Assembly: GCA_964369415.1 (NCBI GenBank)
Contig: CAYJFP010000003.1
Location: forward strand, 31,782 to 95,781
Direction of reading: 5' to 3'
Source of the DNA: an uncultured Eubacteriales bacterium
GTDB lineage: Bacteria; Bacillota; Clostridia; Oscillospirales; Acutalibacteraceae
Length of the DNA stretch: 64,000 nt
Shown here: positions 1-64,000 of the stretch, piece after piece
Position numbering within the stretch: the stretch's first letter is position 1
Layout of the letters: every line of letters begins with the position of its first letter
Notes under the pieces: model-generated
Databases searched by the model: none
Told to the model about the DNA's origin: nothing
Seen by the model: only the letters and a program-made list of their open reading frames with translations
Made by a program: the position numbers and the translations under genes

Positions 1-306
1 ATATATTACTTTTCGTTTTTTGTGAATTGTAAAAAAGTTAAATATTTCTCTAGTTGTTTACGGCAAAACGACTATGTATTAACTAAATCTTTCACAAATT
101 TATATATTTTTTTCATTACACCACAAAAGCTTTATTTATTCATACATAGTTATATTTCTATTTTAACAATTTATTATATTAATAGATTTTGTAAAACTAA
201 ATATTTTCTATTTAGAAATTATATTTAATTAATAATATCTCATTTTTATAACATCTTTAATAATTCTGAATATTTTATAAAACAATTTAACAAAATATTA
301 TTCAAC

Positions 307-335
307 TTGACTTCTTTTTATATCTATGCTATAGT
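307..335 (+). promoter_or_regulatory. putative sigma-A promoter of the ROK regulator gene
   Basis: TTGACT (307-312), 17-nt spacer, TATAGT (330-335). Confidence 0.45.
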
Positions 336-348
336 TTAACAAATCAGT

Positions 349-1560
349 TTGTTTAATTTTATTTTTAAGGAAGGTATTGAATTGGAAACAGAAAGAAACG
401 TTATACGCTCTAACAATAAAAATTTAATTGCAAATACAATCAGAAGTATCGGACCTATTACCATAGAAGATTTAGTCTCTTCTTGTAATTTAAGTAGACC
501 TACTGTTGTGGGTATTGTTAAAGAATTAACCGAGAACTGCATCGTCGAAAAAGTGGGATTTGAAAACTCTGTCACAGGTAGAAATCCTGCACTTATTGGT
601 ATATCTTCCAACAAGTATTTTTCTATCGGCATTGACATGGAGTTTCCTAAAATATCTTTTTGCTTCATGAATTTAAAATCTGATGTCATTTTTGCTCCTG
701 CTCCTGTCACTATTCACGATTCTAGTAATCCGAATGAATTCCTGAATAATCTTTGCAATAATATAGTTAATTCTTGCAACCAAAATGCCTTAGATTTGAA
801 GAATTGCATAGGAATAGCTGTAGGAACTTCGGGTGTCATAGATAGTAACAAGGGTATAATTTATTTTGCTGAAAGAGCTGCTAATTTTAACAATATAAAT
901 GTTAAAGAAATAATCAGTTCTAAGCTTAACTTGCCCGTTTATCTTCAAAATGATGTTCACTTACTTTCACTTTTAGAAGTCAATAATAATCCCGAGCTTA
1001 AAAACAGCAATTTTATTTATTTAGCCGTTCGGTCTGGAGTCGGCGCAACCGCATTAGTTAACGGCTCTCCCTATTTAGGTACCAACGGAAATTCTGGCTA
1101 TGTCGGACATATGGTTATTGACATTAACGGTAAAGAGTGCAAGTGCGGAAACAAAGGGTGTTTTGAACTTTTTGTAAGTAAAGAATCTATTGTTGATATG
1201 TACTGTGAAATTCTCAATCTACCTGAACAAATATCAGACTTAGTCACTATAGATAAAATTTTTATTAATGCGCAAAGCGGAGAAGTTCACGCTCAAAAAA
1301 TCATTGATGGTCTAATTAATTATTTAAGCATAGGTATCATAAATATCGTTAATATTTTTGATATATACAATGTAGTTATTGCTGGTTTTCCACATGAAAA
1401 CAACCATGATTTCTATTCTCAACTTAACGATAGAATTAAATCTAAAAGGCATTTTTCAGTGAGTAAAACAATAAATGTTTCTCCAAGTATTTCAGATGTC
1501 AACGACTGTAATATTGGGTGTGCACTATATATTGTCAATGAATTTTTCACTAATATTTAA
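349..1560 (+). CDS. ROK-family transcriptional regulator (NagC/XylR-like)
   Basis: N-terminal wHTH (PITIEDLVSSCNLSRPTVVGIVKEL). ROK sugar-kinase fold with zinc motif GHMVID...CKCGNKGCFE. True start is probably TTG 382, behind AAGGAAGG, because 349 lies only 14 nt after the -10. Confidence 0.85.
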   Translation: MFNFIFKEGIELETERNVIRSNNKNLIANTIRSIGPITIEDLVSSCNLSRPTVVGIVKELTENCIVEKVGFENSVTGRNPALIGISSNKYFSIGIDMEFPKISFCFMNLKSDVIFAPAPVTIHDSSNPNEFLNNLCNNIVNSCNQNALDLKNCIGIAVGTSGVIDSNKGIIYFAERAANFNNINVKEIISSKLNLPVYLQNDVHLLSLLEVNNNPELKNSNFIYLAVRSGVGATALVNGSPYLGTNGNSGYVGHMVIDINGKECKCGNKGCFELFVSKESIVDMYCEILNLPEQISDLVTIDKIFINAQSGEVHAQKIIDGLINYLSIGIINIVNIFDIYNVVIAGFPHENNHDFYSQLNDRIKSKRHFSVSKTINVSPSISDVNDCNIGCALYIVNEFFTNI

Positions 1561-1561
1561 C

Positions 1562-1594
1562 AAAAAACAGCTATCAGATTAGATAGCTGTTTTA
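1562..1594. terminator. bidirectional intrinsic terminator between convergent genes
   Basis: 9-bp stem ACAGCTATC/GATAGCTGT with 6-nt loop, flanked by an A-run on the 5' side and a T-run on the 3' side. Confidence 0.7.
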
Positions 1595-1597
1595 CTT

Positions 1598-2791
1598 TTA
1601 GGCATCGTCTTTTGTAATTTTCATAAGTACGAATTCAAAGTTATACTTTGAGTTATTTGTATTTGCGTAAAAAAGACTTTGAAGGCGCTTAAGCACCATT
1701 CTTCCCACTTCATAATCTTCAATATTAGGAAGCAAAAGAGCAAACTGACTTGGGCTGTATCTTGAAATTGTATCGCCACTTCTTAAATTAATTCTTAAAA
1801 GCTCTCTCAAATTTTTCATAGCAAAATCAAGCTCTAAAGACTCAATATCATCCACATTCATAGATTTAATGCTTACAATTCCTAAAAACATCTGCGTGCC
1901 AAATCTTTTTAAATTTCTCATATAAAGACGGTAAATATCTTTAAAAATCGTATATTCACACACAAATCCGCCCTTATCATCGTCACTTGCTTTAAGGTCT
2001 GTATAAATTTGTTCTATATTCGCCTCTGCTTTTTTCTCACTGTCCATGAGCTGTTTATAGAAATCTAAAATTTCATCTGAAGGCTTAACTCCAAGATGGG
2101 CATAATACAAGTCTGTAATATTCTGATACTGCACAAGAGCTTCTTTATGTTTACCAATTTTTAAAAGAGCCTGCATAAGCTCTATATTTAAAAGAACGTC
2201 AAAGACATCAATCTCAAGTGCAATTTTACAAATTCTTATTACCTCTCCATAGTCCTCTTGTTCGTTCAAAAGTCTTATATACTGATAAACTGTTCTTAGA
2301 TATAAATTATGATAATAATACGACTTAGGCGCTAACCATGAATTAATACTTGAATCAACAAACAAATCATCATTGTACATGAATAAAACTTCATCGAATT
2401 TCTCTTTAGCGTCTCTATTAAGCTCACTGGTGCTTTCAAGATCTTTACAAATGTCGTCAAGTTTGAAAATGTCAATTTCACAATCCAAATTTGGATTCCA
2501 CATGTAAGCGCCACGTTTTGTGACTATAGCGTCTTCAAGTCCGCACTGGCTAAGGTCCTTTCTAAGCCTACTGACAAGAGTCTTCAGTGTATTTTCCAAA
2601 TTCAAACTATCGTCTCCGTCCCAAAGGACTTCTATTATACGACCAACTGAAACTGGACGATTCTTATTTATTATTAAACATTCAAGTAATAAAAGTTTTT
2701 TTGGCGATTGCTTAAATCTTTTTGCTATGTCTTCGCCATTTACAATTATTCTCATTTCGCCTAATGTATATATATTAACCTTGTTTTGCAT
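1598..2791 (-). CDS. SARP-like activator (OmpR/PhoB-type wHTH + BTAD) with C-terminal degenerate GGDEF-like domain
   Basis: wHTH: TLKTLVSRLRKDL...VTKRGAYMW. BTAD-like helical region ending HLGVKPSDEILDFYKQL. C-terminus reads RSGDTISRYSPSQFALLLP where GGDEF domains read RxxD-x5-GGDEF. RBS GAAGGGAAG precedes the ATG. Confidence 0.7.
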   Translation of the reverse strand: MQNKVNIYTLGEMRIIVNGEDIAKRFKQSPKKLLLLECLIINKNRPVSVGRIIEVLWDGDDSLNLENTLKTLVSRLRKDLSQCGLEDAIVTKRGAYMWNPNLDCEIDIFKLDDICKDLESTSELNRDAKEKFDEVLFMYNDDLFVDSSINSWLAPKSYYYHNLYLRTVYQYIRLLNEQEDYGEVIRICKIALEIDVFDVLLNIELMQALLKIGKHKEALVQYQNITDLYYAHLGVKPSDEILDFYKQLMDSEKKAEANIEQIYTDLKASDDDKGGFVCEYTIFKDIYRLYMRNLKRFGTQMFLGIVSIKSMNVDDIESLELDFAMKNLRELLRINLRSGDTISRYSPSQFALLLPNIEDYEVGRMVLKRLQSLFYANTNNSKYNFEFVLMKITKDDA

Positions 2792-2817
2792 TTAAAAAGT
2801 TCTTCCCTTCAAATATA

Positions 2818-3978
2818 TCAAATAAAAGTATTCTCAATTCTAATTAATTTATAGCTGAAATTGTAATTTTTATTAAATTCTTCCTCATAAAAATTACCTT
2901 TAAGTCTTTCCATAACAGTCCTACCAACTTCCTCATCGGCAGCAGATGGTAGTAACGCGGTAAACTGCGTCGCACTGTATCTTGAGATAGTATCTCCTGT
3001 TCTAAGTCTTTGAACCAAGACATCCTGCAATTTTTTCATAATTTCATTCATTCTTTCAGGATCACTATCCTCTTCACATTTCGGTGTAACACTGACAAGA
3101 ACCAAAAACATTGATTGACCCAGTCTTCCTAAGTTTCTCATATGTAAATAGTAAATCTCTTTAAAAAGTGAATATTCGCAAACAAATGCACCATTAATCT
3201 CTTCGTCTAACAATTCTTCATTTATTTTCTCTATAGTAACAGTCTCTCTACTCTTAATAATTTTATTGTAATAGCTTTTCATTTTATCGGTAGAATCGAC
3301 ATTGGCAGAATCTTTTTTAATAACTGTTACATCCACCTTATTCTCACCAAGCTTAATCAAGGCCATTACCATATCCATATTAAAACTCGACTCAGCACTA
3401 TATATATGAAGAACCGCCTCGCACACTCTTAAAACATCTTTATACAAGCCCTCTACTTTTAAGAAATCAACGTATTTTCTCATCAATTTTAAAAATAAAG
3501 TTCTATAGTACTCTCTTTTTTCTTCAACAAAACACGCCGACTCCTCATTGCTTAAGAGTTCACCTTTGTATAATTTCAATATTTTTTCAAATCTACGTTT
3601 AAGGCTATCTGTAAATAAGGTTTCAGTTTCTATCTTCTGTGCAATATCATCAAACTCATCTGTATCTATTGTACATATGTCTCTATTCCACAGATATGCT
3701 CCAGCACGAGTAATTATCGCCAACGGATACCCATTATCATCAAAAATTTTTCTAATTCTGCTAATTCCTGTTTTAATGGCACCTATTCCAAGAATGCTCT
3801 TATTTTCTCCCCATTCCACCTCTGACAATTCAGCAAGTGTAACCGGACCTTTTTTAAGAATTATATATTCTATAATACTCTTTCTCTTAAAAGGTGTCTT
3901 AAACTTAGAAGAAACATCTGCATTCTTTATTTCTATACTAAACTCGCCAAACAAGCATATATCCGCAACTTTACTCAC
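2818..3978 (-). CDS. SARP-like activator (wHTH + BTAD) with C-terminal degenerate GGDEF-like domain; paralogue of 1598-2791
   Basis: Same architecture, alignable over the full length. C-terminus RTGDTISRYSATQFTALLP. GTG start behind GAGGGAG. Only 26 nt separate it from the downstream paralogue, so the two are probably co-transcribed. Confidence 0.7.
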   Translation of the reverse strand: MSKVADICLFGEFSIEIKNADVSSKFKTPFKRKSIIEYIILKKGPVTLAELSEVEWGENKSILGIGAIKTGISRIRKIFDDNGYPLAIITRAGAYLWNRDICTIDTDEFDDIAQKIETETLFTDSLKRRFEKILKLYKGELLSNEESACFVEEKREYYRTLFLKLMRKYVDFLKVEGLYKDVLRVCEAVLHIYSAESSFNMDMVMALIKLGENKVDVTVIKKDSANVDSTDKMKSYYNKIIKSRETVTIEKINEELLDEEINGAFVCEYSLFKEIYYLHMRNLGRLGQSMFLVLVSVTPKCEEDSDPERMNEIMKKLQDVLVQRLRTGDTISRYSATQFTALLPSAADEEVGRTVMERLKGNFYEEEFNKNYNFSYKLIRIENTFI

Positions 3979-4055
3979 TTCAAATCTCCCTCAATAAATA
4001 TAATGTCGATGATTAATTGAATCAAATCTTTAATCCAAACTTACACATTTTCAAT

Positions 4056-4084
4056 ATTATACACTATTAAAGTTACATTTGCAA
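4056..4084 (-). promoter_or_regulatory. putative sigma-A promoter of the regulator pair
   Basis: On the minus strand: TTGCAA (4084-4079), 17-nt spacer, TATAAT (4061-4056). Confidence 0.45.
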
Positions 4085-4102
4085 TACATTTAGCATACAT
4101 TT
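4074..4102. repeat. three direct TACATTT heptamers at exact 11-bp phasing (candidate SARP operator)
   Basis: TACATTTgcaa TACATTTagca TACATTT, starting at 4074, 4085 and 4096. They overlap the -35 of the minus-strand promoter. Confidence 0.55.
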
Positions 4103-4149
4103 TAAAAATATATGCTGTAACTATTAAATAATTAATCTATAGATTTGGA

Positions 4150-4177
4150 TTGACACTTTAAATCTTTGTGCTATAAT
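4150..4177 (+). promoter_or_regulatory. putative sigma-A promoter (extended -10) of the lipoprotein/pilus-like operon
   Basis: TTGACA (4150-4155), 16-nt spacer ending TGc, TATAAT (4172-4177). Confidence 0.55.
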
Positions 4178-4266
4178 AGTATATAAGAAATTAAATGTTT
4201 ATTTTACTTCAGTTTTATTAATTGAATTTTTAAGTTTATGTATCTCACCTATATTGGGAGGCTGAT

Positions 4267-5250
4267 TTGGAAATGAAGTTTCGAGCTATAACATGCTTTA
4301 TCATAACTATAGCTTTAATATTTGTACTTATAGGATGCGACAGTGGTCTTACCCCTCCTTTGGGAAGTTCTTCCAGTAATAGTGGTAGTACTACCCCATC
4401 GGGACAGTCCGACCCTAATGCTCCTAAAGGTGATAGAGATCCTGTCGCAGTTGTTTTACCTACAACCGCCGATGGGATAAGTGCATATACTGGCAACGCT
4501 GCCATAATAGATACATCAAACACGGCTAACGGTTATTTTATGGTAAAGTACACTGGAAGCAAGGAAAAAATCAAAATGCAAGTTACCCACAACGGCGGTG
4601 AACCTTATACTTATGACCTCATCCCAGGCGGCGATTATGAAGTCTTTCCACTTGCACCTGGCAACGGCTCTTACACCGTTACTATAAATGAAAACATTGA
4701 GGGCACAAGTTATGCGGTTGTCGATACTCATTCGTTTGAAGTCACTCTTGAAGACGAGTTTCAGCCGTTTTTACACCCTAGTAAATATGTAAATTATACA
4801 GATAGCCCTAACACTGTTGCTTTAAGCGAAGATTTAGCCGACGGAGCTTTTAACGACCTAGATGTGGTCGAATCCGTTTACAATTATGTGACAAACAATG
4901 TTTCATACGACCATGATAGAGCAGCCACCACCACTACGTTTTATATCCCTGATATGGATGTAACTCTTTCGTCAAACGCAGGACTTTGTTTTGATTATGC
5001 CGGCCTTATGACCTCTATGTTAAGGGCACAAAGAATTCCAACACAGCTTGTAATCGGATATGCTGGCGATGTCTATCATGCTTGGATAAGCGTCTATACT
5101 CCTGAAACGGGGTGGGTTAAAGATATTATACAGTTCGACGGTGTTAACTGGGTTAGAATGGACCCTACATTTGCTTCTTCTGCTGGAGACCCAAGCATAG
5201 AACAGTACATCGGAGACGGTAAAAATTATAACGCTATGTTCTTTTACTAA
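4267..5250 (+). CDS. lipoprotein with transglutaminase-like cysteine-protease core
   Basis: Signal peptide plus lipobox VLIGC. S/T/P/G-rich linker. Cys-His-Asp triad context GLCFDYAG...VYHAWISV...WVRMDPT. Start is TTG 4267 or ATG 4273, behind GGGAGG. Confidence 0.8.
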   Translation: MEMKFRAITCFIITIALIFVLIGCDSGLTPPLGSSSSNSGSTTPSGQSDPNAPKGDRDPVAVVLPTTADGISAYTGNAAIIDTSNTANGYFMVKYTGSKEKIKMQVTHNGGEPYTYDLIPGGDYEVFPLAPGNGSYTVTINENIEGTSYAVVDTHSFEVTLEDEFQPFLHPSKYVNYTDSPNTVALSEDLADGAFNDLDVVESVYNYVTNNVSYDHDRAATTTTFYIPDMDVTLSSNAGLCFDYAGLMTSMLRAQRIPTQLVIGYAGDVYHAWISVYTPETGWVKDIIQFDGVNWVRMDPTFASSAGDPSIEQYIGDGKNYNAMFFY

Positions 5251-5266
5251 TTGAGAGGGTGATAAT

Positions 5267-6322
5267 ATGGATAAAAAAGTAAAAAAAGTTAAACAAATTA
5301 GTACACATGACCTTTGCTATCTATTTGAGCAACTGTCTATCTTTTCAAAAAGTGGAATTCCAACTTGGGAAAGTCTTTACATAATAAGTCTTAATGAGAA
5401 AAATTCTGGCAAGACAAATGTATTTTACAGACTTTATGAATTGGTGGCAGACGGAATGTTCTTCTCACTTGCTATGAAGGAGCTGGGCTGCTTCCCATCG
5501 TATGCAGTTAGCATGGTTGAAATGGCAGAGCAAACAGGTAAAACAGAAGATGTATTCATGACACTTCATACTTACTATAGCAACCGTGACATTCTTTCAA
5601 AAAATATTAGGTCAAGCGTTGTTTATCCGCTTTGTATGGCTGGCATGGTATTTGCTGTTGTATTTATTCTGTTAGTTCAGGTTATGCCGGTGTTTGAGCA
5701 GGTTTTTGAAGGCCTTGGCCTTGCTTTAAATCCCGTTTCGGTCGTTCTTTTGGGAATCGGACAAACGCTTAATACCTATGCCGTAGCAATTTTGGCTGTA
5801 GTTGCCGCTATAATCCTATTTTTTGTAGTTCTAAAATTTACAAGCGGTGGAAAAAAACTCTTACTTTCATTTTATGAAAAATTTCCACTTACACGCCGTT
5901 TGTCAGAATCTGAAAATATATCTAAGTTTGCTTTTTCAATGTCATTAATGATAGGAAGCGGACTTGATGCCATAAGTTCATTAGAGTTTGCCTCTATGAT
6001 TACACAGAGCAAATCCCTAAAAAAGAAAATTGCTTTGATTAAAGCCGATATTGAAAGCGGTACCAATCTTTCAGAAGCTATAATTTCAAGAAAAGTATTT
6101 TCTCCATTTTATAATGGTATTGTCATAGGCGGTGTGAGAAGTGGTGCAATAAGCGAGACTCTCATGACAATCGCCGACAGATATTCAAATGATACGCAAA
6201 AGCAAATTCAAAAAATTCTATCTATTATCGAGCCTTTAATGCTCGCCGTTTTATGCCTTACAGTAGGACTTGTAATGCTCTCTGTAATGCTTCCGCTAAC
6301 CGGAATTCTCTCTGGAATGTAA
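5267..6322 (+). CDS. type II secretion / type IV pilus platform protein, GspF/PilC family
   Basis: Two GspF-type repeats. Cytoplasmic helical bundles (FEQLSIFSKSGIP..., MVEMAEQTGK...) alternate with TM segments. RBS GAGAGGGTG. Confidence 0.85.
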   Translation: MDKKVKKVKQISTHDLCYLFEQLSIFSKSGIPTWESLYIISLNEKNSGKTNVFYRLYELVADGMFFSLAMKELGCFPSYAVSMVEMAEQTGKTEDVFMTLHTYYSNRDILSKNIRSSVVYPLCMAGMVFAVVFILLVQVMPVFEQVFEGLGLALNPVSVVLLGIGQTLNTYAVAILAVVAAIILFFVVLKFTSGGKKLLLSFYEKFPLTRRLSESENISKFAFSMSLMIGSGLDAISSLEFASMITQSKSLKKKIALIKADIESGTNLSEAIISRKVFSPFYNGIVIGGVRSGAISETLMTIADRYSNDTQKQIQKILSIIEPLMLAVLCLTVGLVMLSVMLPLTGILSGM

Positions 6323-6334
6323 AGAGGTGGTATT

Positions 6335-6670
6335 TTGAAAAACAGTGCTTTGCTTTTTAGATTAAAAAATTTAATTAAAAGTACGGCCCTTTGGTCTATA
6401 GTTTTATTTGTTTCTGTGCTTTTAATTTTAAGTTTAAGTGTCACAGATGTGTCTTCTACTGTCACAGATGAACAACAAGTTCTAATTGAAGACATAATTA
6501 GAAGAAGTGCCGTTCAGTGTTATGCTATAGAAGGCTCCTACCCTAGCGATCTTCAGTATCTTATAGATAATTATGGACTATATTATAATAAAGAAGATTT
6601 TGCCGTTCACTATAACAATGTCGGTGGTAATTTACTTCCTGAAATCAAGGTGTTTTATTTAAGCGAATAG
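6335..6670 (+). CDS. small N-terminally membrane-anchored protein of the pilus-like operon, function unknown
   Basis: Single N-terminal TM (ALWSIVLFVSVLLILSL) followed by a soluble domain of about 70 aa. TTG start behind AGAGGTGG, 13 nt after the GspF stop. Confidence 0.5.
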   Translation: MKNSALLFRLKNLIKSTALWSIVLFVSVLLILSLSVTDVSSTVTDEQQVLIEDIIRRSAVQCYAIEGSYPSDLQYLIDNYGLYYNKEDFAVHYNNVGGNLLPEIKVFYLSE

Positions 6671-6686
6671 TAAAAGGAGGAGAAGA

Positions 6687-7175
6687 ATGAGGCCAGCTAA
6701 AAAACATTCAGCTGAAATAATTTTTGTCTTAAGTCTGTTTTTAATATATACTTTTTGCGCTCTCCTTCTCTCAGTTATGGGGGCAAATGTATACTCTAAA
6801 AACGTTGATGACTCTGAAAAAAACTATAATATGAGAACTTCTCTTTTATACATAACCGAAAAAGTAAGGCAAAACGAGTCTATCGGAAATATATCTGTGG
6901 GAACAGCTCTTGGAAACGACGCTCTAGTTCTCTCTAGAACTATCGACGAGACCGTTTACAACACTTGGATTTACTTTGAAGATGGAAATCTTTGTGAGGT
7001 TATTGTTCCTTCTAACCTAGAGATAGTTCCAAATATGGGACAAAAAATTATGTCTGTTTCAGCTATGGAATTTGAAATTAACGATAGTCTTCTTTCTGTT
7101 ATAATTACTGATGAAAATCAAAATCAGTTTTCCTCTAATCTTTTCTTAGAATGTGAGGTGGCTGTAAATGACTGA
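6687..7175 (+). CDS. N-terminally anchored protein with TadE/pseudopilin-like N-terminus (recalls DUF4860)
   Basis: N-terminus KKHSAEIIFVLSLFLIY: basic residues, small residue, Glu, then a hydrophobic helix. Strong RBS AAAGGAGGAG. Confidence 0.5.
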   Translation: MRPAKKHSAEIIFVLSLFLIYTFCALLLSVMGANVYSKNVDDSEKNYNMRTSLLYITEKVRQNESIGNISVGTALGNDALVLSRTIDETVYNTWIYFEDGNLCEVIVPSNLEIVPNMGQKIMSVSAMEFEINDSLLSVIITDENQNQFSSNLFLECEVAVND

Positions 7176-7593
7176 AAACAAATCTAAAACCAAATATTTT
7201 TTAATTGAACTTATAGTTAACTGCATGTTTTTTGCAATTTCAGCTGCAATTTGTGCAAATGTTTTTGCCATAGGTCATGTCGAAAGTGAAGCGAGTAGGG
7301 ATTTATCTATCGCTACTGTCGAAACACAAAACATAGCGGAGATTGTAAAATATAGCGGTGGCGACATCACAAAAATTTCTGATTTACTGTCGGCTACTGT
7401 AGATAGTGAAAGTAATCTAAATATTTATTATGACGATAATTTTGTAAGGACTGATTCAAAACAAAATGCCGTATATACTATCTCACTTACATTTACAAAT
7501 GTAGATAATATCTTATATTCTCATATAGAAACAATTAAAGAATCTGAAAGTATCTTCGAGCTTAACTGCTCACTTTATACGCAAAATTTATGA
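7168..7593 (+). CDS. pseudopilin-like protein with degenerate class III signal
   Basis: KSKTKYFLIELIVNCMFFAISAAI resembles K-G|FTLIELIV but has Tyr where the -1 Gly is expected. The 8-nt overlap with the previous gene suggests translational coupling. Confidence 0.5.
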   Translation: MTENKSKTKYFLIELIVNCMFFAISAAICANVFAIGHVESEASRDLSIATVETQNIAEIVKYSGGDITKISDLLSATVDSESNLNIYYDDNFVRTDSKQNAVYTISLTFTNVDNILYSHIETIKESESIFELNCSLYTQNL

Positions 7594-7620
7594 TAAAATC
7601 TTATTTAAGGAGGTGAACAC

Positions 7621-8037
7621 ATGAAAGAAAATCATGCTAAAGCCGTCGTAAGTACTGGTATTGTCTCGCTTGTCACTTTTTTCACTGTTATGCTTCTAGC
7701 TTCGTTTTCCGTTTTGATTTTGATTAGTGCAAGGTCAGATGCAGAACTTTCGGGCAAAGCCGCTGATTCACTTAGTGAATACTATTTAGCAGATAGCAAG
7801 TCTGAAGAAAAGCTCGCTGAGCTTCAAAACCTGTGTTCAAACACCTCTTATGAGGAACTTGAATCTGTCCTTGTCCAAAACGGTTTTAACGTTTACACCC
7901 TTGATGGCTATGACGGATTAATAGTAAATTACGATACTGAAATCAGTGATTTAAAATATTTATCTGCTGAAATTTTTATCCCTGTCGCAGATAAAGATTC
8001 CCCTCAAAAAATAACTTGGAAAATTATTTTAACATAA
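7621..8037 (+). CDS. small N-terminally membrane-anchored protein of the pilus-like operon
   Basis: N-terminal TM (IVSLVTFFTVMLLASFSVLILIS) followed by a soluble domain. RBS AAGGAGGTG. Confidence 0.5.
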   Translation: MKENHAKAVVSTGIVSLVTFFTVMLLASFSVLILISARSDAELSGKAADSLSEYYLADSKSEEKLAELQNLCSNTSYEELESVLVQNGFNVYTLDGYDGLIVNYDTEISDLKYLSAEIFIPVADKDSPQKITWKIILT

Positions 8038-8079
8038 CAATAAAAATACATGCCGACAATCGGCGAAAGGAGCATTTTT

Positions 8080-9162
8080 GTGGAAATTATAGATTTGCTA
8101 AAAGAAATGGTTAATAAACATGCCTCTGACATTTTTATCATTGCGGGTAGACCCCTTAGTTTCAAGTTAAACCAAAGGATAGAAACTCTAAATGATACGG
8201 TGATTTTGCCGGCGGCCGCAGAGGAAATGATTGAAAGTGTGTACACTCTTTCAAAAAGAGACATTAGCCTCGTAAGAGACAAGGGTGATGATGACTTTTC
8301 ATTCGCTATAAAAGGCGTCTCTCGTTTTCGTATAAACACATATAAGCAAAGAGGTTCACTTGCCGCTGTTATTCGTGTTGTACCCTTTTCACTGCCTAAA
8401 CCTGAAGAAATTCATATTCCAACCGATATTTTAGAGCTTGGTAACAAGCAAAGAGGACTTGTGCTTGTAACAGGTTCATCTTGTAGCGGTAAAACCACTA
8501 CTCTTACTTGTATATTGGATGAAATAAATAAGACTAGGCCTGCGCACATCATCACTCTTGAAGACCCTATTGAGCATCTCCATTCTCATAAAACAAGTAT
8601 TATTAGCCAAAGAGAAATCACACTTGATACAGGCGATTATCCCGCCTCTTTAAGAGCAGCACTAAGGCAAAGCCCCGATGTTATCTTAATCGGTGAGCTT
8701 CGTGATCCTACCACGATCAACATTGCGCTTACGGCTTCTGAAACTGGCCACCTCGTGTTTTCTGCTCTTCATACACTCGGTGCAGCAAACTCTATAGATA
8801 GACTTGTCGACAGTTTCCCAGCTAACCAGCAACCACAAATCAGAATGCAACTTTCTATGGTTCTACAAACTGTTGTATGCCAGCAACTTGTTCCGACCGT
8901 CGATGGAAAAGTGCGTCCTGTCTTTGAAATTATGCATTGTAATAACGCTATAAGAACACTGATTCGTGACGGCAGAACTCACCAGATTAACTCTATCATC
9001 CAGTCTTCTTCAGCCGCTGGAATGATTACCATGGATTCTAGTCTTGCAAAACTTTATAAAGAAGGCATGATTACTAGAGATACCGCCTTAACTTACAGCC
9101 TTACTCCTGCTTTTCTTCTTCGCCAAATTGGAGAAGAACCACTTGCAATGGGAATACACTGA
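8080..9162 (+). CDS. pilT: PilT-family secretion ATPase (retraction-type hexameric motor)
   Basis: Walker A GSSCSGKTTTL, Walker B/Asp box ILIGELRD, His box GHLVFSALHT. PilT-specific AIRNLIRE-type motif AIRTLIRDGRTHQI. N-terminal ASDIFIIAG...FRINTYKQ. Start placed at GTG 8080 behind AAAGGAG; the ORF track starts at 8050. Confidence 0.85.
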   Translation: MEIIDLLKEMVNKHASDIFIIAGRPLSFKLNQRIETLNDTVILPAAAEEMIESVYTLSKRDISLVRDKGDDDFSFAIKGVSRFRINTYKQRGSLAAVIRVVPFSLPKPEEIHIPTDILELGNKQRGLVLVTGSSCSGKTTTLTCILDEINKTRPAHIITLEDPIEHLHSHKTSIISQREITLDTGDYPASLRAALRQSPDVILIGELRDPTTINIALTASETGHLVFSALHTLGAANSIDRLVDSFPANQQPQIRMQLSMVLQTVVCQQLVPTVDGKVRPVFEIMHCNNAIRTLIRDGRTHQINSIIQSSSAAGMITMDSSLAKLYKEGMITRDTALTYSLTPAFLLRQIGEEPLAMGIH

Positions 9163-9220
9163 TTTATATTTTGTCTTTAAACATGAATCTATAGACACTA
9201 GTCTATTATTTACAAAATAG

Positions 9221-9256
9221 AAAACGGAGATGTGAAAGTCACATCTCCGTTTTCTA
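9221..9256. terminator. bidirectional intrinsic terminator
   Basis: 12-bp stem ACGGAGATGTGA/TCACATCTCCGT flanked by AAA on the 5' side and TTTCTATTTT on the 3' side. Confidence 0.75.
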
Positions 9257-9259
9257 TTT

Positions 9260-10060
9260 TCACTCTGCAAATTCTATATTAATTTCGCCGTTCACTGTAT
9301 TTGCCTCCATGCTTTTTTCCCTATCAGACATATTAATGTCTTCTAAGTTATTAGAGCCATTTACCGTGCTTGAACTTACGTTGTACTCGTTTTTGTCGCC
9401 CAAAATATTTCCGCTTATCTCTCCATTCAGGGTTTCAAAATCCATTTCATCTGAAACTAAATCCTGAATCTCAATTTCTCCATTTACTGTTTTGGCACTT
9501 ACTTCTTTAAGTGAAGAATTTTCCAAAGTAATTTCACCGTTAATATTTTCCAATTTTGTTTTTTCTGAATCAGAATTTTTAATCACAATATCTCCGTTTG
9601 TAACAAAGATTTCAATTTCATCTGAACTCAAATCTGAAACAGTAATGTCACTGTTGACGCTTTCAATGAACAAATCACCTTTATAGTCTTTAGGAAGTAG
9701 CACTTCAACATCTGAACTGCCTAAAGAAATATAAAAAAGTCTCTCAAGCCAGTTATAGTCTTCCACTTTTTCTATAATTAAATCTTGCCCATCTTCAATT
9801 TCGTAGTATTCCTTTTCTCTTTCAGTATAATTAATATATATTTTATCATCATTAGAAACGCCAATCACTATATTTGAACTTATGTCGTCAATCACTATGT
9901 CTTTATTTTCACTCTCAAGCACTATGCTTTTTTCTTCAAACGTACCGCTAGTGTTGAACAAACTCATAAAGTCATAGCCCAAAAACATCATTGCGATATT
10001 ATAAAGTATGATTCCGACACCTATCAAAACTGCGCCTAAAATTATAATTTTATTTTTCAT
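9260..10060 (-). CDS. membrane-anchored beta-repeat protein (DUF4097-like putative adhesin fold)
   Basis: N-terminal TM, then repetitive short beta-strand units (GDIVIKN, GEITLEN, GEIEIQD, GEISGNI, GEINIEF). ATG 10060 behind GAGGGG. Confidence 0.7.
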   Translation of the reverse strand: MKNKIIILGAVLIGVGIILYNIAMMFLGYDFMSLFNTSGTFEEKSIVLESENKDIVIDDISSNIVIGVSNDDKIYINYTEREKEYYEIEDGQDLIIEKVEDYNWLERLFYISLGSSDVEVLLPKDYKGDLFIESVNSDITVSDLSSDEIEIFVTNGDIVIKNSDSEKTKLENINGEITLENSSLKEVSAKTVNGEIEIQDLVSDEMDFETLNGEISGNILGDKNEYNVSSSTVNGSNNLEDINMSDREKSMEANTVNGEINIEFAE

Positions 10061-10061
10061 C

Positions 10062-10658
10062 TTAACCCCTCGCTTTGTCTTTTTTTCTGAAAAAACTTCC
10101 AATCCACTTGAACATTCTCAACATTACTCTAAAAGAGAATTTTGTAAAGGTAATAAGTGGGAAAATGCTGACTAACAAGAGTCCTAAACTGGCGATTCCC
10201 ATTGCCATAAGCGCCAAACCTTGCGGAACTCCTATGTGGAACATATTGAATATTCCTTGTAAAATTCCAGCAAGTCCCGCTGTCGCAAAGACTAATTCCA
10301 CCGAAAATGCCATTAATAACATCGAACCTGCCAAGGCTACAACAGTGATTATCAATGCAAAAATTAAAGACGCTATCGTTAGCCAAAACGGCGAGGCTAA
10401 AATTATGAGAATAATCCATAAGACTTTATTTTTACTGCCCGACACCTTATTTATAACGGGAATGGTAAACTCTCCTTCGATGTCGCTTTCAATAGAGTTT
10501 ATATCCCCCATGTCCGAAACAGCTTCCTCTTCGCTCATGCCCGACTCTATCCTGTCGCTTATGCTCTCCTCGTAAAAGCTGAGTATTCTTTCAACCTCGC
10601 TATATGGCATGTGGCTTAATTTAGTTTTCAATTCTTCCATAAATTCATGTTTATTCAT
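10062..10658 (-). CDS. DUF1700-like membrane protein
   Basis: N-terminus HEFMEELKTKLSHMPYSEVERILSFYEESI followed by a polytopic C-terminus. The start overlaps the PadR stop. Confidence 0.7.
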   Translation of the reverse strand: MNKHEFMEELKTKLSHMPYSEVERILSFYEESISDRIESGMSEEEAVSDMGDINSIESDIEGEFTIPVINKVSGSKNKVLWIILIILASPFWLTIASLIFALIITVVALAGSMLLMAFSVELVFATAGLAGILQGIFNMFHIGVPQGLALMAMGIASLGLLLVSIFPLITFTKFSFRVMLRMFKWIGSFFRKKDKARG

Positions 10659-10986
10659 GAGTATTCCCTCCACTTTTTTCTATATCTTCTGCAATAAATT
10701 CGTAAACTTTCATTACCTCGGCCCAGTCTTCAATAAAATTTTGTGTTTGCTTTATCCCTTTTGAAGTAATTTTATAGTATTTTCTTAGTCTACTGTTGTG
10801 TTCTACCGTGTATACACTTAAAAATTCGCTTGCTTCAAGACGCTTTAAAATCGGATACAAAGTTGATTCTGAAACTTTAATATACTCAGAAATATCCTTT
10901 ATAAGCTGATATCCATAGGAATCACCCCTTGTAAGCAATTTTAAAACACACGCTTCAAGTAGGCCTCTTTTCATTTGGCTGTCCAA
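10651..10986 (-). CDS. PadR-family transcriptional regulator
   Basis: LLEACVLKLL..GDSYGYQLIKDI...STLYPILKRLE...RKYYKITSKG. Confidence 0.9.
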   Translation of the reverse strand: MDSQMKRGLLEACVLKLLTRGDSYGYQLIKDISEYIKVSESTLYPILKRLEASEFLSVYTVEHNSRLRKYYKITSKGIKQTQNFIEDWAEVMKVYEFIAEDIEKSGGNTHE

Positions 10987-11067
10987 TTCATTTCCCCCTT
11001 ATACCTTAACTTTGACTATATTATACGTCACATAGTATAATATGTCAAGAAGTATTTCTAATAAATT

Positions 11068-11106
11068 AATGCCCTATAGTAGAATTTTTTCCACTATAGG
11101 GCATTT
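11068..11106 (-). terminator. intrinsic terminator after the EIIC-like gene
   Basis: 10-bp stem GCCCTATAGT/ACTATAGGGC, A/T-rich flanks. Confidence 0.55.
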
Positions 11107-11129
11107 TAAAACTAAATTTCAGCCATAAA

Positions 11130-12143
11130 TTATCTATTTTCTAATATTGTAATCTTCATATCGCCTTTTTTAACCCATCCAATTTTTACTAAAAGGCCAT
11201 TGACTCCCAAACTGATTATCGCTGGAAGTACAAAATGAAGTAATAACACCCATAAAAGAGTTATCACAAAGTCGCCACTCATCGACTCAAATGTGCCAAA
11301 CTGCCCTACAAGTCCACTAGTTCCCATTCCAGAACCAGCCGGTGTGTTTGTCATTTTGAATATCGTGGTGGACAGTGGCCCTAGGACAGCCGCCGCCAAA
11401 GTTGGTGCAATTAATATCACAGGCTTCTTCATAATATTCGAAAACTGTAGCATGGAAGTTCCAAGACCTTGTGAAATAAGTCCACCCCAGCCGTTATCCT
11501 TAAAGCTAATCACAGCAAATCCAATCATCTGCGCACAACATCCGACAGTCGCCGCACCGCCCGCTAATCCACTTAAACCAAGCATTATGCATAGCGCTGC
11601 CGAGCTTATCGGTGCCGTCAAAGCAAGTCCTACAATGACCGCAACAGCAATTCCCATCGGAATCGGACTTAGCTCTGTTGCCATGTTTATTACCGAACCT
11701 AGACTGTTCATCATTGTACTTATCGGTGTACCCATGAACATTGCAGCAGTACATCCGCTTACAATAGTCACAATCGGCGAGAGAACTATATCCACCTTTG
11801 TCTTACCGCTTATCAGTGAACCAATTTCACTTCCGACAACCGCCCCTATAAATGCTCCCACAGGCCCGCCTACTTGATATCCATACGCACCCGTTATAAC
11901 TGATGAAAAAATAACAAGCGGCTTTGCCTTTAATCCATACGATATCGCCGCACCTATTGCACCGCCGACTACAGGCGAAGTCGCACTCGCAACCGAGGCA
12001 AACTCGCCGAGAAATCCCATATAGGGCAATTTACTGATTTGCGACAGGATTAAACCTATTATCAGTGATGAAAAAAGTCCAAGTGCCATTGCGCTCATTG
12101 CATCAATAAAGTAACGCTTCAAAAATTTAACTATTATGCTCAT
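11130..12143 (-). CDS. polytopic membrane protein, PTS EIIC-like permease
   Basis: About 10 Gly/Ala-rich TM helices. Family assignment is from recalled resemblance only. ATG 12143 behind GGGGG. Confidence 0.5.
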   Translation of the reverse strand: MSIIVKFLKRYFIDAMSAMALGLFSSLIIGLILSQISKLPYMGFLGEFASVASATSPVVGGAIGAAISYGLKAKPLVIFSSVITGAYGYQVGGPVGAFIGAVVGSEIGSLISGKTKVDIVLSPIVTIVSGCTAAMFMGTPISTMMNSLGSVINMATELSPIPMGIAVAVIVGLALTAPISSAALCIMLGLSGLAGGAATVGCCAQMIGFAVISFKDNGWGGLISQGLGTSMLQFSNIMKKPVILIAPTLAAAVLGPLSTTIFKMTNTPAGSGMGTSGLVGQFGTFESMSGDFVITLLWVLLLHFVLPAIISLGVNGLLVKIGWVKKGDMKITILENR

Positions 12144-12204
12144 TTTTACCCCCAAAATTATGAAATATCAAAAGCAGATGGATTTTACCACCCGCTTAAA
12201 TTAT

Positions 12205-13092
12205 TTAGCCTTTAAGAATTACCGATTGTTTCGCTGGACTTGACCTTCCTTCTAAATTCGGAAATCTTCTTTCAAGTGCCGCAAAGCCAATTTCAATATC
12301 TTCCTCTGCTTCTAGCTGTGACATTACTCCAACCGTTACCATGTCGCACTCTCTAATTGTGTTGTAGACAAAATTAAGACCGACATAAGGAGTACATCTT
12401 CCCGCCGCAAAAGGCTTGATTGTCATGACAGGTTTTTTTGCATTGTTTATAACTTTTGAAATATACTCAACCTCAACTTGCATCAAAAATCCCATGCAGT
12501 TATAGATTTGAATATAGGTTTCAACATCGTATTCGTTCATATCGGAGTACAAAATCAGTTCAGGCATATGAGCCGAAAGACCTGGTTTCATGCCCGCATC
12601 TCTAATCATTTTGAGATAATCTTCAAGTCTATCGAGCGTCTTTTTATTCTTATTTACAAGCTGCTCTGCACTTGCATGATGAATAAGGCAAAATTCCGCT
12701 CCATTTTTAGCTGACTCTTTAATTTGCAATTCTGCTTCTTTTCTAGCTGTTTCGTTGTCGTCCATGTTAAGTATCGGCGTATCGATAATATGTATCTTCT
12801 TGCCCGACTTTTCTTGTGCGTAATCTACCGCTCTTTTAAGGATAGGATTATCTGCAAAAAGCCCCATCACAGCATCAATACCACTGTTCAAATAGGTTTC
12901 AAACACTGGATAAAATACTTTTTCATCACTAAACTTCTGCTTAATCATCGTATCTGCCGCATTGCTTGTATGGCTATATCCGCAAAACCAGTTTGTTCCT
13001 ATCAGCATCCTCGGAAGTGAAATGCCCGCTACCTCAGTTCTTGGAAATAATTTTTGCTCCATAAATCTCTTGCCTGATATTTTTTCAGGCAA
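12205..13092 (-). CDS. conserved hypothetical cytoplasmic protein
   Basis: Long ORF with coding-like composition, 49 nt upstream of the EIIC-like gene. No motif recognised. Start is uncertain: TTG 13092 or ATG 13062. Confidence 0.5.
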   Translation of the reverse strand: MPEKISGKRFMEQKLFPRTEVAGISLPRMLIGTNWFCGYSHTSNAADTMIKQKFSDEKVFYPVFETYLNSGIDAVMGLFADNPILKRAVDYAQEKSGKKIHIIDTPILNMDDNETARKEAELQIKESAKNGAEFCLIHHASAEQLVNKNKKTLDRLEDYLKMIRDAGMKPGLSAHMPELILYSDMNEYDVETYIQIYNCMGFLMQVEVEYISKVINNAKKPVMTIKPFAAGRCTPYVGLNFVYNTIRECDMVTVGVMSQLEAEEDIEIGFAALERRFPNLEGRSSPAKQSVILKG

Positions 13093-13154
13093 ATACCTAC
13101 CTTTCTAATAAAAAATAAGTTCTATCATAAACACACCTCGGCATGCTTATTCTG

Positions 13155-13943
13155 CTAAAATTTCCATTTCCATTTGTTAAAATATCTAAACATCGACATA
13201 AGCCAACGCCTTATGCCTATCATACTTCTAGTATTTCCTCTTTCCCATGCATGAAAAACGCTTGTAATCGGACAATATTCAACTTTTCCAAGCTCTTTTG
13301 CCCTTCGTGAAATATCAGCATCTTCCATATACATGAAAAACCTGTCGTCAAATCCGCCTAGTTTCTTAAAAACTTCTGTTCTTATCCCAAAAAAACACCC
13401 TGTCGAAAATTCTACTTCTGTCGGCTTACTCAAGTCTTCTGTTTCTCTTGTATACTCTTTTCTAAGGCGCTTAAACCCTGGAAATTTACTCACTATCACA
13501 TATCTTATTGTAGGATTCTTCTTCGGTAGATTTTGCCTTGTGCCGTCTAAATTTAGTATTTCAGGTGTGACTATCACCGTGTCTTGATTCTTAGATAAAT
13601 ACTCGCTCAACACCGAGATACTGTCCTCTTTTAAAATTATATCAGGATTAACCACAAAATGAAAGTCACTATTTACCAAGGGAATAATTTTATTGTGCCC
13701 GTATCCAAAACCACCATTTTTTTCATTTTCAAGAAGAATCACACTCGGAAATTTCTCTTTGATAATCTCTCTTGTAGAGTCTGTAGACTTATTATCAGAA
13801 ACTATTAGTTCTAAATCAGTTCCCTTTGTAAACTCTATTATAGATTTTAGGCAATCTTCAATCACGTCTTCGTTATTATAGCTTGTTATACAAGCGCTGA
13901 CTTTGTACAAAGGCACAAACGCTCCCTTACTCTTTATTTTCAA
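13155..13943 (-). CDS. family 2 glycosyltransferase
   Basis: SACITSYNNEDVIEDCL...VSDNKSTDST...GGFGYGHN...YMEDADIS. Confidence 0.85.
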   Translation of the reverse strand: MKIKSKGAFVPLYKVSACITSYNNEDVIEDCLKSIIEFTKGTDLELIVSDNKSTDSTREIIKEKFPSVILLENEKNGGFGYGHNKIIPLVNSDFHFVVNPDIILKEDSISVLSEYLSKNQDTVIVTPEILNLDGTRQNLPKKNPTIRYVIVSKFPGFKRLRKEYTRETEDLSKPTEVEFSTGCFFGIRTEVFKKLGGFDDRFFMYMEDADISRRAKELGKVEYCPITSVFHAWERGNTRSMIGIRRWLMSMFRYFNKWKWKF

Positions 13944-15318
13944 AATTCGTCTTCAACTGCTCTAACAACTCATCATCCTTTATGCTAAAAGCCTCTGTGC
14001 TGTCTGATTTAAAGAACACAATTAATGTTTGGAGTATGAGTTTCAAATCTATCCAAATATTGTACTTTTTAATATATGTCAAATCTAAAATCAATTTATT
14101 TTTTGGACTCGTATTATATTTTCCTACGATTTGTGCATAACCTGAAAGACCTGCCTTTACAAGAAGCCTATATTTAAATTCTGGTAGTTCCTTGGTATAA
14201 TCCAAAACATTTTTTATCATTTCAGGTCTAGGACCTATTAGGCTCATGTCTCCTAATAGAACATTTATAAACTGTGGTAGTTCATCAAGTCTTGTTTTTC
14301 TAAGTAATTTACCTACAGCGGTGATTCTTTCATCGTCTGTTATCGCCGAGCGATTTTCACAGTTTTCTTTCATTGTTCTAAATTTGTATACTTTGAAAAT
14401 TCTTCCACCTCTAGTCGCCCTGTTTTGGGTGAAAAATATCTTTCCGCCATCGCAACATTTAATCATAATCGCACTGATAAGCCAAATGGGCGAGCTGAAA
14501 ATTATCGCTGGAATACACACAAAAAGGTCAAGCGTCCTCTTTGATATTCTCTGCTGAAGGGAAAGTCCTTTTATATTTGCATTTACAAATGAGTGGTCAT
14601 CAAGCAAAGCCTGAATCGCATTAACTTCGATTACATCGTTGATTTCAGGCGTAAAGAATACGTTTTTACCTTGATTGTAGCAAAATTCTAAAATTCTCTC
14701 ACGCTCTTTTATCGGTACATCGCATAAGAATACCGACTCAGAATTTAAAATAACATCGTAAATTGCAGGGTCTACATAATTTATAATTTTTTTTACTTTG
14801 TACTGCTTTTTATACTTTTTAACGTTTTTAAGCGCTTCCGCCGCCGCTTCTGCCGAGGAGGAAATTATACAGGTTTTATCAGGACTTTTAACCTTGAAAT
14901 ACATGTAATTTCCAAAGTAAGTCATTATATAAATAAATACTACCTGCGCTAAAAAGACAAAGAACAAGGTTCCGACTTCGCTAAAAATGTTAAGCTGATA
15001 CCCTTGTGCCTCATTTACATTCATGATGACGAGTTGGGCATAAGTTACTATATCCGTTACCAAAATAGCCAATACTATCGAGTGGATTATCGGCTTGCTT
15101 TTTCTTTTTCCAATGTCAAAACTGCCATAGGCACGTGTCATCAATAGTCCGACTACTCCAAAGGTAAGCATTGTTACACCGGCTGTTCTAGAAAGAGTCA
15201 AAATCTGCCAGTTTTCAACAGAAAAAACTAGAAAAAATATTAAAAACAGAACTAAATATAAAAACAAAGTAAGAAAGATTACTACTGAATCTAAAAAAAC
15301 TCTAATAAAGGATTTCAA
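13927..15318 (-). CDS. polyprenyl-phosphate glycosylphosphotransferase (WbaP/EpsL-type initiating sugar transferase)
   Basis: N-terminal TM block. C-terminal KRTLDL...IFKVYKFRTM...DERIT.VGKLLRKTRLDELPQFINVL.GDMSLIGPRPE. Confidence 0.9.
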   Translation of the reverse strand: MKSFIRVFLDSVVIFLTLFLYLVLFLIFFLVFSVENWQILTLSRTAGVTMLTFGVVGLLMTRAYGSFDIGKRKSKPIIHSIVLAILVTDIVTYAQLVIMNVNEAQGYQLNIFSEVGTLFFVFLAQVVFIYIMTYFGNYMYFKVKSPDKTCIISSSAEAAAEALKNVKKYKKQYKVKKIINYVDPAIYDVILNSESVFLCDVPIKERERILEFCYNQGKNVFFTPEINDVIEVNAIQALLDDHSFVNANIKGLSLQQRISKRTLDLFVCIPAIIFSSPIWLISAIMIKCCDGGKIFFTQNRATRGGRIFKVYKFRTMKENCENRSAITDDERITAVGKLLRKTRLDELPQFINVLLGDMSLIGPRPEMIKNVLDYTKELPEFKYRLLVKAGLSGYAQIVGKYNTSPKNKLILDLTYIKKYNIWIDLKLILQTLIVFFKSDSTEAFSIKDDELLEQLKTNFENKE

Positions 15319-15434
15319 AAAATCACCTGTTTACATTCTTCAAATATTTTACTCCTATATATATTATAACAACAATTACTATTTTTACAATATATTAAAT
15401 CTAAATACACAAAATTTTATTATACGAAAACAAA

Positions 15435-16943
<1,509 letters not shown>

Positions 16944-16965
16944 TTACTTTATTTATAAGTATCTT

Positions 16966-16994
16966 ATTATATCATGGTGTTACCATGTTTTCAA
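16966..16994 (-). promoter_or_regulatory. putative sigma-A promoter of guaB with an embedded palindrome
   Basis: Minus strand: TTGAAA (16994-16989), 17-nt spacer, TATAAT (16971-16966). The spacer contains CATGGT-N3-ACCATG. Confidence 0.5.
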
Positions 16995-17116
16995 GCTTTA
17001 ATCCTCTTAAAATACAAATTGTATCATTACACAAAATAATTAAATCATTTATGAAAGTTTTTAATCGAATTTTATATTTAATTGTATTTTAATTGCATTT
17101 ATTTTTATAATACTAC

Positions 17117-17145
17117 TTGACACAGATACTTATTTAGTTTAGTAT
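17117..17145 (+). promoter_or_regulatory. putative sigma-A promoter of the first MFS gene
   Basis: TTGACA (17117-17122), 17-nt spacer, TAGTAT (17140-17145). Confidence 0.5.
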
Positions 17146-17187
17146 CACCTTAGCAATATAAATTCTAATGATTTTGAGAGAAATAAT

Positions 17188-18408
17188 ATGAGAAAATTAA
17201 GTTTGCGTTCTTTACCTCCTGAATTTAAACCCGCCGCCCATCTTTGGCTAATGATTGGTCTTTTTTACTGTTCTTGGGCATTTTCAAGTTATGGTAATAT
17301 TTACGTTCAAAACCTAGGCTTTACCGCCTCTGATTTGGGCATAATCAACGCAGTTTGTAGTTTTGCCGCAATTTTTTCCTGCATGATTTTTGGAATGATT
17401 AGCGACAGGACAAATTCTATAAAAAAAGTAGTTATACTATGTGTTATGTGCACAGGTGTTATCTACTCTTTAATACCGCTTCTACCTGTTAGCCACTCAT
17501 ATATTTTCATAATGTTTCTTGCTTATTACTCACTTAACAACATGTTCAAGTCTTCAAGCGGTTCGCTATTTGAAGGAATGGCTGTTAGAACAAGTAATAT
17601 TAAAGGAATTAACTACGGCTTAGTAAGGTCGGCAGGCTCGATTTTTTATGCTTCGTCTTCTCTTATTATTCCTATTATCATATCTTCTTTTGGTTTAGAA
17701 TCGACATTTTTAATCCATGCGATTATACACATTCCTTTGCTAATCTTACTTTTCACAGCTTATGACCCGAAAATGACGCATACAATTCAACAAGAGAAAA
17801 AGAAAGTAAGTCTTGCTCCTTTACTAAAAAATTATTTCTACGTCACCTTTCTTGTTAGTATTTCACTTTTCTTTTTGGCAAATTCAGCCATGATGTCCTT
17901 TTTTCCATATTTAATTGCAGATGTCGGTGTATCGACAGATAATATGGGTACATTTTTGGCTTTAAGGGTATGTTTTGAGATTCCGTTTTTGATTTCGGTT
18001 GCTAAACTAAGGAAAAAACTCAAGCTAAAATATTTGATTATGATAGGTTGCTCTTTGTATGCGGTCGAATGTTTTATCGTAGGATTTTTTGTTACTGGAT
18101 ACAGTGGACTACTTTTTTCTAGTATTTTTTCAGGCATGGGAAGTGGACTTTTTGTAGGAGTTGTTCCTTTTTACCTTTTTAAACTTGCACCTGATGAGTT
18201 AAAGTCTTCTGCACAAACATTCTACACTGCTGTCGTTTCCAGCGCCAGCATACTCGGCAATTTATTGGGCGGATACTTATTCGACGTTATGGGTGGTAAA
18301 AGCTTTTATATTCTTATAGGAAGTGTGATGTTACTAGCTATATTTACGTTTTTCACAACACTTTTCTTAAAGAAAAACTCTGTTAATCCAGCTGACCAAA
18401 TGAATTAA
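17188..18408 (+). CDS. MFS transporter (12-TM)
   Basis: 12 predicted TM helices. Loop motif GMISDRTNSIKK between TM2 and TM3. Confidence 0.85.
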   Translation: MRKLSLRSLPPEFKPAAHLWLMIGLFYCSWAFSSYGNIYVQNLGFTASDLGIINAVCSFAAIFSCMIFGMISDRTNSIKKVVILCVMCTGVIYSLIPLLPVSHSYIFIMFLAYYSLNNMFKSSSGSLFEGMAVRTSNIKGINYGLVRSAGSIFYASSSLIIPIIISSFGLESTFLIHAIIHIPLLILLFTAYDPKMTHTIQQEKKKVSLAPLLKNYFYVTFLVSISLFFLANSAMMSFFPYLIADVGVSTDNMGTFLALRVCFEIPFLISVAKLRKKLKLKYLIMIGCSLYAVECFIVGFFVTGYSGLLFSSIFSGMGSGLFVGVVPFYLFKLAPDELKSSAQTFYTAVVSSASILGNLLGGYLFDVMGGKSFYILIGSVMLLAIFTFFTTLFLKKNSVNPADQMN

Positions 18409-18423
18409 ATTAATATTTACTAT

Positions 18424-18453
18424 ATGGTAGCTTAAACTTATTTAAGCTACCAT
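18424..18453. other. 13-bp perfect hairpin between the two MFS genes (terminator-like, no U tract)
   Basis: ATGGTAGCTTAAA-cтta-TTTAAGCTACCAT pattern read as ATGGTAGCTTAAA / loop CTTA / TTTAAGCTACCAT. Confidence 0.4.
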
Positions 18454-18477
18454 AAATAATGATTTCAGGAGAATTAT

Positions 18478-19659
18478 ATGAATAAAACAAATTTCCCAGT
18501 TAAGGACACTATTTTTCAAAGCTCTTTAGCTGCTGCCTTCTTCTTTTCTATAGCGTTTACCGGCTACGGTACTGTCTATTTACAAGGTCTGGGCTTCGAG
18601 ACTTCTCAAATTGGAACTATTAATGCATGCGCAAATGTTATCTCTATATTTGCATGTATTTTTTTCGGTATAGTTAGCGACAAAATTAACTCCATAAAAA
18701 AAGTTCTCCTGTTCGCCACTTTGCTTTTCAGTGCACTTTATTCTGCCATACCGCTTTTACCTATAGACACTTCCTACACTTTTGTTATGTTTCTTTTGTA
18801 TTTTACACTTATCAACTGCTTCAAGGCACCTTTTGGCTCTTTGTGTGAAGGAATGCTTGCTAGGTCTTCGTATGATTTAAACTTAAACTATGGTTTTGTG
18901 CGCTCTTGGGGGTCTATTGGATATGCTGTTTCAGGCTTTATTCTTTCTTATATAGTAAGCACCTTTGGAATAAATACTTCATTTATAATAAATGCTATAA
19001 TTACAGTTCCTATTTTAGTTCTTATATCGTTTTCTTACGACCCTAAAGTCGAGAAAAAAACTAAGCACCAAAAAATCAGCATTAAGCCTTTATTTAAAAA
19101 CCTCCACTATGTTTTTTTCTTAGTCTTTACCTTCTTTTTATGGATGACGATTTCCTCTGACATAACTTTTGCCCCTTATTTCATGGAAGAAATCGGTGTT
19201 GCAAGCGATAATTTGGGTGTTTATCTGTCTATTAGAGCCTTGTTTGAAATCCCTATACTATTGTTAATTAACAAATTAAGAAGCAAAATTAATCTAAAAT
19301 ACATTTTAATGTTTTCTTCCTTTTTCTATGCCGTTCAATACTTTTTAATGGGTTTTTGGCCGACAACTTTAATGGATATTATCATCTTATCCGCCTTATC
19401 AGGTGTTGGAAGCGGACTTATGGTAGGTTCGGTTTCTTTATATGTACTTGAGCTTGCCCCGCCTGAACTTAGGGCATCGGCTCAAAGTGTTTATTCCTCT
19501 GTAGTTGCGGCTTCTGGCATACTTGGTAATCTACTGGGCGGTTATATCTACGAAATATTTAAAGGACGCATGTACTACATATTCCTTGGAGTAGTCGTCA
19601 CTTTAGGCGCTATACTATTTTTAGCTTCTAATTTTATTAAGAAAAAGGAACGAATTTAG
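18478..19659 (+). CDS. MFS transporter, paralogue of 17188-18408
   Basis: Alignable with the upstream gene over the full length (GIVSDKINSIKK, PELRASAQSVYSSVVAASGILGNLLGGYIY). Confidence 0.85.
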   Translation: MNKTNFPVKDTIFQSSLAAAFFFSIAFTGYGTVYLQGLGFETSQIGTINACANVISIFACIFFGIVSDKINSIKKVLLFATLLFSALYSAIPLLPIDTSYTFVMFLLYFTLINCFKAPFGSLCEGMLARSSYDLNLNYGFVRSWGSIGYAVSGFILSYIVSTFGINTSFIINAIITVPILVLISFSYDPKVEKKTKHQKISIKPLFKNLHYVFFLVFTFFLWMTISSDITFAPYFMEEIGVASDNLGVYLSIRALFEIPILLLINKLRSKINLKYILMFSSFFYAVQYFLMGFWPTTLMDIIILSALSGVGSGLMVGSVSLYVLELAPPELRASAQSVYSSVVAASGILGNLLGGYIYEIFKGRMYYIFLGVVVTLGAILFLASNFIKKKERI

Positions 19660-21011
19660 TTTACCACTCTTCCGCCTTCACCGCTTGTCACGATATATAT
19701 TTGCTCTTCCATGCCCGTGTTTGCATTTATATAGACCAGTACTTCTTGTCCCGTTTCCTTGTCTTTACACAAAAACTCATAGCTTAAAACTTCGCTTTCA
19801 CCCTCTGTCGGAACTATGGCAAGACCTGTTTCTACTATATCAAGCTTATCGCTTACAATTCCTTTTGCAGTCTCCTCGTCTATTTGAGGTGGCTGCATTT
19901 CTCTTTGCCTGTTGTTCATGAGAAATCCATCGCTCGAAAACTCCACCATGCCGCCTTCGGCAAGTTCTAAAGTCATTTTTATCAAATCGGGATAAATAGT
20001 CACGCCGTCTTGTACCGCATTAAAATTAATAGTACAAGTGTTGTCATTCATCACATAAAAACTTTCCTTAAGATTTTCATAGCCCATTTCAGTTAGATAA
20101 GATTGTGCACTATTTAGCGCCTCTTCATAGCTTAAATTGTTATCGGCGGTTTGATGAGCCTTTTTAAAATACAGCACTTCTCCCCCCATTTTTGTTATCC
20201 TAATCGAATTATCCTTTCCGCTTATTTGATACGATGATAAGTTTCCGTCATCTATATGCATAACGCTTAGATTCTCTATGGGGATTTCCAAAAATTCAGA
20301 CGCTTTTTGCAAGGCTTCTTGTTCGCTTATTTCAGTTTTCCCCTTTAGTGCCTCGGCTTCTCTTTTTTCTACATGGTCAGAATATGGTCCGTCGTAAGTC
20401 ATGGTAGGAAGTGCCGATAGTTCCTCTTCTAAGTCGTTTACCGAGTCGTCAAATACAGGAGTAGGCGGCAGATTCAGACTTTTATTTAAAACCTGTTCAG
20501 TCTCACTCATCCCAATATTTCCAAGTTCAAGCTCGCTTCTTATTTCTATAAAGCTGCTTTTAATCGCTTCTACATGCTGTTCTAAGACTGTGAAAATCTG
20601 ATAATCTTCATCGGATAAAGATTGTCCCGAGGCACTTTTATTTTCTATATAAGAACCAAAATCAGCTATAATCGAAAGACTTTTTTCTATAATTTCACTG
20701 TTATCATCTGAAAAAGGAAGGTAACTTAAGGCCGATTTTGCCCCGCCTCCTGCTTCTTTTAACACAGAAGATATAGCCACTTGTCCCGTAGGAGTCGAGA
20801 CGTATTTTGACTTATCTAGTGTAAGTTCTATGTCTTCGAGATATTCTGTCAAATCGCCTAAACTTCTCGTGTAGCTATAGCTAAGATTTTTTCTGTAATT
20901 TTCCGAAACAGAAAATAAATTCCAAATAAAAATACCAACTAAAGTTAAAACTATTACATGCAGTGAAACAATAATTAGTATAGCTCTCACCGAAAGATTT
21001 ACTTTTTTCAT
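19656..21011 (-). CDS. ypeB: germination protein YpeB-like (N-terminal anchor + PepSY-type domains)
   Basis: N-terminal TM. YpeB-like region (NYRKNLSYSYTRSLGDLTEYLEDIELTLDKSKY). C-terminal PepSY-like repeats. Confidence 0.7.
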   Translation of the reverse strand: MKKVNLSVRAILIIVSLHVIVLTLVGIFIWNLFSVSENYRKNLSYSYTRSLGDLTEYLEDIELTLDKSKYVSTPTGQVAISSVLKEAGGGAKSALSYLPFSDDNSEIIEKSLSIIADFGSYIENKSASGQSLSDEDYQIFTVLEQHVEAIKSSFIEIRSELELGNIGMSETEQVLNKSLNLPPTPVFDDSVNDLEEELSALPTMTYDGPYSDHVEKREAEALKGKTEISEQEALQKASEFLEIPIENLSVMHIDDGNLSSYQISGKDNSIRITKMGGEVLYFKKAHQTADNNLSYEEALNSAQSYLTEMGYENLKESFYVMNDNTCTINFNAVQDGVTIYPDLIKMTLELAEGGMVEFSSDGFLMNNRQREMQPPQIDEETAKGIVSDKLDIVETGLAIVPTEGESEVLSYEFLCKDKETGQEVLVYINANTGMEEQIYIVTSGEGGRVVN

Positions 21012-21184
21012 AAAACGCTCTCCACCTCATGGTTTTTTAAAGAGGCACTGTACAATTACAGTTATATCGATAGCTAAGTCCAAAATTTTGTTTAATTTTT
21101 GTAGAATATAGCAGAATTTTGGCACGCCGATGATTCAACAAAGTTTTAGCCGTTAATTATGCGGTGCCCACTTAAATATATCCT

Positions 21185-21213
21185 TTGCATTTTTTTAACA
21201 TTTATGCTATAAT
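21185..21213 (+). promoter_or_regulatory. putative sigma-A promoter of ruvCAB
   Basis: TTGCAT (21185-21190), 17-nt spacer, TATAAT (21208-21213). Confidence 0.5.
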
Positions 21214-21343
21214 GACTCTAAATGTTTTTATGTTTTGTGCTTTTATCCACTGTGCTTTGCATATATTTTTGTATGAATAATGCGGCATATAAACCGAACA
21301 TGGACTATATGTGGGTGGCTATGCAAAGAAAGGTGGATTTAAA

Positions 21344-21841
21344 TTGATTATACTAGGAATAGACCCAGGATACGCAACTCTTGGCTACGGAGTGGTAGAG
21401 TTTAAAAACGGAGTTTACAGATCTTTAGAGCATGGAGCTATTATAACCGGTGCGACAATGGACTTTTCACGAAGACTTAATGTGATTTTTTCCGATTTAA
21501 CCGAGGTTATCAAAAGACATAAACCCGACAGCGCAAGTGTCGAGAGAATTTTCTTTCAGAACAATCAGAAAACAGCGATAAATGTTGCTCAGGCAAGAGG
21601 TGTTATCTTACTCGCTCTTGAGAGAGAAAACATCAGGACTTTTGAATACACACCGTTACAGATAAAGTCGTCTATAACTGGCTATGGAAAGGCTCAAAAA
21701 GCACAGGTTATGGAGATGACAAAAAGACTTTTAAGGCTTAACGAACTGCCGAAACCCGATGATGTCGCAGATGCTTTGGCTCTTGCAATATGTCACGGTC
21801 AGGTATATAAATATCCTTTGATGAGGATGAGACGAGAATAA
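21344..21841 (+). CDS. ruvC: crossover junction endodeoxyribonuclease RuvC
   Basis: ILGIDPGYATLGYGVV..., ...DDVADALALAICH. TTG 21344 behind AAAGGTGGA; the ORF track starts at 21311. Confidence 0.92.
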   Translation: MIILGIDPGYATLGYGVVEFKNGVYRSLEHGAIITGATMDFSRRLNVIFSDLTEVIKRHKPDSASVERIFFQNNQKTAINVAQARGVILLALERENIRTFEYTPLQIKSSITGYGKAQKAQVMEMTKRLLRLNELPKPDDVADALALAICHGQVYKYPLMRMRRE

Positions 21842-21873
21842 GAGATTAGTTAAAAAGAAGGGATTTGACTTTT

Positions 21874-22473
21874 ATGTTTTATAGTTTAAGTGGAAAATTG
21901 ATTCACACCGAACCCGGAATGGCGGTTATCAGCTGTGGAGGCGTTGGATATAAATGCTTTATTTCTTTTAACACACAAAAATCACTTCCTAAAAAAGGTG
22001 AAGAAGCCATGCTCTTTACTCATCTCAACGTTAGAGAAGACGCACTAGACATTTTTGGTTTTTCAAGTCAAAGGGAGATGGATTTTTTCAAATTGCTTAC
22101 AAATATCAGCGGTGTTGGTCCTAAAGTTTGCCTTTCGATTTTGTCTGAACTTACACCCGATTCCATATGTATTGCCGCAGCAGCAGGAGACAGCAAGGCT
22201 TTTTCAAGAGCAAACGGAGTAGGGCCAAAACTTGCTTCGAGAATCACGCTTGAATTAAAAGACAAAGTTTCTGGCTTGGTCACTAAGCCAGAAAATCAAG
22301 ACCTAAACTCACCAATTTTAGAAAGCAGTTCAAACAGCGCTTCGGCACTTCAGGCACTTTTAGCACTAGGCTACAGCCATCAAGAGGCGGCGTTTGCGGT
22401 AAACAACATAGACCCAGAATTAAAAACAGAGGATATAATTAGACTAGCACTTAAAAGTCTTGCAAAGCATTAA
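21874..22473 (+). CDS. ruvA: Holliday junction DNA helicase subunit RuvA
   Basis: MFYSLSGKL..., HhH motifs (GVGPKVCLSIL, NGVGPKLASRI), C-terminal domain III. Confidence 0.92.
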   Translation: MFYSLSGKLIHTEPGMAVISCGGVGYKCFISFNTQKSLPKKGEEAMLFTHLNVREDALDIFGFSSQREMDFFKLLTNISGVGPKVCLSILSELTPDSICIAAAAGDSKAFSRANGVGPKLASRITLELKDKVSGLVTKPENQDLNSPILESSSNSASALQALLALGYSHQEAAFAVNNIDPELKTEDIIRLALKSLAKH

Positions 22474-22499
22474 GAGTTTTGTAAGGAAAGGAAAAAAAG

Positions 22500-23555
22500 A
22501 TGTATTATAGCGACGAAACAGATTACGAAAATAGACTTATCGACCCCGAAGAAACCGCTTACGACACTCAAGGTGATAATCCACTTAGGCCGAAGTTTTT
22601 AGGCGACTACATCGGGCAGGATAAAGTTAAGGAAAATCTTTCTATATATATTGAAGCGGCAAAAATGCGAAACGAAGCGCTTGATCATGTGCTTCTTTAC
22701 GGCCCTCCAGGTCTTGGAAAAACCACACTTGCTGGAATTATCGCAAATGAGCTTGGTGTAAATCTTAGAATCACCAGTGGTCCTGCTATAGAAAAACCCG
22801 GTGATTTAGCCGCACTTTTGACTTCTCTTTCAGAGGGCGATGTGCTGTTTATCGACGAAATCCATAGGCTGCAAAGAACGGTTGAGGAAATTCTTTATCC
22901 CGCCATGGAAGACTTTGCGATAGACATCATGACAGGAAAAGGGCAAATGGCGGCCTCCTATCACCTACCGCTTCAAAAATTCACACTAGTGGGTGCAACC
23001 ACGAGGGCAGGTCAGCTTTCGGCACCTTTAAGAGATAGATTCGGTGTTGTTTTAAGACTAGAGCTTTATTCACCCGACGAACTTGCCAAAATCATCATGC
23101 GAAGCTCTTCTATTTTGGGAGTAGACATAGATGCGACAGGCGCTTTAGAGCTAGCTTCAAGATCAAGAGGAACGCCCAGAATCGCAAACAGATTTTTAAA
23201 GCGAATCAGAGACTTTGCACAAGTTATCAGTGACGGAAAAATAACCTATAACACAGCAAAACTGGCACTCGATAGAATGGAAGTTGATGAACTAGGCCTC
23301 GATTCTGGTGACAGGCGTATGCTTGAAGCGATTATTAAATTTTACGGTGGTGGACCTGTCGGAATTGAAACTTTAGCCGCCGCTATAGGCGAAGAATCCA
23401 TAACCATCGAAGACGTTTTAGAGCCTTATCTCATGCAAATCGGCTTTTTAAAAAGGACTCCTAGAGGCAGATGTGTCACAAAACAGGCGTATCTACACTT
23501 AGGACTTACCCCGCCTAAAGAGCTAGAGGATTTACCCGAACAACAAACTTTTTAA
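22500..23555 (+). CDS. ruvB: Holliday junction DNA helicase RuvB
   Basis: [12 protein letters not shown]..., Walker [12 protein letters not shown], Walker [10 protein letters not shown]. Confidence 0.97.
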
Positions 23556-23599
23556 AAAATATAAATCGTAGTAACAAAACAGTAGAATGGAGTATTATT

Positions 23600-24949
23600 A
23601 TGGCAAGATTATTTGGAACAGACGGAATACGAGGAATTGCAAACAAGGACCTTGACTGTGAATTAGCACTTAAAATTGGACGTGCCGCCGCCATGGTTTT
23701 GACAAGCAAAAGTAACCGTCATCCAAAAGTTTTAATCGGTAGAGACACTAGAATATCGTCACCAATGCTTGAAAGTGCACTTGCGGCGGGTTTGTGTTCT
23801 ATCGGAGCTTCTGTCGTGAGTTTAGGCGTTGTGCCGACACCAGCAGTTGCATATTTAGTTGAAAAATACAAGGCAGATGCGGGAATAATGATTTCTGCTT
23901 CTCACAATTCTTATGAATATAACGGAATTAAAATCTTTAACGGCGACGGATATAAACTCGCCGATGATTTAGAGGAACAAATAGAAGCAATTATACTAGG
24001 ACAAGTGGAAGTATCGGACCTTCCTGTAAACGAAAACTTGGGCACGATTAGCTATTCGAGCACTGCCACTAGAGATTATATCGAGCACTTAAAGTCGACC
24101 ATGCATTTTTCTCTTGACGGGATGAAAATTGCAATCGACTGCGCTAACGGCTCTTCGGCTGTAACCGCCGAGACTCTTTTTACCGAGCTTGGTGCTACAT
24201 GTCACATGATAGCAGCTGAGCCAAACGGAATTAACATAAACGAAAACTGCGGCTCAACCCATATGGGAAATTTGACCGAATATGTTAAAGCTCACGATGT
24301 AGACGCTGGTTTTGCCTTTGACGGAGATGCCGACAGATTTCTTTGTGTCGACAACATGGGCAATTTCATTGACGGCGACGTCATCATGGCTATTTGTGCC
24401 CTTGACATGAAATCAAGAGGAAAGCTTTCTAAAAACTGTCTTGTCGGCACTATTATGTCCAACTTAGGCTTAATTAAATTCTGCGAAGACAACGGAATCC
24501 ACTACGAAGCCACAAAGGTAGGCGACAGATATGTTTTAGAACAAATGCTTATCGAGGGATATAATTTTGGAGGCGAACAAAGCGGCCACGTTATTTTTAG
24601 AGATTTTGCAACCACTGGCGACGGCCAGCTTACCGCCGCACAACTTTTAAGCATAGTAAAAAGAAGAGAGGCTAAGCTTTCAGACCTACAAACCTTGATG
24701 GAAAAATATCCTCAAACCTTGGTGAATATAACGGTGAATCCAAAGGTTAGACTTGAGTTTTACACTAATCATAATATTAAAAATGCTATTGAAAAAGCCA
24801 CTGAAGAGCTTGGCACAAAGGGTAGAGTCGTAGTAAGACCCTCTGGAACAGAACCTCTTATAAGGGTAATGGTAGAAGCTGAAACGGCTGAAATGACACA
24901 CAAAGTGGCAAACGATGTTGCCGATGTAATAAAAAAGGAATTGAGCTAA
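23600..24949 (+). CDS. glmM: phosphoglucosamine mutase
   Basis: LFGTDGIRG..., phosphoserine loop SASHNSYEYNGIK, FDGDADR, GGEQSGH. Confidence 0.95.
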   Translation: MARLFGTDGIRGIANKDLDCELALKIGRAAAMVLTSKSNRHPKVLIGRDTRISSPMLESALAAGLCSIGASVVSLGVVPTPAVAYLVEKYKADAGIMISASHNSYEYNGIKIFNGDGYKLADDLEEQIEAIILGQVEVSDLPVNENLGTISYSSTATRDYIEHLKSTMHFSLDGMKIAIDCANGSSAVTAETLFTELGATCHMIAAEPNGININENCGSTHMGNLTEYVKAHDVDAGFAFDGDADRFLCVDNMGNFIDGDVIMAICALDMKSRGKLSKNCLVGTIMSNLGLIKFCEDNGIHYEATKVGDRYVLEQMLIEGYNFGGEQSGHVIFRDFATTGDGQLTAAQLLSIVKRREAKLSDLQTLMEKYPQTLVNITVNPKVRLEFYTNHNIKNAIEKATEELGTKGRVVVRPSGTEPLIRVMVEAETAEMTHKVANDVADVIKKELS

Positions 24950-24950
24950 A

Positions 24951-25811
24951 ATGAGAGAATCTATATTAAAAGATTATGAGCTTATCGATACAGACTCAGG
25001 TGAAAGACTAGAGCGTTGGGGCGATATAATCCTCATAAGACCCGACCCACAAATCATATGGGAAACAGGCAAAAAAAATCCACTTTGGAAAAATGCACAC
25101 GCAAGGTATAAACGCTCGTCTTCAGGCGGCGGAAAGTGGGAAACCTATAAAAAAATTCCAGATGTGTGGAAGATTAAATACGGCGATTTAGTATTTAATC
25201 TAAAACCTATGGGTTTTAAGCATACAGGACTTTTTCCTGAGCAAGCCATAAACTGGGACTTTGCAATGGATAAAATCGAAAAAGAAGACAGAGAAGTAAA
25301 GATTTTGAATCTTTTCGGATACACTGGAGCGGCGACTCTTGCTTGCATGTCAAAAGGCGCCCATGTAACACATGTAGACGCCTCAAAAGGCATGGTTCAG
25401 TGGGCAAGAGAAAACGCTGCTGCCTCATCTTTATCGGACAATCCTGTCAGGTGGATAGTTGACGACTGCATGAAATTTGTAAAAAGAGAAGCTAGACGTG
25501 GCAATACCTATGACGGAATTATAATGGACCCACCGTCTTACGGAAGAGGCCCTGGTGGCGAAGTTTGGAAGCTTGAAAACCAGCTTTTTGAACTTGTGAG
25601 CACCTGTATTCCTATTCTTTCGGACAATCCACTTTTCTTTATACTAAACTCATACACTACTGGGCTCTCCCCTTCTGTGATGACTTACTTATTAAACGTG
25701 CTTTTAACACCTAAATTCGGTGGAAAAGTAAGCGCCGATGAAATAGGACTTAAAGTAACCGACACTGGTTTTACACTTCCATGCGGAAGCACTGCGATTT
25801 GGGAAAAATAA
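24951..25811 (+). CDS. class I SAM-dependent methyltransferase (RlmI/YcbY-like catalytic domain)
   Basis: Motif I LNLFGYTGAATLA. Motif IV IIMDPPSYGRG. Confidence 0.8.
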   Translation: MRESILKDYELIDTDSGERLERWGDIILIRPDPQIIWETGKKNPLWKNAHARYKRSSSGGGKWETYKKIPDVWKIKYGDLVFNLKPMGFKHTGLFPEQAINWDFAMDKIEKEDREVKILNLFGYTGAATLACMSKGAHVTHVDASKGMVQWARENAAASSLSDNPVRWIVDDCMKFVKREARRGNTYDGIIMDPPSYGRGPGGEVWKLENQLFELVSTCIPILSDNPLFFILNSYTTGLSPSVMTYLLNVLLTPKFGGKVSADEIGLKVTDTGFTLPCGSTAIWEK

Positions 25812-25830
25812 TTTATTAGGAAGATTTAAA

Positions 25831-26451
25831 ATGAAAGAAAAAGTAGTTAGAATAATAATGGCAACACTCGGCGTTCTTACTGGCGGACTTAGTGTAGGCC
25901 TTTTCAAGACCTCGCTTTTTGGCACCGACCCTTTTCAGTGCTTTATGGCGGGAATCTCCAACGTGATACCTATAGATTTCGGTACACTTTACATGGCGGT
26001 TAACGCCATTATGCTTGTGTTTATCTTGATATTTGCTAGAAAGTACATAGGTTTTGCGACATTAGTAAACATTTTTTTACTAGGATATGTGGTAGACTTT
26101 TCGGAAACGATGTTGAAGAATTTCTTCCCAGAGCCCGATTTAACCCTAAGAATCATCTTCTTAGTCGTCGGAACGGTCATCCTGTGTTTTGCATCGGCTG
26201 TATACTTCACGGCAAACCTCGGAGTTTCAACCTATGATGCCATCGCACTGATGATTTCTTCTTCAAATAAAAAACTGCCTTTTAAATACTGTAGAATTGG
26301 TACAGACTTAATATGTGTTGGAATTGGCTTCGTATTTTCGGCAGCGATAGGAGTCGGAACCTTGCTCACCGCATTTTTCATGGGGCCTTTAATTTCACTT
26401 TTTAGAAATAAAGTGACCGAACCGTTTTTAAGAAAATTTAAAACCACCTAA
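25831..26451 (+). CDS. YczE/YitT-like integral membrane protein
   Basis: About 6 TM. N-terminus resembles the family (GVLTGGLSVGLFKTSLFGTDPF). Confidence 0.6.
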   Translation: MKEKVVRIIMATLGVLTGGLSVGLFKTSLFGTDPFQCFMAGISNVIPIDFGTLYMAVNAIMLVFILIFARKYIGFATLVNIFLLGYVVDFSETMLKNFFPEPDLTLRIIFLVVGTVILCFASAVYFTANLGVSTYDAIALMISSSNKKLPFKYCRIGTDLICVGIGFVFSAAIGVGTLLTAFFMGPLISLFRNKVTEPFLRKFKTT

Positions 26452-26470
26452 TCTTTGATTGGAGAAAAAC

Positions 26471-27331
26471 ATGGCATTTATTGAAGTAAAGGATTTAAGA
26501 TTTAATTATAATCCCGACGAAATAGACTCTAAAGAGGCGTTGTCTGGGATAAATATTCAGATAGAAGAGGGCGAATTCGTCGCACTTTTAGGGCACAATG
26601 GCTGCGGAAAATCTACACTTGCAAAAATTTTTAACGGAATGTACACTCCTACTTCGGGACAAGTTTTCATAGACGGACTCGACTCAGCACCCGAGGAAAA
26701 TAGATTTCCGATAAGAAGAAAAGTTGGTTTAGTTCAGCAAAATCCCGACAATCAGCTTGTGGCGGGAATCGTTGAAGAAGACGTGGCATTCGGGCCTGAA
26801 AATCTTGGCGTTCCACCGCTTGAAATTAGAAAAAGAGTTGACGAAGCCTTAAAAACTGTCGGAATGTACGAATATAAAGAGCACGCACCGTTTAAACTTT
26901 CCGGCGGACAGAAGCAAAGGGTTGCTATAGCGGGAATTTTAGCAATGGAGACAGGATGCATCGTGCTCGACGAGCCCACGGCAATGCTTGACCCACAAGG
27001 CAGACTTGAAGTTGTCGATACTTTAAGAAGGCTTAATGACGAAAAAGGTATTACCATAATTCTAATAACGCATTACATGGACGAGGCAACCCGAGCGGAC
27101 AGAGTTATCGTAATGGACGAGGGTAAAATTTTGATTGAAGGCCCTCCTACAGAGGTTTTCACCTATGTTGATATTCTAAAAGAACATCAGCTTGACGTTC
27201 CTCAAGCGACCGAGCTTGCCTATTTACTAAAAGAAAATGGAATAGATTTAGGCGGACATCCGATGAATACCCCCGAGTGCATCGAACTTTTGACAAAATA
27301 TATTAAGGAAAACGGCTATGGCAATAATTGA
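26471..27331 (+). CDS. ecfA1: energy-coupling factor transporter ATPase EcfA1
   Basis: Walker A GHNGCGKST, signature LSGGQKQR, Walker B IVLDEPT. Sits in the conserved ecfA1-ecfA2-ecfT-truA order. Confidence 0.93.
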   Translation: MAFIEVKDLRFNYNPDEIDSKEALSGINIQIEEGEFVALLGHNGCGKSTLAKIFNGMYTPTSGQVFIDGLDSAPEENRFPIRRKVGLVQQNPDNQLVAGIVEEDVAFGPENLGVPPLEIRKRVDEALKTVGMYEYKEHAPFKLSGGQKQRVAIAGILAMETGCIVLDEPTAMLDPQGRLEVVDTLRRLNDEKGITIILITHYMDEATRADRVIVMDEGKILIEGPPTEVFTYVDILKEHQLDVPQATELAYLLKENGIDLGGHPMNTPECIELLTKYIKENGYGNN

Positions 27332-28181
27332 AACAAAACAACTTGAATTTGTATACGGCAAGGGTACTCCATTTGAAAAAACCGCCGTTAATGGTCTTGA
27401 TATCAGTGTCGAAGAGGGCGAGATTTTAGGACTTATCGGGCATACAGGTAGCGGTAAATCGACACTTGTTCAAATGCTTAACGGACTTATTAGACCGACT
27501 GGTGGACAAGTCTTATTAGAGGGCAAAGACATCTGGCTTGAGCCTAAAAAAATTAGGGCAGTTAGATTCAAAGTGGGAATGGTGTTCCAGTATCCCGAAT
27601 ATCAGCTATTTGAAGAGACCGCTTTAAAAGACATCGCATTTGGCCCTAAGAACATGGGGCTTTCAGAGGAAGAAGCGATAGAAAAAGCAAAAACAGCCGC
27701 TGAATTTGTCGGACTAAAATCAAAACTACTCTCAAAATCTCCGTTTGAGCTTTCAGGCGGTGAAAAAAGAAGAGTAGCAATAGCTGGAGTTATCGCAATG
27801 GATCCGACTGTCTTAATTTTGGACGAGCCGACTGCGGGACTAGACCCTATGGGTCGTGAACTTCTTCTAGGGCAAATTCTTAAATATCATAAATCGAGAA
27901 AAAACACTATTATTCTTGTCTCACATAGCATGGAGGACGTCGGAAAATACTGCGACAGAGTCCTTGTTATGAACAAGGGCGAAAAAGCCATGATGGATGA
28001 GTCTAAAAAAGTGTTTGAAAAAGGCGCTATTCTTCGTTCAATGGGGCTTAGAGTTCCACAAATCACCCATATTATGACTAAACTTTATGATTTGGGAATG
28101 AACGTAGACCCCGGTACTTTAAAGGTAGAAGATGCCTTAAATCAGCTTTTGCCACTGCTTAAAAAAGGAGGTAAAATATGA
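27318..28181 (+). CDS. ecfA2: energy-coupling factor transporter ATPase EcfA2
   Basis: Walker A GHTGSGKST, signature LSGGEKRR, Walker B LILDEPT. Confidence 0.93.
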   Translation: MAIIETKQLEFVYGKGTPFEKTAVNGLDISVEEGEILGLIGHTGSGKSTLVQMLNGLIRPTGGQVLLEGKDIWLEPKKIRAVRFKVGMVFQYPEYQLFEETALKDIAFGPKNMGLSEEEAIEKAKTAAEFVGLKSKLLSKSPFELSGGEKRRVAIAGVIAMDPTVLILDEPTAGLDPMGRELLLGQILKYHKSRKNTIILVSHSMEDVGKYCDRVLVMNKGEKAMMDESKKVFEKGAILRSMGLRVPQITHIMTKLYDLGMNVDPGTLKVEDALNQLLPLLKKGGKI

Positions 28182-28993
28182 TTTCTGACATCACTATAGG
28201 ACAGTATTTTCCTACAAAAAGCGCTATTCACAAAATTGACCCAAGACTTAAAATATGTCTAACCATATTTTTTATAGTACTGCTTTTCATGGCTTCAAAC
28301 TTTTTTAGCCTAGCCTTAATCGTACTCTTCATATTTATCTCTATGTTTTTGTCGAAAGTTCCGATGAAAACATACTTAAAATCACTTAAACCCATACTTT
28401 TCATAATATGTTTTACTACGATATTAAACCTTTTTTACGGTACTGGTGACCCTTTGTGGGAGTTTGGCTTTTTAAAAATCACCATGGGCGGCATATTAAA
28501 CAGCGTATTAATTGCTATTAGAATTGTTTCATTAATCCTTGTAAGCTCGGTTTTAACCTTTAGCACCTCACCGACTCAGCTCACAGATGCACTAGAAAGA
28601 CTTTTAGCTCCACTTAATCTGATAAAAGTTCCGGTGCATGAATTTGCGATGATGATGACGATAGCTTTACGCTTTGTACCGACACTTTTAGAGGAAACCG
28701 ACAAGATTATGTCGGCACAAAAAGCAAGAGGTGCCGACATGGAAAGCGGCGGAATAATGCAAAGAGTTAAGGCACTCATCCCTATTCTTATCCCCTTATT
28801 TGTCTCGGCGTTTAGGCGTGCCTATGACTTAGCTACCGCCATGGAAAGCAGATGTTATTCTGGCGGAAAAGGCAGAACTAAGATGAAAATTTTAAAAATT
28901 GGCAAAATAGACTTTATAGTCATGTCTATAAGCCTTTTACTTCTTGCGGCATTTATTTTGCTTGGCATTTTCATACCACCAATAGTTAGATAA
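28178..28993 (+). CDS. ecfT: energy-coupling factor transporter transmembrane subunit EcfT
   Basis: CbiQ/EcfT fold with coupling helices (ALRFVPTLLEE..., KARGAD...). 4-nt overlap with ecfA2. Confidence 0.9.
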   Translation: MISDITIGQYFPTKSAIHKIDPRLKICLTIFFIVLLFMASNFFSLALIVLFIFISMFLSKVPMKTYLKSLKPILFIICFTTILNLFYGTGDPLWEFGFLKITMGGILNSVLIAIRIVSLILVSSVLTFSTSPTQLTDALERLLAPLNLIKVPVHEFAMMMTIALRFVPTLLEETDKIMSAQKARGADMESGGIMQRVKALIPILIPLFVSAFRRAYDLATAMESRCYSGGKGRTKMKILKIGKIDFIVMSISLLLLAAFILLGIFIPPIVR

Positions 28994-29025
28994 ACTAACA
29001 GATTTAAAGAAGAGAGGAGCATTTT

Positions 29026-29778
29026 TTGGAGAGAAATATACTTTTAACCATAAGCTTTGACGGCTCTTATTTTCACGGATTTCAGATTCAGAACAACTCC
29101 TACACCGTTCAAGAATGCTTTCAAGACTCACTAAAAAAAGTACTGGGATTTTGCCCTGATATTAAAGCTTGTAGCAGAACAGATTCAGGCGTTCACGCAA
29201 GAATGTTCTGTATCAGCATGAAAATTGACAGCCCTATAACAAACGAAAAGCTTTTGTCGGCGCTAAATCACTTTTTGCCGCCATATATAATTGTTTATGA
29301 TATTAAAGATGTAAGCGATGATTTTCACGCAAGGTATTCTTGCACTGGAAAAGAATATGTTTATGAAATATGGAATTCAAAGCTTCGAAATCCTTTTTTA
29401 TATAAAAGAGCACTTCATCACTATTATGACATAGACGAACATGTGCTTGACGAGGCTTCTAAGCATTATATCGGAACGCACGACTTCACTTCATTTTGCA
29501 CTAAGGACTTAAGAAAAGGTGGAGATTTGACACGAACAGTCACGAATGCAAATGTCAAAAGAGAAGGCGATAAAATTCTTTTTACCGTCAGTGCCGATGG
29601 ATTTTTATACAACATGGTGAGAATTATGGTAGGAACCCTTCTTAAAGTTCAAGAGGGAAAAATTTCAAAAGATTCCATACCAGATATTCTCTCTTCACTT
29701 GACCGAAAAAATGCGGGACCTACCGCACCTTCTCACGGATTATACTTAAACCGTGTTTTTTACGAGGATGGATTTTAA
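29026..29778 (+). CDS. truA: tRNA pseudouridine(38-40) synthase TruA
   Basis: FDGSYFHGFQIQ..., catalytic RTDSGVHA. TTG start behind GAGAGGAG. Confidence 0.93.
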   Translation: MERNILLTISFDGSYFHGFQIQNNSYTVQECFQDSLKKVLGFCPDIKACSRTDSGVHARMFCISMKIDSPITNEKLLSALNHFLPPYIIVYDIKDVSDDFHARYSCTGKEYVYEIWNSKLRNPFLYKRALHHYYDIDEHVLDEASKHYIGTHDFTSFCTKDLRKGGDLTRTVTNANVKREGDKILFTVSADGFLYNMVRIMVGTLLKVQEGKISKDSIPDILSSLDRKNAGPTAPSHGLYLNRVFYEDGF

Positions 29779-29779
29779 A

Positions 29780-31132
29780 ATGGTAAAACTAAAGAGAGAA
29801 AAGAAAAAAGAAAAAAAAGCAAAAATTAAAAAGGAAAAAATTAAAAATGAAACAAAAGCTGAAGATAAGGCAAATCCAGAAACTCAAGCAGCTGAAATAA
29901 AGCCAAAACAGGAAATTATTATAAGGGAAGGCGCCACTTTTACCGCTACCGAAGAAGTTCTTGAAGAGGCAAAGGAAAAGCAAGAAAAGGCAAAAGGAAG
30001 AAGCGAAAGAAAAAAGAAAATTAAACTTAAACTCTTAATTTCTGTCGCTATAATTTTATTACTCTCTTCTCTTGCGACTGTTTTTTATGTCAATAAAGAC
30101 AGCTATTTTTTACAAGGGATTTCCATGTTTATAACTCACAACATCATGGGAATGACACCTGGAAGCGGCTTTCCTTATGACATTATAGGCTCGGACACAG
30201 ATGCTTCCAATATATCTGTAAACGGCGACACACTAGCTGTTTTAAGTAATGCAAGCTTTGCACTTATTGATACTCATGGAGAAGAAACACTTAGCTTGAA
30301 CCATAGCTTTGAAAATCCTGTCATGAACTCAATCGGTGATAAATTTATTCTTTATTCACCTGGAAGCCCTGACTATACACTCATTGACTCTTCTCTAACA
30401 AGAGAAATGACTTTAGGCGATAATATAAGCAGTGCGGCGATTGCAAAAAATGGTCGATACATACTTGCTACACAGCCACAGGATAACGCCTCGGGAATTG
30501 AAGTTTATCTTAGTGATGGCACTTTAAAATTTTCTTATGGATTTAACTCTTTTGTCACGGCTGTTTCTTTAAATAGTGATGCGAGTGAAGGCATGGTGGC
30601 ATGTATAGACAGCAAAAACGGCGTTATGTTTACTACCCTTTATCATTTTGACTTTAATAAGGCTGACCCCTTGTCTGTTCAGACTATAGACAACACTGTC
30701 ATAAGTCAAATTTATTATAATGACAGTAGTGGATATTATTTGGTCGGCGATATTTCTATGATTAACTACCATAATTCTAACTACACTACTTTTGATTATG
30801 AAGGAAAACGCCTTACAGCGGTTGGATATTCTGACGAAAGGCTTGTGCTCTCGCTTTCATCCTATTCAGGGCTATCTGCATGTGATATCCATGTATTCTC
30901 ACCGAATTCTCAAATGCAAACTTTCAAGGTGGAAAATGAAATAAGCTCTATCTCATCCTTCGGGGCTACTTTCTCACTTTTATCCAAAAGTACTGTTTAT
31001 TCATACGATTTTAATTTAAAGCTACTTGGCACTTTTGACACTAAGTACGACGCCGATTCTATCGTACTTTTAAACGAACGAGTACTTTATATTCTCTCTG
31101 CCGGACAAATAAAATATGGATATATTGAATAA
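29780..31132 (+). CDS. membrane-anchored protein with Lys/Glu-rich N-terminus and beta-rich ectodomain (recalls DUF5711)
   Basis: KREKKKEKKAKIKKEK... tail, one TM (LLISVAIILLLSSLATVFY), then about 340 aa of beta-rich sequence. ATG 29780 lies immediately after the truA stop. Confidence 0.6.
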   Translation: MVKLKREKKKEKKAKIKKEKIKNETKAEDKANPETQAAEIKPKQEIIIREGATFTATEEVLEEAKEKQEKAKGRSERKKKIKLKLLISVAIILLLSSLATVFYVNKDSYFLQGISMFITHNIMGMTPGSGFPYDIIGSDTDASNISVNGDTLAVLSNASFALIDTHGEETLSLNHSFENPVMNSIGDKFILYSPGSPDYTLIDSSLTREMTLGDNISSAAIAKNGRYILATQPQDNASGIEVYLSDGTLKFSYGFNSFVTAVSLNSDASEGMVACIDSKNGVMFTTLYHFDFNKADPLSVQTIDNTVISQIYYNDSSGYYLVGDISMINYHNSNYTTFDYEGKRLTAVGYSDERLVLSLSSYSGLSACDIHVFSPNSQMQTFKVENEISSISSFGATFSLLSKSTVYSYDFNLKLLGTFDTKYDADSIVLLNERVLYILSAGQIKYGYIE

Positions 31133-31267
31133 ACCTATACTCATCAAGCATTATATATACTGAATATCGAAACAAATTAGCAATAAAACTCTTGTAATAA
31201 TAATTTATTTATGATATATTTTAATTATTACAAAATGAACTAAAAAAATACAAAAGGTGATAAAAAC

Positions 31268-31954
31268 ATGCATTATATTTTAGACGTAGTTATATTAATT
31301 ATTATTTTTCTCTTTGCCTACTCGGGTTTTAAACGTGGACTGATAAAAGCGGGTCTGACCCTTATTTCAGTTATTGCTTCCGCTGTTTTAGCAGCGTTAA
31401 TCAGCAATCCCGTTTCTACTTTTATCTACGACACTTTCGTAAAACAAGGATTAAGAGATAGAATCGCTGAATCACTTGAATCAACAAATATAAACGAAGT
31501 TGTAAATTCTCTTTTTGATGACTTTCCGGGCGTTATCACTTCATTACTTGAAAGTAATGGGATAACAAGAGCATCTGTTTTATCTTCAGCTTCAGGCGGC
31601 GCTGACTCTGCCGCAGATTCGGTTGTAACAGCCATTTCTCCAGGATTTATCTCTATAATCAATTTCTTTGCTGTAATCGTACTGTTTATCGCATTTGTTT
31701 TACTGACTGGTTTACTCGTTTCACTCATATCAAAATCGGTAAGACTTCCTGTTCTTGCTCAGTTAGACAGCATTTTAGGCTCTGCCCTCGGCGTAGTTTT
31801 TGCCATTATAGTTTCATGGCTATTAATTTCACTTGTCGGTTTCGCCGCAGAATTTTTGCCCATCGATACCTCAAAAGCTATTTTGGATTTTATCACAAAA
31901 AGCATACTTGGTAATATTTTATACAGCTTTAACCCATTTTTCTGGGTATTTTAA
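31268..31954 (+). CDS. cvpA: CvpA-family membrane protein
   Basis: ILDVVILIIIFLFAYSGFKRGLIK... N-terminus, 4 TM. Confidence 0.8.
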   Translation: MHYILDVVILIIIFLFAYSGFKRGLIKAGLTLISVIASAVLAALISNPVSTFIYDTFVKQGLRDRIAESLESTNINEVVNSLFDDFPGVITSLLESNGITRASVLSSASGGADSAADSVVTAISPGFISIINFFAVIVLFIAFVLLTGLLVSLISKSVRLPVLAQLDSILGSALGVVFAIIVSWLLISLVGFAAEFLPIDTSKAILDFITKSILGNILYSFNPFFWVF

Positions 31955-31981
31955 TTTCAACATTGGTAAGGATTTGATTTT

Positions 31982-32593
31982 ATGAATGCTAAAAAGCGAA
32001 ATCAAAATTTAACAGTGCCAAACTTTCTTTCTGTATTCAGAATAATAATTGCACCTATCTTTGCATATTATTTTGTTATGGATAACTTACCTGTGGCTAT
32101 TTCTCTAATTTTAGTTTCAGCATTTAGTGATTTTATCGATGGTTTCATCGCAAGAAAATTTAATCAAATAACAGAGCTTGGCAAAATTCTTGACCCTTTT
32201 GCCGATAAACTTACACAAATTTCAGTCGGAATCAGCCTTGCTATTAAATTTAAATTTTTAATTCCAATACTAATCATCTTTTTAGTTAAGGAAGTTAGCA
32301 TGGTAATTTTAGCCTCGGTGCTTATAAAAAGAATGAAGAAACCTTGTCCCGCTAAATGGTACGGAAAGGTTTCAACCGCTCTTTTTTACTTATCGGTTTC
32401 AGTAATTGTTCTTCTTTATTACTTAAACGTCGGCAAAGACATCTTGCTTTACACCTCGGTCTCAATGCTTTCAGTCACCGCTGTTATGATGATTTATTCA
32501 GCAATTTCTTACTTCGCCATTTTTCGGCATATATTAAATTCAGACAGCAAATCTCATGTATTTAACTTAAAAAAAGAAATAACTACCAAGTAA
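31982..32593 (+). CDS. CDP-alcohol phosphatidyltransferase family protein
   Basis: Signature D-x2-DG-x2-AR...G-x3-D-x3-D seen as DFIDGFIARKFNQITELGKILDPFADK. Confidence 0.88.
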   Translation: MNAKKRNQNLTVPNFLSVFRIIIAPIFAYYFVMDNLPVAISLILVSAFSDFIDGFIARKFNQITELGKILDPFADKLTQISVGISLAIKFKFLIPILIIFLVKEVSMVILASVLIKRMKKPCPAKWYGKVSTALFYLSVSVIVLLYYLNVGKDILLYTSVSMLSVTAVMMIYSAISYFAIFRHILNSDSKSHVFNLKKEITTK

Positions 32594-32798
32594 AACTTTC
32601 CTTAATTCTTAATTATTAATAAGTTGTTTATACTTTTTTGCCACCTTTGGTGTATATTATAAGAAGATGGTATCCTCTTTGATGATTACACTGGTAGGTG
32701 GCATTACTGATTTTATACTATTTTAAAACATTCTCTTTAAAAAGAGATTTACTTTAATACGATTTTATGCCGCTAAGTGCGGCGGAATGGAGCATTTT

Positions 32799-35048
32799 AT
32801 GATGAAATTATGTTCAAGGTGTAAAAAGCGTCCGGCAGTGGTATTTATAGCACAAACTAACGATGCTAATCCCAGTGACGGCGGTCTGTGCCTTGTTTGC
32901 GCTAAAGAACTCGGTATCAAGCCTGTTAACGATATTATGAAACAAATGGGCATTACCGATGAAATGTTTGATGCAATGAGCGAAGAAATGGCAGCTTTAA
33001 TGCCACTTTCTGATGAAGATGACGACGATGACTTTTCACCCGGTGGCTCTTTAGCCTTGCCTATTGAGCAGCTTTTTGGGGCTAATCCCGAGAAAAAAAG
33101 TGATGTTAAATCGGAGAAAAAAGATTTTCACAAGTCGAAAAAGAAGCATATTCAAAATTATTGTACCGACCTTACTGCAAAGGCTAGAAGAGGCGAACTT
33201 GACAACATTATCGGCCGTGAAAGAGAAATTGAAAGAGTTGTTCAAATCCTTTCAAGAAGGACAAAGAACAACCCTTGTTTAATCGGTGAACCAGGTGTCG
33301 GTAAAACAGCTGTTGCTGAAGGTCTTGCCCTTAGAATTGCAAGCGGTGATGTGCCTAAAAAGCTAAAGGATAAAGAAGTTGAGCTTTTAGACCTCACTTC
33401 ACTTGTAGCGGGCACTCAGTTTAGAGGCCAATTCGAGAGCCGAATTAAAGGTCTTATCGAAGAAGTTAAGCAGTGTGGAAACATTATTTTATTTGTAGAC
33501 GAGGTTCATAATCTAGTTGGAACAGGCGACTCTGAAGGCGGAATGAACGCCGCTAATATCCTTAAGCCAGCCTTATCTAGAGGTGAAATTCAAGTTGTCG
33601 GCGCAACTACTTTTAACGAATACAGAAAATATATCGAAAAAGACAGCGCACTTGAAAGACGTTTTCAGCCTGTAACTATCAATGAGCCATCACTTGAAGA
33701 GGCTTGTGAAGTTATTTTAGGAATCAAAAACTACTATGAAAGCTATCACAAGGTTAAAGTCAGCGATAAAATTGCAAAAAGAATAGTGGTTTTATCTGAA
33801 AGATATATCAGTGACAGATTTTTACCAGATAAGGCTATCGACCTTTTGGACGAAGCTTGTACTTGTGCTGCCCTTAGAAACAAAGACCTTGAAATTTACG
33901 AAAATTTAAGAGACGAAATCTCCTCTTTAAGGCTTAAAGAACAAGACATCGAAAGCTCTGAAGAGCCCGACTACGAGGTACTAGCCACCACAAGGTATCA
34001 ATTATCAAGCAAGGAGCAAAGCCTACTTGAAATTGACATGGATAAAGTTTATGCCGATGTAAAAGAGGAAGACCTTGCCTATGTTATCGAATTATGGACG
34101 GGAATTCCAGCTACAAAAATTCAAAAAAGTGATTTAGGGAAACTTTCTGATATTGAAAAACAAATTTCATCTAAAATTATTGGTCAAGATGAAGCTGTTT
34201 CGGCTATAAGCGCTGCTATTAGAAGAAGTAGAGTACAGCTTAGCCCAAGAAAACATCCCGCTTCTTTCATATTTGTAGGCCCTACAGGAACAGGTAAAAC
34301 CGAGCTTGTAAGAGTGCTTTCAAAAGAGCTTTTCGACAGTCCAGAAACGATGATAAGGCTTGACATGTCTGAATTTATGGAGAAGCACTCCGTTTCTAAA
34401 ATTATAGGCTCTCCCCCAGGTTACGTCGGATACGACGAAGCAGGACAGCTTACTGAAAAAGTTCGTAGACACCCGTATTCCGTCATACTCTTTGATGAAA
34501 TTGAAAAAGCACATCCCGATGTTATGAACATCTTGCTTCAAATTCTTGACGAGGGTAGAATAACAGATGCACACGGAAGAACTGTTAACTTTGAGAACAC
34601 AATCATAATAATGACTTCAAATGCGGGAAGCAATAGTAAAGAAAATTCACTAGGATTTAACAAGAGCAGTGACGATATGAGCCGTGAAAAGGCTATGAAG
34701 GGTCTTCGTGATTTCCTTCGTCCTGAGTTTATCAGCCGTATAGATGAAATTGTTATTTTTAGACCTCTAAGCGAAGAAGATTACGCTGAAATAGCGGCAC
34801 TTATCCTAAACGAATATGTCGATTCTTTAAAAGAAAAGGACATCACTTTAAAATTCAGTGATAAAAGTTGCAAACTGCTTGCTAAAAAATCAATTAATGG
34901 CAAAAGCGGCGCCAGAGACCTTAAAAATAATATCCGAAGAATGGTCGAAGATAAAATTGCCACTTTGATTGTTGAAAAAGGCGAAGAGAGCATTGATGGA
35001 ATTAGTGTAGAAGTAAGCAAGGATGAAATTGTTTTGAAAACATTATAA
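32799..35048 (+). CDS. ClpA/ClpC-type double-AAA+ unfoldase with N-terminal C4 zinc ribbon instead of a Clp_N domain
   Basis: CSRC-x24-CLVC ribbon. Acidic linker. NBD1 GEPGVGKTA / LFVDEVH. NBD2 GPTGTGKTE / ILFDEIEKAH. ClpP-docking-type LGF loop (ENSLGFNK). ATG 32799 behind GGAATGGAG. Confidence 0.85.
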   Translation: MMKLCSRCKKRPAVVFIAQTNDANPSDGGLCLVCAKELGIKPVNDIMKQMGITDEMFDAMSEEMAALMPLSDEDDDDDFSPGGSLALPIEQLFGANPEKKSDVKSEKKDFHKSKKKHIQNYCTDLTAKARRGELDNIIGREREIERVVQILSRRTKNNPCLIGEPGVGKTAVAEGLALRIASGDVPKKLKDKEVELLDLTSLVAGTQFRGQFESRIKGLIEEVKQCGNIILFVDEVHNLVGTGDSEGGMNAANILKPALSRGEIQVVGATTFNEYRKYIEKDSALERRFQPVTINEPSLEEACEVILGIKNYYESYHKVKVSDKIAKRIVVLSERYISDRFLPDKAIDLLDEACTCAALRNKDLEIYENLRDEISSLRLKEQDIESSEEPDYEVLATTRYQLSSKEQSLLEIDMDKVYADVKEEDLAYVIELWTGIPATKIQKSDLGKLSDIEKQISSKIIGQDEAVSAISAAIRRSRVQLSPRKHPASFIFVGPTGTGKTELVRVLSKELFDSPETMIRLDMSEFMEKHSVSKIIGSPPGYVGYDEAGQLTEKVRRHPYSVILFDEIEKAHPDVMNILLQILDEGRITDAHGRTVNFENTIIIMTSNAGSNSKENSLGFNKSSDDMSREKAMKGLRDFLRPEFISRIDEIVIFRPLSEEDYAEIAALILNEYVDSLKEKDITLKFSDKSCKLLAKKSINGKSGARDLKNNIRRMVEDKIATLIVEKGEESIDGISVEVSKDEIVLKTL

Positions 35049-35061
35049 AGGAGTCTTAACT

Positions 35062-36021
35062 ATGGCAGTCAAACTTGGAATTATAGGCCCTGGCGGAATA
35101 GCAAACGCCTTTGCAAACGGAGTAAAACTATGCGAAAACATAGAAATAATCGCAGCGGCTTCAAGGGATAAAAAAAGAGCTGTGGACTTTTGTCAAAAGC
35201 ATTCTATTAAGAATGCCTACGGCTCTTATGAAGAAATGCTTGATAACCCTGAAATCGACGGAGTTTATATTTCCACTGTCCATATAAACCACTATGAGCT
35301 TACAAAACTTTGCCTTTTAAAAGGCAAATCTGTAATTTGTGAAAAGCCCTTTGTCTTAGAGCCTTCACACGTTAAAGAGTTAAGTTTGCTTGCCAAAGAG
35401 AAAAATCTTTCTCTTATGGAAGCGATGTGGACTAGATTTTTGCCCGGAATTATCAAGGCAAAAGAATGGGTAAAGGATGGCAAAATTGGCGAAGTTAAAT
35501 ACATGGAATTCAGTTTTGGATTTAATGCCCAGTTTGACCCTAACGCAAGACTTTTCAACAAAGATTTAGCTGGCGGTGCCCTTTATGACGTGGGTACATA
35601 TGTAATCGAAACCGCACTGCTTTTTGCCGATTCACCTGTTAAAAACTCCACTTTGCTTAAGACTACTGGTGCTTCAGGAGTTGATGAAGTTACGATTATC
35701 GGCTTAGAGTTTGAAAGCGGCGCTCTTGCAAATTTAAGTTGTGCCATAAGCTGTAAAACTCGTCAAGAAGCGTATGTTTACGGAACTGACGGCTATATTA
35801 AACTTCCAAGATTTTGGAGCTGTACCGAACCAGTTTTGTACGATGAAAACGATGTAATCACAGAAGAATTTAAGGCAAATTATGAAAATGCATACGATGG
35901 ATTTAAATTTGAGATAGAGCATTTTGCTCACCTGATTGAAAACAGAATCACTGAAAGTGAACTGATTACTTTTGAGGAAAATATTTCTTGTACGGAAATA
36001 TATGAAAAATTAGGTCTATAA
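35062..36021 (+). CDS. Gfo/Idh/MocA-family oxidoreductase
   Basis: Rossmann LGIIGPGGIANAF. EKP motif (VICEKPF). Confidence 0.85.
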   Translation: MAVKLGIIGPGGIANAFANGVKLCENIEIIAAASRDKKRAVDFCQKHSIKNAYGSYEEMLDNPEIDGVYISTVHINHYELTKLCLLKGKSVICEKPFVLEPSHVKELSLLAKEKNLSLMEAMWTRFLPGIIKAKEWVKDGKIGEVKYMEFSFGFNAQFDPNARLFNKDLAGGALYDVGTYVIETALLFADSPVKNSTLLKTTGASGVDEVTIIGLEFESGALANLSCAISCKTRQEAYVYGTDGYIKLPRFWSCTEPVLYDENDVITEEFKANYENAYDGFKFEIEHFAHLIENRITESELITFEENISCTEIYEKLGL

Positions 36022-36128
36022 TAAACAATTAATTTGTTTTTTGTTTAAAAAAAATTCTTAAATATATGTTAAAATCGGGTTATATTTTATGACTCGATTT
36101 TTATTTTGAACTAGAAGGATAGGTTTTT

Positions 36129-36869
36129 ATGGCAAGAGAAAGATATTTATTAAACGACGACACCGAAGAAGGCATACACAGTAACATCATTACCCTTGAC
36201 AATAACAAGGACAAGTTTAAGAACTGGTGGCATTATCACTACAAACTTTTATTGATAATTATTGCCGCTGTAATTGTGGTAGTTTACTCTGTTATTTCAA
36301 TTTTGAACACGGTAAGACCTGATTACAGCATTGGATACATGAGTAGGCAGTACATAATGCCAGAGCTTGAATCTTATATTGAAAATGAGCTTGCGGCATA
36401 TGGCGAAGACTTAAACGGCGACGGACAAGTTATCGTTCACATAAGTAATTACTACATGGGCACTGGCGATACTACCGATTCTGATTCGATGGCGGCAATT
36501 CAGGCTTCAGCAGTTAAAATGGCTTCTGACCTTAGCGAAGGCACAAGTGTCCTTTGGCTTCACGACTTATTCGGCTACGATTATATGACTTCAGGTGGTG
36601 AAGATACTAATCTTTTTGTTGATTTTGCTGATGGTGAAGACCCTAAAATGATTTACTGGGAGGATGTTTCTGCCCTAAATAATCTTGACTACACTGCATA
36701 CGATGAAATGCTTGGCGAAACTTACGACTATGAGTTATCTCTTCAAAATCTTAGACTTTCTATCAGAAGTTTAAGCGGTAATTTTGCCAATAAAGACGGA
36801 AGTGATGAAACCTACAAGGCAAATCAAGAGTTTTTAGATAGACTTCTTACCGATACTAAGTTAAATTAA
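36129..36869 (+). CDS. hypothetical membrane-anchored protein
   Basis: One TM (LLLIIIAAVIVVVYSVISIL) followed by an acidic ectodomain of about 190 aa. No motif recognised. Confidence 0.55.
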   Translation: MARERYLLNDDTEEGIHSNIITLDNNKDKFKNWWHYHYKLLLIIIAAVIVVVYSVISILNTVRPDYSIGYMSRQYIMPELESYIENELAAYGEDLNGDGQVIVHISNYYMGTGDTTDSDSMAAIQASAVKMASDLSEGTSVLWLHDLFGYDYMTSGGEDTNLFVDFADGEDPKMIYWEDVSALNNLDYTAYDEMLGETYDYELSLQNLRLSIRSLSGNFANKDGSDETYKANQEFLDRLLTDTKLN

Positions 36870-36927
36870 TTTGAAATTTGCACTTAGATATGATAAAATA
36901 AATTCATAAATTTATAGTAGGTGACTT

Positions 36928-37509
36928 ATGAGCCATTATTTTATTAAAGATGAAAACCTTAAATCGGACAGAAAAAATTTAGACTATTTTATAGGCGGAA
37001 ATAAATTAATTTTCACAACCGATTCTGGAATTTTTTCTAAAGACAGTATCGACTATGCTTCGGATTTATTTGTTCAAAATGTACCTAATTTAAACGGAAA
37101 AACCCTTGATTTAGGCTGCGGCTACGGTTTTATAGGCATTGCCCTTAGCAAGCTTTATGACATTGATTTGATTCAGTCGGACGTAAATCCCTTAGCGACT
37201 GAACTAAGTGAAATTAACTGCAAGCAAAATGACGTTAAATCTAAAATTATCCTCTCAGATTGTTTTGAAAATATTGATGAAAAATTTGATAATATTCTTC
37301 TCAATCCTCCGATACATGCTGGAAAATCCATTACTTATAAAATGTACGAAGAGGCTAAGAATCACCTTAATGAAGGCGGTCGTTTTTTTGTCGTAACACT
37401 AAAAAAGCACGGTGCACAAAGCACTTATAAAAAACTACTCGAAGTTTTTGAAAACTGTGAAGAAATTTACAAGAAAAAGGGATATCACATCTTTTCTTGT
37501 AAATTCTAA
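36928..37509 (+). CDS. class I SAM-dependent methyltransferase, RsmC/RlmG-like small domain
   Basis: Motif I LDLGCGYGFIG. Motif IV LLNPPIHAG. Confidence 0.8.
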   Translation: MSHYFIKDENLKSDRKNLDYFIGGNKLIFTTDSGIFSKDSIDYASDLFVQNVPNLNGKTLDLGCGYGFIGIALSKLYDIDLIQSDVNPLATELSEINCKQNDVKSKIILSDCFENIDEKFDNILLNPPIHAGKSITYKMYEEAKNHLNEGGRFFVVTLKKHGAQSTYKKLLEVFENCEEIYKKKGYHIFSCKF

Positions 37510-37532
37510 AATTTATTTTGCGGGGTAAATTT

Positions 37533-38414
37533 ATGATTCAAACTAAAAATTTAAGTTTGATTTACAAAAGTGGAAAAGGCATTTTCGATATTAATTTACA
37601 TTTAAAAAAAGCTAGTGTAACAGGTTATTTAGGACCTAACGGAGCCGGAAAAACAACCACTATTAGAGTCCTTATGGGCTTTATGAAATCTCAGTCAGGA
37701 CAGTGTAGTATAAATGGTCTTGACTGTTTTTTAAACTCTGATATTATCAAAAATAGTGTCGGATACATCCCTGGTGAAATTTCCTTTTTGCAGTCTATGA
37801 CTTGTAGAGAGCATCTAAAATATATAGCGGATCTAAGAAAAATCAAGGATACTTCTCTGATGAATAGTCTTATAGATAGATTTGACTTAGACACTAAAGG
37901 TAATATTAAAAATTTCTCAAAAGGAATGAAGCAAAAGGTCTGTATTGTAAGCGCATTTATGCATAATCCAGATGTTTTGATTTTAGATGAGCCCACTAGC
38001 GGACTTGATCCCCTAATGCAAAATGAGTTTACTAAGCTTATTTTAGAAGAAAAACGAAATGGTAAAACAATTTTAATGTCTAGCCATATTTTTGAAGAAG
38101 TAGAAAAAACAGCCGATGAAATAGTTATGATAAAAGACGGCAGAATTGTTAAAAACACCGATATTGCAAGCCTTAATTCTTCTAGAAATAAAATTTTCAC
38201 TGTAAAAACTTTAGATACTTCATATATTGAAACACTGCCTTTTCCTTGTGTTAGAATTGGTGAAAACGAATATGAATCATCTGTTAAACAAGCTGAAATT
38301 GATGCATTTGTAAAGGCTATTTCACAAATTAAGCTTTTAAACCTAAATGTAAAAGAGCAAAGTCTTGAGGACATCTTTTTTAATCTGTATAAAGCGGAGG
38401 GAAAAGATGAATAA
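37533..38414 (+). CDS. ABC transporter ATP-binding protein (ABC-2 type)
   Basis: Walker A GPNGAGKTTT, signature FSKGMKQK, Walker B LILDEPTSGLD. Confidence 0.9.
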   Translation: MIQTKNLSLIYKSGKGIFDINLHLKKASVTGYLGPNGAGKTTTIRVLMGFMKSQSGQCSINGLDCFLNSDIIKNSVGYIPGEISFLQSMTCREHLKYIADLRKIKDTSLMNSLIDRFDLDTKGNIKNFSKGMKQKVCIVSAFMHNPDVLILDEPTSGLDPLMQNEFTKLILEEKRNGKTILMSSHIFEEVEKTADEIVMIKDGRIVKNTDIASLNSSRNKIFTVKTLDTSYIETLPFPCVRIGENEYESSVKQAEIDAFVKAISQIKLLNLNVKEQSLEDIFFNLYKAEGKDE

Positions 38415-39201
38415 GACAATTTTTAAGCAGACATTAAAGCAAAACTACAAGTTGATTTTAATTTTTATTTTTATCTTATGCTTTTACCAATCCGCAATAA
38501 TTTACTTCATAAACCCCGAAGACATGTCCGAAATTAGCGGAATATTTAACCTTGCAGATGGTTTTTTAGGCCCCCTTGGTATTGATGTTACCCAGTTTAC
38601 TTCTCCGCTTAATTACACCGCCTCCACCTTTTTCAGTGTTCTTGTAATGGCTTTTAGTATGGTTTTTTATATAATACTTAGCACAGGGCTTATTGCAAAA
38701 CCTGTTGAAAACAGCTCGATCACCTCTACCCTTTCTTCTCCTATTAAAAGAAGTCATTTAGTTTTTACTAAAGCTATTTTCTTGATTTTTTCACTTTTTG
38801 TACTATATCTATCTGTTTTTATAAGTGGCACTTTGGCTCTTAATTCTTATGGTGACTTTGAAGTTTTAAAGTATTTAAATTTAGTTTTCACCACATACTT
38901 GCTATCTTCCTTTATGGCTATGCTGTCATATTTTATTTCAATCTGCTTTTGCACTTCTAGGCTTGGAATTAATTTGGCAACCGCTGTTCCAATTGGATTT
39001 TTATTTTTAGATATTCTCTCAGGTGTTGGAGAAGATTTAAGTTTTCTAAAAAAAATAACCCCATTTGGATATTTTGACAGCATTCAAATTATCACTAATG
39101 AGATTAATAGTATTTATTTAATTTTTGCTTTTTCTCTTGCAATTTTTCTACTTATATTTCTATCTGTTAAAATTTTCGATAAAAAAAACCTGCCTATTTA
39201 A
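38407..39201 (+). CDS. ABC-2-type transporter permease
   Basis: 6 TM. ATG 38407 behind GGAGGG, overlapping the ATPase stop by 8 nt. Confidence 0.75.
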   Translation: MNKTIFKQTLKQNYKLILIFIFILCFYQSAIIYFINPEDMSEISGIFNLADGFLGPLGIDVTQFTSPLNYTASTFFSVLVMAFSMVFYIILSTGLIAKPVENSSITSTLSSPIKRSHLVFTKAIFLIFSLFVLYLSVFISGTLALNSYGDFEVLKYLNLVFTTYLLSSFMAMLSYFISICFCTSRLGINLATAVPIGFLFLDILSGVGEDLSFLKKITPFGYFDSIQIITNEINSIYLIFAFSLAIFLLIFLSVKIFDKKNLPI

Positions 39202-39218
39202 CTTTAGGCAGGTTTTAT
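39183..39218. terminator. bidirectional terminator between convergent genes
   Basis: 9-bp stem AACCTGCCT/AGGCAGGTT flanked by an A8 run and TTTT. Confidence 0.6.
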
Positions 39219-39442
39219 CATTGAAAAAATTTTTCGAGCACTTCCATCACATCATCTGTAGGGCTGTGAATAATAAGCTCCATCGGTTTTTGAAAATCGA
39301 GACTAAAAATTCCCATCATAGACTTTGCATTAACTACATATTTTCCAGAACATAAATCAAAATCTCCATCCATCATAGAAACCGTATTTACAAAAGATTT
39401 CACATCATCAATCGACAAAAGTTTCACTAGACGTCGCTCCAT
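39218..39442 (-). CDS. HPr-like protein lacking the His15 phosphorylation site but keeping a Ser46-type site (Crh-like logic)
   Basis: VVNAKSMMGIFSLD aligns with the HPr segment VNLKSIMGVMSLG. The His15 region reads SIDDVKSF. ATG 39442 behind AAGGAG. Confidence 0.65.
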   Translation of the reverse strand: MERRLVKLLSIDDVKSFVNTVSMMDGDFDLCSGKYVVNAKSMMGIFSLDFQKPMELIIHSPTDDVMEVLEKFFQ

Positions 39443-39456
39443 AATACTCTCCTTTA

Positions 39457-39717
39457 TCATAACATACACTCCTTTAAAAAAACTTTAAGCTCTTCAAACG
39501 CTATTTCTTCGTCTTCACCTTCAATTACAATAGTAAACTTTTCATTACATTTTATATCTAAATTCATAACAAGCATCAATCTGGTAATTTCGGCTTTTTT
39601 TTCGCCTTTTTTTATATAAATTTTACTTCTATACTTTTTAGCTTCTTTTGCAATTAAACCAAGCGGTCTTACATGCAAGCCCATTTCGCACTCAGCCCTA
39701 TATTCAAAGCTTTTCAT
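39457..39717 (-). CDS. HPr-family phosphocarrier protein with His15 context but no Ser46
   Basis: EMGLHVRPLGLI (His15 motif). The Ser46 segment is replaced by EITRLMLVMNLD. ATG 39717 behind GGGGAGAG. Confidence 0.75.
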   Translation of the reverse strand: MKSFEYRAECEMGLHVRPLGLIAKEAKKYRSKIYIKKGEKKAEITRLMLVMNLDIKCNEKFTIVIEGEDEEIAFEELKVFLKECML

Positions 39718-39750
39718 AGAGTCTCTCCCCAAAATCAAATCTTAAAGATG

Positions 39751-39779
39751 ATTTTACGACAAAAATCAGGATATGTCAA
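39751..39779 (-). promoter_or_regulatory. putative sigma-A promoter of the HPr pair
   Basis: Minus strand: TTGACA (39779-39774), 17-nt spacer, TAAAAT (39756-39751). Confidence 0.5.
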
Positions 39780-39836
39780 TAATATTTAACTAAATTATAA
39801 GTATTTACACCCACCAGATTCTTAATACAATTAAAT

Positions 39837-40967
39837 TCATTTGTTTATTTTTGATAAAAAGAGAGTTGCAAGGCCTCTTAGCCTTTCATAACTATGATCA
39901 AAAAATTTCATGTAGCCTTCACATAAAATATTCAAATCACGGCTATCATCCTCTGTAAAGGGCTCACAATATCTTTTGCACCCACCTCTACAGATGTTTA
40001 CATGTCTACATTTTAAACATTTTTCGTGTATTTTAGATGAATTTTCTACGAATTTTAGTTCTTTTCTTTTTTCGTTAATCTGATTAAAATTATTCTCATT
40101 AAAATTTCCAAGTTTGTATTTATCAAGTACATAGAAGTCGCAAGGATAGCAGCTTCCGTCGGCTTCAACGATGTTTTGCCACGAACAAATTCCGCTCATT
40201 CCACAAGATTCAGGTGGATACCCCAAAATCATCTCTATGTAATTTTCAAACTGTCTTATATGAACAGGATTTCCATTTGTAAAGTCTCTATACCAAATAT
40301 CAAAAAGATTGCAAAGAAAAGTGCCCCAATCCTTTGCACTTAGTGTAAACGGCATTTTGTCACCTTCATGATTAAATGGTTGAAGGCATGGAATAAACTG
40401 CAAGTATTCAAATTGATTTTTTTTGTAAAAATTATATACACTTTGTATTTTTTTTGCCGTTACAGAATTAACAACGCAAAGAATATTAAAGTCCACCTTG
40501 TACTTTTTCATGGACTCTATTCCTTCCATCACTCTTTTAAAGCTTCCTTTATCTTTATTGTCTACCCTAAATGCATCGTGACACTCTTTTGTGCCATCAA
40601 GCGACACACCTATTAAAAAATTGTTTTCTTTAAAAAACTTTGCCCATTCATCGTCTATTACAAACCCATTGGTTTGAAGTGCATTGTGCACTTCAAGCCC
40701 AGGTTTTTTATATTTTTTTTGAATTTCTATATACTTTTTGTAAAAATCTAGCCCTGCTAAAGTTGGCTCACCACCCTGAAATGCAACCGTTAAATGCCCC
40801 TCGGCAAAATCGACCGCTTCTTTAATGACATTTTCAAGAGTCTCCTCTTTCATAATTCCATAGCTTTCAACCTCTCTATTGTCCGCAGTATCAAAGTAAA
40901 AGCAGTATTTACACCTTAAATTGCAAAGACTTGAGGCTGGTTTTATCATTATATTAATCGGTGGCAT
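39837..40967 (-). CDS. radical SAM/SPASM enzyme, anaerobic sulfatase-maturating enzyme (anSME) family
   Basis: IKPASSLCNLRCKYCFY (CxxxCxxC), FQGGEPTL, SPASM Cys clusters (CGMSGIC..., CYPCDFY..., CLKCRHVNICRGGC). Collinear with my recollection of Clostridium perfringens anSME. Confidence 0.85.
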   Translation of the reverse strand: MPPINIMIKPASSLCNLRCKYCFYFDTADNREVESYGIMKEETLENVIKEAVDFAEGHLTVAFQGGEPTLAGLDFYKKYIEIQKKYKKPGLEVHNALQTNGFVIDDEWAKFFKENNFLIGVSLDGTKECHDAFRVDNKDKGSFKRVMEGIESMKKYKVDFNILCVVNSVTAKKIQSVYNFYKKNQFEYLQFIPCLQPFNHEGDKMPFTLSAKDWGTFLCNLFDIWYRDFTNGNPVHIRQFENYIEMILGYPPESCGMSGICSWQNIVEADGSCYPCDFYVLDKYKLGNFNENNFNQINEKRKELKFVENSSKIHEKCLKCRHVNICRGGCKRYCEPFTEDDSRDLNILCEGYMKFFDHSYERLRGLATLFLSKINK

Positions 40968-41082
40968 TCATTATTTCTCCTTATTTTTACACATTTAGTA
41001 CTAACTATCTATATCATTATATTAAATAAATCTAATATGGTCAATATTTAATTAATATTACTTAACATATAAATATATTTTC

Positions 41083-42012
41083 TTATTCTTCTTCAACTAT
41101 ACCCGAAGATAAATATCTCTCACCAGTATCTGGCAGAATTACCACTATGGTTTTGTTTTTATTTTGTGGTAATTTTGCAATTCTTTCTGCTACAGAAAGC
41201 GCTGCTCCTGAGGATATTCCTACGAAATATCCCTCTTTCTTCGCCACTTCTCTTGCAGTATGAAGTGCTTCTTCAAAACTTACGCACATAATCTCATCGC
41301 AAATTTCTTTGCTCAAAGTTTCGGGCTCGAATCCAGCTCCGATTCCTTGTATTTTATGAGGACCTGCCTTACCCTCAGTTAAAAACGGTGACTCTTGTGG
41401 CTCGACGCCTACAACTTTAATTTTATCATTTTTCTCTTTTAGATATTTTCCGCATCCCGATACTGTTCCACCTGTACCTATCGCACTTACAAAAATATCT
41501 ACATTGCCTAAGCTATCTTCCCATATTTCAGGCCCTGTTGTTTTATAGTGAACCTCTGGGTTCGACGGATTAACGAATTGCCCCGCTAAAATGCTATTGG
41601 GCATACTATCTTTTAGACTCTGAGCTTTAGCTATAGCGCCTTTCATGCCAAGCTTGCCTTCTGTCAAAACAAGCTCTGCTCCATAGGCTTTTAACAGGCT
41701 TCTTCTTTCCTTACTCATGGTTTCAGGCATTACCAATATGGCTTTATACCCTTTCGAGGCACACATCGCAGCTATACCTATTCCGGTATTTCCACTTGTA
41801 GGCTCAATAATAACCGAACCTTCTTTTAGTATTCCTTTATTTTCATAATCTTCTATCATGTTTTTTGCAATTCTATCTTTTACGCTTCCAGCTGGATTAA
41901 AGTACTCAAGCTTTGCAAGTATAGTCGCTTCTATATCATTTTCTTTCATGTATCTGTTAAGTTTGACTAGTGGTGTTTTTCCCACTAAAGTTTCAAATGA
42001 ATTATAAATCAT
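41083..42012 (-). CDS. cysK: cysteine synthase A (O-acetylserine sulfhydrylase)
   Basis: PLP-lysine motif KLEYFNPAGSVKDR, then PTSGNTGIGIA, GTGGT. ATG 42012 behind AAAGGAG. Confidence 0.92.
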   Translation of the reverse strand: MIYNSFETLVGKTPLVKLNRYMKENDIEATILAKLEYFNPAGSVKDRIAKNMIEDYENKGILKEGSVIIEPTSGNTGIGIAAMCASKGYKAILVMPETMSKERRSLLKAYGAELVLTEGKLGMKGAIAKAQSLKDSMPNSILAGQFVNPSNPEVHYKTTGPEIWEDSLGNVDIFVSAIGTGGTVSGCGKYLKEKNDKIKVVGVEPQESPFLTEGKAGPHKIQGIGAGFEPETLSKEICDEIMCVSFEEALHTAREVAKKEGYFVGISSGAALSVAERIAKLPQNKNKTIVVILPDTGERYLSSGIVEEE

Positions 42013-42028
42013 TTTATTTTCTCCTTTT

Positions 42029-43120
42029 CTAACTAAATTGTTTAACAATTTTATTCATATCATTAAAATTTTCTTCCATATCGCTTAATAGTTTAAGCTG
42101 TGTTCTACCTCTATATAAATTATGCAAAGGCTCGTTTATTTTAAAGTAGAAATCACCCTCAAGATAATCAGTCAAAAATCTTATGGCGCTTTCAAGTGTC
42201 ATTATCTTAGCACCAAAAGCAAGGTATTGAATTTCTGTCTCCGTAAGCGTTTCCCCTGCTGATTCCATAAACCCTTTGGTGAAAAGCTCATATAACTCTA
42301 GGCTAAAATTTACTTTTGACAAATCTTTTTCATCTTCTTGGCAATTATTTGCTGAAAATCTGATTGTATCGCCAAAATCATAAGCACAAAGTCCCGGCAT
42401 AACCGTGTCAAGGTCTATTACACATATTGCTTTCATAGTTTTCTTATCAAACAAAATATTATTAAGCTTTGTATCATTGTGTGTTACCCTTAATGGTATT
42501 TTTCCACTTTTTTGCAAATTAATTAAAACTGAACACTCTTCTTCTCTTTCAAGTATAAAACCAATCTCATTTTGTATATCTTTTGCTCTATTAAAGCTAT
42601 CTTTTTTTATTGCATCTTTAAAATTTTCTAGCCTGTTTTTTGTATCATGAAACTGTTTTATTGTCTCGTTTAAAGTTTTGGCTGAATAAGTAGACAGCAG
42701 CTTTTGAAATGTACCAAACGCTTTTCCACTCTCGTACATATTTTCTGGTTTTTCTGGTTTTTGTAAGCATACTGTATCCTCTATAAATAAATAAACTCTC
42801 CAATAATCTCCATTTGTATCGCAAAGAAAATTTTTATTTTCAAGTGTTTTAATTACATTAAGACTTTCCCTATTTGAGTCTCCACCATTTTCTTTAATTA
42901 TTTTTATTAAATGCTCTGTGACTCCCACAATATTTTGCATTAGTTCCTTAGGATTTAAAAAAACAGTTTTATTAATTTTTTGTAGAATATATCTCGTATT
43001 TTGTGTTTTCACAAGAAATGTGTCATTTATATGTCCAAACCCATACTTTTCTACCGATATTCCTCTTAAGGCAAAAGAATTCAGTATATTATTAAACATT
43101 TTTAAATCTACGTCTTTCAT
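42029..43120 (-). CDS. APH-fold phosphotransferase, sugar-1-kinase-like (NahK/MdsC-like)
   Basis: GHINDTFLV nucleotide loop, catalytic loop VTHNDTKLNNILF, metal site VIDLDT. Confidence 0.65.
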   Translation of the reverse strand: MKDVDLKMFNNILNSFALRGISVEKYGFGHINDTFLVKTQNTRYILQKINKTVFLNPKELMQNIVGVTEHLIKIIKENGGDSNRESLNVIKTLENKNFLCDTNGDYWRVYLFIEDTVCLQKPEKPENMYESGKAFGTFQKLLSTYSAKTLNETIKQFHDTKNRLENFKDAIKKDSFNRAKDIQNEIGFILEREEECSVLINLQKSGKIPLRVTHNDTKLNNILFDKKTMKAICVIDLDTVMPGLCAYDFGDTIRFSANNCQEDEKDLSKVNFSLELYELFTKGFMESAGETLTETEIQYLAFGAKIMTLESAIRFLTDYLEGDFYFKINEPLHNLYRGRTQLKLLSDMEENFNDMNKIVKQFS

Positions 43121-43154
43121 GCAAAACCTCCTAATAAAACAGGATAATTATACA

Positions 43155-43193
43155 TTGGCGCAGCTTTGACAATAAATTTCAAAGCTGCGCCAA
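43155..43193. other. 14-bp perfect hairpin between nucleotidyltransferase and kinase genes
   Basis: TTGGCGCAGCTTTG, 11-nt loop, CAAAGCTGCGCCAA. No U tract on either strand. Confidence 0.5.
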
Positions 43194-43213
43194 TAATTAG
43201 TAAAGTCTATTAA

Positions 43214-44125
43214 TTAAGCCCACAAGTCCTCAGGATATAATCCTTGCTCTGTTTTTTCTTTAATGGCATTAATAACAGATGGTTTATCCTCTTTATATGT
43301 AACACCATGCCATTTATCTCCGCTATAGAGCACATGAACTTTTGCAGTATCTTCGTTTATCATTTTGCTGATAGTGCTTCCTATATAATATTCACTTTTG
43401 GTGATATTATCTTTATTTTGGATTAAAAACTCCTTAAAACCTTCGCTGATTTCATCTATATAACTTCTTTTAAAGCCCCATAAATTCATCGACACGACAG
43501 TCTCACCAGAAATATCCTTATAGCTTGCTCCATCATCTTCTGTATATTTAATTTTTCCGTCTTTTAATTCTATTTTGAGATATTCTTCTATTTCTTCTAA
43601 GGTATCGTCAGCCTTAACTGTACAAACACCTCTTGAAACGCTTCCGTTTTCAGTTACTGTATTCTTTAGGTAATAACCTACCATACAGTGATCTTCCTCG
43701 CTTGTATTTTCAGTAAGAAAATCATAAACCAACTGAAATCCTTTTGGACCATAATAGTCATCCGCATTTATAACTGCAAAGGGACCGTCTACTATTTCTC
43801 TTGCAGCATAAATCGCATGGCTTGTCCCCCAAGGTTTTACTCTTCCCTCTGGAAGTTCAAACCCTTCTGGCACATCATCGACACTTTGATAAGCATATTT
43901 AACATTCATTATTTTGGAAAGTCTATCGCCTATCGCCTCTTTAAAAGCCTTTTCGATTTCATGCTTAATAATAAAAACAACAGATTCAAAGCCTGCCTTT
44001 TTAGCATCATAAACCGAATAGTCTATTATAAGCTGATCATTAGGACCAACAGGGTCGATTTGTTTAATTCCTCCGTACCTACTGCCCATTCCGGCAGCCA
44101 TTACAACTAACACAGGTTTTTTCAT
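43214..44125 (-). CDS. sugar-1-phosphate nucleotidyltransferase family protein
   Basis: N-terminal VVMAAGMGSRYGG (GxGS/TR) nucleotide-binding loop with an NTP-transferase fold pattern. Confidence 0.7.
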   Translation of the reverse strand: MKKPVLVVMAAGMGSRYGGIKQIDPVGPNDQLIIDYSVYDAKKAGFESVVFIIKHEIEKAFKEAIGDRLSKIMNVKYAYQSVDDVPEGFELPEGRVKPWGTSHAIYAAREIVDGPFAVINADDYYGPKGFQLVYDFLTENTSEEDHCMVGYYLKNTVTENGSVSRGVCTVKADDTLEEIEEYLKIELKDGKIKYTEDDGASYKDISGETVVSMNLWGFKRSYIDEISEGFKEFLIQNKDNITKSEYYIGSTISKMINEDTAKVHVLYSGDKWHGVTYKEDKPSVINAIKEKTEQGLYPEDLWA

Positions 44126-44247
44126 AAGTTCCTCCTAATTTTTATTTTAGTTCATTATACTATAAACAAATGAAAAAAGCCACTGTAAATTTTTTATTAT
44201 TCCATTTTCTCTAATACAAAAGCCGACTTTATGTTAAAGTCAGCTTT

Positions 44248-45573
44248 CTATCTATAATTATTTTTAACAAAATCCAGTATTTGGATTTTATTATTTTCAA
44301 TCTTTTCATCAATAATAAGGTCCAAAACACTACTTAAAATAGCTCCTATTTTTTCTCCTCTTTCAATTCCTAGTAAAACTAAATCATCTCCATTTATTTC
44401 TAAATCAGAAATTTTATAGATTATTTTTGTATTTTCAATTTCTTTTAATATCTTATCCGAAGTTAAACTTTTTTCTAAATTAAGACTTAACGCAACATCT
44501 GATTTTGCCATTAAATCACACTTCATAAGAATTAATAAGTCCTTTGTAAACCCACCTCCAAAACGCTTAAACAGCCTTAGCATTTCATTTTTCGACTTTG
44601 GAAATTTAGTTCTGTGGTGCCTAATTAACTTACATACATATTCTATTGTTTTTCTGTCAAAACAAAGTCTTTCAAGCTCTTTTTTAGCAATTTTTGCTCC
44701 TACATGTGCATGTCCGTAAAAGTGCGCAATGCTTTTTTCATCTATAGTTTTACACTGTGGTTTTCCTACGTCGTGTAAAAGAATCGCTAATCTCACTGCT
44801 AAACTTTCACTTTTACAAAACTTAAGCGCCCTTAAACTATGCTCAAGAACATCATATTTATGATAGACAGTTTCTTGAGAGCATGAAGCCATATTTTTAA
44901 AATCAGGAAGCATTTCAAACATTACTTCCAAATTTTGCTTTACACAAGAATAAGCAAACGGAGCTACAACTATCCTTTTAAACTCTTCCCTTTTTCTCTC
45001 CCATGACACGTAATTTATGTCTTTATGCATCAATTTTATGGCTTTTTGTGTATCTTTTTCTATCTCAAAACCTAATTCAGCAGAAAATCTTACCGCCCTT
45101 ACTATTCTAAGCGCGTCTTCATAAAATCTTTCCTGTGCTTTTCCTACGCTTCTGATAACTTTGCTTTCAAGGTCTTTTCGACCTAAAAAAGGGTCTATAG
45201 TCCCAACTTTAGGTGAATAAGCCATCGCATTTATGGTAAAATCTCTTCTTTTTAAATCGCCATTTATATCCTTTATAAATTTCACTTCATCAGGCCTTCT
45301 TCTGTCTTTATAACTTCCTTCTTCTCTAAAAGTAGTTATTTCAAGAGCCTGATCATCTATTATTACCGTGACTGTTCCGTGTTTCACCCCTATATCCAAG
45401 GTCTTATAACTCGAAAAAAGATTCAAAATCTCATTCGGCAAGGCACTAGTACATATGTCATAGTCTTTAGGATGTCTGTTCAAAAGCATATCTCTTACAC
45501 AGCCTCCCACGATATACGCTTCATGTTCATTAAGTATATCTAGTGCTTTCAATACATATGAGGGTAAATTCAT
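44248..45573 (-). CDS. cca: CCA-adding tRNA nucleotidyltransferase with HD domain
   Basis: GGCVRDMLL...DYDICT, RRDFTINA, HD motif LLHDVGKP. Confidence 0.9.
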   Translation of the reverse strand: MNLPSYVLKALDILNEHEAYIVGGCVRDMLLNRHPKDYDICTSALPNEILNLFSSYKTLDIGVKHGTVTVIIDDQALEITTFREEGSYKDRRRPDEVKFIKDINGDLKRRDFTINAMAYSPKVGTIDPFLGRKDLESKVIRSVGKAQERFYEDALRIVRAVRFSAELGFEIEKDTQKAIKLMHKDINYVSWERKREEFKRIVVAPFAYSCVKQNLEVMFEMLPDFKNMASCSQETVYHKYDVLEHSLRALKFCKSESLAVRLAILLHDVGKPQCKTIDEKSIAHFYGHAHVGAKIAKKELERLCFDRKTIEYVCKLIRHHRTKFPKSKNEMLRLFKRFGGGFTKDLLILMKCDLMAKSDVALSLNLEKSLTSDKILKEIENTKIIYKISDLEINGDDLVLLGIERGEKIGAILSSVLDLIIDEKIENNKIQILDFVKNNYR

Positions 45574-46424
45574 TAATTTATTCCTTCTTCGTACATAAAT
45601 ATAGCCGTGTTTCTATTGTAAAGTCCGAGAGAAAGATAAATATCAAACATTATGTTTTCAGAGCCTTCCTCTTCATATCTTGTTTTAGCTAGAAACTCAT
45701 CAAGTGTCGTTGTTTCTGATGCTCCATTGTTATACATCACTGTTATTTGGTCTTCGTGCGGATTAATTCCTGTTATAAGCGCATATTCTACAGAATTTGA
45801 CTCATCATCAAAATACATAAAGATAACAGGCAATCCACTGCCTAGTGACTCGTATATTTTCTCGATATATCTGTAATTATTTAAGTTTTCATATACATCT
45901 ACTTTATAATTACTAAGCCAGTCGTCAAGAACTTTTTGTGTATCCGCAGCTGAAATTAAATCGTACTCTACCTCAGGCTTTGAAAGTGCAAAATATGCAG
46001 AAAACGTATCTATAACAAAATCCACACTATTCTCTCTTGAAACTGCTGTTAATTCCAACTGATAACTTTGATTGTAAACTTCATCTTCTGTAATATAATA
46101 CACGCTATCGTTTGTACTAAGCGCCCAAACTTGATTATAACTTATTAAAATTCCGACTACTACCATTACAAAAACAAGCAAAAACAGCATTTCTTTAACC
46201 ATTTTAACCACCGCAAAAGAAACAGGCTCATTATTATTAAAAACCTTTAATTTGCTAGTGTGCTTTTCCTTTTTTCTTTTTTGAGTCGGATTATAATTTG
46301 CTCTTTGTGCAAATTCAGAAATATCAATATTTTCATTTTCCGCACTTGTTTGTATCGGTTCTCCTGAAAAAATTTCACCGGTAAACTCAAATGCATCATC
46401 TCTTTTGTTAGACTCTTTTTTCAT
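45573..46424 (-). CDS. hypothetical membrane-anchored protein translationally coupled to cca
   Basis: Cytoplasmic N-terminus, one TM (LFLLVFVMVVVGILI), Cys-free ectodomain of about 180 aa. Its stop overlaps the cca start (TAATG). Start is probably ATG 46424; the ORF track starts at 46505. Confidence 0.55.
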   Translation of the reverse strand: MKKESNKRDDAFEFTGEIFSGEPIQTSAENENIDISEFAQRANYNPTQKRKKEKHTSKLKVFNNNEPVSFAVVKMVKEMLFLLVFVMVVVGILISYNQVWALSTNDSVYYITEDEVYNQSYQLELTAVSRENSVDFVIDTFSAYFALSKPEVEYDLISAADTQKVLDDWLSNYKVDVYENLNNYRYIEKIYESLGSGLPVIFMYFDDESNSVEYALITGINPHEDQITVMYNNGASETTTLDEFLAKTRYEEEGSENIMFDIYLSLGLYNRNTAIFMYEEGIN

Positions 46425-46557
46425 TACTATTATGGCCACCCTTTCAAAGGAAAAATTACATATAATCATTTTCATTTTATCACAAAAAACATCAAACTTC
46501 AACACAATAATAAATTTTAATATATATTATAGTTATTGTTAAAACTATTGTAAGACT

Positions 46558-46601
46558 AATAGTTATATGGTAAAATAAATATACTTAAATATATAACTAT
46601 T
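46558..46601. promoter_or_regulatory. 11-bp perfect inverted repeat upstream of dfx (operator or 5'-leader hairpin candidate)
   Basis: AATAGTTATAT (46558-46568), 22 nt, ATATAACTATT (46591-46601). A third TAGTTAT copy lies at about 46530. Confidence 0.4.
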
Positions 46602-46626
46602 TTACGCTTTAGAAAGAGGTGTTTTT

Positions 46627-46995
46627 ATGAAATTTTTGAAATGTACACATTGTGGAAACATGGTCGGATTTGTCGAGGATAAAGGCGTTCCTATCCTATG
46701 TTGTGGCGAAGCCATGAAAGCCCTAATCCCAGGTGAAATTGACGCCGCTGCTGAAAAACACATTCCAGTAGTAAGCATTGACGGAAATAAGGTAGTAGTA
46801 ACCGTTGGTGAAGTAGCACATCCGATGACAAACGAACACTCAATTAAATGGATAGCTCTTCAAACAAAAATGGGAAATCAAAGAAAAGTACTTTTAGGAG
46901 AGCCATGTGCAAACTTTAGAGTCTGCGATGGTGATGAAGTCGTATGTGTTTATGCTTACTGTGACCTACACGGACTTTGGAAAAAAGAATTATAA
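46627..46995 (+). CDS. dfx: desulfoferrodoxin (2Fe superoxide reductase)
   Basis: N-terminal desulforedoxin-like CTHCGN...CCGE. Centre II ligands in EKHIPV, HPMTNEH, YCDLHGLW. Confidence 0.9.
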   Translation: MKFLKCTHCGNMVGFVEDKGVPILCCGEAMKALIPGEIDAAAEKHIPVVSIDGNKVVVTVGEVAHPMTNEHSIKWIALQTKMGNQRKVLLGEPCANFRVCDGDEVVCVYAYCDLHGLWKKEL

Positions 46996-47047
46996 TTGCT
47001 TAAAGTATTCACATTCTACAAAACAATTATACTATTTATCATTTGAT

Positions 47048-47075
47048 AAAGGCAGTTTCACACTGCCTTTATTTT
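47048..47075 (+). terminator. intrinsic terminator of dfx
   Basis: Stem AAAGGCAGT/ACTGCCTTT, 5-nt loop, then ATTTTC. Confidence 0.7.
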
Positions 47076-47163
47076 CTATTCTCAAATAAAATAGTTGTTT
47101 AGTAAACCTTGATAAAGAAAAATTATTAATTCTGACTAAATATACAAAAAATAAATTTAAGCT

Positions 47164-47181
47164 TTGTCAAATATTTCACAA
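47164..47181. promoter_or_regulatory. Rex (redox-sensing repressor) operator candidate
   Basis: TTGTCAA-ATAT-TTCACAA compared with the Rex consensus TTGTGAA-N4-TTCACAA: one mismatch. It lies 180 nt upstream of hydC. Confidence 0.6.
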
Positions 47182-47359
47182 ATCATTTGCATTATATTTC
47201 TAAATTAGAATTATAACTTTAAAGAGCTTTGATATAATTGAACAAATACATTATAAGTGGATTTATCCGCTTTTTTTGTGCGTGCATTTTTACCTAGAAC
47301 TTGCACTCGCAAAGCTTATAATTAATTAATTTTGCACATAGCGAAAGGATGGTTTGTTA

Positions 47360-47860
47360 ATGCTAAAAAAAATCAGTGACTTACCCTTTAGTGGCACAAA
47401 AGAACAAGAAGAAAAACTACTTGTTAAACTTGAAGCGCTAAAAGATGAAAAGGGTGCGGTAATGCCTGCTTTGCAAGAGGCACAATTAATCTATGGTTAT
47501 CTACCCATAGAGGTTCAAAAAATCATTGCAGATAAACTCGATGTTTCTCTGGAGGAAGTGTACGGAGTATCTACTTTCTACTCACAATTTGCACTTACAC
47601 CAAAAGGAAAATATCACATTTCAGTATGTCTTGGAACAGCTTGTTACGTTAAAGGTGCCGATAAAGTTTTCGACAGACTTGTAGCAAAGCTTGGAATCAA
47701 ATCTGAAGAATGTACTGAAGACGGCCATTTTTCTTTGACTGCATGTCGTTGTATCGGCGCCTGTGGTCTAGCTCCTGTTATTACAGTTAATGAGGACGTT
47801 TACGGTAGACTTGATCCCGATGATGTCGATGATATTATTAAAAAATACCAAACTGTTTAA
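47360..47860 (+). CDS. hydC: [FeFe]-hydrogenase NuoE-like [2Fe-2S] subunit (HydC/HndA)
   Basis: CLGTACYVKG...CRCIGACGLAPV. ATG 47360 behind AAAGGATGG. Confidence 0.9.
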   Translation: MLKKISDLPFSGTKEQEEKLLVKLEALKDEKGAVMPALQEAQLIYGYLPIEVQKIIADKLDVSLEEVYGVSTFYSQFALTPKGKYHISVCLGTACYVKGADKVFDRLVAKLGIKSEECTEDGHFSLTACRCIGACGLAPVITVNEDVYGRLDPDDVDDIIKKYQTV

Positions 47861-48417
47861 TGAGAGAGTTATCGCTTAATGTAATGGATATTTGTCAAAA
47901 TTCTGTCACGGCAAATTCTTCACTTATTGAAATATTTATTTCTGAGAACATGGATGAAGAAACGCTAGTCATAGAAATTAATGACAATGGTAAGGGAATG
48001 AGTGAAGAGCAGCTTTTAAACGTTATGAATCCGTTTTTCACCACCAGAACCACAAGAAAAGTTGGAATGGGAATACCGCTTTTTAAGATGGCGGCAGAGC
48101 TTACGGGTGGAAGTTTGACGATGCAGTCTAAGCTTTCGGTCGGAACGAAGCTTAAGGCTACTTTCATCACGTCTCACATAGACATGACGCCTATAGGAGA
48201 TATGAATTCGACGGTTTTACCTTTAGTAACCGGAAACACCGACATAGACTTTTTATACATTAGGAAATTGATAAAAAACGGTGAAGAGAAAAGCTTTACT
48301 TTAAACACAAAGGAAATGAAAGAGATACTTGGAGAAGGCGTTTCTTTAAACCTTCCCGATGTAGTTATTTTCATTAGAGATTTTCTTAACGAAAACACCA
48401 TGGAATTATATAGATAA
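47860..48417 (+). CDS. stand-alone GHKL (histidine-kinase-like) ATPase-domain protein inside the hydrogenase operon
   Basis: N-box region DICQNS, G1 DNGKGMS, G2 GMGIPLF. ATG overlaps the hydC stop (TAATG). Confidence 0.75.
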   Translation: MRELSLNVMDICQNSVTANSSLIEIFISENMDEETLVIEINDNGKGMSEEQLLNVMNPFFTTRTTRKVGMGIPLFKMAAELTGGSLTMQSKLSVGTKLKATFITSHIDMTPIGDMNSTVLPLVTGNTDIDFLYIRKLIKNGEEKSFTLNTKEMKEILGEGVSLNLPDVVIFIRDFLNENTMELYR

Positions 48418-48501
48418 CAATTTAGTGCCCACCTTCCGGGCAAAGGAAGGAGAAAGGCCGACTTGTAAAATAATATTAAGACAAGTCGTGATATTTAGAT
48501 T

Positions 48502-48873
48502 ATGAAATCTTTAGCCGAATTACAGGCAATCAGAGATAAAGCTAAACAAAGCATCGCTTTAAGAGGCGAATCTAATGCAAATGTTAGAGTTCTTGTAGGC
48601 ATGGCAACTTGCGGTATCGCAGCAGGTGCTAGACCAGTTCTTAACACTTTAACAGAAGAGGTTGCTAAAAGGCAACTTAGCGATGTTATCGTTACACAAA
48701 CAGGATGTATCGGTATTTGCCAATACGAGCCTGTTATCGAGATAGTTGATGCAGAAGGCGTAAAAACAACTTATGTTAAAATGACTTCTGAAAAAGCACT
48801 TAAAGTGGTAAATGATCACTTAGTAAACGGCAATGTTGTTACCGAATATACAATCGGTACTGAGCAGAAATAA
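48502..48873 (+). CDS. thioredoxin-like [2Fe-2S] ferredoxin subunit (HndB/HydD-like)
   Basis: VGMATCGIAAGA...TGCIGICQYEP. Confidence 0.8.
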   Translation: MKSLAELQAIRDKAKQSIALRGESNANVRVLVGMATCGIAAGARPVLNTLTEEVAKRQLSDVIVTQTGCIGICQYEPVIEIVDAEGVKTTYVKMTSEKALKVVNDHLVNGNVVTEYTIGTEQK

Positions 48874-48890
48874 GAAAGGATGAGAAATTA

Positions 48891-50681
48891 ATGTTTCGTT
48901 CAAATGTTTTAGTCTGCGGCGGAACCGGTTGTACTTCATCAAACAGTGAAGCTATAATTGCGAAAATGCAAGCAGAAATCAAGGCGCAAGGACTTGAAAA
49001 AGAAGTTAACGTCATAAGAACAGGATGTTTCGGCCTATGTGCTTTAGGACCTATTATGATAGTTTATCCGGAGGGCGCTTTTTACAGCATGGTTACTCCT
49101 GAAGATGTACCTGAAATTGTTGAAGAGCACCTTTTAAAAGGTCGTTTAGTTAAAAGACTTTTATACAAAGAGACAGTTGTTGATGAAAACACAACAAAAT
49201 CTCTTAATGAAACTAAGTTCTACGAAAAACAAATGCGTATAGCTCTTAGAAACTGCGGTGTTATCAATCCAGATGAAATTGATGAATACATAGCTCTAGA
49301 TGGTTATGCGGCTTTAGGTAAAGTATTAACAGAGATGACTCCTGAAACACTTATTCAAGAAATGCTTGATTCAGGACTAAGAGGAAGAGGCGGCGCCGGC
49401 TTCCCAACAGGTTTAAAATGGAAATTTGCAGCGGCTAATGCGGCTGACCAAAAATATGTATGTTGTAACGCCGACGAAGGTGACCCAGGTGCATTTATGG
49501 ATAGATCTATCCTTGAAGGCGACCCACACTCAGTTATCGAGGCTATGGCTATCGCAGGTTATGCAATAGGCGCAACACAAGGTTACATCTACATTCGTAC
49601 AGAGTATCCAATAGCTGTTGAAAGACTTAATAACGCTATTGAAAAAGCTAAAGAATATGGACTACTCGGTAAAGATATCTTCGGAACAGGCTTTGAGTTT
49701 AATCTTGAAATCAGAGAAGGTGCCGGCGCATTCGTTTGCGGTGAAGAAACAGCTCTTATGACTTCTATCGAAGGCAAAAGAGGCGAGCCACGTTGCCGTC
49801 CTCCTTTCCCAGCTGTTAAAGGTCTATTTGGAAAACCAACTGTTCTAAACAACGTTGAAACATATGCTAATATTCCACAAATCATCTTAAAAGGTGCACC
49901 ATGGTTTAAAGCTATCGGTACTGAAAAATCAGCCGGTACAAAAGTTTTCGCTCTAGGCGGAAAAATCACAAACACTGGTCTTGTTGAAGTTCCTATGGGA
50001 ACAACTCTTCGTGAAGTTGTCGAGGAAATCGGCGGCGGCATCCCAGGCGGTCACACATTTAAAGCTGCTCAAACTGGTGGACCATCAGGCGGATGTATCC
50101 CAGCTTCATTAATCGATACACCTATCGACTATGATAACCTATTATCAATCGGTTCTATGATGGGTTCTGGCGGACTTATCGTTATGGATGAAACCACATG
50201 TATGGTTGACATCGCTAAGTTCTTCCTTGACTTTACAGTTGATGAAAGCTGTGGTAAATGTACTCCTTGCCGTGTTGGTACTAGAAGACTTCTTGAAATA
50301 CTTGAAAAAATCACAAACGGACAAGGAACACTTGAAGACCTTGATAAAATGCAAGAACTTTGCCATTATATCAAAGAAAATTCACTTTGCGGTCTTGGAC
50401 AAACAGCTCCAAACCCTGTTCTTTCAACACTTCACTACTACCGTGATGAATATGAAGCTCATGTTACAGAAAAACGCTGTCCTGCTGGCGCTTGTAAGGC
50501 TCTTACAAACTATGTTGTTATCGCCGACAAGTGTAAAGGATGTACTTTATGTAAGAGAAACTGTCCTGTTGATGCTATCGAAGGCAGTGTTAAAGAAGCT
50601 CATGTTATCGATGTTGCTAAATGTATTAAATGCGGAGTTTGCATGGAAAAATGTAAATTTGACGCTATTGTTAAGAGATAA
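48891..50681 (+). CDS. hydB: [FeFe]-hydrogenase NuoF-like flavoprotein subunit (HydB/HndC)
   Basis: N-terminal [2Fe-2S] domain. GRGGAGFPTGLKW (FMN/NADH site). ESCGKCTPCR. Two C-terminal CxxCxxCxxxCP ferredoxin motifs. Confidence 0.93.
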   Translation: MFRSNVLVCGGTGCTSSNSEAIIAKMQAEIKAQGLEKEVNVIRTGCFGLCALGPIMIVYPEGAFYSMVTPEDVPEIVEEHLLKGRLVKRLLYKETVVDENTTKSLNETKFYEKQMRIALRNCGVINPDEIDEYIALDGYAALGKVLTEMTPETLIQEMLDSGLRGRGGAGFPTGLKWKFAAANAADQKYVCCNADEGDPGAFMDRSILEGDPHSVIEAMAIAGYAIGATQGYIYIRTEYPIAVERLNNAIEKAKEYGLLGKDIFGTGFEFNLEIREGAGAFVCGEETALMTSIEGKRGEPRCRPPFPAVKGLFGKPTVLNNVETYANIPQIILKGAPWFKAIGTEKSAGTKVFALGGKITNTGLVEVPMGTTLREVVEEIGGGIPGGHTFKAAQTGGPSGGCIPASLIDTPIDYDNLLSIGSMMGSGGLIVMDETTCMVDIAKFFLDFTVDESCGKCTPCRVGTRRLLEILEKITNGQGTLEDLDKMQELCHYIKENSLCGLGQTAPNPVLSTLHYYRDEYEAHVTEKRCPAGACKALTNYVVIADKCKGCTLCKRNCPVDAIEGSVKEAHVIDVAKCIKCGVCMEKCKFDAIVKR

Positions 50682-50696
50682 GAAAGGAAAAAAGTT

Positions 50697-52427
50697 ATGG
50701 TAAATGTTAAAATAAACGGTATGCCCTTTGAAGTAGAAGATGGTATAACCATACTTGAAGCGGCAAGAGTAGCCGGTATTGATATTCCTACTTTGTGCTT
50801 TTTAAAAGATATGAATCAAATCGGTGCATGCCGTATATGTACTGTTGAAGTTAAAGGCGCAAGAAGCCTTGTTGCATCTTGTGTATACCCTGTAAATGAG
50901 GGTATGGAAATTCAAACAAACTCACCTAAAGTTCAAAAGTCAAGAGAAATGACTCTAAAAATGCTTCTTTCTATCCACGATAGAAAATGTCTTTCTTGCG
51001 TAAGAAACGGCTCATGCGAACTTCAAAGCCTTTGCAACGACATGGGAATTGAAGAAGAAAATGAGTGGGACGGCGCAAAACCTGCTGGTGAAGACGACAA
51101 AACAACTCTTTATCTTGAAAGAGACAATGCAAAATGTATTCTTTGTAGACGTTGTGTAGCGGCTTGCCAAAATCAAAAAGTTGCTGTTATCGGCGCTAAC
51201 AACAGAGGATTCGACACTGCTATCGGTTGTGCTTTCGAGGCACCTCTTGCCGATTCACCATGTGTAGCTTGCGGACAATGTATCAACGTATGTCCTACAG
51301 GTGCGCTTAAAGAAAAAAGCGAAATTAAAGAAATTTTTGCTGCGATTGCTGATCCTACAAAACACGTTGTTGTTCAAACAGCTCCTTCTGTTAGAGCGGC
51401 TCTTGGCGAAGAGTTCGGTTATCCAATCGGAACAAATGTTGAAGGCAAAATGGCTGCTGCTCTTAGAAGACTTGGCTTTAGCAAAGTTTTCGATACCGAC
51501 TTTGGCGCTGACATGACTATCATGGAAGAAGCTACAGAGTTTTTAGACAGAGTTAAAAACGGCGGTAAACTTCCGATTATCACTTCATGTTCACCAGGAT
51601 GGGTTAAATTCTGCGAGCACTACCACCCAGATATGATTGAAAATCTATCTTCTTGTAAATCACCTCAACAAATGACAGGTGCTCTTATCAAAACATGGTA
51701 TGCAGAAAAAGAAGGAATTGATCCTAAAGATATCGTAAGCGTTTCGGTTATGCCTTGTATCGCAAAGAAATTTGAGATTGAGCGTGAAAACCAAGCAGCT
51801 GCGGGACTTCAAGATGTTGACTTCAGCATGACAACTAGAGAGCTTGCTAGAATGATTAAAATGGCTAAACTTAACTTCGATAGACTTCCAGAAGAGAAAT
51901 TTGACGAAGCTATGGGCGAATCTACAGGTGCGGCTGTTATCTTCGGTGCTACAGGCGGCGTTATGGAAGCGGCTTTAAGAACAGCGGCTGACGTATTAAC
52001 AGGCGAAGACCTAGCTTCAGTTGATTATAAAGAAGTTAGAGGAACAGACGGAATTAAAGAGGCTACTTACAACGTTGCTGGCATGGACGTAAATGTTGCA
52101 GTTGTTAGTGGACTTGAAAATGCCGATAAAGTTCTAAAAGACATCAAAGCCGGCAAAGCTAACTATCATATCGTTGAAATCATGTGTTGCCCAGGCGGCT
52201 GTGTAAACGGCGGCGGACAACCTATCCAAAATGCTACTGTAAGAAGCTTTACAGATATCAAAACTCTTAGAGCTTCCGCATTATATGGCCAAGATGTTGA
52301 CATGCCACTTAGAAAGAGCCATCAAAACCCACTTGTTAAAAAGTGCTATGATGAATTCCTTGAAAAACCAGGCAGTCACAAATCCCACCACATCCTCCAT
52401 ACATCTTATGTAAAAAGAGGCAAATAA
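50697..52427 (+). CDS. hydA: [FeFe]-hydrogenase catalytic subunit (group A3, bifurcating HydABC type)
   Basis: N-terminal 2Fe-2S and 4Fe-4S domains. H-cluster motifs L1 TSCSPGW (atypical), L2 MPCIAKKFE, L3 EIMCCPGGCVNGGGQP. Confidence 0.93.
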   Translation: MVNVKINGMPFEVEDGITILEAARVAGIDIPTLCFLKDMNQIGACRICTVEVKGARSLVASCVYPVNEGMEIQTNSPKVQKSREMTLKMLLSIHDRKCLSCVRNGSCELQSLCNDMGIEEENEWDGAKPAGEDDKTTLYLERDNAKCILCRRCVAACQNQKVAVIGANNRGFDTAIGCAFEAPLADSPCVACGQCINVCPTGALKEKSEIKEIFAAIADPTKHVVVQTAPSVRAALGEEFGYPIGTNVEGKMAAALRRLGFSKVFDTDFGADMTIMEEATEFLDRVKNGGKLPIITSCSPGWVKFCEHYHPDMIENLSSCKSPQQMTGALIKTWYAEKEGIDPKDIVSVSVMPCIAKKFEIERENQAAAGLQDVDFSMTTRELARMIKMAKLNFDRLPEEKFDEAMGESTGAAVIFGATGGVMEAALRTAADVLTGEDLASVDYKEVRGTDGIKEATYNVAGMDVNVAVVSGLENADKVLKDIKAGKANYHIVEIMCCPGGCVNGGGQPIQNATVRSFTDIKTLRASALYGQDVDMPLRKSHQNPLVKKCYDEFLEKPGSHKSHHILHTSYVKRGK

Positions 52428-52435
52428 AAATTTTA

Positions 52436-52464
52436 GCGGGACTGAATTTCAGTCCCGCTTTTTA
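52436..52464 (+). terminator. intrinsic terminator of the hydrogenase operon
   Basis: GCGGGACTGAATTTCAGTCCCGC followed by TTTTTAT. Confidence 0.85.
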
Positions 52465-52477
52465 TCAAATCAAGTAT

Positions 52478-52508
52478 AAAAAAGACTAGGATTAATCCTA
52501 GTCTTTTT
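52478..52508 (-). terminator. intrinsic terminator of the GNAT gene
   Basis: GACTAGGA-TTAA-TCCTAGTC flanked by A5 and T5 runs. Confidence 0.7.
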
Positions 52509-52509
52509 A

Positions 52510-53154
52510 CTATTTTGCCGTTCTTATTATTTCCTGTATGATGCTTTTATCATATAAATCTTTGAGCACTTCTAGCGCTTCGTTAAAGTCGTTTGGGTAA
52601 ATTTTATAGCTTTTTCCGCCATTTTCTGCTATGGCTATTTTCTTGTCTTTGCAGAAGTAATATCCAAGCTTCATGTAGCACAAAACTGCTTTTTCACTCC
52701 ATGTTTGCGTGTGTAAAATTACATCTAAGCCTTTGTCCACTTCTAAAAAAAGCCTTGTCACTTTCTGTATTATTGCACGTCCAAGACCCAATCCTTGACA
52801 GTCTGGATGCACCGCTATCCAGTGTAGCGATGGAGCATAACCAAGCTCTTTGGTGTCCGAAAACCACGCCGTACCCGTTGCTACAGGAATTCCTTTAGGA
52901 TTTTTTATAAATACACACCTTTTTCTAAGCTCGTTTTCAAACGGCAGATAATCTCTTACAAAATATTTTAAAGCATCGTTTTCACTACCGAATTCCAAAA
53001 CAGAAGTTTCGATTCTCGCCCAATCTTTTTCCATTCCTTCTTCAAAAAAGCAAAATGTATAGCCTTCTGGCAAAACTGGTTCTTTTATTTTAGAGATGTC
53101 CTCACTTTTTATCTCCATAATTATATTTTTATACGGTATTTTCTTATTTAGCAT
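52510..53154 (-). CDS. GNAT-family N-acetyltransferase
   Basis: Acetyl-CoA loop VHPDCQGLGLGRAII. Confidence 0.8.
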   Translation of the reverse strand: MLNKKIPYKNIIMEIKSEDISKIKEPVLPEGYTFCFFEEGMEKDWARIETSVLEFGSENDALKYFVRDYLPFENELRKRCVFIKNPKGIPVATGTAWFSDTKELGYAPSLHWIAVHPDCQGLGLGRAIIQKVTRLFLEVDKGLDVILHTQTWSEKAVLCYMKLGYYFCKDKKIAIAENGGKSYKIYPNDFNEALEVLKDLYDKSIIQEIIRTAK

Positions 53155-53170
53155 ATTTTTACTCCTATTA

Positions 53171-54367
53171 TTACTTGATTTTTATCGTTCCTGTTTGATT
53201 TTTTTGGTCTATTTCTATCTCTGCATTAAGCATTTTTTCCAAATCTTCCACCGAAAAAGCTCTTCCCGAAACCGTACCGTTGCTACTTTCTTCTGCCGGA
53301 GTGTCTAGCATAAGCTGTTCTCCATCTTTATACACGGTAAAATCTATAAACTCGCTGTCATCATTTAGCACAAGTCTTGCATTAAACTCAGAACCACCTA
53401 TGCTCCACTTACCAATTAAATCTTCGCTTTCATAAGTTCCGCCTAAACTTTCAACTAATTCTTTAAACACACCCTTGTCCGAATAGTTGTAATTTTCAAA
53501 CGATTCTTGACAAGGGTCAAACTCACTCGACCAATATTTATCGCTCTTTACGTCATATTTAAAATAGTAGTATTCGTCTTCATCACTGCTATTTATTTTA
53601 GCAATCTTAAAGTACTCGGCGGGGTATTTGTAGAGTATTTCATCGGGCAGTATGTAATAAACTTCACTCATGTCTCTTACATGATAGACAAAACCTCTTT
53701 CTAAGCTCACAAAAATGTCTTCAGCTTTTTTTCGCTCGCTTTCATGTTCCGAAAAAGCAACACGCCCTCCTGTGCAGTTATAATGACCTTTCCACTCGTC
53801 TGTATCTCCAGATAATTCACCAACATCAGGCTTTATGCTTATGCTTGCATATGAACTTCTACTCTCGCTTGGATAATTGGTATAATCACATTCATATGCA
53901 ATTACGTTATCAATTTCAGCTAATAGCGCTGATGCCTCTTCAAGCTCTTTATATGAATACAAGAACAGTTGGATAAATCCATCTTCAAAACTATATTCTA
54001 AATTGTAAGTATTTAAAACTCCACTTATTTCGTCCGATTTAAAGTCAATCATCTTGGCTTTATAGTTATTAGACCTATTTTCTTCATAAAAAACAGTTTG
54101 ACTTCCTAGAAAACCAATATGATTTGTAGTAGCATAAACAGAAAATTCTAAACCACTGTCATCCAAGAAAACATACTCGTAAATCATATTTCTCTCATCG
54201 TCATGCTCATCAGGATAAGAGAGTTCCTCTATTAATTCTATGTCACTGCCAAAAATATCAGTGGCATACTTCATCATTTCCCTTTTAGAGTAATAAGTAG
54301 GATCTGTCGTGCAAGCTGCAAGCGACAAAATAGTAATTATAGTCAATAAAAAAATAATTTTTTTCAA
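53171..54367 (-). CDS. hypothetical lipoprotein
   Basis: Signal peptide plus lipobox LSLAAC. No catalytic motif recognised. Confidence 0.6.
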   Translation of the reverse strand: MKKIIFLLTIITILSLAACTTDPTYYSKREMMKYATDIFGSDIELIEELSYPDEHDDERNMIYEYVFLDDSGLEFSVYATTNHIGFLGSQTVFYEENRSNNYKAKMIDFKSDEISGVLNTYNLEYSFEDGFIQLFLYSYKELEEASALLAEIDNVIAYECDYTNYPSESRSSYASISIKPDVGELSGDTDEWKGHYNCTGGRVAFSEHESERKKAEDIFVSLERGFVYHVRDMSEVYYILPDEILYKYPAEYFKIAKINSSDEDEYYYFKYDVKSDKYWSSEFDPCQESFENYNYSDKGVFKELVESLGGTYESEDLIGKWSIGGSEFNARLVLNDDSEFIDFTVYKDGEQLMLDTPAEESSNGTVSGRAFSVEDLEKMLNAEIEIDQKNQTGTIKIK

Positions 54368-54489
54368 TTCGTTTACCTCACATTTAATTGTTTCAATAGA
54401 TTATACTATTTTTTTATAAAAAAATCAATTTTGTATATATCTTAAATATTTTTTATGCTATAATGGTAAAAAAAGTTTGGAGTGATTTT

Positions 54490-56679
54490 ATGATTAAATT
54501 TAACAGCGGTACTTTTCATTTACAAAATGATAAAATTAGCTATATTATTAAAATTTTGAAGAATAATCATTTAGGGCATTTATATTTTGGAAAAAAAGTC
54601 TTCGATAGAGATAACTTTGATCATCTTTTACTTGAAAGAGAGTGTTCATTTTCTCCGTATCCTTTTAAGGAGAACCCTAATTTTTCCCTTGAATCCATAA
54701 AGCAGGAGTACCCTTGCTATGGAACAGGCGATTATAGAAATCCTGCGTTTCAACTAGAATTAAGTGACGGAAGTAGGATAACAAATTTTGTGTATAAGAG
54801 CCATGAAATATTTGATGGCAAAAATCCACTTAAGGGACTTCCACACATTCATGGAGATGATATTGAATCCCTAGAAATTACACTTCATGATGAAAAAATT
54901 AATTGTGATTTAATTTTGAATTATAGTATCTTCAAAAATGAACCTGGAATAGTTCGAAGTGCCAAATTTATAAATCATTCTGATGAATCTGTTAAAATTT
55001 TAAGCGCCATGAGTTCTTCTATAGATTTTTATGACAGTGACTATCAAATGATGAGCCTTGACGGTTCATGGGCAAGAGAAAGGCATGTACACACAAGAAA
55101 ACTTACAAGTGGTGTGCAATCGGTTTCAAGTGCTAGAGGTGCAAGCAGTGCACAACACAATCCATTTATAGCACTTAAACGTGAATCGACCACCGAAAAC
55201 GCAGGCGAAGCTATTGGCTTTAGCCTTATTTACAGTGGAAACTTTTTGGCATCTTGTGAAGTTGATGCATTTGATGTCACTAGAGTTATCATCGGTATAA
55301 ATCCGTTTGAATTTTCATGGACACTTGATGGTTCTATGAGTTTTCAGACACCCGAAAGCGTCTTGGTATACAGCGAAAATGGTCTTAACGGCATGAGTCA
55401 GGCGTATCACAATATTTTTATAAATAATCTGATGAAAAGCAAGTATAAAAATAAGACAAGACCCATTCTTTTAAACAACTGGGAAGCGACTTACTTTGAT
55501 TTTAGTGAAGAGAGCATTTTGGAAATAGCCAGAAAAGCTAAGGAGCTTGGAATCGAACTTTTCGTCTTAGATGATGGCTGGTTTGGCAGCAGAAGCAGTG
55601 ATGAATCTTCGCTTGGTGACTGGGATGTGAATTTAGAGAAAATCCCAAGTGACATGAGCGGACTATCTAAAAAAATCAATGATTTAGGGCTTGATTTTGG
55701 TCTTTGGTTTGAGCCTGAAATGATAAATGAAGTAAGCGAGCTTTACAAAAAACACAGCGACTATGTAATTTCTGTTCCAGGCCAAAACAAAAGCTACAGC
55801 CGACATCAATTTGTGCTTGATTTTAGCCGTGACGAGGTTGTCACTTATATTTTTAATAAGATTAAAGTGATTCTCGATAAGTCTAGTATTTCCTATATAA
55901 AATGGGATATGAATAGAAATATCACCGAGGCATACAGCTTAGGTTTAAGCAGCGACAGGCAAAAAGAGTTTTTCCATAGGTATATTTTAGGCGTTTACGA
56001 CTTGTACGAACGGCTTACAAGTGCTTATCCTGATATTTTGTTCGAATCATGTGCTGGTGGCGGCGGAAGATTTGATCCTGGTATGCTTTATTATGCGCCG
56101 CAAACATGGACAAGCGACAACACTGATGCGGTCGAAAGGCTTCATATTCAGTATGGCACATCTATGGTATATCCTATTGTAAGTATGGGTAGTCATGTCT
56201 CAGCAGTTCCTAATCATCAAGTGTTAAGAAACACCAGTTTGGATATGAGAGCAAACGTTGCCTATTTTGGTACTTTCGGTTACGAACTTGACGTCAACAA
56301 AATGACTTCGGATGAGCAAATAGAAGTTAAGAGCCAAATTGAATTTTTCAAAAAGCACCGTGAAGTAATACAGTTCGGTGATTTTTACCGACTTAAGCAA
56401 GGAAATATTTATAGCTGGCAAGTAGTTTCTAAAGATAAAGAAACTGCCATATTCGCCTTTTACCAAATACTTTTTCAGGCTAATCCCTCAATTAAAAAAA
56501 TAAGACTTGAAGGACTAGATCCTCAAAGCATTTATACATGCGAAACTGACGGTAAAGAGTATTTTGGCGATGAGCTAATGAATATTGGCTATATCTGCCC
56601 ATTAGAGTATGGTGGTGTTGCCGACGATAAAAATAAAGGCGACTTCACTTCACATGTGTATATTTTCCACAAAAAATAA
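54490..56679 (+). CDS. alpha-galactosidase, glycoside hydrolase family 36
   Basis: LDDGWF, nucleophile context YIKWDMNR, CAGGGGRFD, acid/base context TWTSDNTDA. ATG 54490 behind GGAG. Confidence 0.92.
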   Translation: MIKFNSGTFHLQNDKISYIIKILKNNHLGHLYFGKKVFDRDNFDHLLLERECSFSPYPFKENPNFSLESIKQEYPCYGTGDYRNPAFQLELSDGSRITNFVYKSHEIFDGKNPLKGLPHIHGDDIESLEITLHDEKINCDLILNYSIFKNEPGIVRSAKFINHSDESVKILSAMSSSIDFYDSDYQMMSLDGSWARERHVHTRKLTSGVQSVSSARGASSAQHNPFIALKRESTTENAGEAIGFSLIYSGNFLASCEVDAFDVTRVIIGINPFEFSWTLDGSMSFQTPESVLVYSENGLNGMSQAYHNIFINNLMKSKYKNKTRPILLNNWEATYFDFSEESILEIARKAKELGIELFVLDDGWFGSRSSDESSLGDWDVNLEKIPSDMSGLSKKINDLGLDFGLWFEPEMINEVSELYKKHSDYVISVPGQNKSYSRHQFVLDFSRDEVVTYIFNKIKVILDKSSISYIKWDMNRNITEAYSLGLSSDRQKEFFHRYILGVYDLYERLTSAYPDILFESCAGGGGRFDPGMLYYAPQTWTSDNTDAVERLHIQYGTSMVYPIVSMGSHVSAVPNHQVLRNTSLDMRANVAYFGTFGYELDVNKMTSDEQIEVKSQIEFFKKHREVIQFGDFYRLKQGNIYSWQVVSKDKETAIFAFYQILFQANPSIKKIRLEGLDPQSIYTCETDGKEYFGDELMNIGYICPLEYGGVADDKNKGDFTSHVYIFHKK

Positions 56680-56692
56680 TTTTATTATATTT

Positions 56693-56730
56693 AGCCTGTG
56701 TCAAATTAAGTTGACACAGGCTATTTAAAT
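56693..56730 (+). terminator. intrinsic terminator of the alpha-galactosidase gene
   Basis: 12-bp stem AGCCTGTGTCAA/TTGACACAGGCT followed by an A/T-rich tail. Confidence 0.65.
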
Positions 56731-56807
56731 TTATTAAATTTTACTTTTTTAAGCCCTTTCAAAATATAAGTTTATTATTTGTTTTTAGAAAAATATATAT
56801 TTAACTA

Positions 56808-56836
56808 TTGGTTTTTTTTTAAAAATCATGTATAAT
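56808..56836 (+). promoter_or_regulatory. putative sigma-A promoter of the diguanylate cyclase gene containing a T9 tract
   Basis: TTGGTT (56808-56813), 17-nt spacer, TATAAT (56831-56836). T run at 56812-56820. Confidence 0.45.
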
Positions 56837-56895
56837 ACTAATGTGTAAGTATTACACACTAGTTTTAGCTTTACTACGTTAGGAGGTATTCTTCT

Positions 56896-58602
56896 ATGGA
56901 TACCACATTTTATATAATTTCTGCTATGGTGCTTTGTGCACACTCATTTTTAAATTTTTTATTATGTAGCCGTTTAAGTAATGAAATGAGATTTAAGAAA
57001 ATTTCAATTTTATTTGCATGTATTGTTAACGGACTTTTATCTCCGTTTCTTCTAGCCACTCACTTTTCTAATCCTATTTTTTTCTATCTAATTTACTCAA
57101 GTCTTTTAATAATGGAGCTGTTTATTTTATTTAAAGGGCGGCTAACTGCAATAATCGGTATTGCAACGGGTTCACTGCTTCACTTATTTGTTTTAAGGGC
57201 GTTAATATTGGCAATTTTTGCTCTTATGAATAATACATCTATGTATCAAATCTCTATCGATACTGAACTTCTTACACTTATAAACATTTATTCCTTTGCT
57301 GCACAGCTTGTAACCTTAACAATGTTTATAACCTTAATCCCTCTTAAAATTCTTTTAAAAGTCATGTCTAACAAAAGCTTTTATACTGGACTTTTGGCTT
57401 TGGCATGTTTTCTTAATGTGTATTTAGTTTATAATTCTTTTATTTTCTTTGTGGATTATTATTCAGTGAATTTAATTGTACAAGAAATTGTAATTTCCCT
57501 ATTAACATTAAGCTTTTTTTACATCATGATGCTTCTTTTAATCAAAATTTTTAACCTTGATATATATAAAGAAAAAAACAAAGAACTTGAAGGACAAATT
57601 GACAAGGACAAAACTCTTACATCTGTAGTTTTTAATTTTGCTGAAATTATTTTCGAAGGAAACTGCACTAAAGATAAGATAACTAGGCTTTTGATAAATT
57701 CTACCGAAAGGCCTACAAACCATATAAACAGCCTTACTGAACTTCTTAAATCTCAAGTAGAAAACACCGTGCATCCTGATGATAAATACATTATTCTAGG
57801 CATTAACTCTGCTTCTATGATTTCTGATTTTGAAAATGGTAACACCGAGAGTATTTATGAATATCGAGCTAAAAAAATTGTTTCTTCTCCTGAAAATGCT
57901 GGCATTATAGTTAAAGAAGATGGCTTTTTATGGTACAGAATGCGCATAAACTTGAGTAAAAATGCAACTACATCCGACATAATTGCATTGTTTACAGTAG
58001 ATGAAATTGATGATGAGAAACAACTTGAACTTAAACTTAGAGAAAAAGCCGAAAGAGATCCTTTAACAGGCGCTTATAACAAAGAAACTTTTTCTTCAAA
58101 GGTAAACGACCTCTTAAAAGAAGGCATGGATGGCACTTTATATATGTTTGACCTTGATAATTTTAAAGGTATTAACGATAATATGGGGCATTCAGCTGGA
58201 GACGATGTACTTCGTGAAGTTTACGAAAAAGCAAGCTCTATATTTAGATCTCACGATTTAGTCGGCCGTGTTGGCGGAGATGAGTTTGTAGTATTTTTGC
58301 TTGGAAATACTAAAGAATCTTCAATTATCAAAAAAGCTACGCAAATATGTGAATCAATAAATAAGACATATTATGCCCAAAATGGTGTTAATATTGAGAT
58401 TTCAAGCAGTGTTGGAATCAGCGTAGCACCTAAAGATGGCAACGATTTTGAAACTTTGTTTAACGCTGCGGACCTTTCCATGTATCATTCAAAGAACAGC
58501 GGCAAAAACACCTATACAATTTATGATGTTAGCATTTCTTCAGGTTTTAAGCCACAAGAAAAAGAAGACTATATGAGAATTAGAAATCAACAAAATGATT
58601 AA
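56896..58602 (+). CDS. membrane-bound diguanylate cyclase (multi-TM sensor + GGDEF)
   Basis: About 6-7 N-terminal TM helices. DPLTGAYNK, FDLDNFKGINDNMGHSAGD, I-site RSHD, A-site RVGGDEFVVFL. Confidence 0.9.
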   Translation: MDTTFYIISAMVLCAHSFLNFLLCSRLSNEMRFKKISILFACIVNGLLSPFLLATHFSNPIFFYLIYSSLLIMELFILFKGRLTAIIGIATGSLLHLFVLRALILAIFALMNNTSMYQISIDTELLTLINIYSFAAQLVTLTMFITLIPLKILLKVMSNKSFYTGLLALACFLNVYLVYNSFIFFVDYYSVNLIVQEIVISLLTLSFFYIMMLLLIKIFNLDIYKEKNKELEGQIDKDKTLTSVVFNFAEIIFEGNCTKDKITRLLINSTERPTNHINSLTELLKSQVENTVHPDDKYIILGINSASMISDFENGNTESIYEYRAKKIVSSPENAGIIVKEDGFLWYRMRINLSKNATTSDIIALFTVDEIDDEKQLELKLREKAERDPLTGAYNKETFSSKVNDLLKEGMDGTLYMFDLDNFKGINDNMGHSAGDDVLREVYEKASSIFRSHDLVGRVGGDEFVVFLLGNTKESSIIKKATQICESINKTYYAQNGVNIEISSSVGISVAPKDGNDFETLFNAADLSMYHSKNSGKNTYTIYDVSISSGFKPQEKEDYMRIRNQQND

Positions 58603-58641
58603 CAGTTCTAATTTTGCTATAGCTCATACAATGTAACTAAA

Positions 58642-58691
58642 ATAACCCTTTCGCCATAAGATGTAAGAGCAACTTATGATGAAAGGGTTAT
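58642..58691 (+). other. long interrupted hairpin whose 3' arm contains the ytaF Shine-Dalgarno sequence
   Basis: ATAACCCTTTC/GAAAGGGTTAT (11 bp) plus inner CATAAG/CTTATG (6 bp). GAAAGGG lies 8 nt before ATG 58696. Confidence 0.55.
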
Positions 58692-58695
58692 CTTT

Positions 58696-59292
58696 ATGCT
58701 TTTTACTATACTTGCTACCGCTGTAGCCGTCAGTCTTGATGGACTGAGTGTCGGATTTGCCTATGGAGCCTCTAAAATTAAAATCCCTATAAAATCACTT
58801 TTGTTTCTCTGTCTTATCCCAACTGTTTTATGCTATTTTACAATGAATTTTTCTTATTTAATTAAAGATTTTCTAGACGAAACTTTTATAAAATATTTTG
58901 GATTTAGTGCAATGCTTTTGCTTTCACTTTTTTCATTTCGGCAATACATACTATCAAAAAAAGAGAGTAAACCTTCCTATAAAGCCGGTATCAGCGACAT
59001 ACTAGCTCATCCTGATTTAGCTGATAAAGACAAGGACAAAATGATTGATTTAAATATAAGCGAAGGAATTATACTAGGCCTTGCTCTAAGTATCGACGCA
59101 CTTGCTGGAAGTGCTGTACTGGCATTTTTAGGAGCTGATTATATAATCAGCTCACTAGCCATAGGTATTTCAAACTTAATTTTCATAAGCACTGGGAATT
59201 TATTGGGTAAAAAAATCAAGAAAAGTTTTATTAATTTTAGGCTTGTCCCTGTATTTATATTTTTAATCCTTGCTCTTTTAAGATTTTTTTAA
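58696..59292 (+). CDS. ytaF: YtaF/MntP-like (DUF204) membrane protein
   Basis: AVAVSLDGLSVGFAYG N-terminal repeat and SIDALAGSAVLAF second repeat. Confidence 0.7.
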   Translation: MLFTILATAVAVSLDGLSVGFAYGASKIKIPIKSLLFLCLIPTVLCYFTMNFSYLIKDFLDETFIKYFGFSAMLLLSLFSFRQYILSKKESKPSYKAGISDILAHPDLADKDKDKMIDLNISEGIILGLALSIDALAGSAVLAFLGADYIISSLAIGISNLIFISTGNLLGKKIKKSFINFRLVPVFIFLILALLRFF

Positions 59293-61670
59293 TCTACTTC
59301 ATTATTTTCTGATTCAGCTTCTAATTTTAACTCTTCATTTTGATTTTCGCTTACTTTAGTATTTCCTTTTTTGTGCCACATAGTGAATACCGGTGCCGCA
59401 ACAAAAAGTGACGAATAACAGCCGCTTATAACGCCTATTGCCATCGGAAGTGCAAAAGAGCTAACTGTATCAAGCCCGTAAATACTTGAAACTACAAATA
59501 CCGCTAAAAGTGCAATAAGTGTTGTAACCGAGGTTAAAACCGAACGCTCCAAGGTTTGATTTAAGCTAGTGTTCATCGTGCTAATCATGTCCTTTTTGCC
59601 TTTTGACAAGGCATTGTTTTCACGGATTCTATCGTAAATAACTATCGTGTCGTTGAGTGAATATCCAAGTATCGTAAGGACTACCGCTATGAAAATTTCG
59701 TTTATTCCCATGCCGAAAATAATAAACACAAAATAGATTATCAATACGTCGTGGACAAGTGCAAGTATCGCCGTAAGTCCAGCCTTTGCCCCACCGATTT
59801 TTTTAAATCTCATGGCTATGTAGGCTAAAAGTAATAGAACGGTTATCCCAAAGCATGCGATAGATTTTTGTAAGAATTGTGCACCCATTGCAGGGTCAAC
59901 TGAGTTTGACTCAGCCAAGGTAAAACCTTTATCCCCATATTCTTCATTAAGCCTATCAAGAAGCGCCTTTTGTGTATCTGGAGTTATCGCTTCATTCCCT
60001 GAAAATGATACTGTGACTTGGTGCTGATTTGTCGCCATCAGTACTCCTGAATTTATCTCGGCTTCTCGTCCTGTAACTTCTTCTACTAAACTTGCGATTT
60101 CATCTTCATCTACGCTGTCATTCACAGAATACGTTATGACTGCACCACCCGCAAACTGAATGTCAAGTTTTGCTCCGAAAACCACGTTAAATACTACTCC
60201 AACAAGCAAGACTGATGCCGATATTCCAAAAAATATCTTTCTGTTTTTGTAAAAATCAACGGTAAGTTTCTTGCTTTTTTCCTTATATCCGAATAAAGAT
60301 TTTTTTCTAAACGCTTTGAAACTTGTAAGTGATTTTATCATCATTCTTGACGCAAAAACCGCCATTATAAAGTTTCCGATAACACCGACTAACAATGTAA
60401 ATCCGAAAGAATAAATCGCACCTGTAGTAGATTCGCCAAATATAGCCGATAAAATATTGCCAGGACCAAAAACGCCTATCAGCATAATCGAAACTATAAT
60501 TATCGTGATATTTCCATCGACAACCGCAGAAAAACTGTTTTTACAGCCGTTATAAATCGCACCGTCAAGAGTTTTTCCGGCGTATAATTCTTCTTTAATT
60601 CTACTGGCGGCAATTATGTTGGCATCCACGCCTATTCCCACTGAGAGTATAATACCCGCAATGCCGGGAAGTGTGAGTGTAAAGCTGTTAAACGCTGGAA
60701 AAAATCCTGAAATAGCCGCAAATGTAAGACCAATTTGTCCCGCTATTGTTATTACAGAAACCACACCTGGCAATCTGAATTTAAAAATCATAAATGCGGC
60801 AACCAAGGCAAAAGCTATGACTCCCGCTATTTGCATCGCTTCAAGAGATTGAAGTCCAAGCGTCGGATTTATCGTTCTGATATTTGTAGTTTCAAGTGCA
60901 AAAGGCAGTGCGCCACCTTGTATTTTATTTGCAAGGTCTGTTGCAGTTTCGGCATCAAAACTTCCTGTAATCTGCGCCTTTCCGTCCGCTATAACGGAAT
61001 TTACCGTCGGGTATGAAATCATCACATCGTCCATCCAAATTGAGATTATTTGCCCGACATTTTCTTCAGTAGCATTTTTAAATTTTTCGACTCCGTCTTC
61101 ATTCATCGTAAGCGAAACGCCGTATTCTGTAGCACCTGTCTCGTCCTGATACACGCTTGCCTGTGCACTTTCTATATCCGAGCCATCAAGATAAATCGTA
61201 TCTTTTGTTTCTCCCGTAGGAGTCGTATACACCGTTTCACCGTTTTCATCGGTGTAATAGCTTTCAAACTCCATGCCTTTTCTAAAGGTAAGCTGAGCCG
61301 TTGCGGCGAGTTCATTCACCGCTTCTTCTGGATTAAAATCGGCTTCGTCACTCTTCCATGGAAACCTGACTATTATCCTATTGTTGTTAGAATCCGTGTA
61401 TAATTCATAGTCCGTTATGTTAGACGAAACCATTCTAAGCTCTATTATCGCCTTAGCAGCTTCTAGCTCTTCATTATCGGCTATCATTCCGTCCATAGGA
61501 CTAAACGTTGCCTCGACTCCACCTCTAATGTCTATTCCCCATCTGATATCACCAGCACCTTTTATTAAGATTGTTCCATCTGGCGTTTTAATTCCAAATA
61601 CAGATAGGTATGAGATTAAAAGTATTAGTATTGTTAAAATAAAAAATATCGGTTTTTTGACTTTGTTCAT
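59289..61670 (-). CDS. secDF: fused protein-export membrane protein SecDF
   Basis: SecD-type WGIDIRGGVEA, large ectodomain and 6 TM, followed by SecF-type DIQFAGGAV and 6 TM. Confidence 0.92.
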   Translation of the reverse strand: MNKVKKPIFFILTILILLISYLSVFGIKTPDGTILIKGAGDIRWGIDIRGGVEATFSPMDGMIADNEELEAAKAIIELRMVSSNITDYELYTDSNNNRIIVRFPWKSDEADFNPEEAVNELAATAQLTFRKGMEFESYYTDENGETVYTTPTGETKDTIYLDGSDIESAQASVYQDETGATEYGVSLTMNEDGVEKFKNATEENVGQIISIWMDDVMISYPTVNSVIADGKAQITGSFDAETATDLANKIQGGALPFALETTNIRTINPTLGLQSLEAMQIAGVIAFALVAAFMIFKFRLPGVVSVITIAGQIGLTFAAISGFFPAFNSFTLTLPGIAGIILSVGIGVDANIIAASRIKEELYAGKTLDGAIYNGCKNSFSAVVDGNITIIIVSIMLIGVFGPGNILSAIFGESTTGAIYSFGFTLLVGVIGNFIMAVFASRMMIKSLTSFKAFRKKSLFGYKEKSKKLTVDFYKNRKIFFGISASVLLVGVVFNVVFGAKLDIQFAGGAVITYSVNDSVDEDEIASLVEEVTGREAEINSGVLMATNQHQVTVSFSGNEAITPDTQKALLDRLNEEYGDKGFTLAESNSVDPAMGAQFLQKSIACFGITVLLLLAYIAMRFKKIGGAKAGLTAILALVHDVLIIYFVFIIFGMGINEIFIAVVLTILGYSLNDTIVIYDRIRENNALSKGKKDMISTMNTSLNQTLERSVLTSVTTLIALLAVFVVSSIYGLDTVSSFALPMAIGVISGCYSSLFVAAPVFTMWHKKGNTKVSENQNEELKLEAESENNEVD

Positions 61671-61899
61671 TTTTGCACTCCATTCCCATTATTTTGTTCA
61701 AAATGTAAATTTATTATATCACAAACTACTTTTCAAGTCCAACCTTTATAAAAAATTAACATATAAACTATGCTAATTTTACACTTAGCTATTTACTTTT
61801 CCTATTTTATATTCTATAATTACACGGTGTAACGATTATTCAATTAGGATTTATATTGCTTCACAAGGTGAAGCGTTTTTTGCTGAAAGGAATTTGAAA

Positions 61900-63135
61900 A
61901 TGAGCCATCCAGATAATTTATGTATTGATTTAGATTTTGATGTATTTACTTATGATAAATTTAAATCTGATATAGAGATAAAAAATATTAATAAAATTTG
62001 CATGACAGAAGTTATCAACGCCGACATGATGATAGCTACTTTTGGTGAAGAATTATACGCCAAGAGCTGCAAAGAGGTTTTAAGCGAAGGAAAATCTCAA
62101 ATAAAGGCCCTCGGCCTTGACAAATGCATTATCTACTATATGCATAATTATAAAAATTTTATTGTTGCTGGAACAGAGGAGATTAGCGACGAGGATTTTG
62201 AAAAAATAATGCGAATGTCTTATGAGCAGTACGAGCATTCTACTTCTATGCAAACAGAAATAAGCGGTATTTCAAGATTTGTCCTTGTTTTTGGCAAAGA
62301 AAATATAATAGATAGGGCTAAAAGTGCATTTTATCTTAACAGAAAATCTCAAAACAATTACATAATTGCTTCTAATGAAAAGGCAGTACTTGCCGAAGAA
62401 ACTAACCAAAGTGTAAAAACACTAGAGCTTATTAATTATGCCATAAATAATGATGCTGTTGTTCCATTTTATCAAGGTATTTACAATAACGAATTAAAAA
62501 GAATAGATAGATACGAAGCACTTATTCGCCTTTATGATTCAGAAGGTAAGATTTATTTCCCTGGTTCATTTTTAGATGTAGCTAAAAAATTTAAAATGTA
62601 TAACACACTTAGTAAATGTGTTATAGATAAAGCTTTGAGTGATTTTGAAAATAAATCTTATAGCTTATCTATAAATATTTCTTTATACGATGTTGAAAAT
62701 GCCGATTTTGCCTCTTGGTTTATTGATAGACTAAAAAATTATTCAGACCCCCAAAAAATTATTATAGAATTTGTCGAAACAGAAAATTATAATCATGGAA
62801 AACTCTTATATAATTTTTTAAACACCGTGCGTGATATTGGGTGCAAAATTGCTGTCGATGATTTTGGCGTTGGATTTGCAACTTATACATCAATAATCTC
62901 ACTAAAACCTGATATAATTAAAATAGACGGAAACATCATAAAAGATTTAACTGTAAGTAAAGATTGCCTGACAATACTTGATTCAATTTGCTATATGGCA
63001 AGACTGATTGATTCTAAAGTAGTGGCAGAATTTGTCGAAAATTCAGAAATTCAAGATATACTCATTCATCATAATGTTACATATTCACAAGGGTATTATT
63101 TTTCAAAACCACTTCCCTTAAATGAAATTTCTTAA
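61900..63135 (+). CDS. EAL-domain c-di-GMP phosphodiesterase with an uncharacterised N-terminal domain of about 170 aa
   Basis: YEALIRL, SINISL, EFVETE, AVDDFGVGFA, KIDG, VAEFVEN, QGYYFSKP: all catalytic EAL signatures are present. Confidence 0.88.
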   Translation: MSHPDNLCIDLDFDVFTYDKFKSDIEIKNINKICMTEVINADMMIATFGEELYAKSCKEVLSEGKSQIKALGLDKCIIYYMHNYKNFIVAGTEEISDEDFEKIMRMSYEQYEHSTSMQTEISGISRFVLVFGKENIIDRAKSAFYLNRKSQNNYIIASNEKAVLAEETNQSVKTLELINYAINNDAVVPFYQGIYNNELKRIDRYEALIRLYDSEGKIYFPGSFLDVAKKFKMYNTLSKCVIDKALSDFENKSYSLSINISLYDVENADFASWFIDRLKNYSDPQKIIIEFVETENYNHGKLLYNFLNTVRDIGCKIAVDDFGVGFATYTSIISLKPDIIKIDGNIIKDLTVSKDCLTILDSICYMARLIDSKVVAEFVENSEIQDILIHHNVTYSQGYYFSKPLPLNEIS

Positions 63136-63150
63136 AATTTATTAACTTAT

Positions 63151-63184
63151 AAAAAAAACCGCTGTAATTTTACAGCGGTTTTAA
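63151..63184. terminator. bidirectional terminator between the EAL gene and ptsI
   Basis: 10-bp stem AACCGCTGTA/TACAGCGGTT flanked by an A8 run and TT. Confidence 0.75.
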
Positions 63185-63185
63185 T

Positions 63186-64000
63186 TTAATTCAAATTTGA
63201 TATATCAGTGGATATTATTTTCTCTTTCAGCTTAAGAAGCGCTGTCGGCGCTACCGAAAATTCTCTGATTCCCATTTTAAGAAATTTATCTGTAAGAGCT
63301 AAATCTGTGCCAAGTTCTCCGCACATACTAACTTTTATCTTCTTCTTTTTGGCGTTTTTAACAGTAATACTTATTAATTCAAGAACTGCCCTATGCTGTG
63401 AATCATGATACGGATACCTATGGTAAAGTTCCTCGGACAAACCTTCTGTAAGTTGGGTTAAATCATTGGTGCCTATACTGAAAAAATCTGCATACTCTGC
63501 AAGTTTATCGCTTATTAGTGCTGCCGACGGCGTCTCTATCATTACCCCTATTTCAGTATTAGGATCAAAGTCTGTTCCCTCTGCCTTAAGTTCGTTTTTC
63601 ACTTCCTCACATAAGCTTTTAGCATCAATTAATTCTTCTAAAAAGCTTACCATCGGGAAAAGTATAGATATTTTACCAAAAGCTGTAGCCCTATAAATAG
63701 CCCTTAATTGCGCCTTAAAAATCTTAATGTTATACAACATAAACCTAAGTCCACGAATTCCAAATTCATGATGCATACCAATTAAACCATCGCAACTTGC
63801 GTCTACTTTATCTGCTCCAAAATCCAGCGTTCTTATCACCATTCTCTTGCCCTTCAATTTAGATACGGCTTCTTTATATACCTCAAACTGCTCATTTTCA
63901 GCGGGTATCCTACCTTTGCCTAAAAACAAAAATTCACTTCTAAAAAGCCCTATACCCTGTGCATCATTTTGAAAAGCAAAATCTAAATCATCAAGATTTC
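63186..64000 (-). CDS. ptsI: phosphoenolpyruvate-protein phosphotransferase (PTS enzyme I), C-terminal part; the gene continues past the window edge
   Basis: GIGLFRSEFLFL, RTLDFGADK, IGTNDLTQ, CGELG. The reading frame stays open to position 64000. Confidence 0.92.
   Translation of the reverse strand, partial: NLDDLDFAFQNDAQGIGLFRSEFLFLGKGRIPAENEQFEVYKEAVSKLKGKRMVIRTLDFGADKVDASCDGLIGMHHEFGIRGLRFMLYNIKIFKAQLRAIYRATAFGKISILFPMVSFLEELIDAKSLCEEVKNELKAEGTDFDPNTEIGVMIETPSAALISDKLAEYADFFSIGTNDLTQLTEGLSEELYHRYPYHDSQHRAVLELISITVKNAKKKKIKVSMCGELGTDLALTDKFLKMGIREFSVAPTALLKLKEKIISTDISNLN

Follow-up and report, generated by a model that had tools for sequence, protein, structure and literature searches.

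The tandem genes winA and winB encode SARP-type regulators that end in a degenerate GGDEF-fold domain. They were examined within a window of 64,000 nucleotides, the whole stretch of DNA analysed. We consider it probable that both proteins act as SARP-type activators whose input is a dead, shortened GGDEF domain (GGDEF*) in which only the allosteric c-di-GMP pocket, the I-site, has been kept.

Gene layout and the SARP module

An earlier note, made from the DNA letters, had described two open reading frames separated by 26 nt, and both the frames and the spacing are as claimed (Table 1); the peptides it quoted, TLVSRLRKDL...TKRGAYMW, GISRIRKIF...TRAGAYLW, RSGDTISRYSPSQFALLLP and RTGDTISRYSATQFTALLP, were all found in the two proteins. 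The GTG start of winB is preceded by GAGGGAG, and an RBS also precedes winA. Identity between winB and winA is 34%, and that between winA and the second copy in tandem loci is 57-67%.

The proposed SARP architecture, a winged helix followed by a BTAD domain, was borne out by both sequence and fold (Pfam, Foldseek). In winA, Trans_reg_C scored 45 bits against a Pfam cut-off of 26.2 and BTAD 34.1 bits against a cut-off of 22.1, with R75 and R77 conserved in 99% of 148 representatives. The BTAD score of winB (19.3 bits) was slightly under the same cut-off and Pfam did not detect Trans_reg_C in this protein; winB aligns to the family over its full length, keeps R74, R76 and Y95, and gives a 30-bit match to the AfsR N-terminus in NCBIfam. 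Foldseek returned AfsR and EmbR as the best structural matches to residues 1-260 (E 3e-11, TM 0.71). The full-length AlphaFold (AF2) model of winA is confident (pLDDT 89.5), with low pLDDT in the linker (aa 251-270). The fusion of a SARP module to a GGDEF domain had been put forward as uncharacterised, and our search of the literature on SARP/BTAD-GGDEF fusions likewise found no paper.

Table 1. Features of winA, winB and the surrounding window (positions within the window).
Feature	Position	Strand	Basis or remark
winA, SARP-GGDEF* regulator, 397 aa	1598..2791	-	ORF, ATG start; conserved promoter-distal paralogue
winA OmpR/PhoB-type winged helix, aa 27-94, recognition helix SRLRK	2510..2713	-	Pfam PF00486, 45 bits
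winA BTAD helical domain, aa 126-247	2051..2416	-	Pfam PF03704, AfsR alignment, Foldseek to 8k60/8hvr/2ff4
winA truncated degenerate GGDEF-fold domain, aa 275-392, b0-a0-b1-a-b2-b3-a3-b4	1616..1969	-	profile vs PDB (E 8e-9), AF2, Foldseek
winA R296, C-terminal end of helix a0, candidate secondary I-site (PleD R313 position)	1904..1906	-	97-100% conserved
winA RSGD, I-site RxxD (R337, D340)	1772..1783	-	conservation; hhalign to PleD R359/D362
winA SPSQF at GG(D/E)EF position, dead A-site	1742..1756	-	alignments; hhalign, SPSQF=GGEEF of PleD
winA R369, third primary I-site residue (PleD R390)	1685..1687	-	hhalign; 98-100% conserved
winB, SARP-GGDEF* regulator, 386 aa	2818..3978	-	ORF, GTG start; fast-evolving promoter-proximal paralogue
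winB R285	3124-3126	-	counterpart among the four I-site residues
winB RTGD, I-site RxxD	2992-3003	-	ORF position
winB SATQF at GG(D/E)EF position	2962-2976	-	ORF position
winB R358	2905-2907	-	counterpart among the four I-site residues
Predicted winB-winA promoter, TTGCAA (4084-4079), 17 nt, TATAAT (4061-4056)	4056..4084	-	consensus scan only
Candidate SARP box of winB-winA promoter, three exact AAATGTA heptamers, 11-bp phase	4074..4102	-	sequence repeat
Predicted pilus-like operon promoter, TTGACA-16-TGcTATAAT	4150..4177	+	consensus scan, 12/12 matches
Divergent pilus-like operon	4267..9162	+	ORFs, domain searches
Transglutaminase-like lipoprotein	4267-5250	+	pilus-like operon
PilC/GspF-like	5267-6322	+	pilus-like operon
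Small membrane protein	6335-6670	+	pilus-like operon, one of four
Small membrane protein, DUF4860	6687-7175	+	pilus-like operon, one of four
Small membrane protein	7168-7593	+	pilus-like operon, one of four
Small membrane protein	7621-8037	+	pilus-like operon, one of four
PilT/PilU-family ATPase	8050-9162	+	pilus-like operon
Membrane diguanylate cyclase, intact GGDEF, RSHD I-site, DxD/FKxIND	56896..58602	+	GGDEF 121 bits
EAL-domain protein, EAL, DDFG, KID and QGY motifs	61894..63135	+	172 bits

A truncated GGDEF fold with a dead A-site

The C-terminal region had been claimed as a GGDEF domain, and the profile-HMM searches and structure predictions that we ran assigned it the GGDEF fold and no other. 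Single-sequence Pfam scores for GGDEF fell below the cut-off of 23.8 (19.2 bits for winA, 16.3 bits for winB), and a precomputed PF00990 match exists in only about 10 of 120 homologues, whereas the use of a family profile of the C-terminal domain (A2) made the homology significant: 35 of its 37 matches in the PDB were GGDEF chains, the best being DgcR (6zxm, E 8e-9), in whose alignment LRkgDtisRyspsqy stands against FRKSDIISRFGGEEF. The AF2 model of the domain has a pLDDT of 90.8, and its best 50 Foldseek matches were GGDEF domains only, with query-normalised TM scores of 0.53-0.75. Class III nucleotidyl cyclases and PucR GGDEF_2 were discarded as assignments, having no Pfam match at E≤10 and being absent from the same best 50. 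A forced global hhalign register placing FVCEYxIFKDIY on PleD LLIDIDFFKKIN (beta1/alpha1; probability 7%) was ruled out because HMMER profile alignments to three diguanylate cyclases (DGCs), together with the AF2 model, put beta1 at 301-310 and helix a0 at 280-297.

In the profile alignment and the AF2 model alike the domain stops after beta4, so that the C-terminal third of GGDEF, including the part that binds phosphate, has been lost; alpha1 and the P-loop are missing too. This truncation was not mentioned in the earlier note, which had correctly described the catalytic GG(D/E)EF motif as destroyed. It reads SPSQF in winA and SATQF in winB, and GG[DE]EF occurs in no relative of the three sets compared (121, 94 and 148 proteins), where the A-site is dead throughout; the family consensus is S-x-[ST]-Q-[YF]. 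Furthermore, the metal-binding aspartates of the beta1 DxD are replaced by S and K in the profile alignment of winA. Judged by these residues, the C-terminal domain of winA and winB is not a cyclase.

Conservation of the I-site residues

RxxD lies exactly five residues upstream of SPSQF and SATQF, as previously stated for both paralogues, and a conservation check, which could have spoken against an I-site, found it in 121 of 121 and 94 of 94 relatives and in 99% of the 148 representatives. The hhalign comparison of winA with PleD pairs R337 with R359, D340 with D362 and R369 with R390 (KRLQ falling on ERIR); in the published I-site, R359, D362 and R390 are joined by R313 of the neighbouring domain (PMC7288161). 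Aligning the family profile with PDB chains places R296 on the a0 arginine of DgcR, 3ign and TM1788, and by residue count, rather than superposition, R296 probably corresponds to PleD R313.

Although the median identity of the 148 representatives to winA is 30% and only 11 positions are conserved at ≥95%, R296, R337, D340 and R369 are four of those 11, and each is invariant (100%) across the 94 copies drawn from 79 species loci. All four I-site residues are present in winA and winB alike, and winB retains the full set of 11. RxxD occurs in just 44-57% of GGDEF domains generally (PMC3974145) and is therefore dispensable for the fold. This conservation pattern indicates that the I-site of the family is under selection, while part of it could be inherited or structural, since GGDEF domains quite often carry arginines of the R390 and R313 types. 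From these residues we infer that winA and winB bind c-di-GMP at the predicted I-site.

Two other readings of the domain must be weighed against the same data. It is unlikely, but deserves consideration, that GGDEF* is a ligand-independent oligomerisation or scaffold domain, with the Arg and Asp residues in salt bridges within the domain or with BTAD and the SARPs constitutive or otherwise controlled. Conservation of a dispensable RxxD at 99-100%, co-conservation of all three further c-di-GMP pocket residues at 97-100%, and the fact that similarly degenerate RxxD-bearing GGDEF* domains (PelD, BcsE, PopA) are ligand receptors all argue against such a scaffold. In its favour, the invariant motif most specific to the family lies outside the I-site: it is G-A-F-V-C-E-Y-x-I-F-K-D-I-Y in b0/a0 (C278 98-100%, F283 98%), which suggests an interface unrelated to c-di-GMP. 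Any dimerising tail would also be useful, because SARPs need two protomers on direct repeats, and DGC/PDE genes are not enriched in the neighbourhood.

We give very little credence to the other reading, in which the pocket ligand is a different guanine nucleotide (pGpG, 3'3'-cGAMP, GTP or (p)ppGpp). Degenerate GGDEF domains can gain other activities, the YybT GGDEF being an ATPase (quoted in PMC7288161), and a PleD structure with (p)ppGpp exists among the Foldseek matches (9g85/9g86), but the residues conserved here are precisely the ones through which the guanine bases of a c-di-GMP dimer are recognised, and the GTP substrate site is destroyed with the phosphate-binding part gone. A glycine almost always follows the residue after R; this RxGD form is a peculiarity of the subfamily that could point to another ligand, yet BcsE, a c-di-GMP binder, has it too.

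Distribution and copy number

The SARP-GGDEF* family comprises at least 1,600 clusters at 50% identity, with 304 matches in species-representative genomes, and its hosts are Clostridia at every locus examined. Members come from gut and digester Clostridia, abundant human-gut lineages among them. The family is widely distributed among Christensenellaceae, Oscillospiraceae and Anaerovoracaceae of the gut, and hundreds of metagenome contigs carry the Christensenella member alone. The present annotation of the family is only 'SARP/BTAD/winged-helix regulator'.

Most genomes carry a single copy. Thirteen of the 79 species loci contain two copies; all 13 belong to the group of the 26 closest relatives (L006-L031), and nine have the copies in tandem (L006-L012, L014 and L024), so tandem duplication is limited to the closest relatives, a restriction that the earlier note did not mention.

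Pilus-like operon and c-di-GMP turnover genes

The divergent pilus-like operon reported beside the regulators is real, with T2SSF, DUF4860 and PilT-family ATPase genes; the PilT-type ATPase is the only motor of the transglutaminase-PilC-DUF4860-PilT machine. Of 79 species-level loci, 59 have this cluster next to the regulator, with the genes arranged in one of two orders; the regulator is co-inherited with the machine and is often co-transcribed as its last gene. A literature search on DUF4860 returned nothing relevant. Taken together, regulator and machine most likely form a c-di-GMP-controlled surface or adhesion module.

The DGC and the EAL protein that had been noticed elsewhere in the window are both present with intact motifs, from which the host is predicted to make and degrade c-di-GMP. 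No c-di-GMP riboswitch or other Rfam RNA was found in the window. DGC/EAL/HD-GYP genes lie within 10 kb of the regulator in just 9 of 79 loci, which is about chance, and we draw no support from this frequency. In Christensenella, the gene after the regulator encodes a Cupin-HD-GYP protein. It is improbable, in our estimate, that GGDEF* serves as a docking surface for a partner GGDEF/EAL enzyme, with control exerted by cyclase contact and not by the free pool, an arrangement that may coexist with ligand binding. GGDEF domains naturally homodimerise, a DGC gene directly follows the pilus cluster in two loci (L005/L043), and DGC/EAL genes are near the regulator in seven further ones (L015, L019, L021, L025, L031, L041, L068). 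Most loci, however, have no adjacent DGC, the dimer-forming active-site half is the degenerate part, and conservation is concentrated in the I-site.

Promoters and candidate SARP boxes

In classical SARP boxes, heptamers are directly repeated with a period of 11 bp and overlap the -35 region, the proximal repeat lies about 8 bp from the -10 element, and binding of the regulator activates transcription. The candidate boxes found here are likewise 11-bp-phased direct repeats in place of the -35, the proximal repeat being about 9 bp from the -10. Upstream of winB-winA, the box has the core TGTA[TA].., its last repeat reads TGTAACT and is followed by 9 nt and TATAAT, and the proximal repeat overlaps the -35 of the predicted promoter. 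The chance expectation of this exact triple AAATGTA repeat is 0.02; the two-heptamer pattern in the window alone was not significant (1 match against 0.97 expected). Across loci, the composite TGTAACC-N4-TGTAACC-N9-(TG)TATAAT gave 13 matches compared with 1-4 in shuffled controls, and 12 of the 13 precede a gene for a regulator or for a secreted protein, including large secreted proteins in related loci. The TGTAACC-repeat boxes are thus candidate SARP-type operators, and the family probably switches on surface proteins.

The pilus-like operon differs. The double repeat box is absent from its promoter in the window and in L006, and co-directional loci have single ATGTAAC elements only (15 forward versus 1 reverse, 35 times background), in an ambiguous position at or downstream of the apparent -10. 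A perfect sigma-A promoter without the double box, together with ATGTAAC at or after the apparent -10, leaves activation of the pilus genes unsupported; repression by the regulator is possible. The label 'activator' given to the two proteins earlier therefore stands in part: the SARP-type promoter architecture upstream of regulators and surface-protein genes favours it, whereas the adjacent pilus operon, with its sigma-A consensus promoter, does not.

Proposed mechanism

In the mechanism that we propose, c-di-GMP would be synthesised by enzymes such as the DGC of the window and degraded by its EAL protein (Table 1). As the level rises, an intercalated c-di-GMP dimer would settle on R337, D340 and R369 of one protomer and be capped by R296 of a second, as in PleD/WspR product inhibition. 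The cross-link would join two (or three) protomers, as homo- or winA/winB hetero-oligomers, by way of the flexible linker (aa 251-270), and the winged helices could then sit on the TGTAAC(C) repeats, which are set in 11-bp phase and stand in for the -35 element. RNA polymerase would be recruited at the winB-winA promoter itself, giving positive autoregulation, and in relatives at the promoters of large secreted or sortase-linked surface proteins. The domain architecture, the fold, the conservation, the gene linkage and the repeat-box promoters were observed, whereas we infer oligomerisation driven by the ligand, the direction of regulation and any direct action on the pilus operon.

The fullest version of this reading, which we hold tentatively and at slightly less than even confidence, is that the family represents the first class of transcription factors in which the inhibitory site of a GGDEF domain reads c-di-GMP, and also the first family of c-di-GMP-binding transcription factors from Clostridia. 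On this view, a bridge formed by a c-di-GMP dimer between R337/D340/R369 and R296 of the next protomer would load SARPs on TGTAACC repeats in 11-bp phase and so turn on giant surface adhesins along with the co-inherited, uncharacterised transglutaminase-PilC-DUF4860-PilT machine. The effectors of c-di-GMP in Firmicutes are poorly known, and in Clostridia the known route from c-di-GMP to pili, as to adhesins, is by riboswitches. If binding were confirmed, it would establish a new sensor-output combination in which a transcription factor has taken over, as its ligand switch, the site of allosteric product inhibition of an enzyme, and would provide a ready-made operator (the TGTAACC repeats), a predicted regulon of giant surface proteins and a handle on a pilus-like cluster that is widely conserved and uncharacterised.

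Comparison with known systems

Among GGDEF-derived receptors, PopA (Caulobacter), PelD (Pseudomonas, and Gram-positive PelD) and the GIL/GGDEF* domain of BcsE (E. coli) share with winA and winB a dead A-site, an RxxD five residues upstream and a downstream Arg, and PelD and BcsE have also lost the alpha1/P-loop part of the cyclase core. The comparably degenerate PelD and BcsE bind c-di-GMP at RxxD, which in BcsE is R415TGD (PMC7439463), the RxGD motif type of winA and winB. PopA, PelD and BcsE, however, lack a DNA-binding domain and serve proteolysis or polysaccharide secretion as adaptors or activators, whereas the GGDEF* of winA and winB, truncated further (after beta4) and predicted to bind c-di-GMP, forms the C-terminal input domain of a transcription factor of the SARP type.

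The N-terminal winged helix and BTAD are those of AfsR (8hvr, 8k60), EmbR (2fez, 2ff4) and the small SARPs ActII-ORF4 and DnrI. What follows differs: nothing in the small SARPs, NB-ARC/TPR in AfsR, FHA in EmbR and GGDEF* in winA and winB. Classical SARPs are hosted by Actinobacteria and target antibiotic clusters, in contrast to the Clostridia and the predicted surface proteins and pilus-like cluster of the present family. A non-actinobacterial SARP, GSU1771 of Geobacter sulfurreducens, affects pilA, exopolysaccharide and biofilm, binds the promoter of pulF (GspF-like) and alters DGC gene expression (PMC10599522); it differs in having an N-terminal receiver input (phosphorylation) and no GGDEF-like domain, and in being largely a repressor.

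Known c-di-GMP-binding transcription factors share the expected logic, in which c-di-GMP alters oligomerisation or DNA binding and surface structures are controlled; BldD, for example, is dimerised by a c-di-GMP oligomer (PMC4151990; table in PMC12564702). The factors listed in PMC12564702 use REC, AAA+, cNMP-like, GyrI-like or PilZ modules or bespoke motifs, none uses a GGDEF I-site and none is from Clostridia. A structural parallel is the product inhibition of PleD, WspR and DgcR, which employs the same four positions: one domain contributes RxxD and R390, its partner R313. Because these positions are shared, the assembly proposed here would copy a known structural mechanism; but where cross-linking turns catalysis off in PleD, WspR and DgcR, in winA and winB, which have no catalysis to inhibit, it would assemble a DNA-binding oligomer.

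Two adjacent SARP regulators ending in a reduced GGDEF domain

The two adjacent minus-strand reading frames described in the earlier note, here winA and winB, were found where it had placed them, 26 nt apart, and every peptide that it quoted was recovered. Pfam searches returned Trans_reg_C (45 bits) and BTAD (34 bits) for winA together with a sub-threshold GGDEF match (19.2 bits; cut-off 23.8), and for winB only BTAD and GGDEF matches, both sub-threshold, while the AfsR N-terminus in NCBIfam was matched by both proteins alike. Using the full-length AlphaFold2 model (pLDDT 89.5), Foldseek matched residues 1-260 to AfsR (8k60, 8hvr) and EmbR (2ff4) with E 3e-11 and TM 0.71, so that the SARP architecture proposed from reading alone is borne out by domain matches and by fold. 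Convergent with winA, and 38 nt from its end, lies a gene for a ROK-family protein whose N-terminal region is HTH-like; since a ROK homologue occurs in only one related locus (L065), this gene is probably unrelated to the regulators.

Coordinates and strands of features in the window and in related loci (L numbers) that hold homologues of the regulators
Feature	Position	Strand	Details
ROK-family protein gene	349-1560	+	
winA	1598-2791	-	397 aa
b0/a0 motif of winA	1931-1972		aa 274-287
winB	2818-3978	-	386 aa; GTG start, ribosome-binding site GAGGGAG ahead
Candidate SARP box	4074-4102	- (regulators' strand)	three exact AAATGTA heptamers, 11-bp phase
Predicted promoter of pilus-like operon	4150-4177	+	TTGACA-16-TGcTATAAT; consensus sigma-A 12/12, extended -10
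Pilus-like cluster	4267-9162	+	transglutaminase-like lipoprotein, PilC/GspF-like, four small membrane proteins, PilT/PilU-family ATPase
PadR/HAAS/DUF4097 module	9260-10986	-	three genes
Genes for ~2,000-aa secreted proteins	L018 3263-9346; L019 1367-7318; L022 3387-9344; L031 1427-7387; L047 past locus end		
c-di-GMP gene group	L019 12708-16821	-	
Cupin-HD-GYP gene, Christensenella	L001/L039 12017-12970	+	HDIGK...GSGYP

The C-terminal part of both proteins is a GGDEF domain, as had been proposed. A profile of 30 family C-termini, run against all PDB sequences, gave 37 matches of which 35 were GGDEF domains, the best being Leptospira DgcR (6zxm, E 8e-9), with LRkgDtisRyspsqyalllP opposite FRKSDIISRFGGEEFVILFP. 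Structure prediction of the C-terminal domain (pLDDT 90.8) gave the GGDEF fold and no other, and all of the top 50 Foldseek matches were GGDEF domains (query-normalised TM up to 0.75). The fold is reduced to b0-a0-b1-one helix-b2-b3-a3-b4, where the protein stops; the alpha1/P-loop segment and everything beyond beta4 are absent. The alpha1/P-loop part is likewise lost in the degenerate GGDEF domains of PelD and BcsE, both of which bind c-di-GMP at the inhibitory site (PMC7439463).

The most family-specific motif, present in all members, is G-A-F-V-C-E-Y-x-I-F-K-D-I-Y in b0/a0, in which C278 (winA numbering throughout) is 98-100% conserved. It superficially resembles the DxDxFKxIND of active cyclases, but lies one structural element earlier, and may serve as an interface, in redox chemistry or as a second site for a ligand. 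An alternative register from a forced global alignment, with FVCEYxIFKDIY on the DxDxFKxIN segment, was rejected because its probability is only 7% and it conflicts both with the strand prediction and with the alignments from HMMER.

Loss of the catalytic site and retention of the inhibitory site

Conservation was followed in 121 close homologues, in 94 copies from 79 species-representative genomes, and in 148 representatives at 50% clustering whose median identity to winA is just 30%. At the position of the catalytic GG(D/E)EF (A-site), winA reads SPSQF and winB SATQF; no sequence in any of the three sets carries GG[DE]EF, with S-x-[ST]-Q-[YF] as the family consensus. Also lost are the aspartates of beta1 and the residues that bind guanine and phosphate, from which we conclude that these proteins are not cyclases, in keeping with the dead A-site first recognized in the window.

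R337 and D340, the RxxD of the inhibitory site (I-site) exactly five residues upstream of the pentapeptide, are by comparison conserved at 100%, 100% and 99% in the sets of 121, 94 and 148, and R369 at 99%, 100% and 98%; R296 reaches 100% in the 94 copies and 97% in the 148 representatives. Only 11 positions of the whole protein attain 95% conservation in the latter set, namely R75 and R77 of the recognition helix, Y96, D107 and Y139 of the SARP core, C278 and F283 of b0/a0, and R296, R337, D340 and R369, and winB retains all 11. The retention of RxxD that had been noticed in both paralogues, beside an A-site that is never GG[DE]EF, extends to the relatives examined.

Alignment with the GGDEF domain of PleD by hhalign equates R337 with R359, D340 with D362, R344 with R366, SPSQF with GGEEF and R369 with R390; numbering of the PleD query was compared with published residue numbers and agrees at eight anchor points. 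R296 aligns on the arginine closing helix a0 in DgcR, 3ign and TM1788, and by residue count we infer that it occupies the position of PleD R313. According to a review, the allosteric site is formed by exactly these four PleD residues, with R359, D362 and R390 contributed by one domain and R313 by its neighbour, and a c-di-GMP dimer cross-links the two (PMC7288161). RxxD is present in just 44-57% of GGDEF domains (PMC3974145) and is hence not required for the fold, yet here it is near-invariant beside a dead active site, which points to selection for ligand binding. Set beside this pattern, a domain that serves only to oligomerise the regulator independently of any ligand is an unlikely explanation, and a pocket for some other guanine nucleotide, in a domain whose guanine-binding residues are lost, a highly improbable one.

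A candidate operator ahead of regulator and surface-protein genes

The exact triple repeat of the candidate SARP box has a chance expectation of 0.02, and its last heptamer reads into TGTAACT, followed after 9 nt by TATAAT. Across divergent intergenic regions, TGTAA-N6-TGTAA at spacing 11 gave 22 matches vs about 5 at each of the spacings 8, 9, 10 and 12, and the composite [TGTAAC-N5-TGTAAC]-N8-10-TATAAT occurred 13 times in 1.55 Mb vs 1-4 times in locally shuffled controls, with the tight consensus TGTAACC-N4-TGTAACC-N9-(TG)TATAAT. All but one of the 13 composite matches lie just upstream of either a regulator gene (the window, L006, L010 and L045) or a gene whose secreted product carries a signal peptide (L018, L019, L022, L031, L047, L008, L011 and L082, the last with a sortase gene following).

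In classical SARP activation (ActII-ORF4, DnrI, AfsR), phased direct repeats take the place of the -35 element. The repeat geometry found here corresponds to that architecture and supports the prediction that regulators of the winA/winB type are activators; the geometry and placement of the candidate box further predict positive autoregulation and control of surface proteins. In a further clade (L018, L019, L022, L031) the gene divergent from the regulator encodes a secreted, Thr/Ala-rich protein of about 2,000 aa that is anchored in the membrane at its C-terminus; Pfam detected no domain in these proteins. The ~2,000-aa protein genes have a predicted TGTAACC double-box promoter and are flanked by two paralogues of the regulator.

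The adjoining pilus-like cluster

The pilus-like operon reported to run divergently from the regulators was found in the window, and the same cluster adjoins the regulator in 59 of 79 species loci. The window's divergent arrangement is seen in 24 of them, in 34 the regulator is the last gene, a few bases past the ATPase gene, and in one the cluster lies downstream of the regulator; three further, contig-truncated loci have partial clusters. Gene order is fixed across many Clostridia (L005-L084). The PilT/PilU-family ATPase (TIGR01420, 391 bits) is the sole ATPase, and neither a prepilin peptidase nor a PilB-type extension ATPase was found within the cluster. One of the four small membrane proteins is DUF4860, for which literature searches returned no relevant paper, and another product, p141, has a pilin-like N-terminus (YFLIELIV). 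The cluster may represent a pilus-like or secretion machine that has gone unrecognised, with a possible link to the giant secreted proteins whose genes lie nearby. Directly past it, on the opposite strand, lie genes for a PadR-family regulator, a HAAS-domain protein and a DUF4097 'toastrack' protein.

The double repeat box is absent from the window's pilus-operon promoter. A perfect sigma-A promoter is unusual beside dedicated activators and suggests that the operon is expressed constitutively or is repressed. In co-directional loci, single ATGTAAC elements with a strong strand bias (15 forward vs 1 reverse) coincide with the apparent -10 or follow it. Judged from these promoters, the SARP-type activation architecture does not extend to the pilus operon, whose genes may be activated, repressed or merely inherited together with the regulator.

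Distribution of the family and neighbouring c-di-GMP genes

A word-indexed search gave 498 family matches and an exhaustive search 1,614 representatives at E<=1e-30, the best 150 of which are nearly all full-length at about 400 aa, with five shorter fragments; 304 matching stretches were found among the 185,579 species-representative genomes scanned. All loci examined are from Clostridia (Oscillospiraceae, Christensenellaceae, Eubacteriales, Anaerofustis, and the isolates Anaerovorax odorimutans, Hominibacterium faecale and Zhenpiania hominis), and the Christensenella member occurs on hundreds of metagenome contigs. Several MAG contigs titled 'uncultured Bacteroides sp.' (L017-L032, L047) carry the same Clostridia-type locus at 50-55% identity to the window protein, and their taxonomic labels look doubtful.

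Of the 79 loci, 13 contain two regulator copies. Every one of these 13 belongs to the 26 closest relatives (L006-L031), and in nine of them (L006-L012, L014, L024) the copies stand in tandem. In the tandem loci the promoter-proximal, winB-type copy evolves much faster than the distal one (30-39% identity to winB vs 57-67% to winA between species, L006-L014) while still holding all 11 conserved residues; a heteromeric partnership or subfunctionalisation is possible.

Only 9 of 79 loci have genes of c-di-GMP turnover within 10 kb, which is not clearly above chance and is not taken as evidence for c-di-GMP sensing. Beside this count, a role of the domain in docking a partner cyclase, which could coexist with sensing of c-di-GMP, appears improbable. 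At L019 a tandem pair of genes for GGDEF cyclases precedes genes for a ComFB-domain protein and a MinD/ParA/BcsQ-like ATPase; together they form a putative compact cassette for c-di-GMP signalling, which lies about 3.4 kb away from the regulator. In Christensenella, where the pilus-like cluster is absent from the locus, the regulator is followed by a small 137-aa ORF and the Cupin-HD-GYP gene, and lies near a MucBP/Flg_new adhesin of 1,467-1,969 aa.

Proposed mechanism and relation to known systems

None of the computable predictions of the earlier note (SARP module, GGDEF fold, dead A-site, RxxD conservation) failed, and the reading of winA and winB as SARPs gated by c-di-GMP is the best supported and, on balance, a probable one. 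The ligand pocket of a former cyclase would have been kept as a sensor. A c-di-GMP dimer would probably link one protomer's primary site to R296 of a second protomer, on the pattern of product inhibition in PleD, WspR and DgcR, and would so bring protomers together on the phased repeats by way of the low-confidence linker (aa 251-270).

Literature searches for SARP or BTAD with GGDEF found no relevant paper, and none of the transcription factors listed in a 2025 review of c-di-GMP effectors (PMC12564702) reads its ligand through a GGDEF I-site. The system would join an already known principle of sensing to a new output, in a phylum with few effectors of this sort; for the family a candidate operator has been defined, a regulon is predicted and hosts in culture exist. 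Nearest among known systems are the I-site receptors PopA, PelD and BcsE, which would share the sensor logic and do not bind DNA, and the SARPs AfsR, EmbR and ActII-ORF4, which share the output module and differ in their inputs. Also near is Geobacter GSU1771, a SARP that acts on genes for pili and biofilm and takes its input from a receiver.

Follow-up and report, generated by a model that had tools for sequence, protein, structure and literature searches.

What is built by a locus that encodes a platform and an ATPase of the type IV filament (T4F) superfamily together with four small proteins that no pilin model recognises? The question is raised by a cassette within the 64-kb stretch of DNA analysed here (the window), which the original prediction took for a self-contained, c-di-GMP-wired machine matching no described T4F class. 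Its features are as follows, with the evidence for each call in brackets.

1598..2791, minus strand: regA, a SARP-type regulator with degenerate GGDEF domain (Pfam Trans_reg_C, BTAD, GGDEF)
2818..3978, minus strand: regB, a SARP-like paralog with degenerate GGDEF domain (Pfam BTAD and GGDEF, sub-threshold)
4075..4103, no strand assigned: candidate SARP operator, three ACATTT heptads (repeat search and direct sequence reading)
4150..4177, plus strand: operon promoter (TTGACA, 16 nt, TG-extended TATAAT)
4273..5250, plus strand: g1, a lipoprotein with a transglutaminase-fold (TGase) Cys-His-Asp domain (Transglut_core, PF01841, E=2.7e-18)
5267..6322, plus strand: g2, a short PilC/GspF-type inner-membrane platform of 351 aa (T2SSF, E=3.3e-38)
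6335..6670, plus strand: g3, a 111-aa pilin-shaped protein (AF2 model; conserved motif)
6687..7175, plus strand: g4, a DUF4860 protein with predicted pilin 'lollipop' fold (PF16152, E=2.1e-27)
7168..7593, plus strand: g5, a minor-pilin-like protein (family N-terminal motif)
7621..8037, plus strand: g6, a K-type or ComGG-like cap candidate (family N-terminal features)
8050..9162, plus strand: g7, a PilT-family hexameric ATPase (TIGR01420, PilT/PilU)
9214..9260, no strand assigned: bidirectional intrinsic terminator, common to the operon and a convergent DUF4097 gene

Do these genes form a unit? All seven predicted open reading frames are present, co-oriented between one promoter and one terminator, and profile searches confirmed their domain calls. 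The expectation that strong signals delimit the genes holds, as the promoter, of the sigma-70 type with an extended -10 box, matches 12 of 12 consensus positions, and the terminator folds into a hairpin with a perfect stem of 22 bp (dG -31.2 kcal/mol, z = -10.5; 0 of 200 shuffles fold as well), preceded by an A-run and followed by a U-run. Gene spacing had been given correctly for the 8-nt overlap of g4 and g5 but not for the gaps, which measure 12–27 nt instead of 13–42 nt. The leader of about 90 nt behind the promoter contains no Rfam match, no significant fold and no riboswitch, and no defence-system matches were found for the locus. The seven-gene operon is thereby confirmed as real. Moreover, of 80 unique related loci, 75 keep g1 to g6 colinear and four of the remaining five are truncated by contig ends, so the grouping is not due to chance. 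The co-conservation of the genes across related genomes holds for platforms that share between 58% and about 31% identity, and Coriobacteriia keep the same gene order at 34%. Members of the platform subfamily are encoded by at least 431 species genomes of Oscillospiraceae, Lachnospiraceae, Christensenellales and Coriobacteriales; the cassette is thus carried by hundreds of gut and digester anaerobes from two phyla and, among these species genomes, is restricted to monoderms.

The core of the cassette is of T4F type, as predicted, with a PilC-like platform and a PilT-family ATPase. g2 lacks the first ~75 residues of PilC, its family profile covering residues 78–411 of M. xanthus PilC (E=3e-65), and belongs to a distinct platform subfamily of 345–365 aa seen in the homolog list. 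Judged by its sequence, g7 is a genuine PilT-family enzyme: it scores 390.9 bits with TIGR01420 (cut-off 319), its best solved relative is PilT (2ewv, E=3e-90, 306 bits) while PilB and GspE reach only ~85 bits, and it keeps Walker A, Asp box, Walker B, His box and the AIRNLIRE box (AIRTLIRD in the window copy, consensus AIRNMIRE), without a tetracysteine motif. g7 is the sole ATPase of the locus, and a g7-type ATPase adjoins the cassette in 50 of 80 loci. Since it is absent from 22 of 80 loci, the ATPase may be shared with, or be part of, another system. PilT enzymes are known as disassembly motors, and a machine that assembles with PilT only would therefore, to our knowledge, be without precedent. 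The predicted lipoprotein with its transglutaminase-like core is supported as well. g1, the first cassette gene in all loci, most likely starts at ATG 4273 behind GGGAGG rather than at TTG 4267, and this start yields a lipobox (LIGC) followed by a Ser/Gly/Pro-rich linker of ~40 aa. All 80 orthologs compared retain the Cys, the His and the Asp, and the nearest solved relatives are a putative cysteine protease (3isr, E=7e-6) and TgpA (6g49). Any role assigned to this enzyme is pure inference.

Are the four small proteins, each with one N-terminal helix, pilins? No pilin HMM matches the g3 to g6 families significantly, and profile-profile comparison found no relation among these four families. 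Once the families are aligned or modelled, all four are nevertheless recognisable as pilin-like, though divergent. g3 and g4 are modelled confidently by AF2 as pilin lollipops, albeit without significant Foldseek E-values. The g4 model (pLDDT 95) consists of a helix (6–62) and an 8-strand sheet, and when both TM>0.4 and probability >0.9 are required, Foldseek matches it only to XcpV/XcpW (5bw0), a complex of minor pseudopilins, and to TTHA1219 (5g23), a type IV-like pilin; the g4 helix starts with a conserved His and Asp/Glu, with Asp or Glu at position 10 in 78 of 80 sequences. The g3 model (pLDDT 86.5) has a helix (3–66), a short helix (73–79) and a beta-hairpin, and full-length pilins (PilA4, PilE) are its best Foldseek matches at TM-scores of only ~0.3. 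The g3 N-terminus is non-canonical, and the family shares the motif VQCYAxEGxYPPSLxYLxEHYGL.

The remaining two carry pilin-type N-termini, as read from the family alignments. In g5 this is [KR]S[S/R/G/A]|[LY]FL[MI]EL (KTK|YFLIELIV in the window copy); 78 of 79 sequences share Phe11 and Glu14, the latter being the +5 residue, and position -1 holds Ser (41%), Arg (20%), Gly (18%) or Ala (9%). In the PDB, g5 weakly matches pilins (PilE1, geopilin, PilA) over their N-terminal helices, and the weak NCBIfam matches that recur all belong to models of minor pilins or pseudopilins (XpsI/GspI, ComGE, GspJ, PilV, ComGF). g6, the last pilin-like gene, has a basic leader, Gly13 in 79 of 79 sequences and a hydrophobic stretch with Leu, Ile or Val at +5 in place of Glu5; the top recurrent weak match is ComGG (9 of 72 members), and PilX_N matches 4 of 72. 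The claim that no canonical pilin signal is present is accordingly right for the window copies but too strong at family level, given the F-L-x-E-L core of g5 with its Glu at +5 and the invariant Gly of g6. This Gly hints at a prepilin peptidase encoded elsewhere, and, like the small residue that 68% of g5 sequences have at -1, would fit processing by such an enzyme. As all four proteins are pilin-like in this sense, the cassette is a divergent T4F and does not lie outside the superfamily.

To which class does it belong? As anticipated, neither an assembly ATPase nor a prepilin peptidase is encoded at the locus: searches of the 64-kb window and of the flanks of 84 loci turned up no additional T2SSE ATPase, nor a homolog of peptidase A24 (phmmer E<=1), nor any class III signal peptide of canonical form. 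Pilin, PilB, PilD and PilMNO models find no match in the locus, g2 falls below the curated cut-offs of all named platform equivalog models, including GspF, PilC and ComGB, and g7 below those of ComGA, GspE, PilB and TadA, in agreement with the original assessment that no described class fits. Whether the module is self-contained remains unproven because of the unlinked ATPases and the hint from g6 at an outside peptidase. No description of the cassette was found in current catalogues or papers; DUF4860 has no mention among about 8 million full texts, although its family comprises 2131 clusters at 50% identity, and none of the 2269 clusters of the g3 family (90% identity) has a Pfam domain, the source names among the matches listed all being 'hypothetical protein'.

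Could the absent PilB, PilD and major pilin be borrowed from a canonical T4aP encoded elsewhere, for which the cassette is merely an accessory or priming module? g3 to g6 would then form an alternative minor-pilin initiation complex for a shared major pilin, the TGase lipoprotein would be PilY1-like and tip-associated, and g7 an ordinary retraction ATPase. The cassette does contain exactly four pilin-like genes with the last lacking Glu5, as fimU-pilVWX or comGD-GG do, g6 has its invariant Gly(-1), the ATPase can be unlinked, and the minor-pilin operon of P. aeruginosa also encodes a non-pilin, PilY1. We nonetheless hold this explanation to be unlikely, though not to be dismissed: mere priming would not need a dedicated platform, T4aP genes are linked to none of the 80 loci, the lipid anchor of g1 does not fit easily with a position at a long pilus's tip, and g3, g4 and most g5 should not be cleaved by classical PilD because they lack Gly(-1).

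Quite improbable in our estimation is a long PilD-dependent adhesive pilus missed by the HMMs, with g3 as highly divergent major pilin and the TGase as a wall hydrolase opening the peptidoglycan for the fibre. g3 is indeed the smallest and most conserved of the four, and its long helix is followed by a YPxxLxxL motif resembling that of GspG/ComGC; in other clostridia, as established for C. difficile, adhesive T4P are up-regulated by c-di-GMP, and pseudomurein endoisopeptidases are among the TGase-fold enzymes. However, the Gly(-1)/Glu5 signature is missing from g3, whose hydrophobic segment is preceded by a 15–20-residue polar stretch; Foldseek finds no significant pilin match for it, and the assembly-type ATPase is missing too. 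We give even less credence to an equivalent, in clostridia and coriobacteria, of the Com (ComG) pilus for DNA uptake, a short endopilus whose PilT-type motor pulls DNA through the wall, even though a platform followed by small pilins parallels comGB-GC-GD-GE-(GF)-GG, g5 and g6 weakly resemble ComGE/GspI and ComGG, the cassette is limited to monoderms, and T4aP-mediated transformation requires retraction ATPases (PMC6668835). The ComGA and ComGB models score only 135 and 106 against cut-offs of 300 and 240, families of comEA, comEC and dprA do not recur in the flanks, and no DNA-binding feature was identified. Moreover, we know of no competence regulon with a TGase lipoprotein or with GGDEF-type or ECF sigma regulators.

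How might the cassette be controlled? In regA, Pfam detects Trans_reg_C (winged-helix, E=1.2e-11), BTAD (E=4.1e-8) and, below the gathering score, GGDEF (E=1.1e-3); in regB, which aligns with regA orthologs, BTAD (E=1.6e-3) and GGDEF (E=8.7e-3) both stay under threshold. The GGDEF regions read RSGD-TISRY-SPSQF and RTGD-TISRY-SATQF, with the RxxD I-site kept and the GGDEF motif lost, and in 26 of 26 regA-type orthologs RxxD lies five residues ahead of S[PA][ST]Q[YF]. Upstream of the promoter, ACATTT heptads at 4075, 4086 and 4097 show exact 11-bp phasing, with related copies at 4045 and, partly within the -35 box, at 4153. SARP regulators prefer phased heptads, from which, in the absence of binding data, these repeats are inferred to be a candidate operator. 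The window's regulator type adjoins 22 of 80 loci, with tandem pairs also at L012 and L022, but Lachnospiraceae loci have a different layout, a GGDEF-type (GGNEF) membrane protein and an ECF sigma/anti-sigma pair directly upstream. A PilZ-like ORF is present at L038. The repeated presence of GGDEF-type domains next to the cassette, in two layouts unrelated to each other, gives the proposed c-di-GMP wiring comparative support; since all of these domains are catalytically degenerate, and those of the window do not exceed Pfam thresholds, the binding of a nucleotide is an inference that has not been demonstrated.

We consider the best explanation, which we favour with some confidence though without experimental data, to be a distinct, uncatalogued member of the T4F superfamily, most likely a short pseudopilus working with the TGase, its function being inferred. 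The operon would be switched on by envelope or second-messenger signals, sensed in the window's lineage by the SARP regulators with I-site-bearing degenerate GGDEF domains and in Lachnospiraceae by the ECF sigma/anti-sigma pair with the GGNEF membrane protein. The PilC-like platform would dock the PilT-type hexamer, and the four dedicated pilin-like proteins would assemble, without dedicated major pilin, into a short heteromeric pseudopilus with g3 most likely as repeating subunit and g6 as Glu5-less cap. The motor could be bidirectional, as is CpaF, which works in both directions, or provide a pulling stroke only. Such a pseudopilus would resemble the H-I-J-K/ComGD-GG tip complex, as H-I-J-K sets likewise comprise four genes with the Glu5-less subunit last (PMC10790768). 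With the strict Gly(-1) lost from three of the four subunits, these probably escape classical prepilin peptidase processing and would stay anchored in the membrane, so that a piston or stub is favoured over a long pilus that is shed.

Function and independence from PilD and PilB are not established, and our verdict is a previously uncatalogued and undescribed T4F variant in monoderm anaerobes. TFF censuses would miss this system, because no pilin, PilB, PilD or PilMNO model matches it. In the inferred mechanism the stub would cross the thick wall and act together with the membrane-tethered transglutaminase-fold enzyme, which would either cut or cross-link wall peptides or surface proteins, and the expected outcome for these bacteria would be surface remodelling or adhesion in a sessile lifestyle.

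The cassette of seven genes, g1 to g7, very probably represents an undescribed variant of the type IV filament (T4F) superfamily. As the original prediction had claimed, seven forward-strand ORFs are present at 4267-9162, and both the strong promoter and the strong bidirectional terminator said to enclose them could be confirmed.

Features enclosing the cassette
4150-4177, + strand: promoter, TTGACA-16-TATAAT, 12/12 consensus positions, TG extension
9214-9260, both directions: terminator, hairpin with a perfect stem of 22 bp, -31.2 kcal/mol, z = -10.5, between A and U runs

Since A and U runs flank the hairpin, it is able to stop transcription both ways. The gaps between the genes are, from g1 to g7, 16, 12, 16, -8, 27 and 12 nt, and a GGAGG-like ribosome-binding site lies ahead of each of g1 to g6. 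The sole operon gene without a recognisable Shine-Dalgarno sequence is g7 (window 8030-8050, CATAACAATAAAAATAC), the translation of which may be coupled to that of g6 or may be kept deliberately low. The most likely start of g1 is ATG 4273, whereby the protein acquires the lipobox LIGC. Control by a c-di-GMP riboswitch or another leader RNA was rejected, as the 90-nt leader contains neither a riboswitch, for c-di-GMP or otherwise, nor significant structure.

Domain searches also confirmed the family calls made earlier, Transglut_core for g1, T2SSF for g2, DUF4860 for g4 and PilT/PilU for g7. The g2 protein matches T2SSF with two repeats (E=3.3e-38) and meets the T4F criterion of a PilC/GspF/TadB-type inner-membrane platform. 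Its subfamily has a length of 345-365 residues, and its listed homologs span 100% to about 28% identity until canonical PilC proteins of 401 residues begin to appear. The g2 family profile aligns with PilC 3jc8 at E=3e-65, and since this match is confined to PilC residues 78-411, g2 is without the N-terminal ~75 residues of PilC. Moreover, g2 remains below the cut-off of every named platform equivalog, with GspF as top-scoring named platform model (180.6 bits versus a cut-off of 424) and ComGB at 106.4 versus 240.

For g7, matches to T2SSE (E=4.5e-42) and to TIGR01420 (PilT/PilU; 390.9 bits versus a cut-off of 319.1) were obtained, and the protein meets the T4F criterion of a PilB/PilT/GspE-family ATPase, being of the PilT and not of the assembly type. 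Its best PDB relatives are PilT proteins at 306 bits, with PilB and GspE at about 85 bits. In an alignment of 50 orthologs the Walker A and B motifs, the Asp box, the His box and the AIRNLIRE box are all conserved and no tetracysteine or zinc-finger motif is found; the AIRNLIRE box, specific for PilT, reads AIRTLIRD in g7 and AIRNMIRE in the family consensus. The assembly-ATPase models ComGA (135.4 versus 300), GspE (117.5 versus 630), PilB TIGR02538 (113 bits versus 675) and TadA-family TIGR03819 (39.3 versus 373) are all failed. Judged by its sequence, g7 is a genuine PilT. The g1 protein matches Transglut_core (PF01841) at E=2.7e-18 and 66.6 bits versus a cut-off of 23, its Cys, His and Asp are invariant in 80/80 orthologs, and its closest solved relatives are 3isr, a putative cysteine protease, and TgpA. 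It has a transglutaminase (TGase)-superfamily domain with the catalytic triad and may act as protease, isopeptidase or cross-linker.

What kind of proteins are g3 to g6? Family alignments reveal features that the single window sequence hides. The N-terminus of g5 reads [KR]-S-x|[LY]-F-L-[MI]-E-L, with Phe and Glu in 78/79 sequences and the Glu at position +5, the hallmark of the pilin core; the residue at -1 is Ser in 41%, Arg in 20%, Gly in 18% and Ala in 9%, and Lys in the window copy. The g6 family has a basic leader, an invariant Gly (79/79), a hydrophobic stretch and, family-wide, no Glu5, and is the only one of the four with a conserved Gly(-1). A conserved His and, at the helix start, an Asp/Glu (78/80) characterize g4, and g3 combines a polar N-terminus and one hydrophobic segment with the strongly conserved VQCYAxEGxYPPSLxYLxEHYGL. 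The g4 protein is a member of DUF4860 (PF16152; E=2.1e-27, 95.4 bits versus a cut-off of 25), its orthologs in four related loci from other genomes (L001-L004) being annotated PF16152, and the family comprises 2131 clusters at 50% identity; a word-indexed homolog search with g4 returned only g4 itself, and it was an exhaustive HMMER search that found the family. The g3 family counts 2269 clusters at 90% identity, 0 of them with a Pfam domain, and the source names shown are all "hypothetical protein". Two of the related loci encode a DUF4860 ortholog of 215-236 aa instead of about 160 (L001:11472-12182 and L006:9425-10072), with a C-terminal extension of unknown nature. Single conserved Cys residues are unusual in extracytoplasmic proteins of strict anaerobes, and both Cys29 of g5, nearly invariant (77/79) and within the N-terminal helix, and Cys62 of g3, invariant in the VQCYA motif, deserve mention beside a Cys-dependent TGase-fold enzyme.

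Structure models were made for g3 and g4 only. The AlphaFold model of g4 (pLDDT 95) has a 57-residue N-terminal helix on an eight-strand sheet and that of g3 (pLDDT 86.5) a 64-residue helix, a short second helix and a hairpin. As modeled, g3 and g4 are pilin lollipops, albeit with Foldseek E-values that are not significant for either model. A TM-score above 0.4 together with a probability above 0.9 was reached by g4 only with the minor pseudopilin complex XcpV/XcpW and the type IV-like pilin TTHA1219, and the best TM-scores of g3, about 0.3, were to full-length pilins. In searches against the PDB, g5 gave weak matches to pilin N-termini (E ~0.1), and sequence-profile searches with g3, g4 and g6 gave nothing. 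Members of the g5 family recurrently produce weak matches to the XpsI/GspI, ComGE, GspJ, PilV and ComGF models, and the top recurrent weak match of g6 is ComGG (9/72 members); for g3 and g4 no model match recurs across family members, and for g3 to g6 no Pfam pilin model recurs and no pilin HMM is significant for any member. The evidence from sequence for pilin-likeness may therefore be called one-directional, and it is weak. Paralogy among the four is unsupported, since hhalign detected no relationship between their families. Four pilins in one operon with the last lacking Glu5 is the rule for the H-I-J-K and ComGD-GG tip complexes (PMC10790768), and the cassette fits this rule with four consecutive pilin-like genes of which the last, g6, is without Glu5.

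The platform subfamily is present in at least 431 species in a scan of one genome per species, from which the best 80 were fetched as loci; these 80 come from Oscillospiraceae, Lachnospiraceae, Christensenellales, Defluviitaleaceae, Saccharofermentanales and Coriobacteriales. Cultured carriers include Blautia, Butyrivibrio, Lachnotalea, Youxingia, Lientehia and Dysosmobacter. When the window proteins were mapped on the loci, g1 to g6 were colinear on one strand in 75/80 unique loci, and four of the five exceptions are contig ends, so that the gene neighbourhood passes the co-conservation check to which the proposal was open. Three distant members, one of them a Coriobacteriia genome at 34% identity, keep the order TGase, T2SSF, small, DUF4860, small, small, T2SSE. 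As for the PilT gene, 44 of the 80 loci have it immediately after g6, 3 immediately before g1 and 3 in inverted orientation downstream of the cassette; in 22 it is missing although the downstream sequence is sufficient to reveal it, and 5 loci cannot be judged.

The closest relatives of the cassette are found in uncultured Oscillospiraceae MAGs (58% platform identity). In two loci (L013:1396-3382 and L016:1577-3565) two tandem TGase lipoprotein paralogs precede the platform gene in place of one. Another (L014:9451-17047) retains only g1, g2 and g3, with g4 to g7 undetectable in 7.6 kb of downstream sequence free of N runs; this cassette may be decayed or rearranged, or may reflect a MAG assembly problem. 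The records L011, L013, L014 and L016 are titled 'uncultured Bacteroides sp.'; their cassettes are 45-47% identical to that of the window and group with Oscillospiraceae loci, and the bin taxonomy is therefore probably wrong. Three other identities were considered for the cassette and rejected. A mobile element is contradicted by ordinary chromosomal flanking genes, by a GC content similar to that of the window (37.5% versus 35.7%) and by Lachnospiraceae copies at a conserved site beside rpoB/rpoC; a SpoIIIA-like sporulation channel by the occurrence of the cassette in non-sporulating Coriobacteriia and by its different gene content; and an anti-phage defence system by PADLOC, which matches none except for a trivial P-loop.

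How might the cassette be controlled? Two regulators are encoded divergently, and further reverse-strand genes lie on the other side of the cassette and farther along the window.

Reverse-strand features of the window
regA, - strand: window regulator, Trans_reg_C 45 bits versus 26.2, BTAD 34.1 versus 22.1
regB, - strand: window regulator, BTAD 19.3 bits, below the cut-off of 22.1, no winged-helix match
9260-10102, - strand: DUF4097 'toastrack' LiaG/LiaX-like protein, part of a three-gene unit
10062-10673, - strand: HAAS-domain membrane protein, part of the same unit
10651-10986, - strand: PadR-like regulator, part of the same unit
11048-11020, - strand: promoter, 12/12, upstream of the PadR/HAAS/DUF4097 genes
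19656-21011, - strand: YpeB spore-germination protein, window ORF

The PadR-HAAS-DUF4097 genes form an envelope-stress-type unit that converges on the cassette, the bidirectional terminator being common to both. The presence of YpeB marks the source organism as a spore former within the Clostridia.

Of the two divergent regulators, regA has the OmpR-type winged helix plus BTAD that define SARP proteins and regB may be called SARP-like; both show a weak GGDEF match. In their C-terminal domain the GGDEF motif is lost and S[PA][ST]Q[YF] found instead (SPSQF and SATQF in the window copies), with an invariant RxxD exactly five residues upstream, the position of the c-di-GMP I-site. Ahead of the promoter, the heptad ACATTT occurs three times with a phasing of 11 bp, and a related copy overlaps the -35 box. 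Regulators of the SARP type are found beside the cassette in 22/80 loci. In place of this layout, an ECF sigma factor precedes the cassette on the same strand in 29 Lachnospiraceae-type loci, usually with a single-pass anti-sigma-like protein and a two-helix membrane protein, the GGDEF domain of which reads GGNEF. An intact GG(D/E)EF active site is thus missing from the window regulators and from the Lachnospiraceae-linked proteins alike, and a common GGDEF* subfamily, that is a degenerate GGDEF domain related across both layouts, was rejected (blastp E=1.5). The proposed c-di-GMP wiring stands insofar as GGDEF-type domains turn up beside the cassette in both layouts, which are unrelated to each other, but all are non-canonical. 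This recurrence makes a link between cassette and c-di-GMP a reasonable inference and not a demonstration, c-di-GMP binding itself being inferred.

Several observations were made around these regulators. The Asp-to-Asn change that turns the active site into GGNEF is kept in 18-19/21 copies (L024:5185-6985 and equivalents, ~29 loci), the single-pass anti-sigma-like protein of the Lachnospiraceae-type loci belongs to no Pfam family, and in 21 loci the whole block of these genes and the cassette adjoins rpoB/rpoC. Downstream of the cassette in locus L038 a PilZ-like ORF is found (E=3.4e-4, just below the Pfam cut-off); the region after this ATPase-less cassette (L038:11501-16668) also holds two near-identical ORFs for small membrane proteins of ~100-110 aa and a coiled-coil-rich surface protein of 1132 aa with a C-terminal membrane anchor. 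In the window, 56896-58602 (+) encodes a 568-aa protein that may supply c-di-GMP in this genome neighbourhood, its GGDEF domain being strong and apparently canonical (E=4.5e-35).

Neither in the window nor in any locus flank was a second secretion ATPase found, there being one T2SSE-family ORF per locus, or a canonical class III signal peptide, and phmmer with PilD and ComC as queries gave no peptidase A24 match at E<=1 in the 64-kb window or in 84 loci. The lack of an assembly ATPase, a prepilin peptidase and a canonical signal, asserted for the locus from the beginning, thus extends over the window and the locus flanks. No clear major pilin was identified among the cassette proteins. Most likely, the operon, induced by a signal, would build a T4F-type machine in which the truncated PilC platform docks a PilT-type hexamer, and its four dedicated pilin-like proteins would assemble into a short, heteromeric pseudopilus, with g6 as cap, g5 and g4 as intermediate subunits and g3 as most likely repeating unit. 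Gly(-1) is lost in three of the four subunits, suggesting that they would remain unprocessed and anchored in the membrane and would form a stub or piston rather than a long pilus. The membrane-tethered TGase-fold enzyme would act in the wall zone, into which its flexible linker of ~40 residues would reach. We consider this overall picture, a signal-induced machine with a short pseudopilus of g3 to g6 and a TGase acting in the wall zone, more likely than not. A bolder reading, which is unlikely on the present evidence, sees a T4F class without prepilin peptidase or PilB, in which the PilT motor and truncated PilC drive a wall-spanning stub of four unprocessed pilin-like proteins without major pilin. 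This stub would position or actuate a TGase-fold enzyme that covalently cross-links or cleaves wall peptides or surface proteins, the T4F having been turned into a c-di-GMP-responsive enzyme actuator of gut Clostridia and Coriobacteriia.

In its working the cassette comes closest to a Com pilus or a T2SS pseudopilus; its motor corresponds to that of the retraction module of type IVa pili (T4aP). The Com (ComG) pilus of monoderm bacteria is a 'minimalistic' T4F (PMC10790768). Like it, the cassette is one compact operon of a monoderm host in which small pilin-type genes stand in a row after the platform gene, the last one without Glu5; both are devoid of PilMNO and secretin, and g5 and g6 weakly match ComGE and ComGG. 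In contrast to Com, the ATPase is PilT-type and encoded at the operon end, with ComGA at the start in Com, there are four pilin-like genes instead of five, the subunits have no strict class III signal, ComC/PilD is not among the linked genes, there is an invariant TGase lipoprotein in addition, and the ComGA and ComGB models are unmet. A Com-like role in DNA uptake is possible but appears very improbable to us. A T2SS would resemble the cassette in its expected product, a short non-shed pseudopilus on a GspF-type platform, in the four-subunit set with Glu5-less cap that is also seen in the GspH-I-J-K tip complex, and in XcpV/XcpW as best structural neighbour of g4 (without a significant Foldseek E-value). 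Unlike a T2SS, the cassette is without GspE, GspG, GspL, GspM, GspC and secretin, a search for GspG, GspL, GspM and GspD-like proteins having found nothing; its host is monoderm, its motor PilT-type and its GspF score far below cut-off. A long adhesive pilus with g3 as major pilin we regard as possible but improbable.

The main rival, a real if rather unlikely possibility, sees in the cassette an accessory module that primes a canonical pilus whose genes lie elsewhere. The T4aP PilC-PilT module shares with it a genuine PilT with AIRNLIRE box, and a PilC is the closest solved relative of the platform; the T4aP fimU-pilVWXY1 genes likewise form a minor-pilin-like operon that also encodes a non-pilin extracytoplasmic protein. 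This partner is PilY1 with its beta-propeller in T4aP versus a small TGase lipoprotein in the cassette, which moreover has no PilB, PilD, PilA or PilMNOP, a platform without the first ~75 PilC residues and non-canonical subunits. The other window genes tested include none with a relation to pili or competence, and in the locus flanks no further family recurs that would supply T4aP parts. From Tad/Flp systems the cassette differs by its low TadA-family score and by the absence of any Flp-type motif (G|xxxxEY) seen. The cassette misses the model cut-offs for T4aP, Com, T2SS and Tad and does not satisfy what defines any of these systems, in keeping with the initial view that it matches no described T4F class. 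The generic TFF model (TXSScan/TFFscan, Denise et al.) needs a recognisable major pilin (PMC6668835), and the cassette, having none, would have escaped its count. DUF4860 occurs in no paper found, and targeted literature searches gave no description of the cassette.

That a T4F-derived ATPase, a platform and a few small pilin-like proteins can serve to organise a surface assembly other than a filament or pilus has a precedent in the archaeal bindosome assembly system (Bas), and weak BasE and BasC matches were obtained from the cassette. However, Bas belongs to archaea, its ATPase is of the FlaI/PilB type, its subunits are processed by PibD, and no orthology to the cassette is detectable. Similarly, the c-di-GMP-controlled type IV pili of Clostridioides difficile represent a clostridial T4F-type locus tied to c-di-GMP and a sessile lifestyle. 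There, a riboswitch controls a canonical PilA/B/C/D/M/N/O locus, whereas the cassette is without riboswitch, its control would use degenerate-GGDEF protein regulators, and the machine differs.

T4F machines are among the best-studied prokaryotic nanomachines, and their census, comprising T4aP, T4bP, Tad, MSH, T2SS, Com and the archaeal systems, is thought to be near complete. The cassette is invisible to current models because its subunits match no pilin profile. Two textbook rules, that assembly requires an ATPase of the PilB type and that the subunits must carry a class III signal with Gly(-1) for cleavage by PilD, are challenged by the cassette. A PilT-only machine would test rotary models in which PilB and PilT impose direction on PilC, and its motor together with subunits that look peptidase-independent makes the cassette of interest to pilus specialists. 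It also provides the first functional context for DUF4860 and for three unannotated families with hundreds to thousands of members each. For gut microbiologists its interest lies in its prevalence in dominant commensal families, where it is a candidate for a surface, adhesion or wall-remodelling system with links to c-di-GMP-type signalling and ECF envelope signalling.

Follow-up and report, generated by a model that had tools for sequence, protein, structure and literature searches.

SARPs and their heptamer boxes are textbook material for Streptomyces, and, to our knowledge, SARPs have been described as confined to actinomycetes. Degenerate-GGDEF receptors of the PelD and PopA type use the I-site to bind c-di-GMP. 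SARP boxes consist of heptamer direct repeats arranged in 11-bp units which overlap the −35 element, with the proximal site located 8 bp from the −10 (PMC10972967, PMC11301090). PHO-type boxes are defined by direct-repeat units of 11 bp that are arranged in tandem at the −35 (PMC11870197, PMC3978041); the Bacillus PHO box displays the unit TT(A/T/C)ACA with 11-bp periodicity, and that of E. coli the conserved CTGTCAT (PMC11870197). The locus described here, located within a 64-kb stretch of DNA of about 35% GC (hereafter, the window), appears from its sequence to place the known SARP mechanism in a new setting, namely, a SARP module and nearly the same promoter geometry in uncultured Christensenellales-type Clostridia.

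The repeat array and the promoters around it

The region under study separates 2 adjacent regulator genes from a divergently oriented operon:

1598..2791, minus strand: regulator 2 (397 aa), a canonical family member with Trans_reg_C, BTAD and degenerate GGDEF domains
2818..3978, minus strand: regulator 1 (386 aa), with a divergent winged helix, BTAD and a degenerate GGDEF domain
4267..9162, plus strand: seven-gene pilus/secretion-like operon, divergent from the regulators

The operon encodes a transglutaminase-like lipoprotein, T2SS-F, 4 small membrane-anchored proteins, including DUF4860 (on which a literature search returned nothing), and a T2SS-E/PilT-like ATPase. Neither a third regulator of the family nor a giant adhesin was found in the 64-kb window. 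The following elements were recognized between the regulators and the operon, with positions relative to the predicted start given where applicable:

4041..4052, minus strand: AAAATGTGTAAG, just 3′ of the regulator −10, containing another TGTAA; possible extra leader site
4056..4084, minus strand: predicted promoter facing the regulators, with a −35-like TTGCAA (4084-4079), a 17-bp spacer and the −10 TATAAT (4061-4056)
4071..4080, minus strand: proximal repeat, AAATGTA at 4080-4074, in the family register TGTAACT at 4077-4071 (about −28 to −22)
4082..4091, minus strand: middle repeat, AAATGTA at 4091-4085, in the family register TGTATTG at 4088-4082 (about −39 to −33)
4093..4102, minus strand: distal repeat, AAATGTA at 4102-4096, in the family register TGTATGC at 4099-4093 (about −50 to −44, counted from the start predicted on the minus strand)
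4116..4122, plus strand: fourth heptamer, TGTAACT, inverted relative to the array and pointing toward the pilus-like operon; candidate upstream (class I-like) site
4150..4177, plus strand: predicted sigma-70-type promoter of the pilus-like operon, TTGACA-16-TGcTATAAT

The original prediction had singled out 3 TACATTT heptamers phased at 11 bp. These indeed start at 4074, 4085 and 4096, with positions 4074-4102 reading TACATTTgcaaTACATTTagcaTACATTT on the plus strand, and TRF reports the same segment as a period-11 array of 2.6 copies. It is the sole site in the 64-kb window at which any 7-mer occurs 3 times at a fixed period (periods of 8 to 24 bp were scanned). The concern, raised with the prediction, that such a triplet might be a frequent chance pattern in AT-rich DNA is answered by Markov simulations of the window and of the intergenic composition, which almost never produced one: phased triple 7-mers were expected 0 times at period 11 and 0.015 times at any period of 8 to 24 bp when the window was simulated 200 times with an order-2 Markov model, and 0 and 0.003 times, respectively, under a model of the 22% GC intergenic region (300 × 10 kb). 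The phased triple at 4074-4102 is far beyond chance. By itself, this has no power against a functionless local duplication of an 11-bp unit by replication slippage in an AT-rich spacer, a reading in line with the identity of the 3 window copies in AAATGTA and with the fifth-position T that the 2 distal copies share and the family consensus lacks, as a recent duplication would leave; it is the cross-species evidence presented below that argues against it. An RNA element at this position was rejected, the Rfam search over 3500-4800 having given a single, sub-threshold miRNA match.

Both promoters were found where they had been predicted. The minus-strand promoter TTGCAA-17-TATAAT (4084-4056) matches 10 of the 12 consensus positions, with a perfect −10 and a start predicted near 4049. 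The strong plus-strand promoter (TTGACA at 4150, a spacer of 16 bp, TATAAT at 4177) matches all 12 and carries a TG extension; its start is predicted at 4184 ± 2. The related sequence TACACATTT, out of phase with the array, is likewise present at 4042-4050, within the 4041..4052 element; in a related locus, L001, AAAAATGTGATTTTGTAAG lies 3′ of the −10, at a distance differing from that in the window. One assignment had to be replaced: what had been described as a weak plus-strand −10 (TGtAACTAT) of an activator-dependent start contains, at 4116-4122, the consensus heptamer TGTAACT in inverted orientation, and this is more likely a fourth heptamer than a weak −10. The activator-dependent plus-strand start following the third repeat was itself rejected: the repeats are oriented opposite to what the conserved geometry would require for it, and the comparison of loci therefore lends it no support.

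The fourth heptamer raises the question of which transcription unit is served by the array. It starts 56 bp ahead of the operon −10 (about −68 to −62), and in loci L008-L011 and L016, among them the AT-rich clade, the proximal operon-strand heptamer starts 58-59 bp ahead of the corresponding −10. The regulator family is also genetically tied to the pilus-like operon in most related loci, in 3 different layouts. The array could thus mainly be an upstream activating or architectural site for the operon, acting together with TGTAACT 4116-4122, its overlap with the regulator promoter being secondary. We consider this quite unlikely: the orientation of the 3 repeats is opposite to that of the operon, they occupy about −86 to −108 relative to the predicted operon start, the spacing between the array and the operon promoter varies (about 125 bp in L001), and the conserved distance is the one to the minus-strand −10. 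Furthermore, the operon promoter is a perfect consensus and should need no activator, which counts against activation of the operon from the array.

Domain architecture of the two regulators

By homology, both adjacent genes encode a SARP-type module (an OmpR-like winged helix followed by BTAD) fused to a degenerate GGDEF domain, consistent with their original description as SARP-like. The family profile matches AfsR (E = 5e-14, residues 29-250) and EmbR (9e-9), and the AlphaFold model of regulator 2 (pLDDT 84) matches in Foldseek the AfsR SARP domain in the transcription complexes 8k60/8hvr (E = 5e-11, target TM 0.7) as well as EmbR. The winged-helix fold of the model also matches the DNA-binding domains of PhoB, ArlR and AfsR. 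In regulator 2, Pfam recognizes Trans_reg_C (1.2e-11) and BTAD (4.1e-8); the winged helix begins at about residue 5, and BTAD follows directly after the DNA-binding domain. All domains of regulator 1 fall below the Pfam cut-offs (BTAD, 0.0016; no significant match to a DNA-binding domain), and the protein aligns with the family. The recognition helix of regulator 2, NTLKTLVSRLRKDL, is common to loci with TGTAA pairs, and that of regulator 1, GAIKTGISRIRKIF, is atypical for the family. The sequence cluster of regulator 1 has a single member, a contig search with this regulator alone found no relatives, an exact look-up of its sequence returned no contig, and a metagenome scan gave no relative above 35% identity.

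The C-terminal domain of the regulators matches GGDEF/diguanylate cyclase domains in both Foldseek and phmmer searches, with SPSQF aligning with GGEEF of 3IGN, and RSGD with RQSD of the c-di-GMP-bound 3IGN. Across 89 regulators, the GG(D/E)EF position reads SxxQ(Y/F) (S in 76, Q in 88, Y or F in 83), and, judged by these residues, the domain is catalytically dead. The R and D of an I-site-like RxGD, 5 residues ahead of the GGDEF position, are invariant in all 89. The hint at c-di-GMP is reasonable, given a degenerate active site and an RxGD without exceptions, and we tentatively suggest that c-di-GMP might be the signal for these regulators. A literature search yielded no paper in which BTAD and GGDEF are joined in one regulator.

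Conservation of the repeats and of their distance to the −10

An unbiased scan for repeated 5-mers at spacings of 6-30 bp was performed on 23 loci in which the regulator and the operon are divergent. TGTAA ranked first among the 5-mers at 11 bp, with 12 strand-locus counts, and reached at most 1 at any other spacing. Exact TGTAA-N6-TGTAA pairs occur 12 times in 8.1 kb of divergent intergenic DNA versus 6 times in 689 kb elsewhere, and each of the latter 6 is located upstream of a family regulator, at a distance of no more than 650 bp; under Markov resampling, 2000 runs averaged 0.14 pairs and never exceeded 2. Apart from the window, the exact pair is present in only 9 of the 22 divergent loci, and 5 have neither a TGTAAC nor a TGTAA pair. 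In the metagenome set (80 loci, 407 kb), 5 exact pairs were found, all of them 90-206 bp upstream of a regulator match and on its own strand. The unbiased spacing scan of this set shows a TGTAA peak at 11 bp, with other k-mers being higher and many contigs being close relatives; replication from the metagenomes was therefore drawn from the location test of exact pairs only. Across about 1.1 Mb of related loci, 23 of 23 exact TGTAA-N6-TGTAA pairs adjoin a regulator of the family found in the window.

Absence of the phased repeat from orthologous loci had been named as an observation that would speak against the original prediction. Direct repeats with 11-bp phasing do recur beside relatives (MAGs labelled Christensenellaceae, Oscillospiraceae or Clostridia) whose regulators are only about 35% identical and whose flanking DNA is unalignable. 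The proposed heptamer TACATTT/AAATGTA fared less well than its phasing: in the comparison, the family-conserved element is TGTAAC(C) on the regulator strand, which overlaps the proposed heptamer by TGTA alone. The distal repeat of the window matches the consensus TGTAACC at TGTA only, and the middle repeat, which overlaps the −35-like TTGCAA, aligns with the upstream TGTAAC of 7 other loci; the off-consensus sequences of these 2 copies (TGTATGC and TGTATTG) count against the SARP-box model. TGTAAC occurs 28 times in the 64-kb window on both strands together, and no second composite site was found there; one other TGTAW-N6-TGTAW pair, at 42762, lies inside the ORF 42029-43120 and was taken as chance.

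Judged by this conservation, the window repeat is a regulatory site and not a curiosity of AT-rich DNA. Since the motif, the 11-bp spacing and the −10 distance are kept where flanks cannot be aligned and the proteins are about 35% identical, a functionless array made by replication slippage is barely credible; the third copy may be a duplicate, yet the proximal pair is ancestral in layout.

The comparison also bears on the identity of the binding protein. The recognition helix is near-invariant in loci carrying the motif and different in loci without it, and loci in which the regulator follows T2SS-E or stands ahead of the operon on the same strand have no TGTAA pairs near the regulator and a different recognition helix. 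The array is very probably the binding site of the adjacent regulators. A box for another response regulator of the OmpR/PhoB family, such as a PhoP-type PHO box, is very improbable, although the plus-strand hexamers GTTACA, AATACA and CATACA, with an 11-bp period, agree with the Bacillus hexamer in 5, 4 and 4 of their 6 nucleotides, and the PhoB DNA-binding domain, too, is a structural match for the regulator winged helix. All exact pairs in the related loci adjoin regulators of the SARP-like family, the presence of the motif tracks the recognition helix of that same family, the neighboring genes are not phosphate genes, and the units number 3 rather than 4.

The arrangement TGTAAC-N5-TGTAAC-N10(11)-TATAAT is present in 7 loci (L001, L006, L014, L017, L019, L023 and L026, with TATATT as the −10 in L001 and L006). 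The spacing recurs in L005, where the −10 (TACACT) is weaker, and in the window, where the upstream hexamer is TGTATT. In an alignment of 8 loci, the window among them, that share this layout and the repeat-to-−10 offset, TGTA, TGTAAC and TA.A.T are invariant amid otherwise unrelated sequence. A predicted −10 is found at the required offset in 7 of 18 pairs versus a background of 1.7% (binomial P = 1e-8, a value that ignores kinship and, as the loci are phylogenetically related, is optimistic). Several promoters of the fixed-geometry loci have no −35 (e.g., ACCCGA in L017), as expected if they are activator dependent, and in L014, L017, L019, L023 and L026, the same geometry drives large surface-protein genes from promoters without a −35. 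The SARP-box geometry originally claimed for the window was thus retained with respect to the 11-bp direct repeats, the −35 overlap and the fixed −10 distance; the gap between the proximal repeat and the −10 is 9 bp when counted as a heptamer (11 bp when counted from TGTAA) versus 8 bp in SARP boxes.

The same proteins bound at the same site could also repress, with the regulators occluding an intrinsically active TTGCAA-17-TATAAT promoter. With 10 of 12 consensus matches, a fair −35 and a perfect −10, this promoter may fire unaided, and the repeats at −50 to −22 occupy a region usually held by repressors (PMC11301090). Heptamers of other clades, moreover, overlap the −10 or the start, or sit in the regulator leader: the AT-rich clade (L008, L009 and L016) has regulator-strand pairs between the −10 and the ribosome-binding site, and the regulator promoter of a rumen-type clade has a single TGTAACC joined directly to its −10. 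By their sequence positions, these heptamers are typical of repressors, and the geometry is not universal. Nevertheless, the closest characterized homologues, AfsR and other SARPs, activate from exactly such geometry, and the −35-less surface-protein promoters make sense for an activator only, so that we regard auto-repression at this site as unlikely.

SARP-box autoregulation is the best reading because the array stands in the conserved register ahead of TATAAT 4061-4056, facing the regulators. We consider it probable that the repeats at 4071-4102 are the operator of a SARP-type, activator-assisted promoter driving the 2 regulator genes, and are somewhat less confident, while still leaning that way, that the array activates this promoter. 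As the predicted promoter faces both regulator genes, the arrangement suggests positive autoregulation. The autoregulation proposed in the original prediction is accordingly supported in its architecture and qualified in its sign, the fair −35 (TTGCAA) leaving room for repression.

Proposed mechanism and comparison with known systems

What is observed is the sequence anatomy, the homology of the domains, and a motif and geometry that are kept from species to species. From these, we infer binding, the sign of regulation, the regulator that binds and the ligand, as follows. The winged helices of the regulators would occupy successive TGTA(A/T) heptamers in head-to-tail fashion, every 11 bp along a single face of the DNA, with regulator 2, which has the family-typical recognition helix, as the most likely binder and regulator 1 as a possible partner. 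The protomer on the proximal repeat would lie upstream of the −10 (TATAAT 4061-4056), 9 bp away, and its neighbor would cover the −35 region. As in AfsR, the DNA-bound dimer or trimer could replace or supplement the sigma region-4 contact, and RNA polymerase would be recruited via BTAD, resulting in positive autoregulation. The dead GGDEF domain, in which RxGD is invariant, may render binding or oligomerization dependent on c-di-GMP, and the fourth, inverted heptamer at 4116-4122, about −65 from the operon promoter, may couple the operon to the same regulators.

Elsewhere, the neighbors of the regulator family are the pilus/secretion-like operon or giant surface proteins (adhesins of >1000 aa), so that an apparent c-di-GMP receptor fused to a SARP module seems to be wired to surface structures. 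It is quite possible that these regulators form a family of class II activators of SARP type, not described before, that sense c-di-GMP in gut and rumen Clostridia. In such a family, a winged helix and BTAD module hitherto regarded as an antibiotic-regulator device of actinomycetes would be joined to a GGDEF receptor that has the I-site only, TGTAACC heptamers 11 bp apart would replace the −35, and the genes switched on would be those of the regulators themselves, of giant adhesins and of a non-canonical type IV pilus/secretion-like cassette. If true, activation of transcription in the SARP manner would extend beyond Actinobacteria, and the transcription factors that respond to c-di-GMP would gain a new class. 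If confirmed, the cis-element TGTAAC-N5-TGTAAC-N10-TATAAT could be used for regulon prediction in organisms not yet grown, and the regulators would be candidates for a new kind of c-di-GMP effector and would offer a simple, testable model for the switching of adhesion or pilus genes in gut anaerobes.

Among described systems, SARPs (AfsR at afsS, ActII-ORF4, DnrI and RedD) are closest. As in these proteins, an N-terminal winged helix of OmpR type is followed by BTAD, with AfsR and EmbR being the best matches, and, as in their boxes, 2 or 3 directly repeated heptamers, set in 11-bp units along the same face of the DNA, overlap the −35, the proximal repeat being at a fixed short distance from the −10. 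Unlike SARPs, which are actinomycete regulators of secondary-metabolite gene clusters, the regulators described here come from a low-GC Clostridia lineage and form a tandem pair of paralogues; their putative targets are their own genes, the pilus/secretion-like operon and giant surface proteins rather than antibiotic gene clusters. The heptamer is TGTAACC rather than TCGAGxx, the proximal heptamer is 9 bp instead of 8 bp from the predicted −10, and the C-terminal partner is a degenerate GGDEF domain, whereas SARPs carry NB-ARC/TPR or none.

With PhoB/PhoP, the locus shares a winged helix predicted to act on tandem 11-bp direct-repeat units, a site that replaces or overlaps the −35, and the resemblance of CTGTCAT and TT(A/T/C)ACA to TGTAAC/GTTACA (PMC11870197). 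Unlike PhoB/PhoP, the regulators gave no Pfam match to Response_reg, the receiver domain, and no partner kinase gene adjoins them; their DNA-binding domain is N-terminal with BTAD next to it, and they probably respond to a nucleotide ligand and not to phosphorylation. The resemblance to receptors of the PelD/PopA type lies in the GGDEF fold, the loss of GG(D/E)EF and of metal-binding residues, and the RxxD at canonical spacing. By contrast to that type, the GGDEF-like domain is here joined, without an intervening domain, to the DNA-binding and activation module of SARP type.

The repeat array and the regulator promoter

Positions 4074–4102 of the plus strand read TACATTTgcaaTACATTTagcaTACATTT, exactly the three TACATTT heptamers (starts at 4074, 4085, and 4096) described in the original prediction, and TRF reports a period-11 array of 2.6 copies at this place. 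Both promoters named along with the repeats were likewise recovered, a promoter-like TTGCAA(4084–4079)-17-TATAAT(4061–4056) on the minus strand and a perfect TTGACA(4150)-16-TGcTATAAT(4177) on the plus strand. The array is the sole spot in the 64-kb window (GC ~35%) with three copies of any 7-mer at one constant period between 8 and 24 bp. In order-2 Markov copies of the window (200 runs), the count of triples was 0 for period 11 and 0.015 for any period, and a model of the 22% GC intergenic region (300 runs) gave 0 and 0.003 per 10 kb, respectively; therefore, the array is not a frequent chance pattern of AT-rich DNA, the objection that the original prediction had raised against itself.

The proposed minus-strand register, AAATGTA, is conserved inside the window but lies 3 nt away from the register conserved across the regulator family (winged helix, BTAD, and degenerate GGDEF domains), which is used below.

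Array copies in the family register and the genes downstream of them (core positions relative to a start near 4049; this and all other transcription starts used are predictions)
4099–4093, minus strand: distal copy, TGTATGC, TGTA(A/T) core at about −50/−46
4088–4082, minus strand: middle copy, TGTATTG, core at about −39/−35
4077–4071, minus strand: proximal copy, TGTAACT, core at about −28/−24
2818–3978, minus strand: regulator 1, 386 aa, tandem paralogue downstream of the repeats
1598–2791, minus strand: regulator 2, 397 aa, tandem paralogue downstream of the repeats

Because the two distal copies carry the same non-consensus T, the third copy may have arisen by duplication; the shared T would also suit a duplication devoid of function, a reading to which we assign almost no weight. 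An A-rich stretch preceding TGTAAC (e.g., aaaaTGTAACC) is common in many metagenome loci. Directly downstream of the regulator −10, AAAATGTGTAAG occupies 4041–4052 (minus strand), and a similar AAAAATGTGATTTTGTAAG follows the −10 of the related locus L001 (about 6640–6665) at a different distance; elements of this type may give the leader an additional regulator site.

A conserved 11-bp-spaced pair and predicted composite promoter

A motif-free scan of every 5-mer at every spacing of 6–30 bp in 23 divergent intergenic regions returned a single outlier: TGTAA, or TTACA in the opposite strand, repeated at 11 bp exactly, with 12 strand-locus counts vs ≤1 at other spacings. Exact TGTAA-N6-TGTAA pairs number 12 in 8.1 kb of divergent intergenic DNA (1.48 per kb) and 6 in 689 kb elsewhere (0.0087 per kb), all 6 of the latter having a family regulator no more than 650 bp downstream (loci L014, L017, L019, L023, and L026), whereas Markov resampling of the intergenic regions yielded a mean of 0.14 pairs and a maximum of 2. 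Another 5 were present in 80 independent metagenome loci (407 kb), each on the strand of the regulator match and 90–206 bp upstream. Thus, every exact pair in the roughly 1.1 Mb covered, 23 in total, adjoins a family regulator. The TGTAAC hexamer is 6.4-fold denser in divergent intergenic regions than elsewhere; among the 22 divergent loci other than the window, only 9 have the exact pair, and 5 contain neither the pair nor TGTAAC. Bacillus PHO boxes, TT(A/T/C)ACA, also have an 11-bp period (PMC11870197) and are matched by the window units at 5/6, 4/6, and 4/6 positions, but the motif is associated exclusively with this regulator family, making a PhoP-type box very improbable.

Eight loci share the composite TGTAAC-N5-TGTAAC-N10(11)-TATAAT, which is oriented toward the regulator genes in L001/L006, L005, and the window, and toward a giant surface-protein gene in L014, L017, L019, L023, and L026. 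In the alignment (consensus aTGTAACCnnAATGTAACC-N9-TATAAT), the TGTA, TGTAAC, and TA.A.T columns are invariant and the surrounding DNA is unalignable. A −10-like hexamer stands at the conserved offset in 7 of 18 exact pairs vs 1.7% of background positions (binomial P 1e-8, ignoring the kinship of the loci, which are phylogenetically non-independent). With ≤2 mismatches, the composite pattern has 8 matches in 685 kb, all adjoining family regulators, the only one in the window being 4088–4056.

In the boxes of Streptomyces antibiotic regulatory proteins (SARPs), heptamers are repeated in units of 11 bp, the array overlaps the −35, and 8 bp separate the proximal site from the −10; AfsR protomers bound there replace the sigma region-4 contact (PMC10972967; PMC11301090). 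The SARP-box geometry originally proposed for the window holds for the heptamer repeats, the 11-bp units, and the −35 overlap; the gap differs, since the proximal copy, with the heptamer taken as TGTAACC, ends 9 bp rather than 8 bp before the −10, the next copy lying over the −35. Several composite promoters have nothing −35-like (e.g., ACCCGA in L017), among them those of all five giant surface-protein genes. The best-supported reading, based like every functional statement here on sequence, homology, and conservation, is that the array would serve as the operator of a SARP-type promoter, giving positive autoregulation of both regulator genes.

The regulators, their loci, and the divergent operon

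Pfam matches in regulator 2 comprise Trans_reg_C (1.2e-11), BTAD (4e-8), and a weak GGDEF; regulator 1 has the same layout with sub-threshold scores. Against solved structures, the family profile matched AfsR (5e-14, residues 29–250), EmbR (9e-9), and diguanylate cyclases (about 1e-6, residues 286–382). The AlphaFold model of regulator 2 (mean pLDDT 84) resembles EmbR and the SARP domain of AfsR as seen in its complexes with RNA polymerase, 8K60/8HVR (E = 5e-11, target TM about 0.7); the C-terminal third of the model resembles GGDEF domains. In alignment with the c-di-GMP-bound cyclase 3IGN, RSGD falls over the I-site RQSD and SPSQF over GGEEF. All 89 family members compared retain the R and D of RxGD, whereas the catalytic motif has become SxxQ(Y/F) (S in 76, Q in 88, and Y or F in 83). 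By sequence and predicted fold, each regulator therefore joins a SARP-type module to a dead cyclase domain with a retained, predicted nucleotide-binding I-site; c-di-GMP would probably act through RxGD.

The recognition-helix segment (E/G)(N/G)TLKTLVSRLRK(D/E)L is near-invariant in motif-bearing loci, including in regulator 2, which is 67% identical to its L001 homologue; operon-terminal regulators, where the motif is absent, have a different segment (TALRTLLHRYR). Regulator 1, only 34% identical to regulator 2, has an atypical, divergent helix, GAIKTGISRIRKIF. Tandem pairs recur in nine other loci (L001, L005, L006, L012, L013, L015, L018, L022, and L031), an arrangement suggestive of partners in a heteromer or of antagonists.

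Only 8 proteins in a 5.8-billion-protein index resemble regulator 1, and on their contigs regulator and operon are divergent, as in the window. Profile scanning of species-representative genomes gave 340 relatives, of which 78 loci were retained, mostly MAGs labelled Christensenellaceae, Oscillospiraceae, or Clostridia. The regulator is divergent from the operon in 23 non-duplicate loci including the window, upstream on the same strand in L025 and L029, and directly after the ATPase gene in about 25 loci; the remaining regulators are alone or divergent from a gene of >1000 aa encoding a secreted protein. In L014, this protein contains Listeria-Bacteroides repeats and an MBG domain.

Giant secreted-protein genes, divergent from a family regulator, operon absent (all run off the locus end; >1000 aa is a lower bound)
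L014, 1–3580, minus strand
L017, 1–3200, minus strand
L019, 1–3343, minus strand
L023, 1–3208, minus strand
L026, 1–3341, minus strand

Several low-GC, Firmicute-like contigs with this locus (among L008–L011, L016, L017, L019, L023, L026, and L038) bear the record title "uncultured Bacteroides sp.", and L056 bears the title Phocaeicola dorei; such MAG records look like mislabelled or contaminated bins. Two or three tandem ~55-bp units lie between the ATPase gene and the regulator in L077 (3771–3905; ttttgcggcataacggccgcggatcaatagaatctttgattgattaaaac) and L080 (2675–2800).

The divergent operon (4267–9162, plus strand) comprises seven genes, for a transglutaminase-like lipoprotein, T2SS-F, four small membrane-anchored proteins, and a T2SS-E/PilT-like ATPase. 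The small proteins have N-terminal hydrophobic segments; one is DUF4860, for which our literature search found no paper, and another has a pilin-like KYFLIELIV start. Neither a prepilin peptidase nor a canonical major pilin gene was seen in the cassette, which is kept as a block nearly always tied to a family regulator (window; L001–L013, L048–L083). Two further window features have no link to the array: a ROK-family regulator gene just past regulator 2 (349–1560, plus strand) and, beyond the operon, a small ORF, PadR-like by eye (10651–10986, minus strand), with two membrane-protein ORFs.

Site placement and comparison with known systems

The stretch at 4116–4124, originally taken as a weak plus-strand −10, was rejected as such and is treated instead as a candidate site.

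4116–4122, plus strand: fourth heptamer, TGTAACT, identical to the proximal minus-strand heptamer and inverted relative to the array

It starts 56 bp before the operon −10, and the proximal operon-strand heptamer of L008–L011 and L016 stands 58–59 bp before theirs; with 28 copies of TGTAAC in the window, both strands counted, the chance of one in this ~165-bp stretch on that strand is ~0.04. The fourth heptamer is thus placed as a candidate class I-type site, possibly coupling the pilus-like operon to the same regulators. That the array itself acts primarily on the operon is improbable, as the three repeats, located roughly −86 to −108 relative to the predicted operon start, point away from it, and the distance between array and operon promoter varies between loci.

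The window regulator promoter retains a fair −35 (TTGCAA) and may have basal activity, sensible for an autoregulated activator yet compatible with repression; auto-repression through the same sites is accordingly the rival we take most seriously, though we consider it unlikely for the window. Other clades differ. In an AT-rich clade (L008, L009, and L016; L027 with one mismatch per pair), two TGTAAT pairs point one toward each gene, the regulator-strand pair lying between the regulator −10 and ribosome-binding site and the operon-strand pair 58–59 bp before the operon −10. In a rumen-type clade, the regulator's own −10 runs directly into one TGTAACC (TTGCAA-17-TGnTAAAAT/GTAACC, the slash marking the junction), and a second copy often follows downstream. 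Rumen and metagenome loci L113–L163 strongly conserve, some 100 bp before the regulator start, aatACTTG(C/T)(A/C)AA-17-TGnTAAAAT, whose −10 is fused at its last T to TGTAACC, a layout that, unlike that of the window, likely denotes auto-repression. By their predicted placement, the sites of both clades are in repressor-like positions, and the family is therefore probably capable of both activation and auto-limitation, according to where the site lies.

The window regulators lack a receiver domain and hence are not response regulators. In protein module and box geometry, the system is structurally that of a SARP, but it departs from the taxonomic and functional definition, by which a SARP regulates an antibiotic gene cluster in an actinomycete, and our literature search turned up neither a BTAD-GGDEF regulator nor this operon. 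The DNA-recognition and activation logic is already familiar; the novelty lies in the host lineage, the sequence of the heptamer, the sensor domain, and the target genes.
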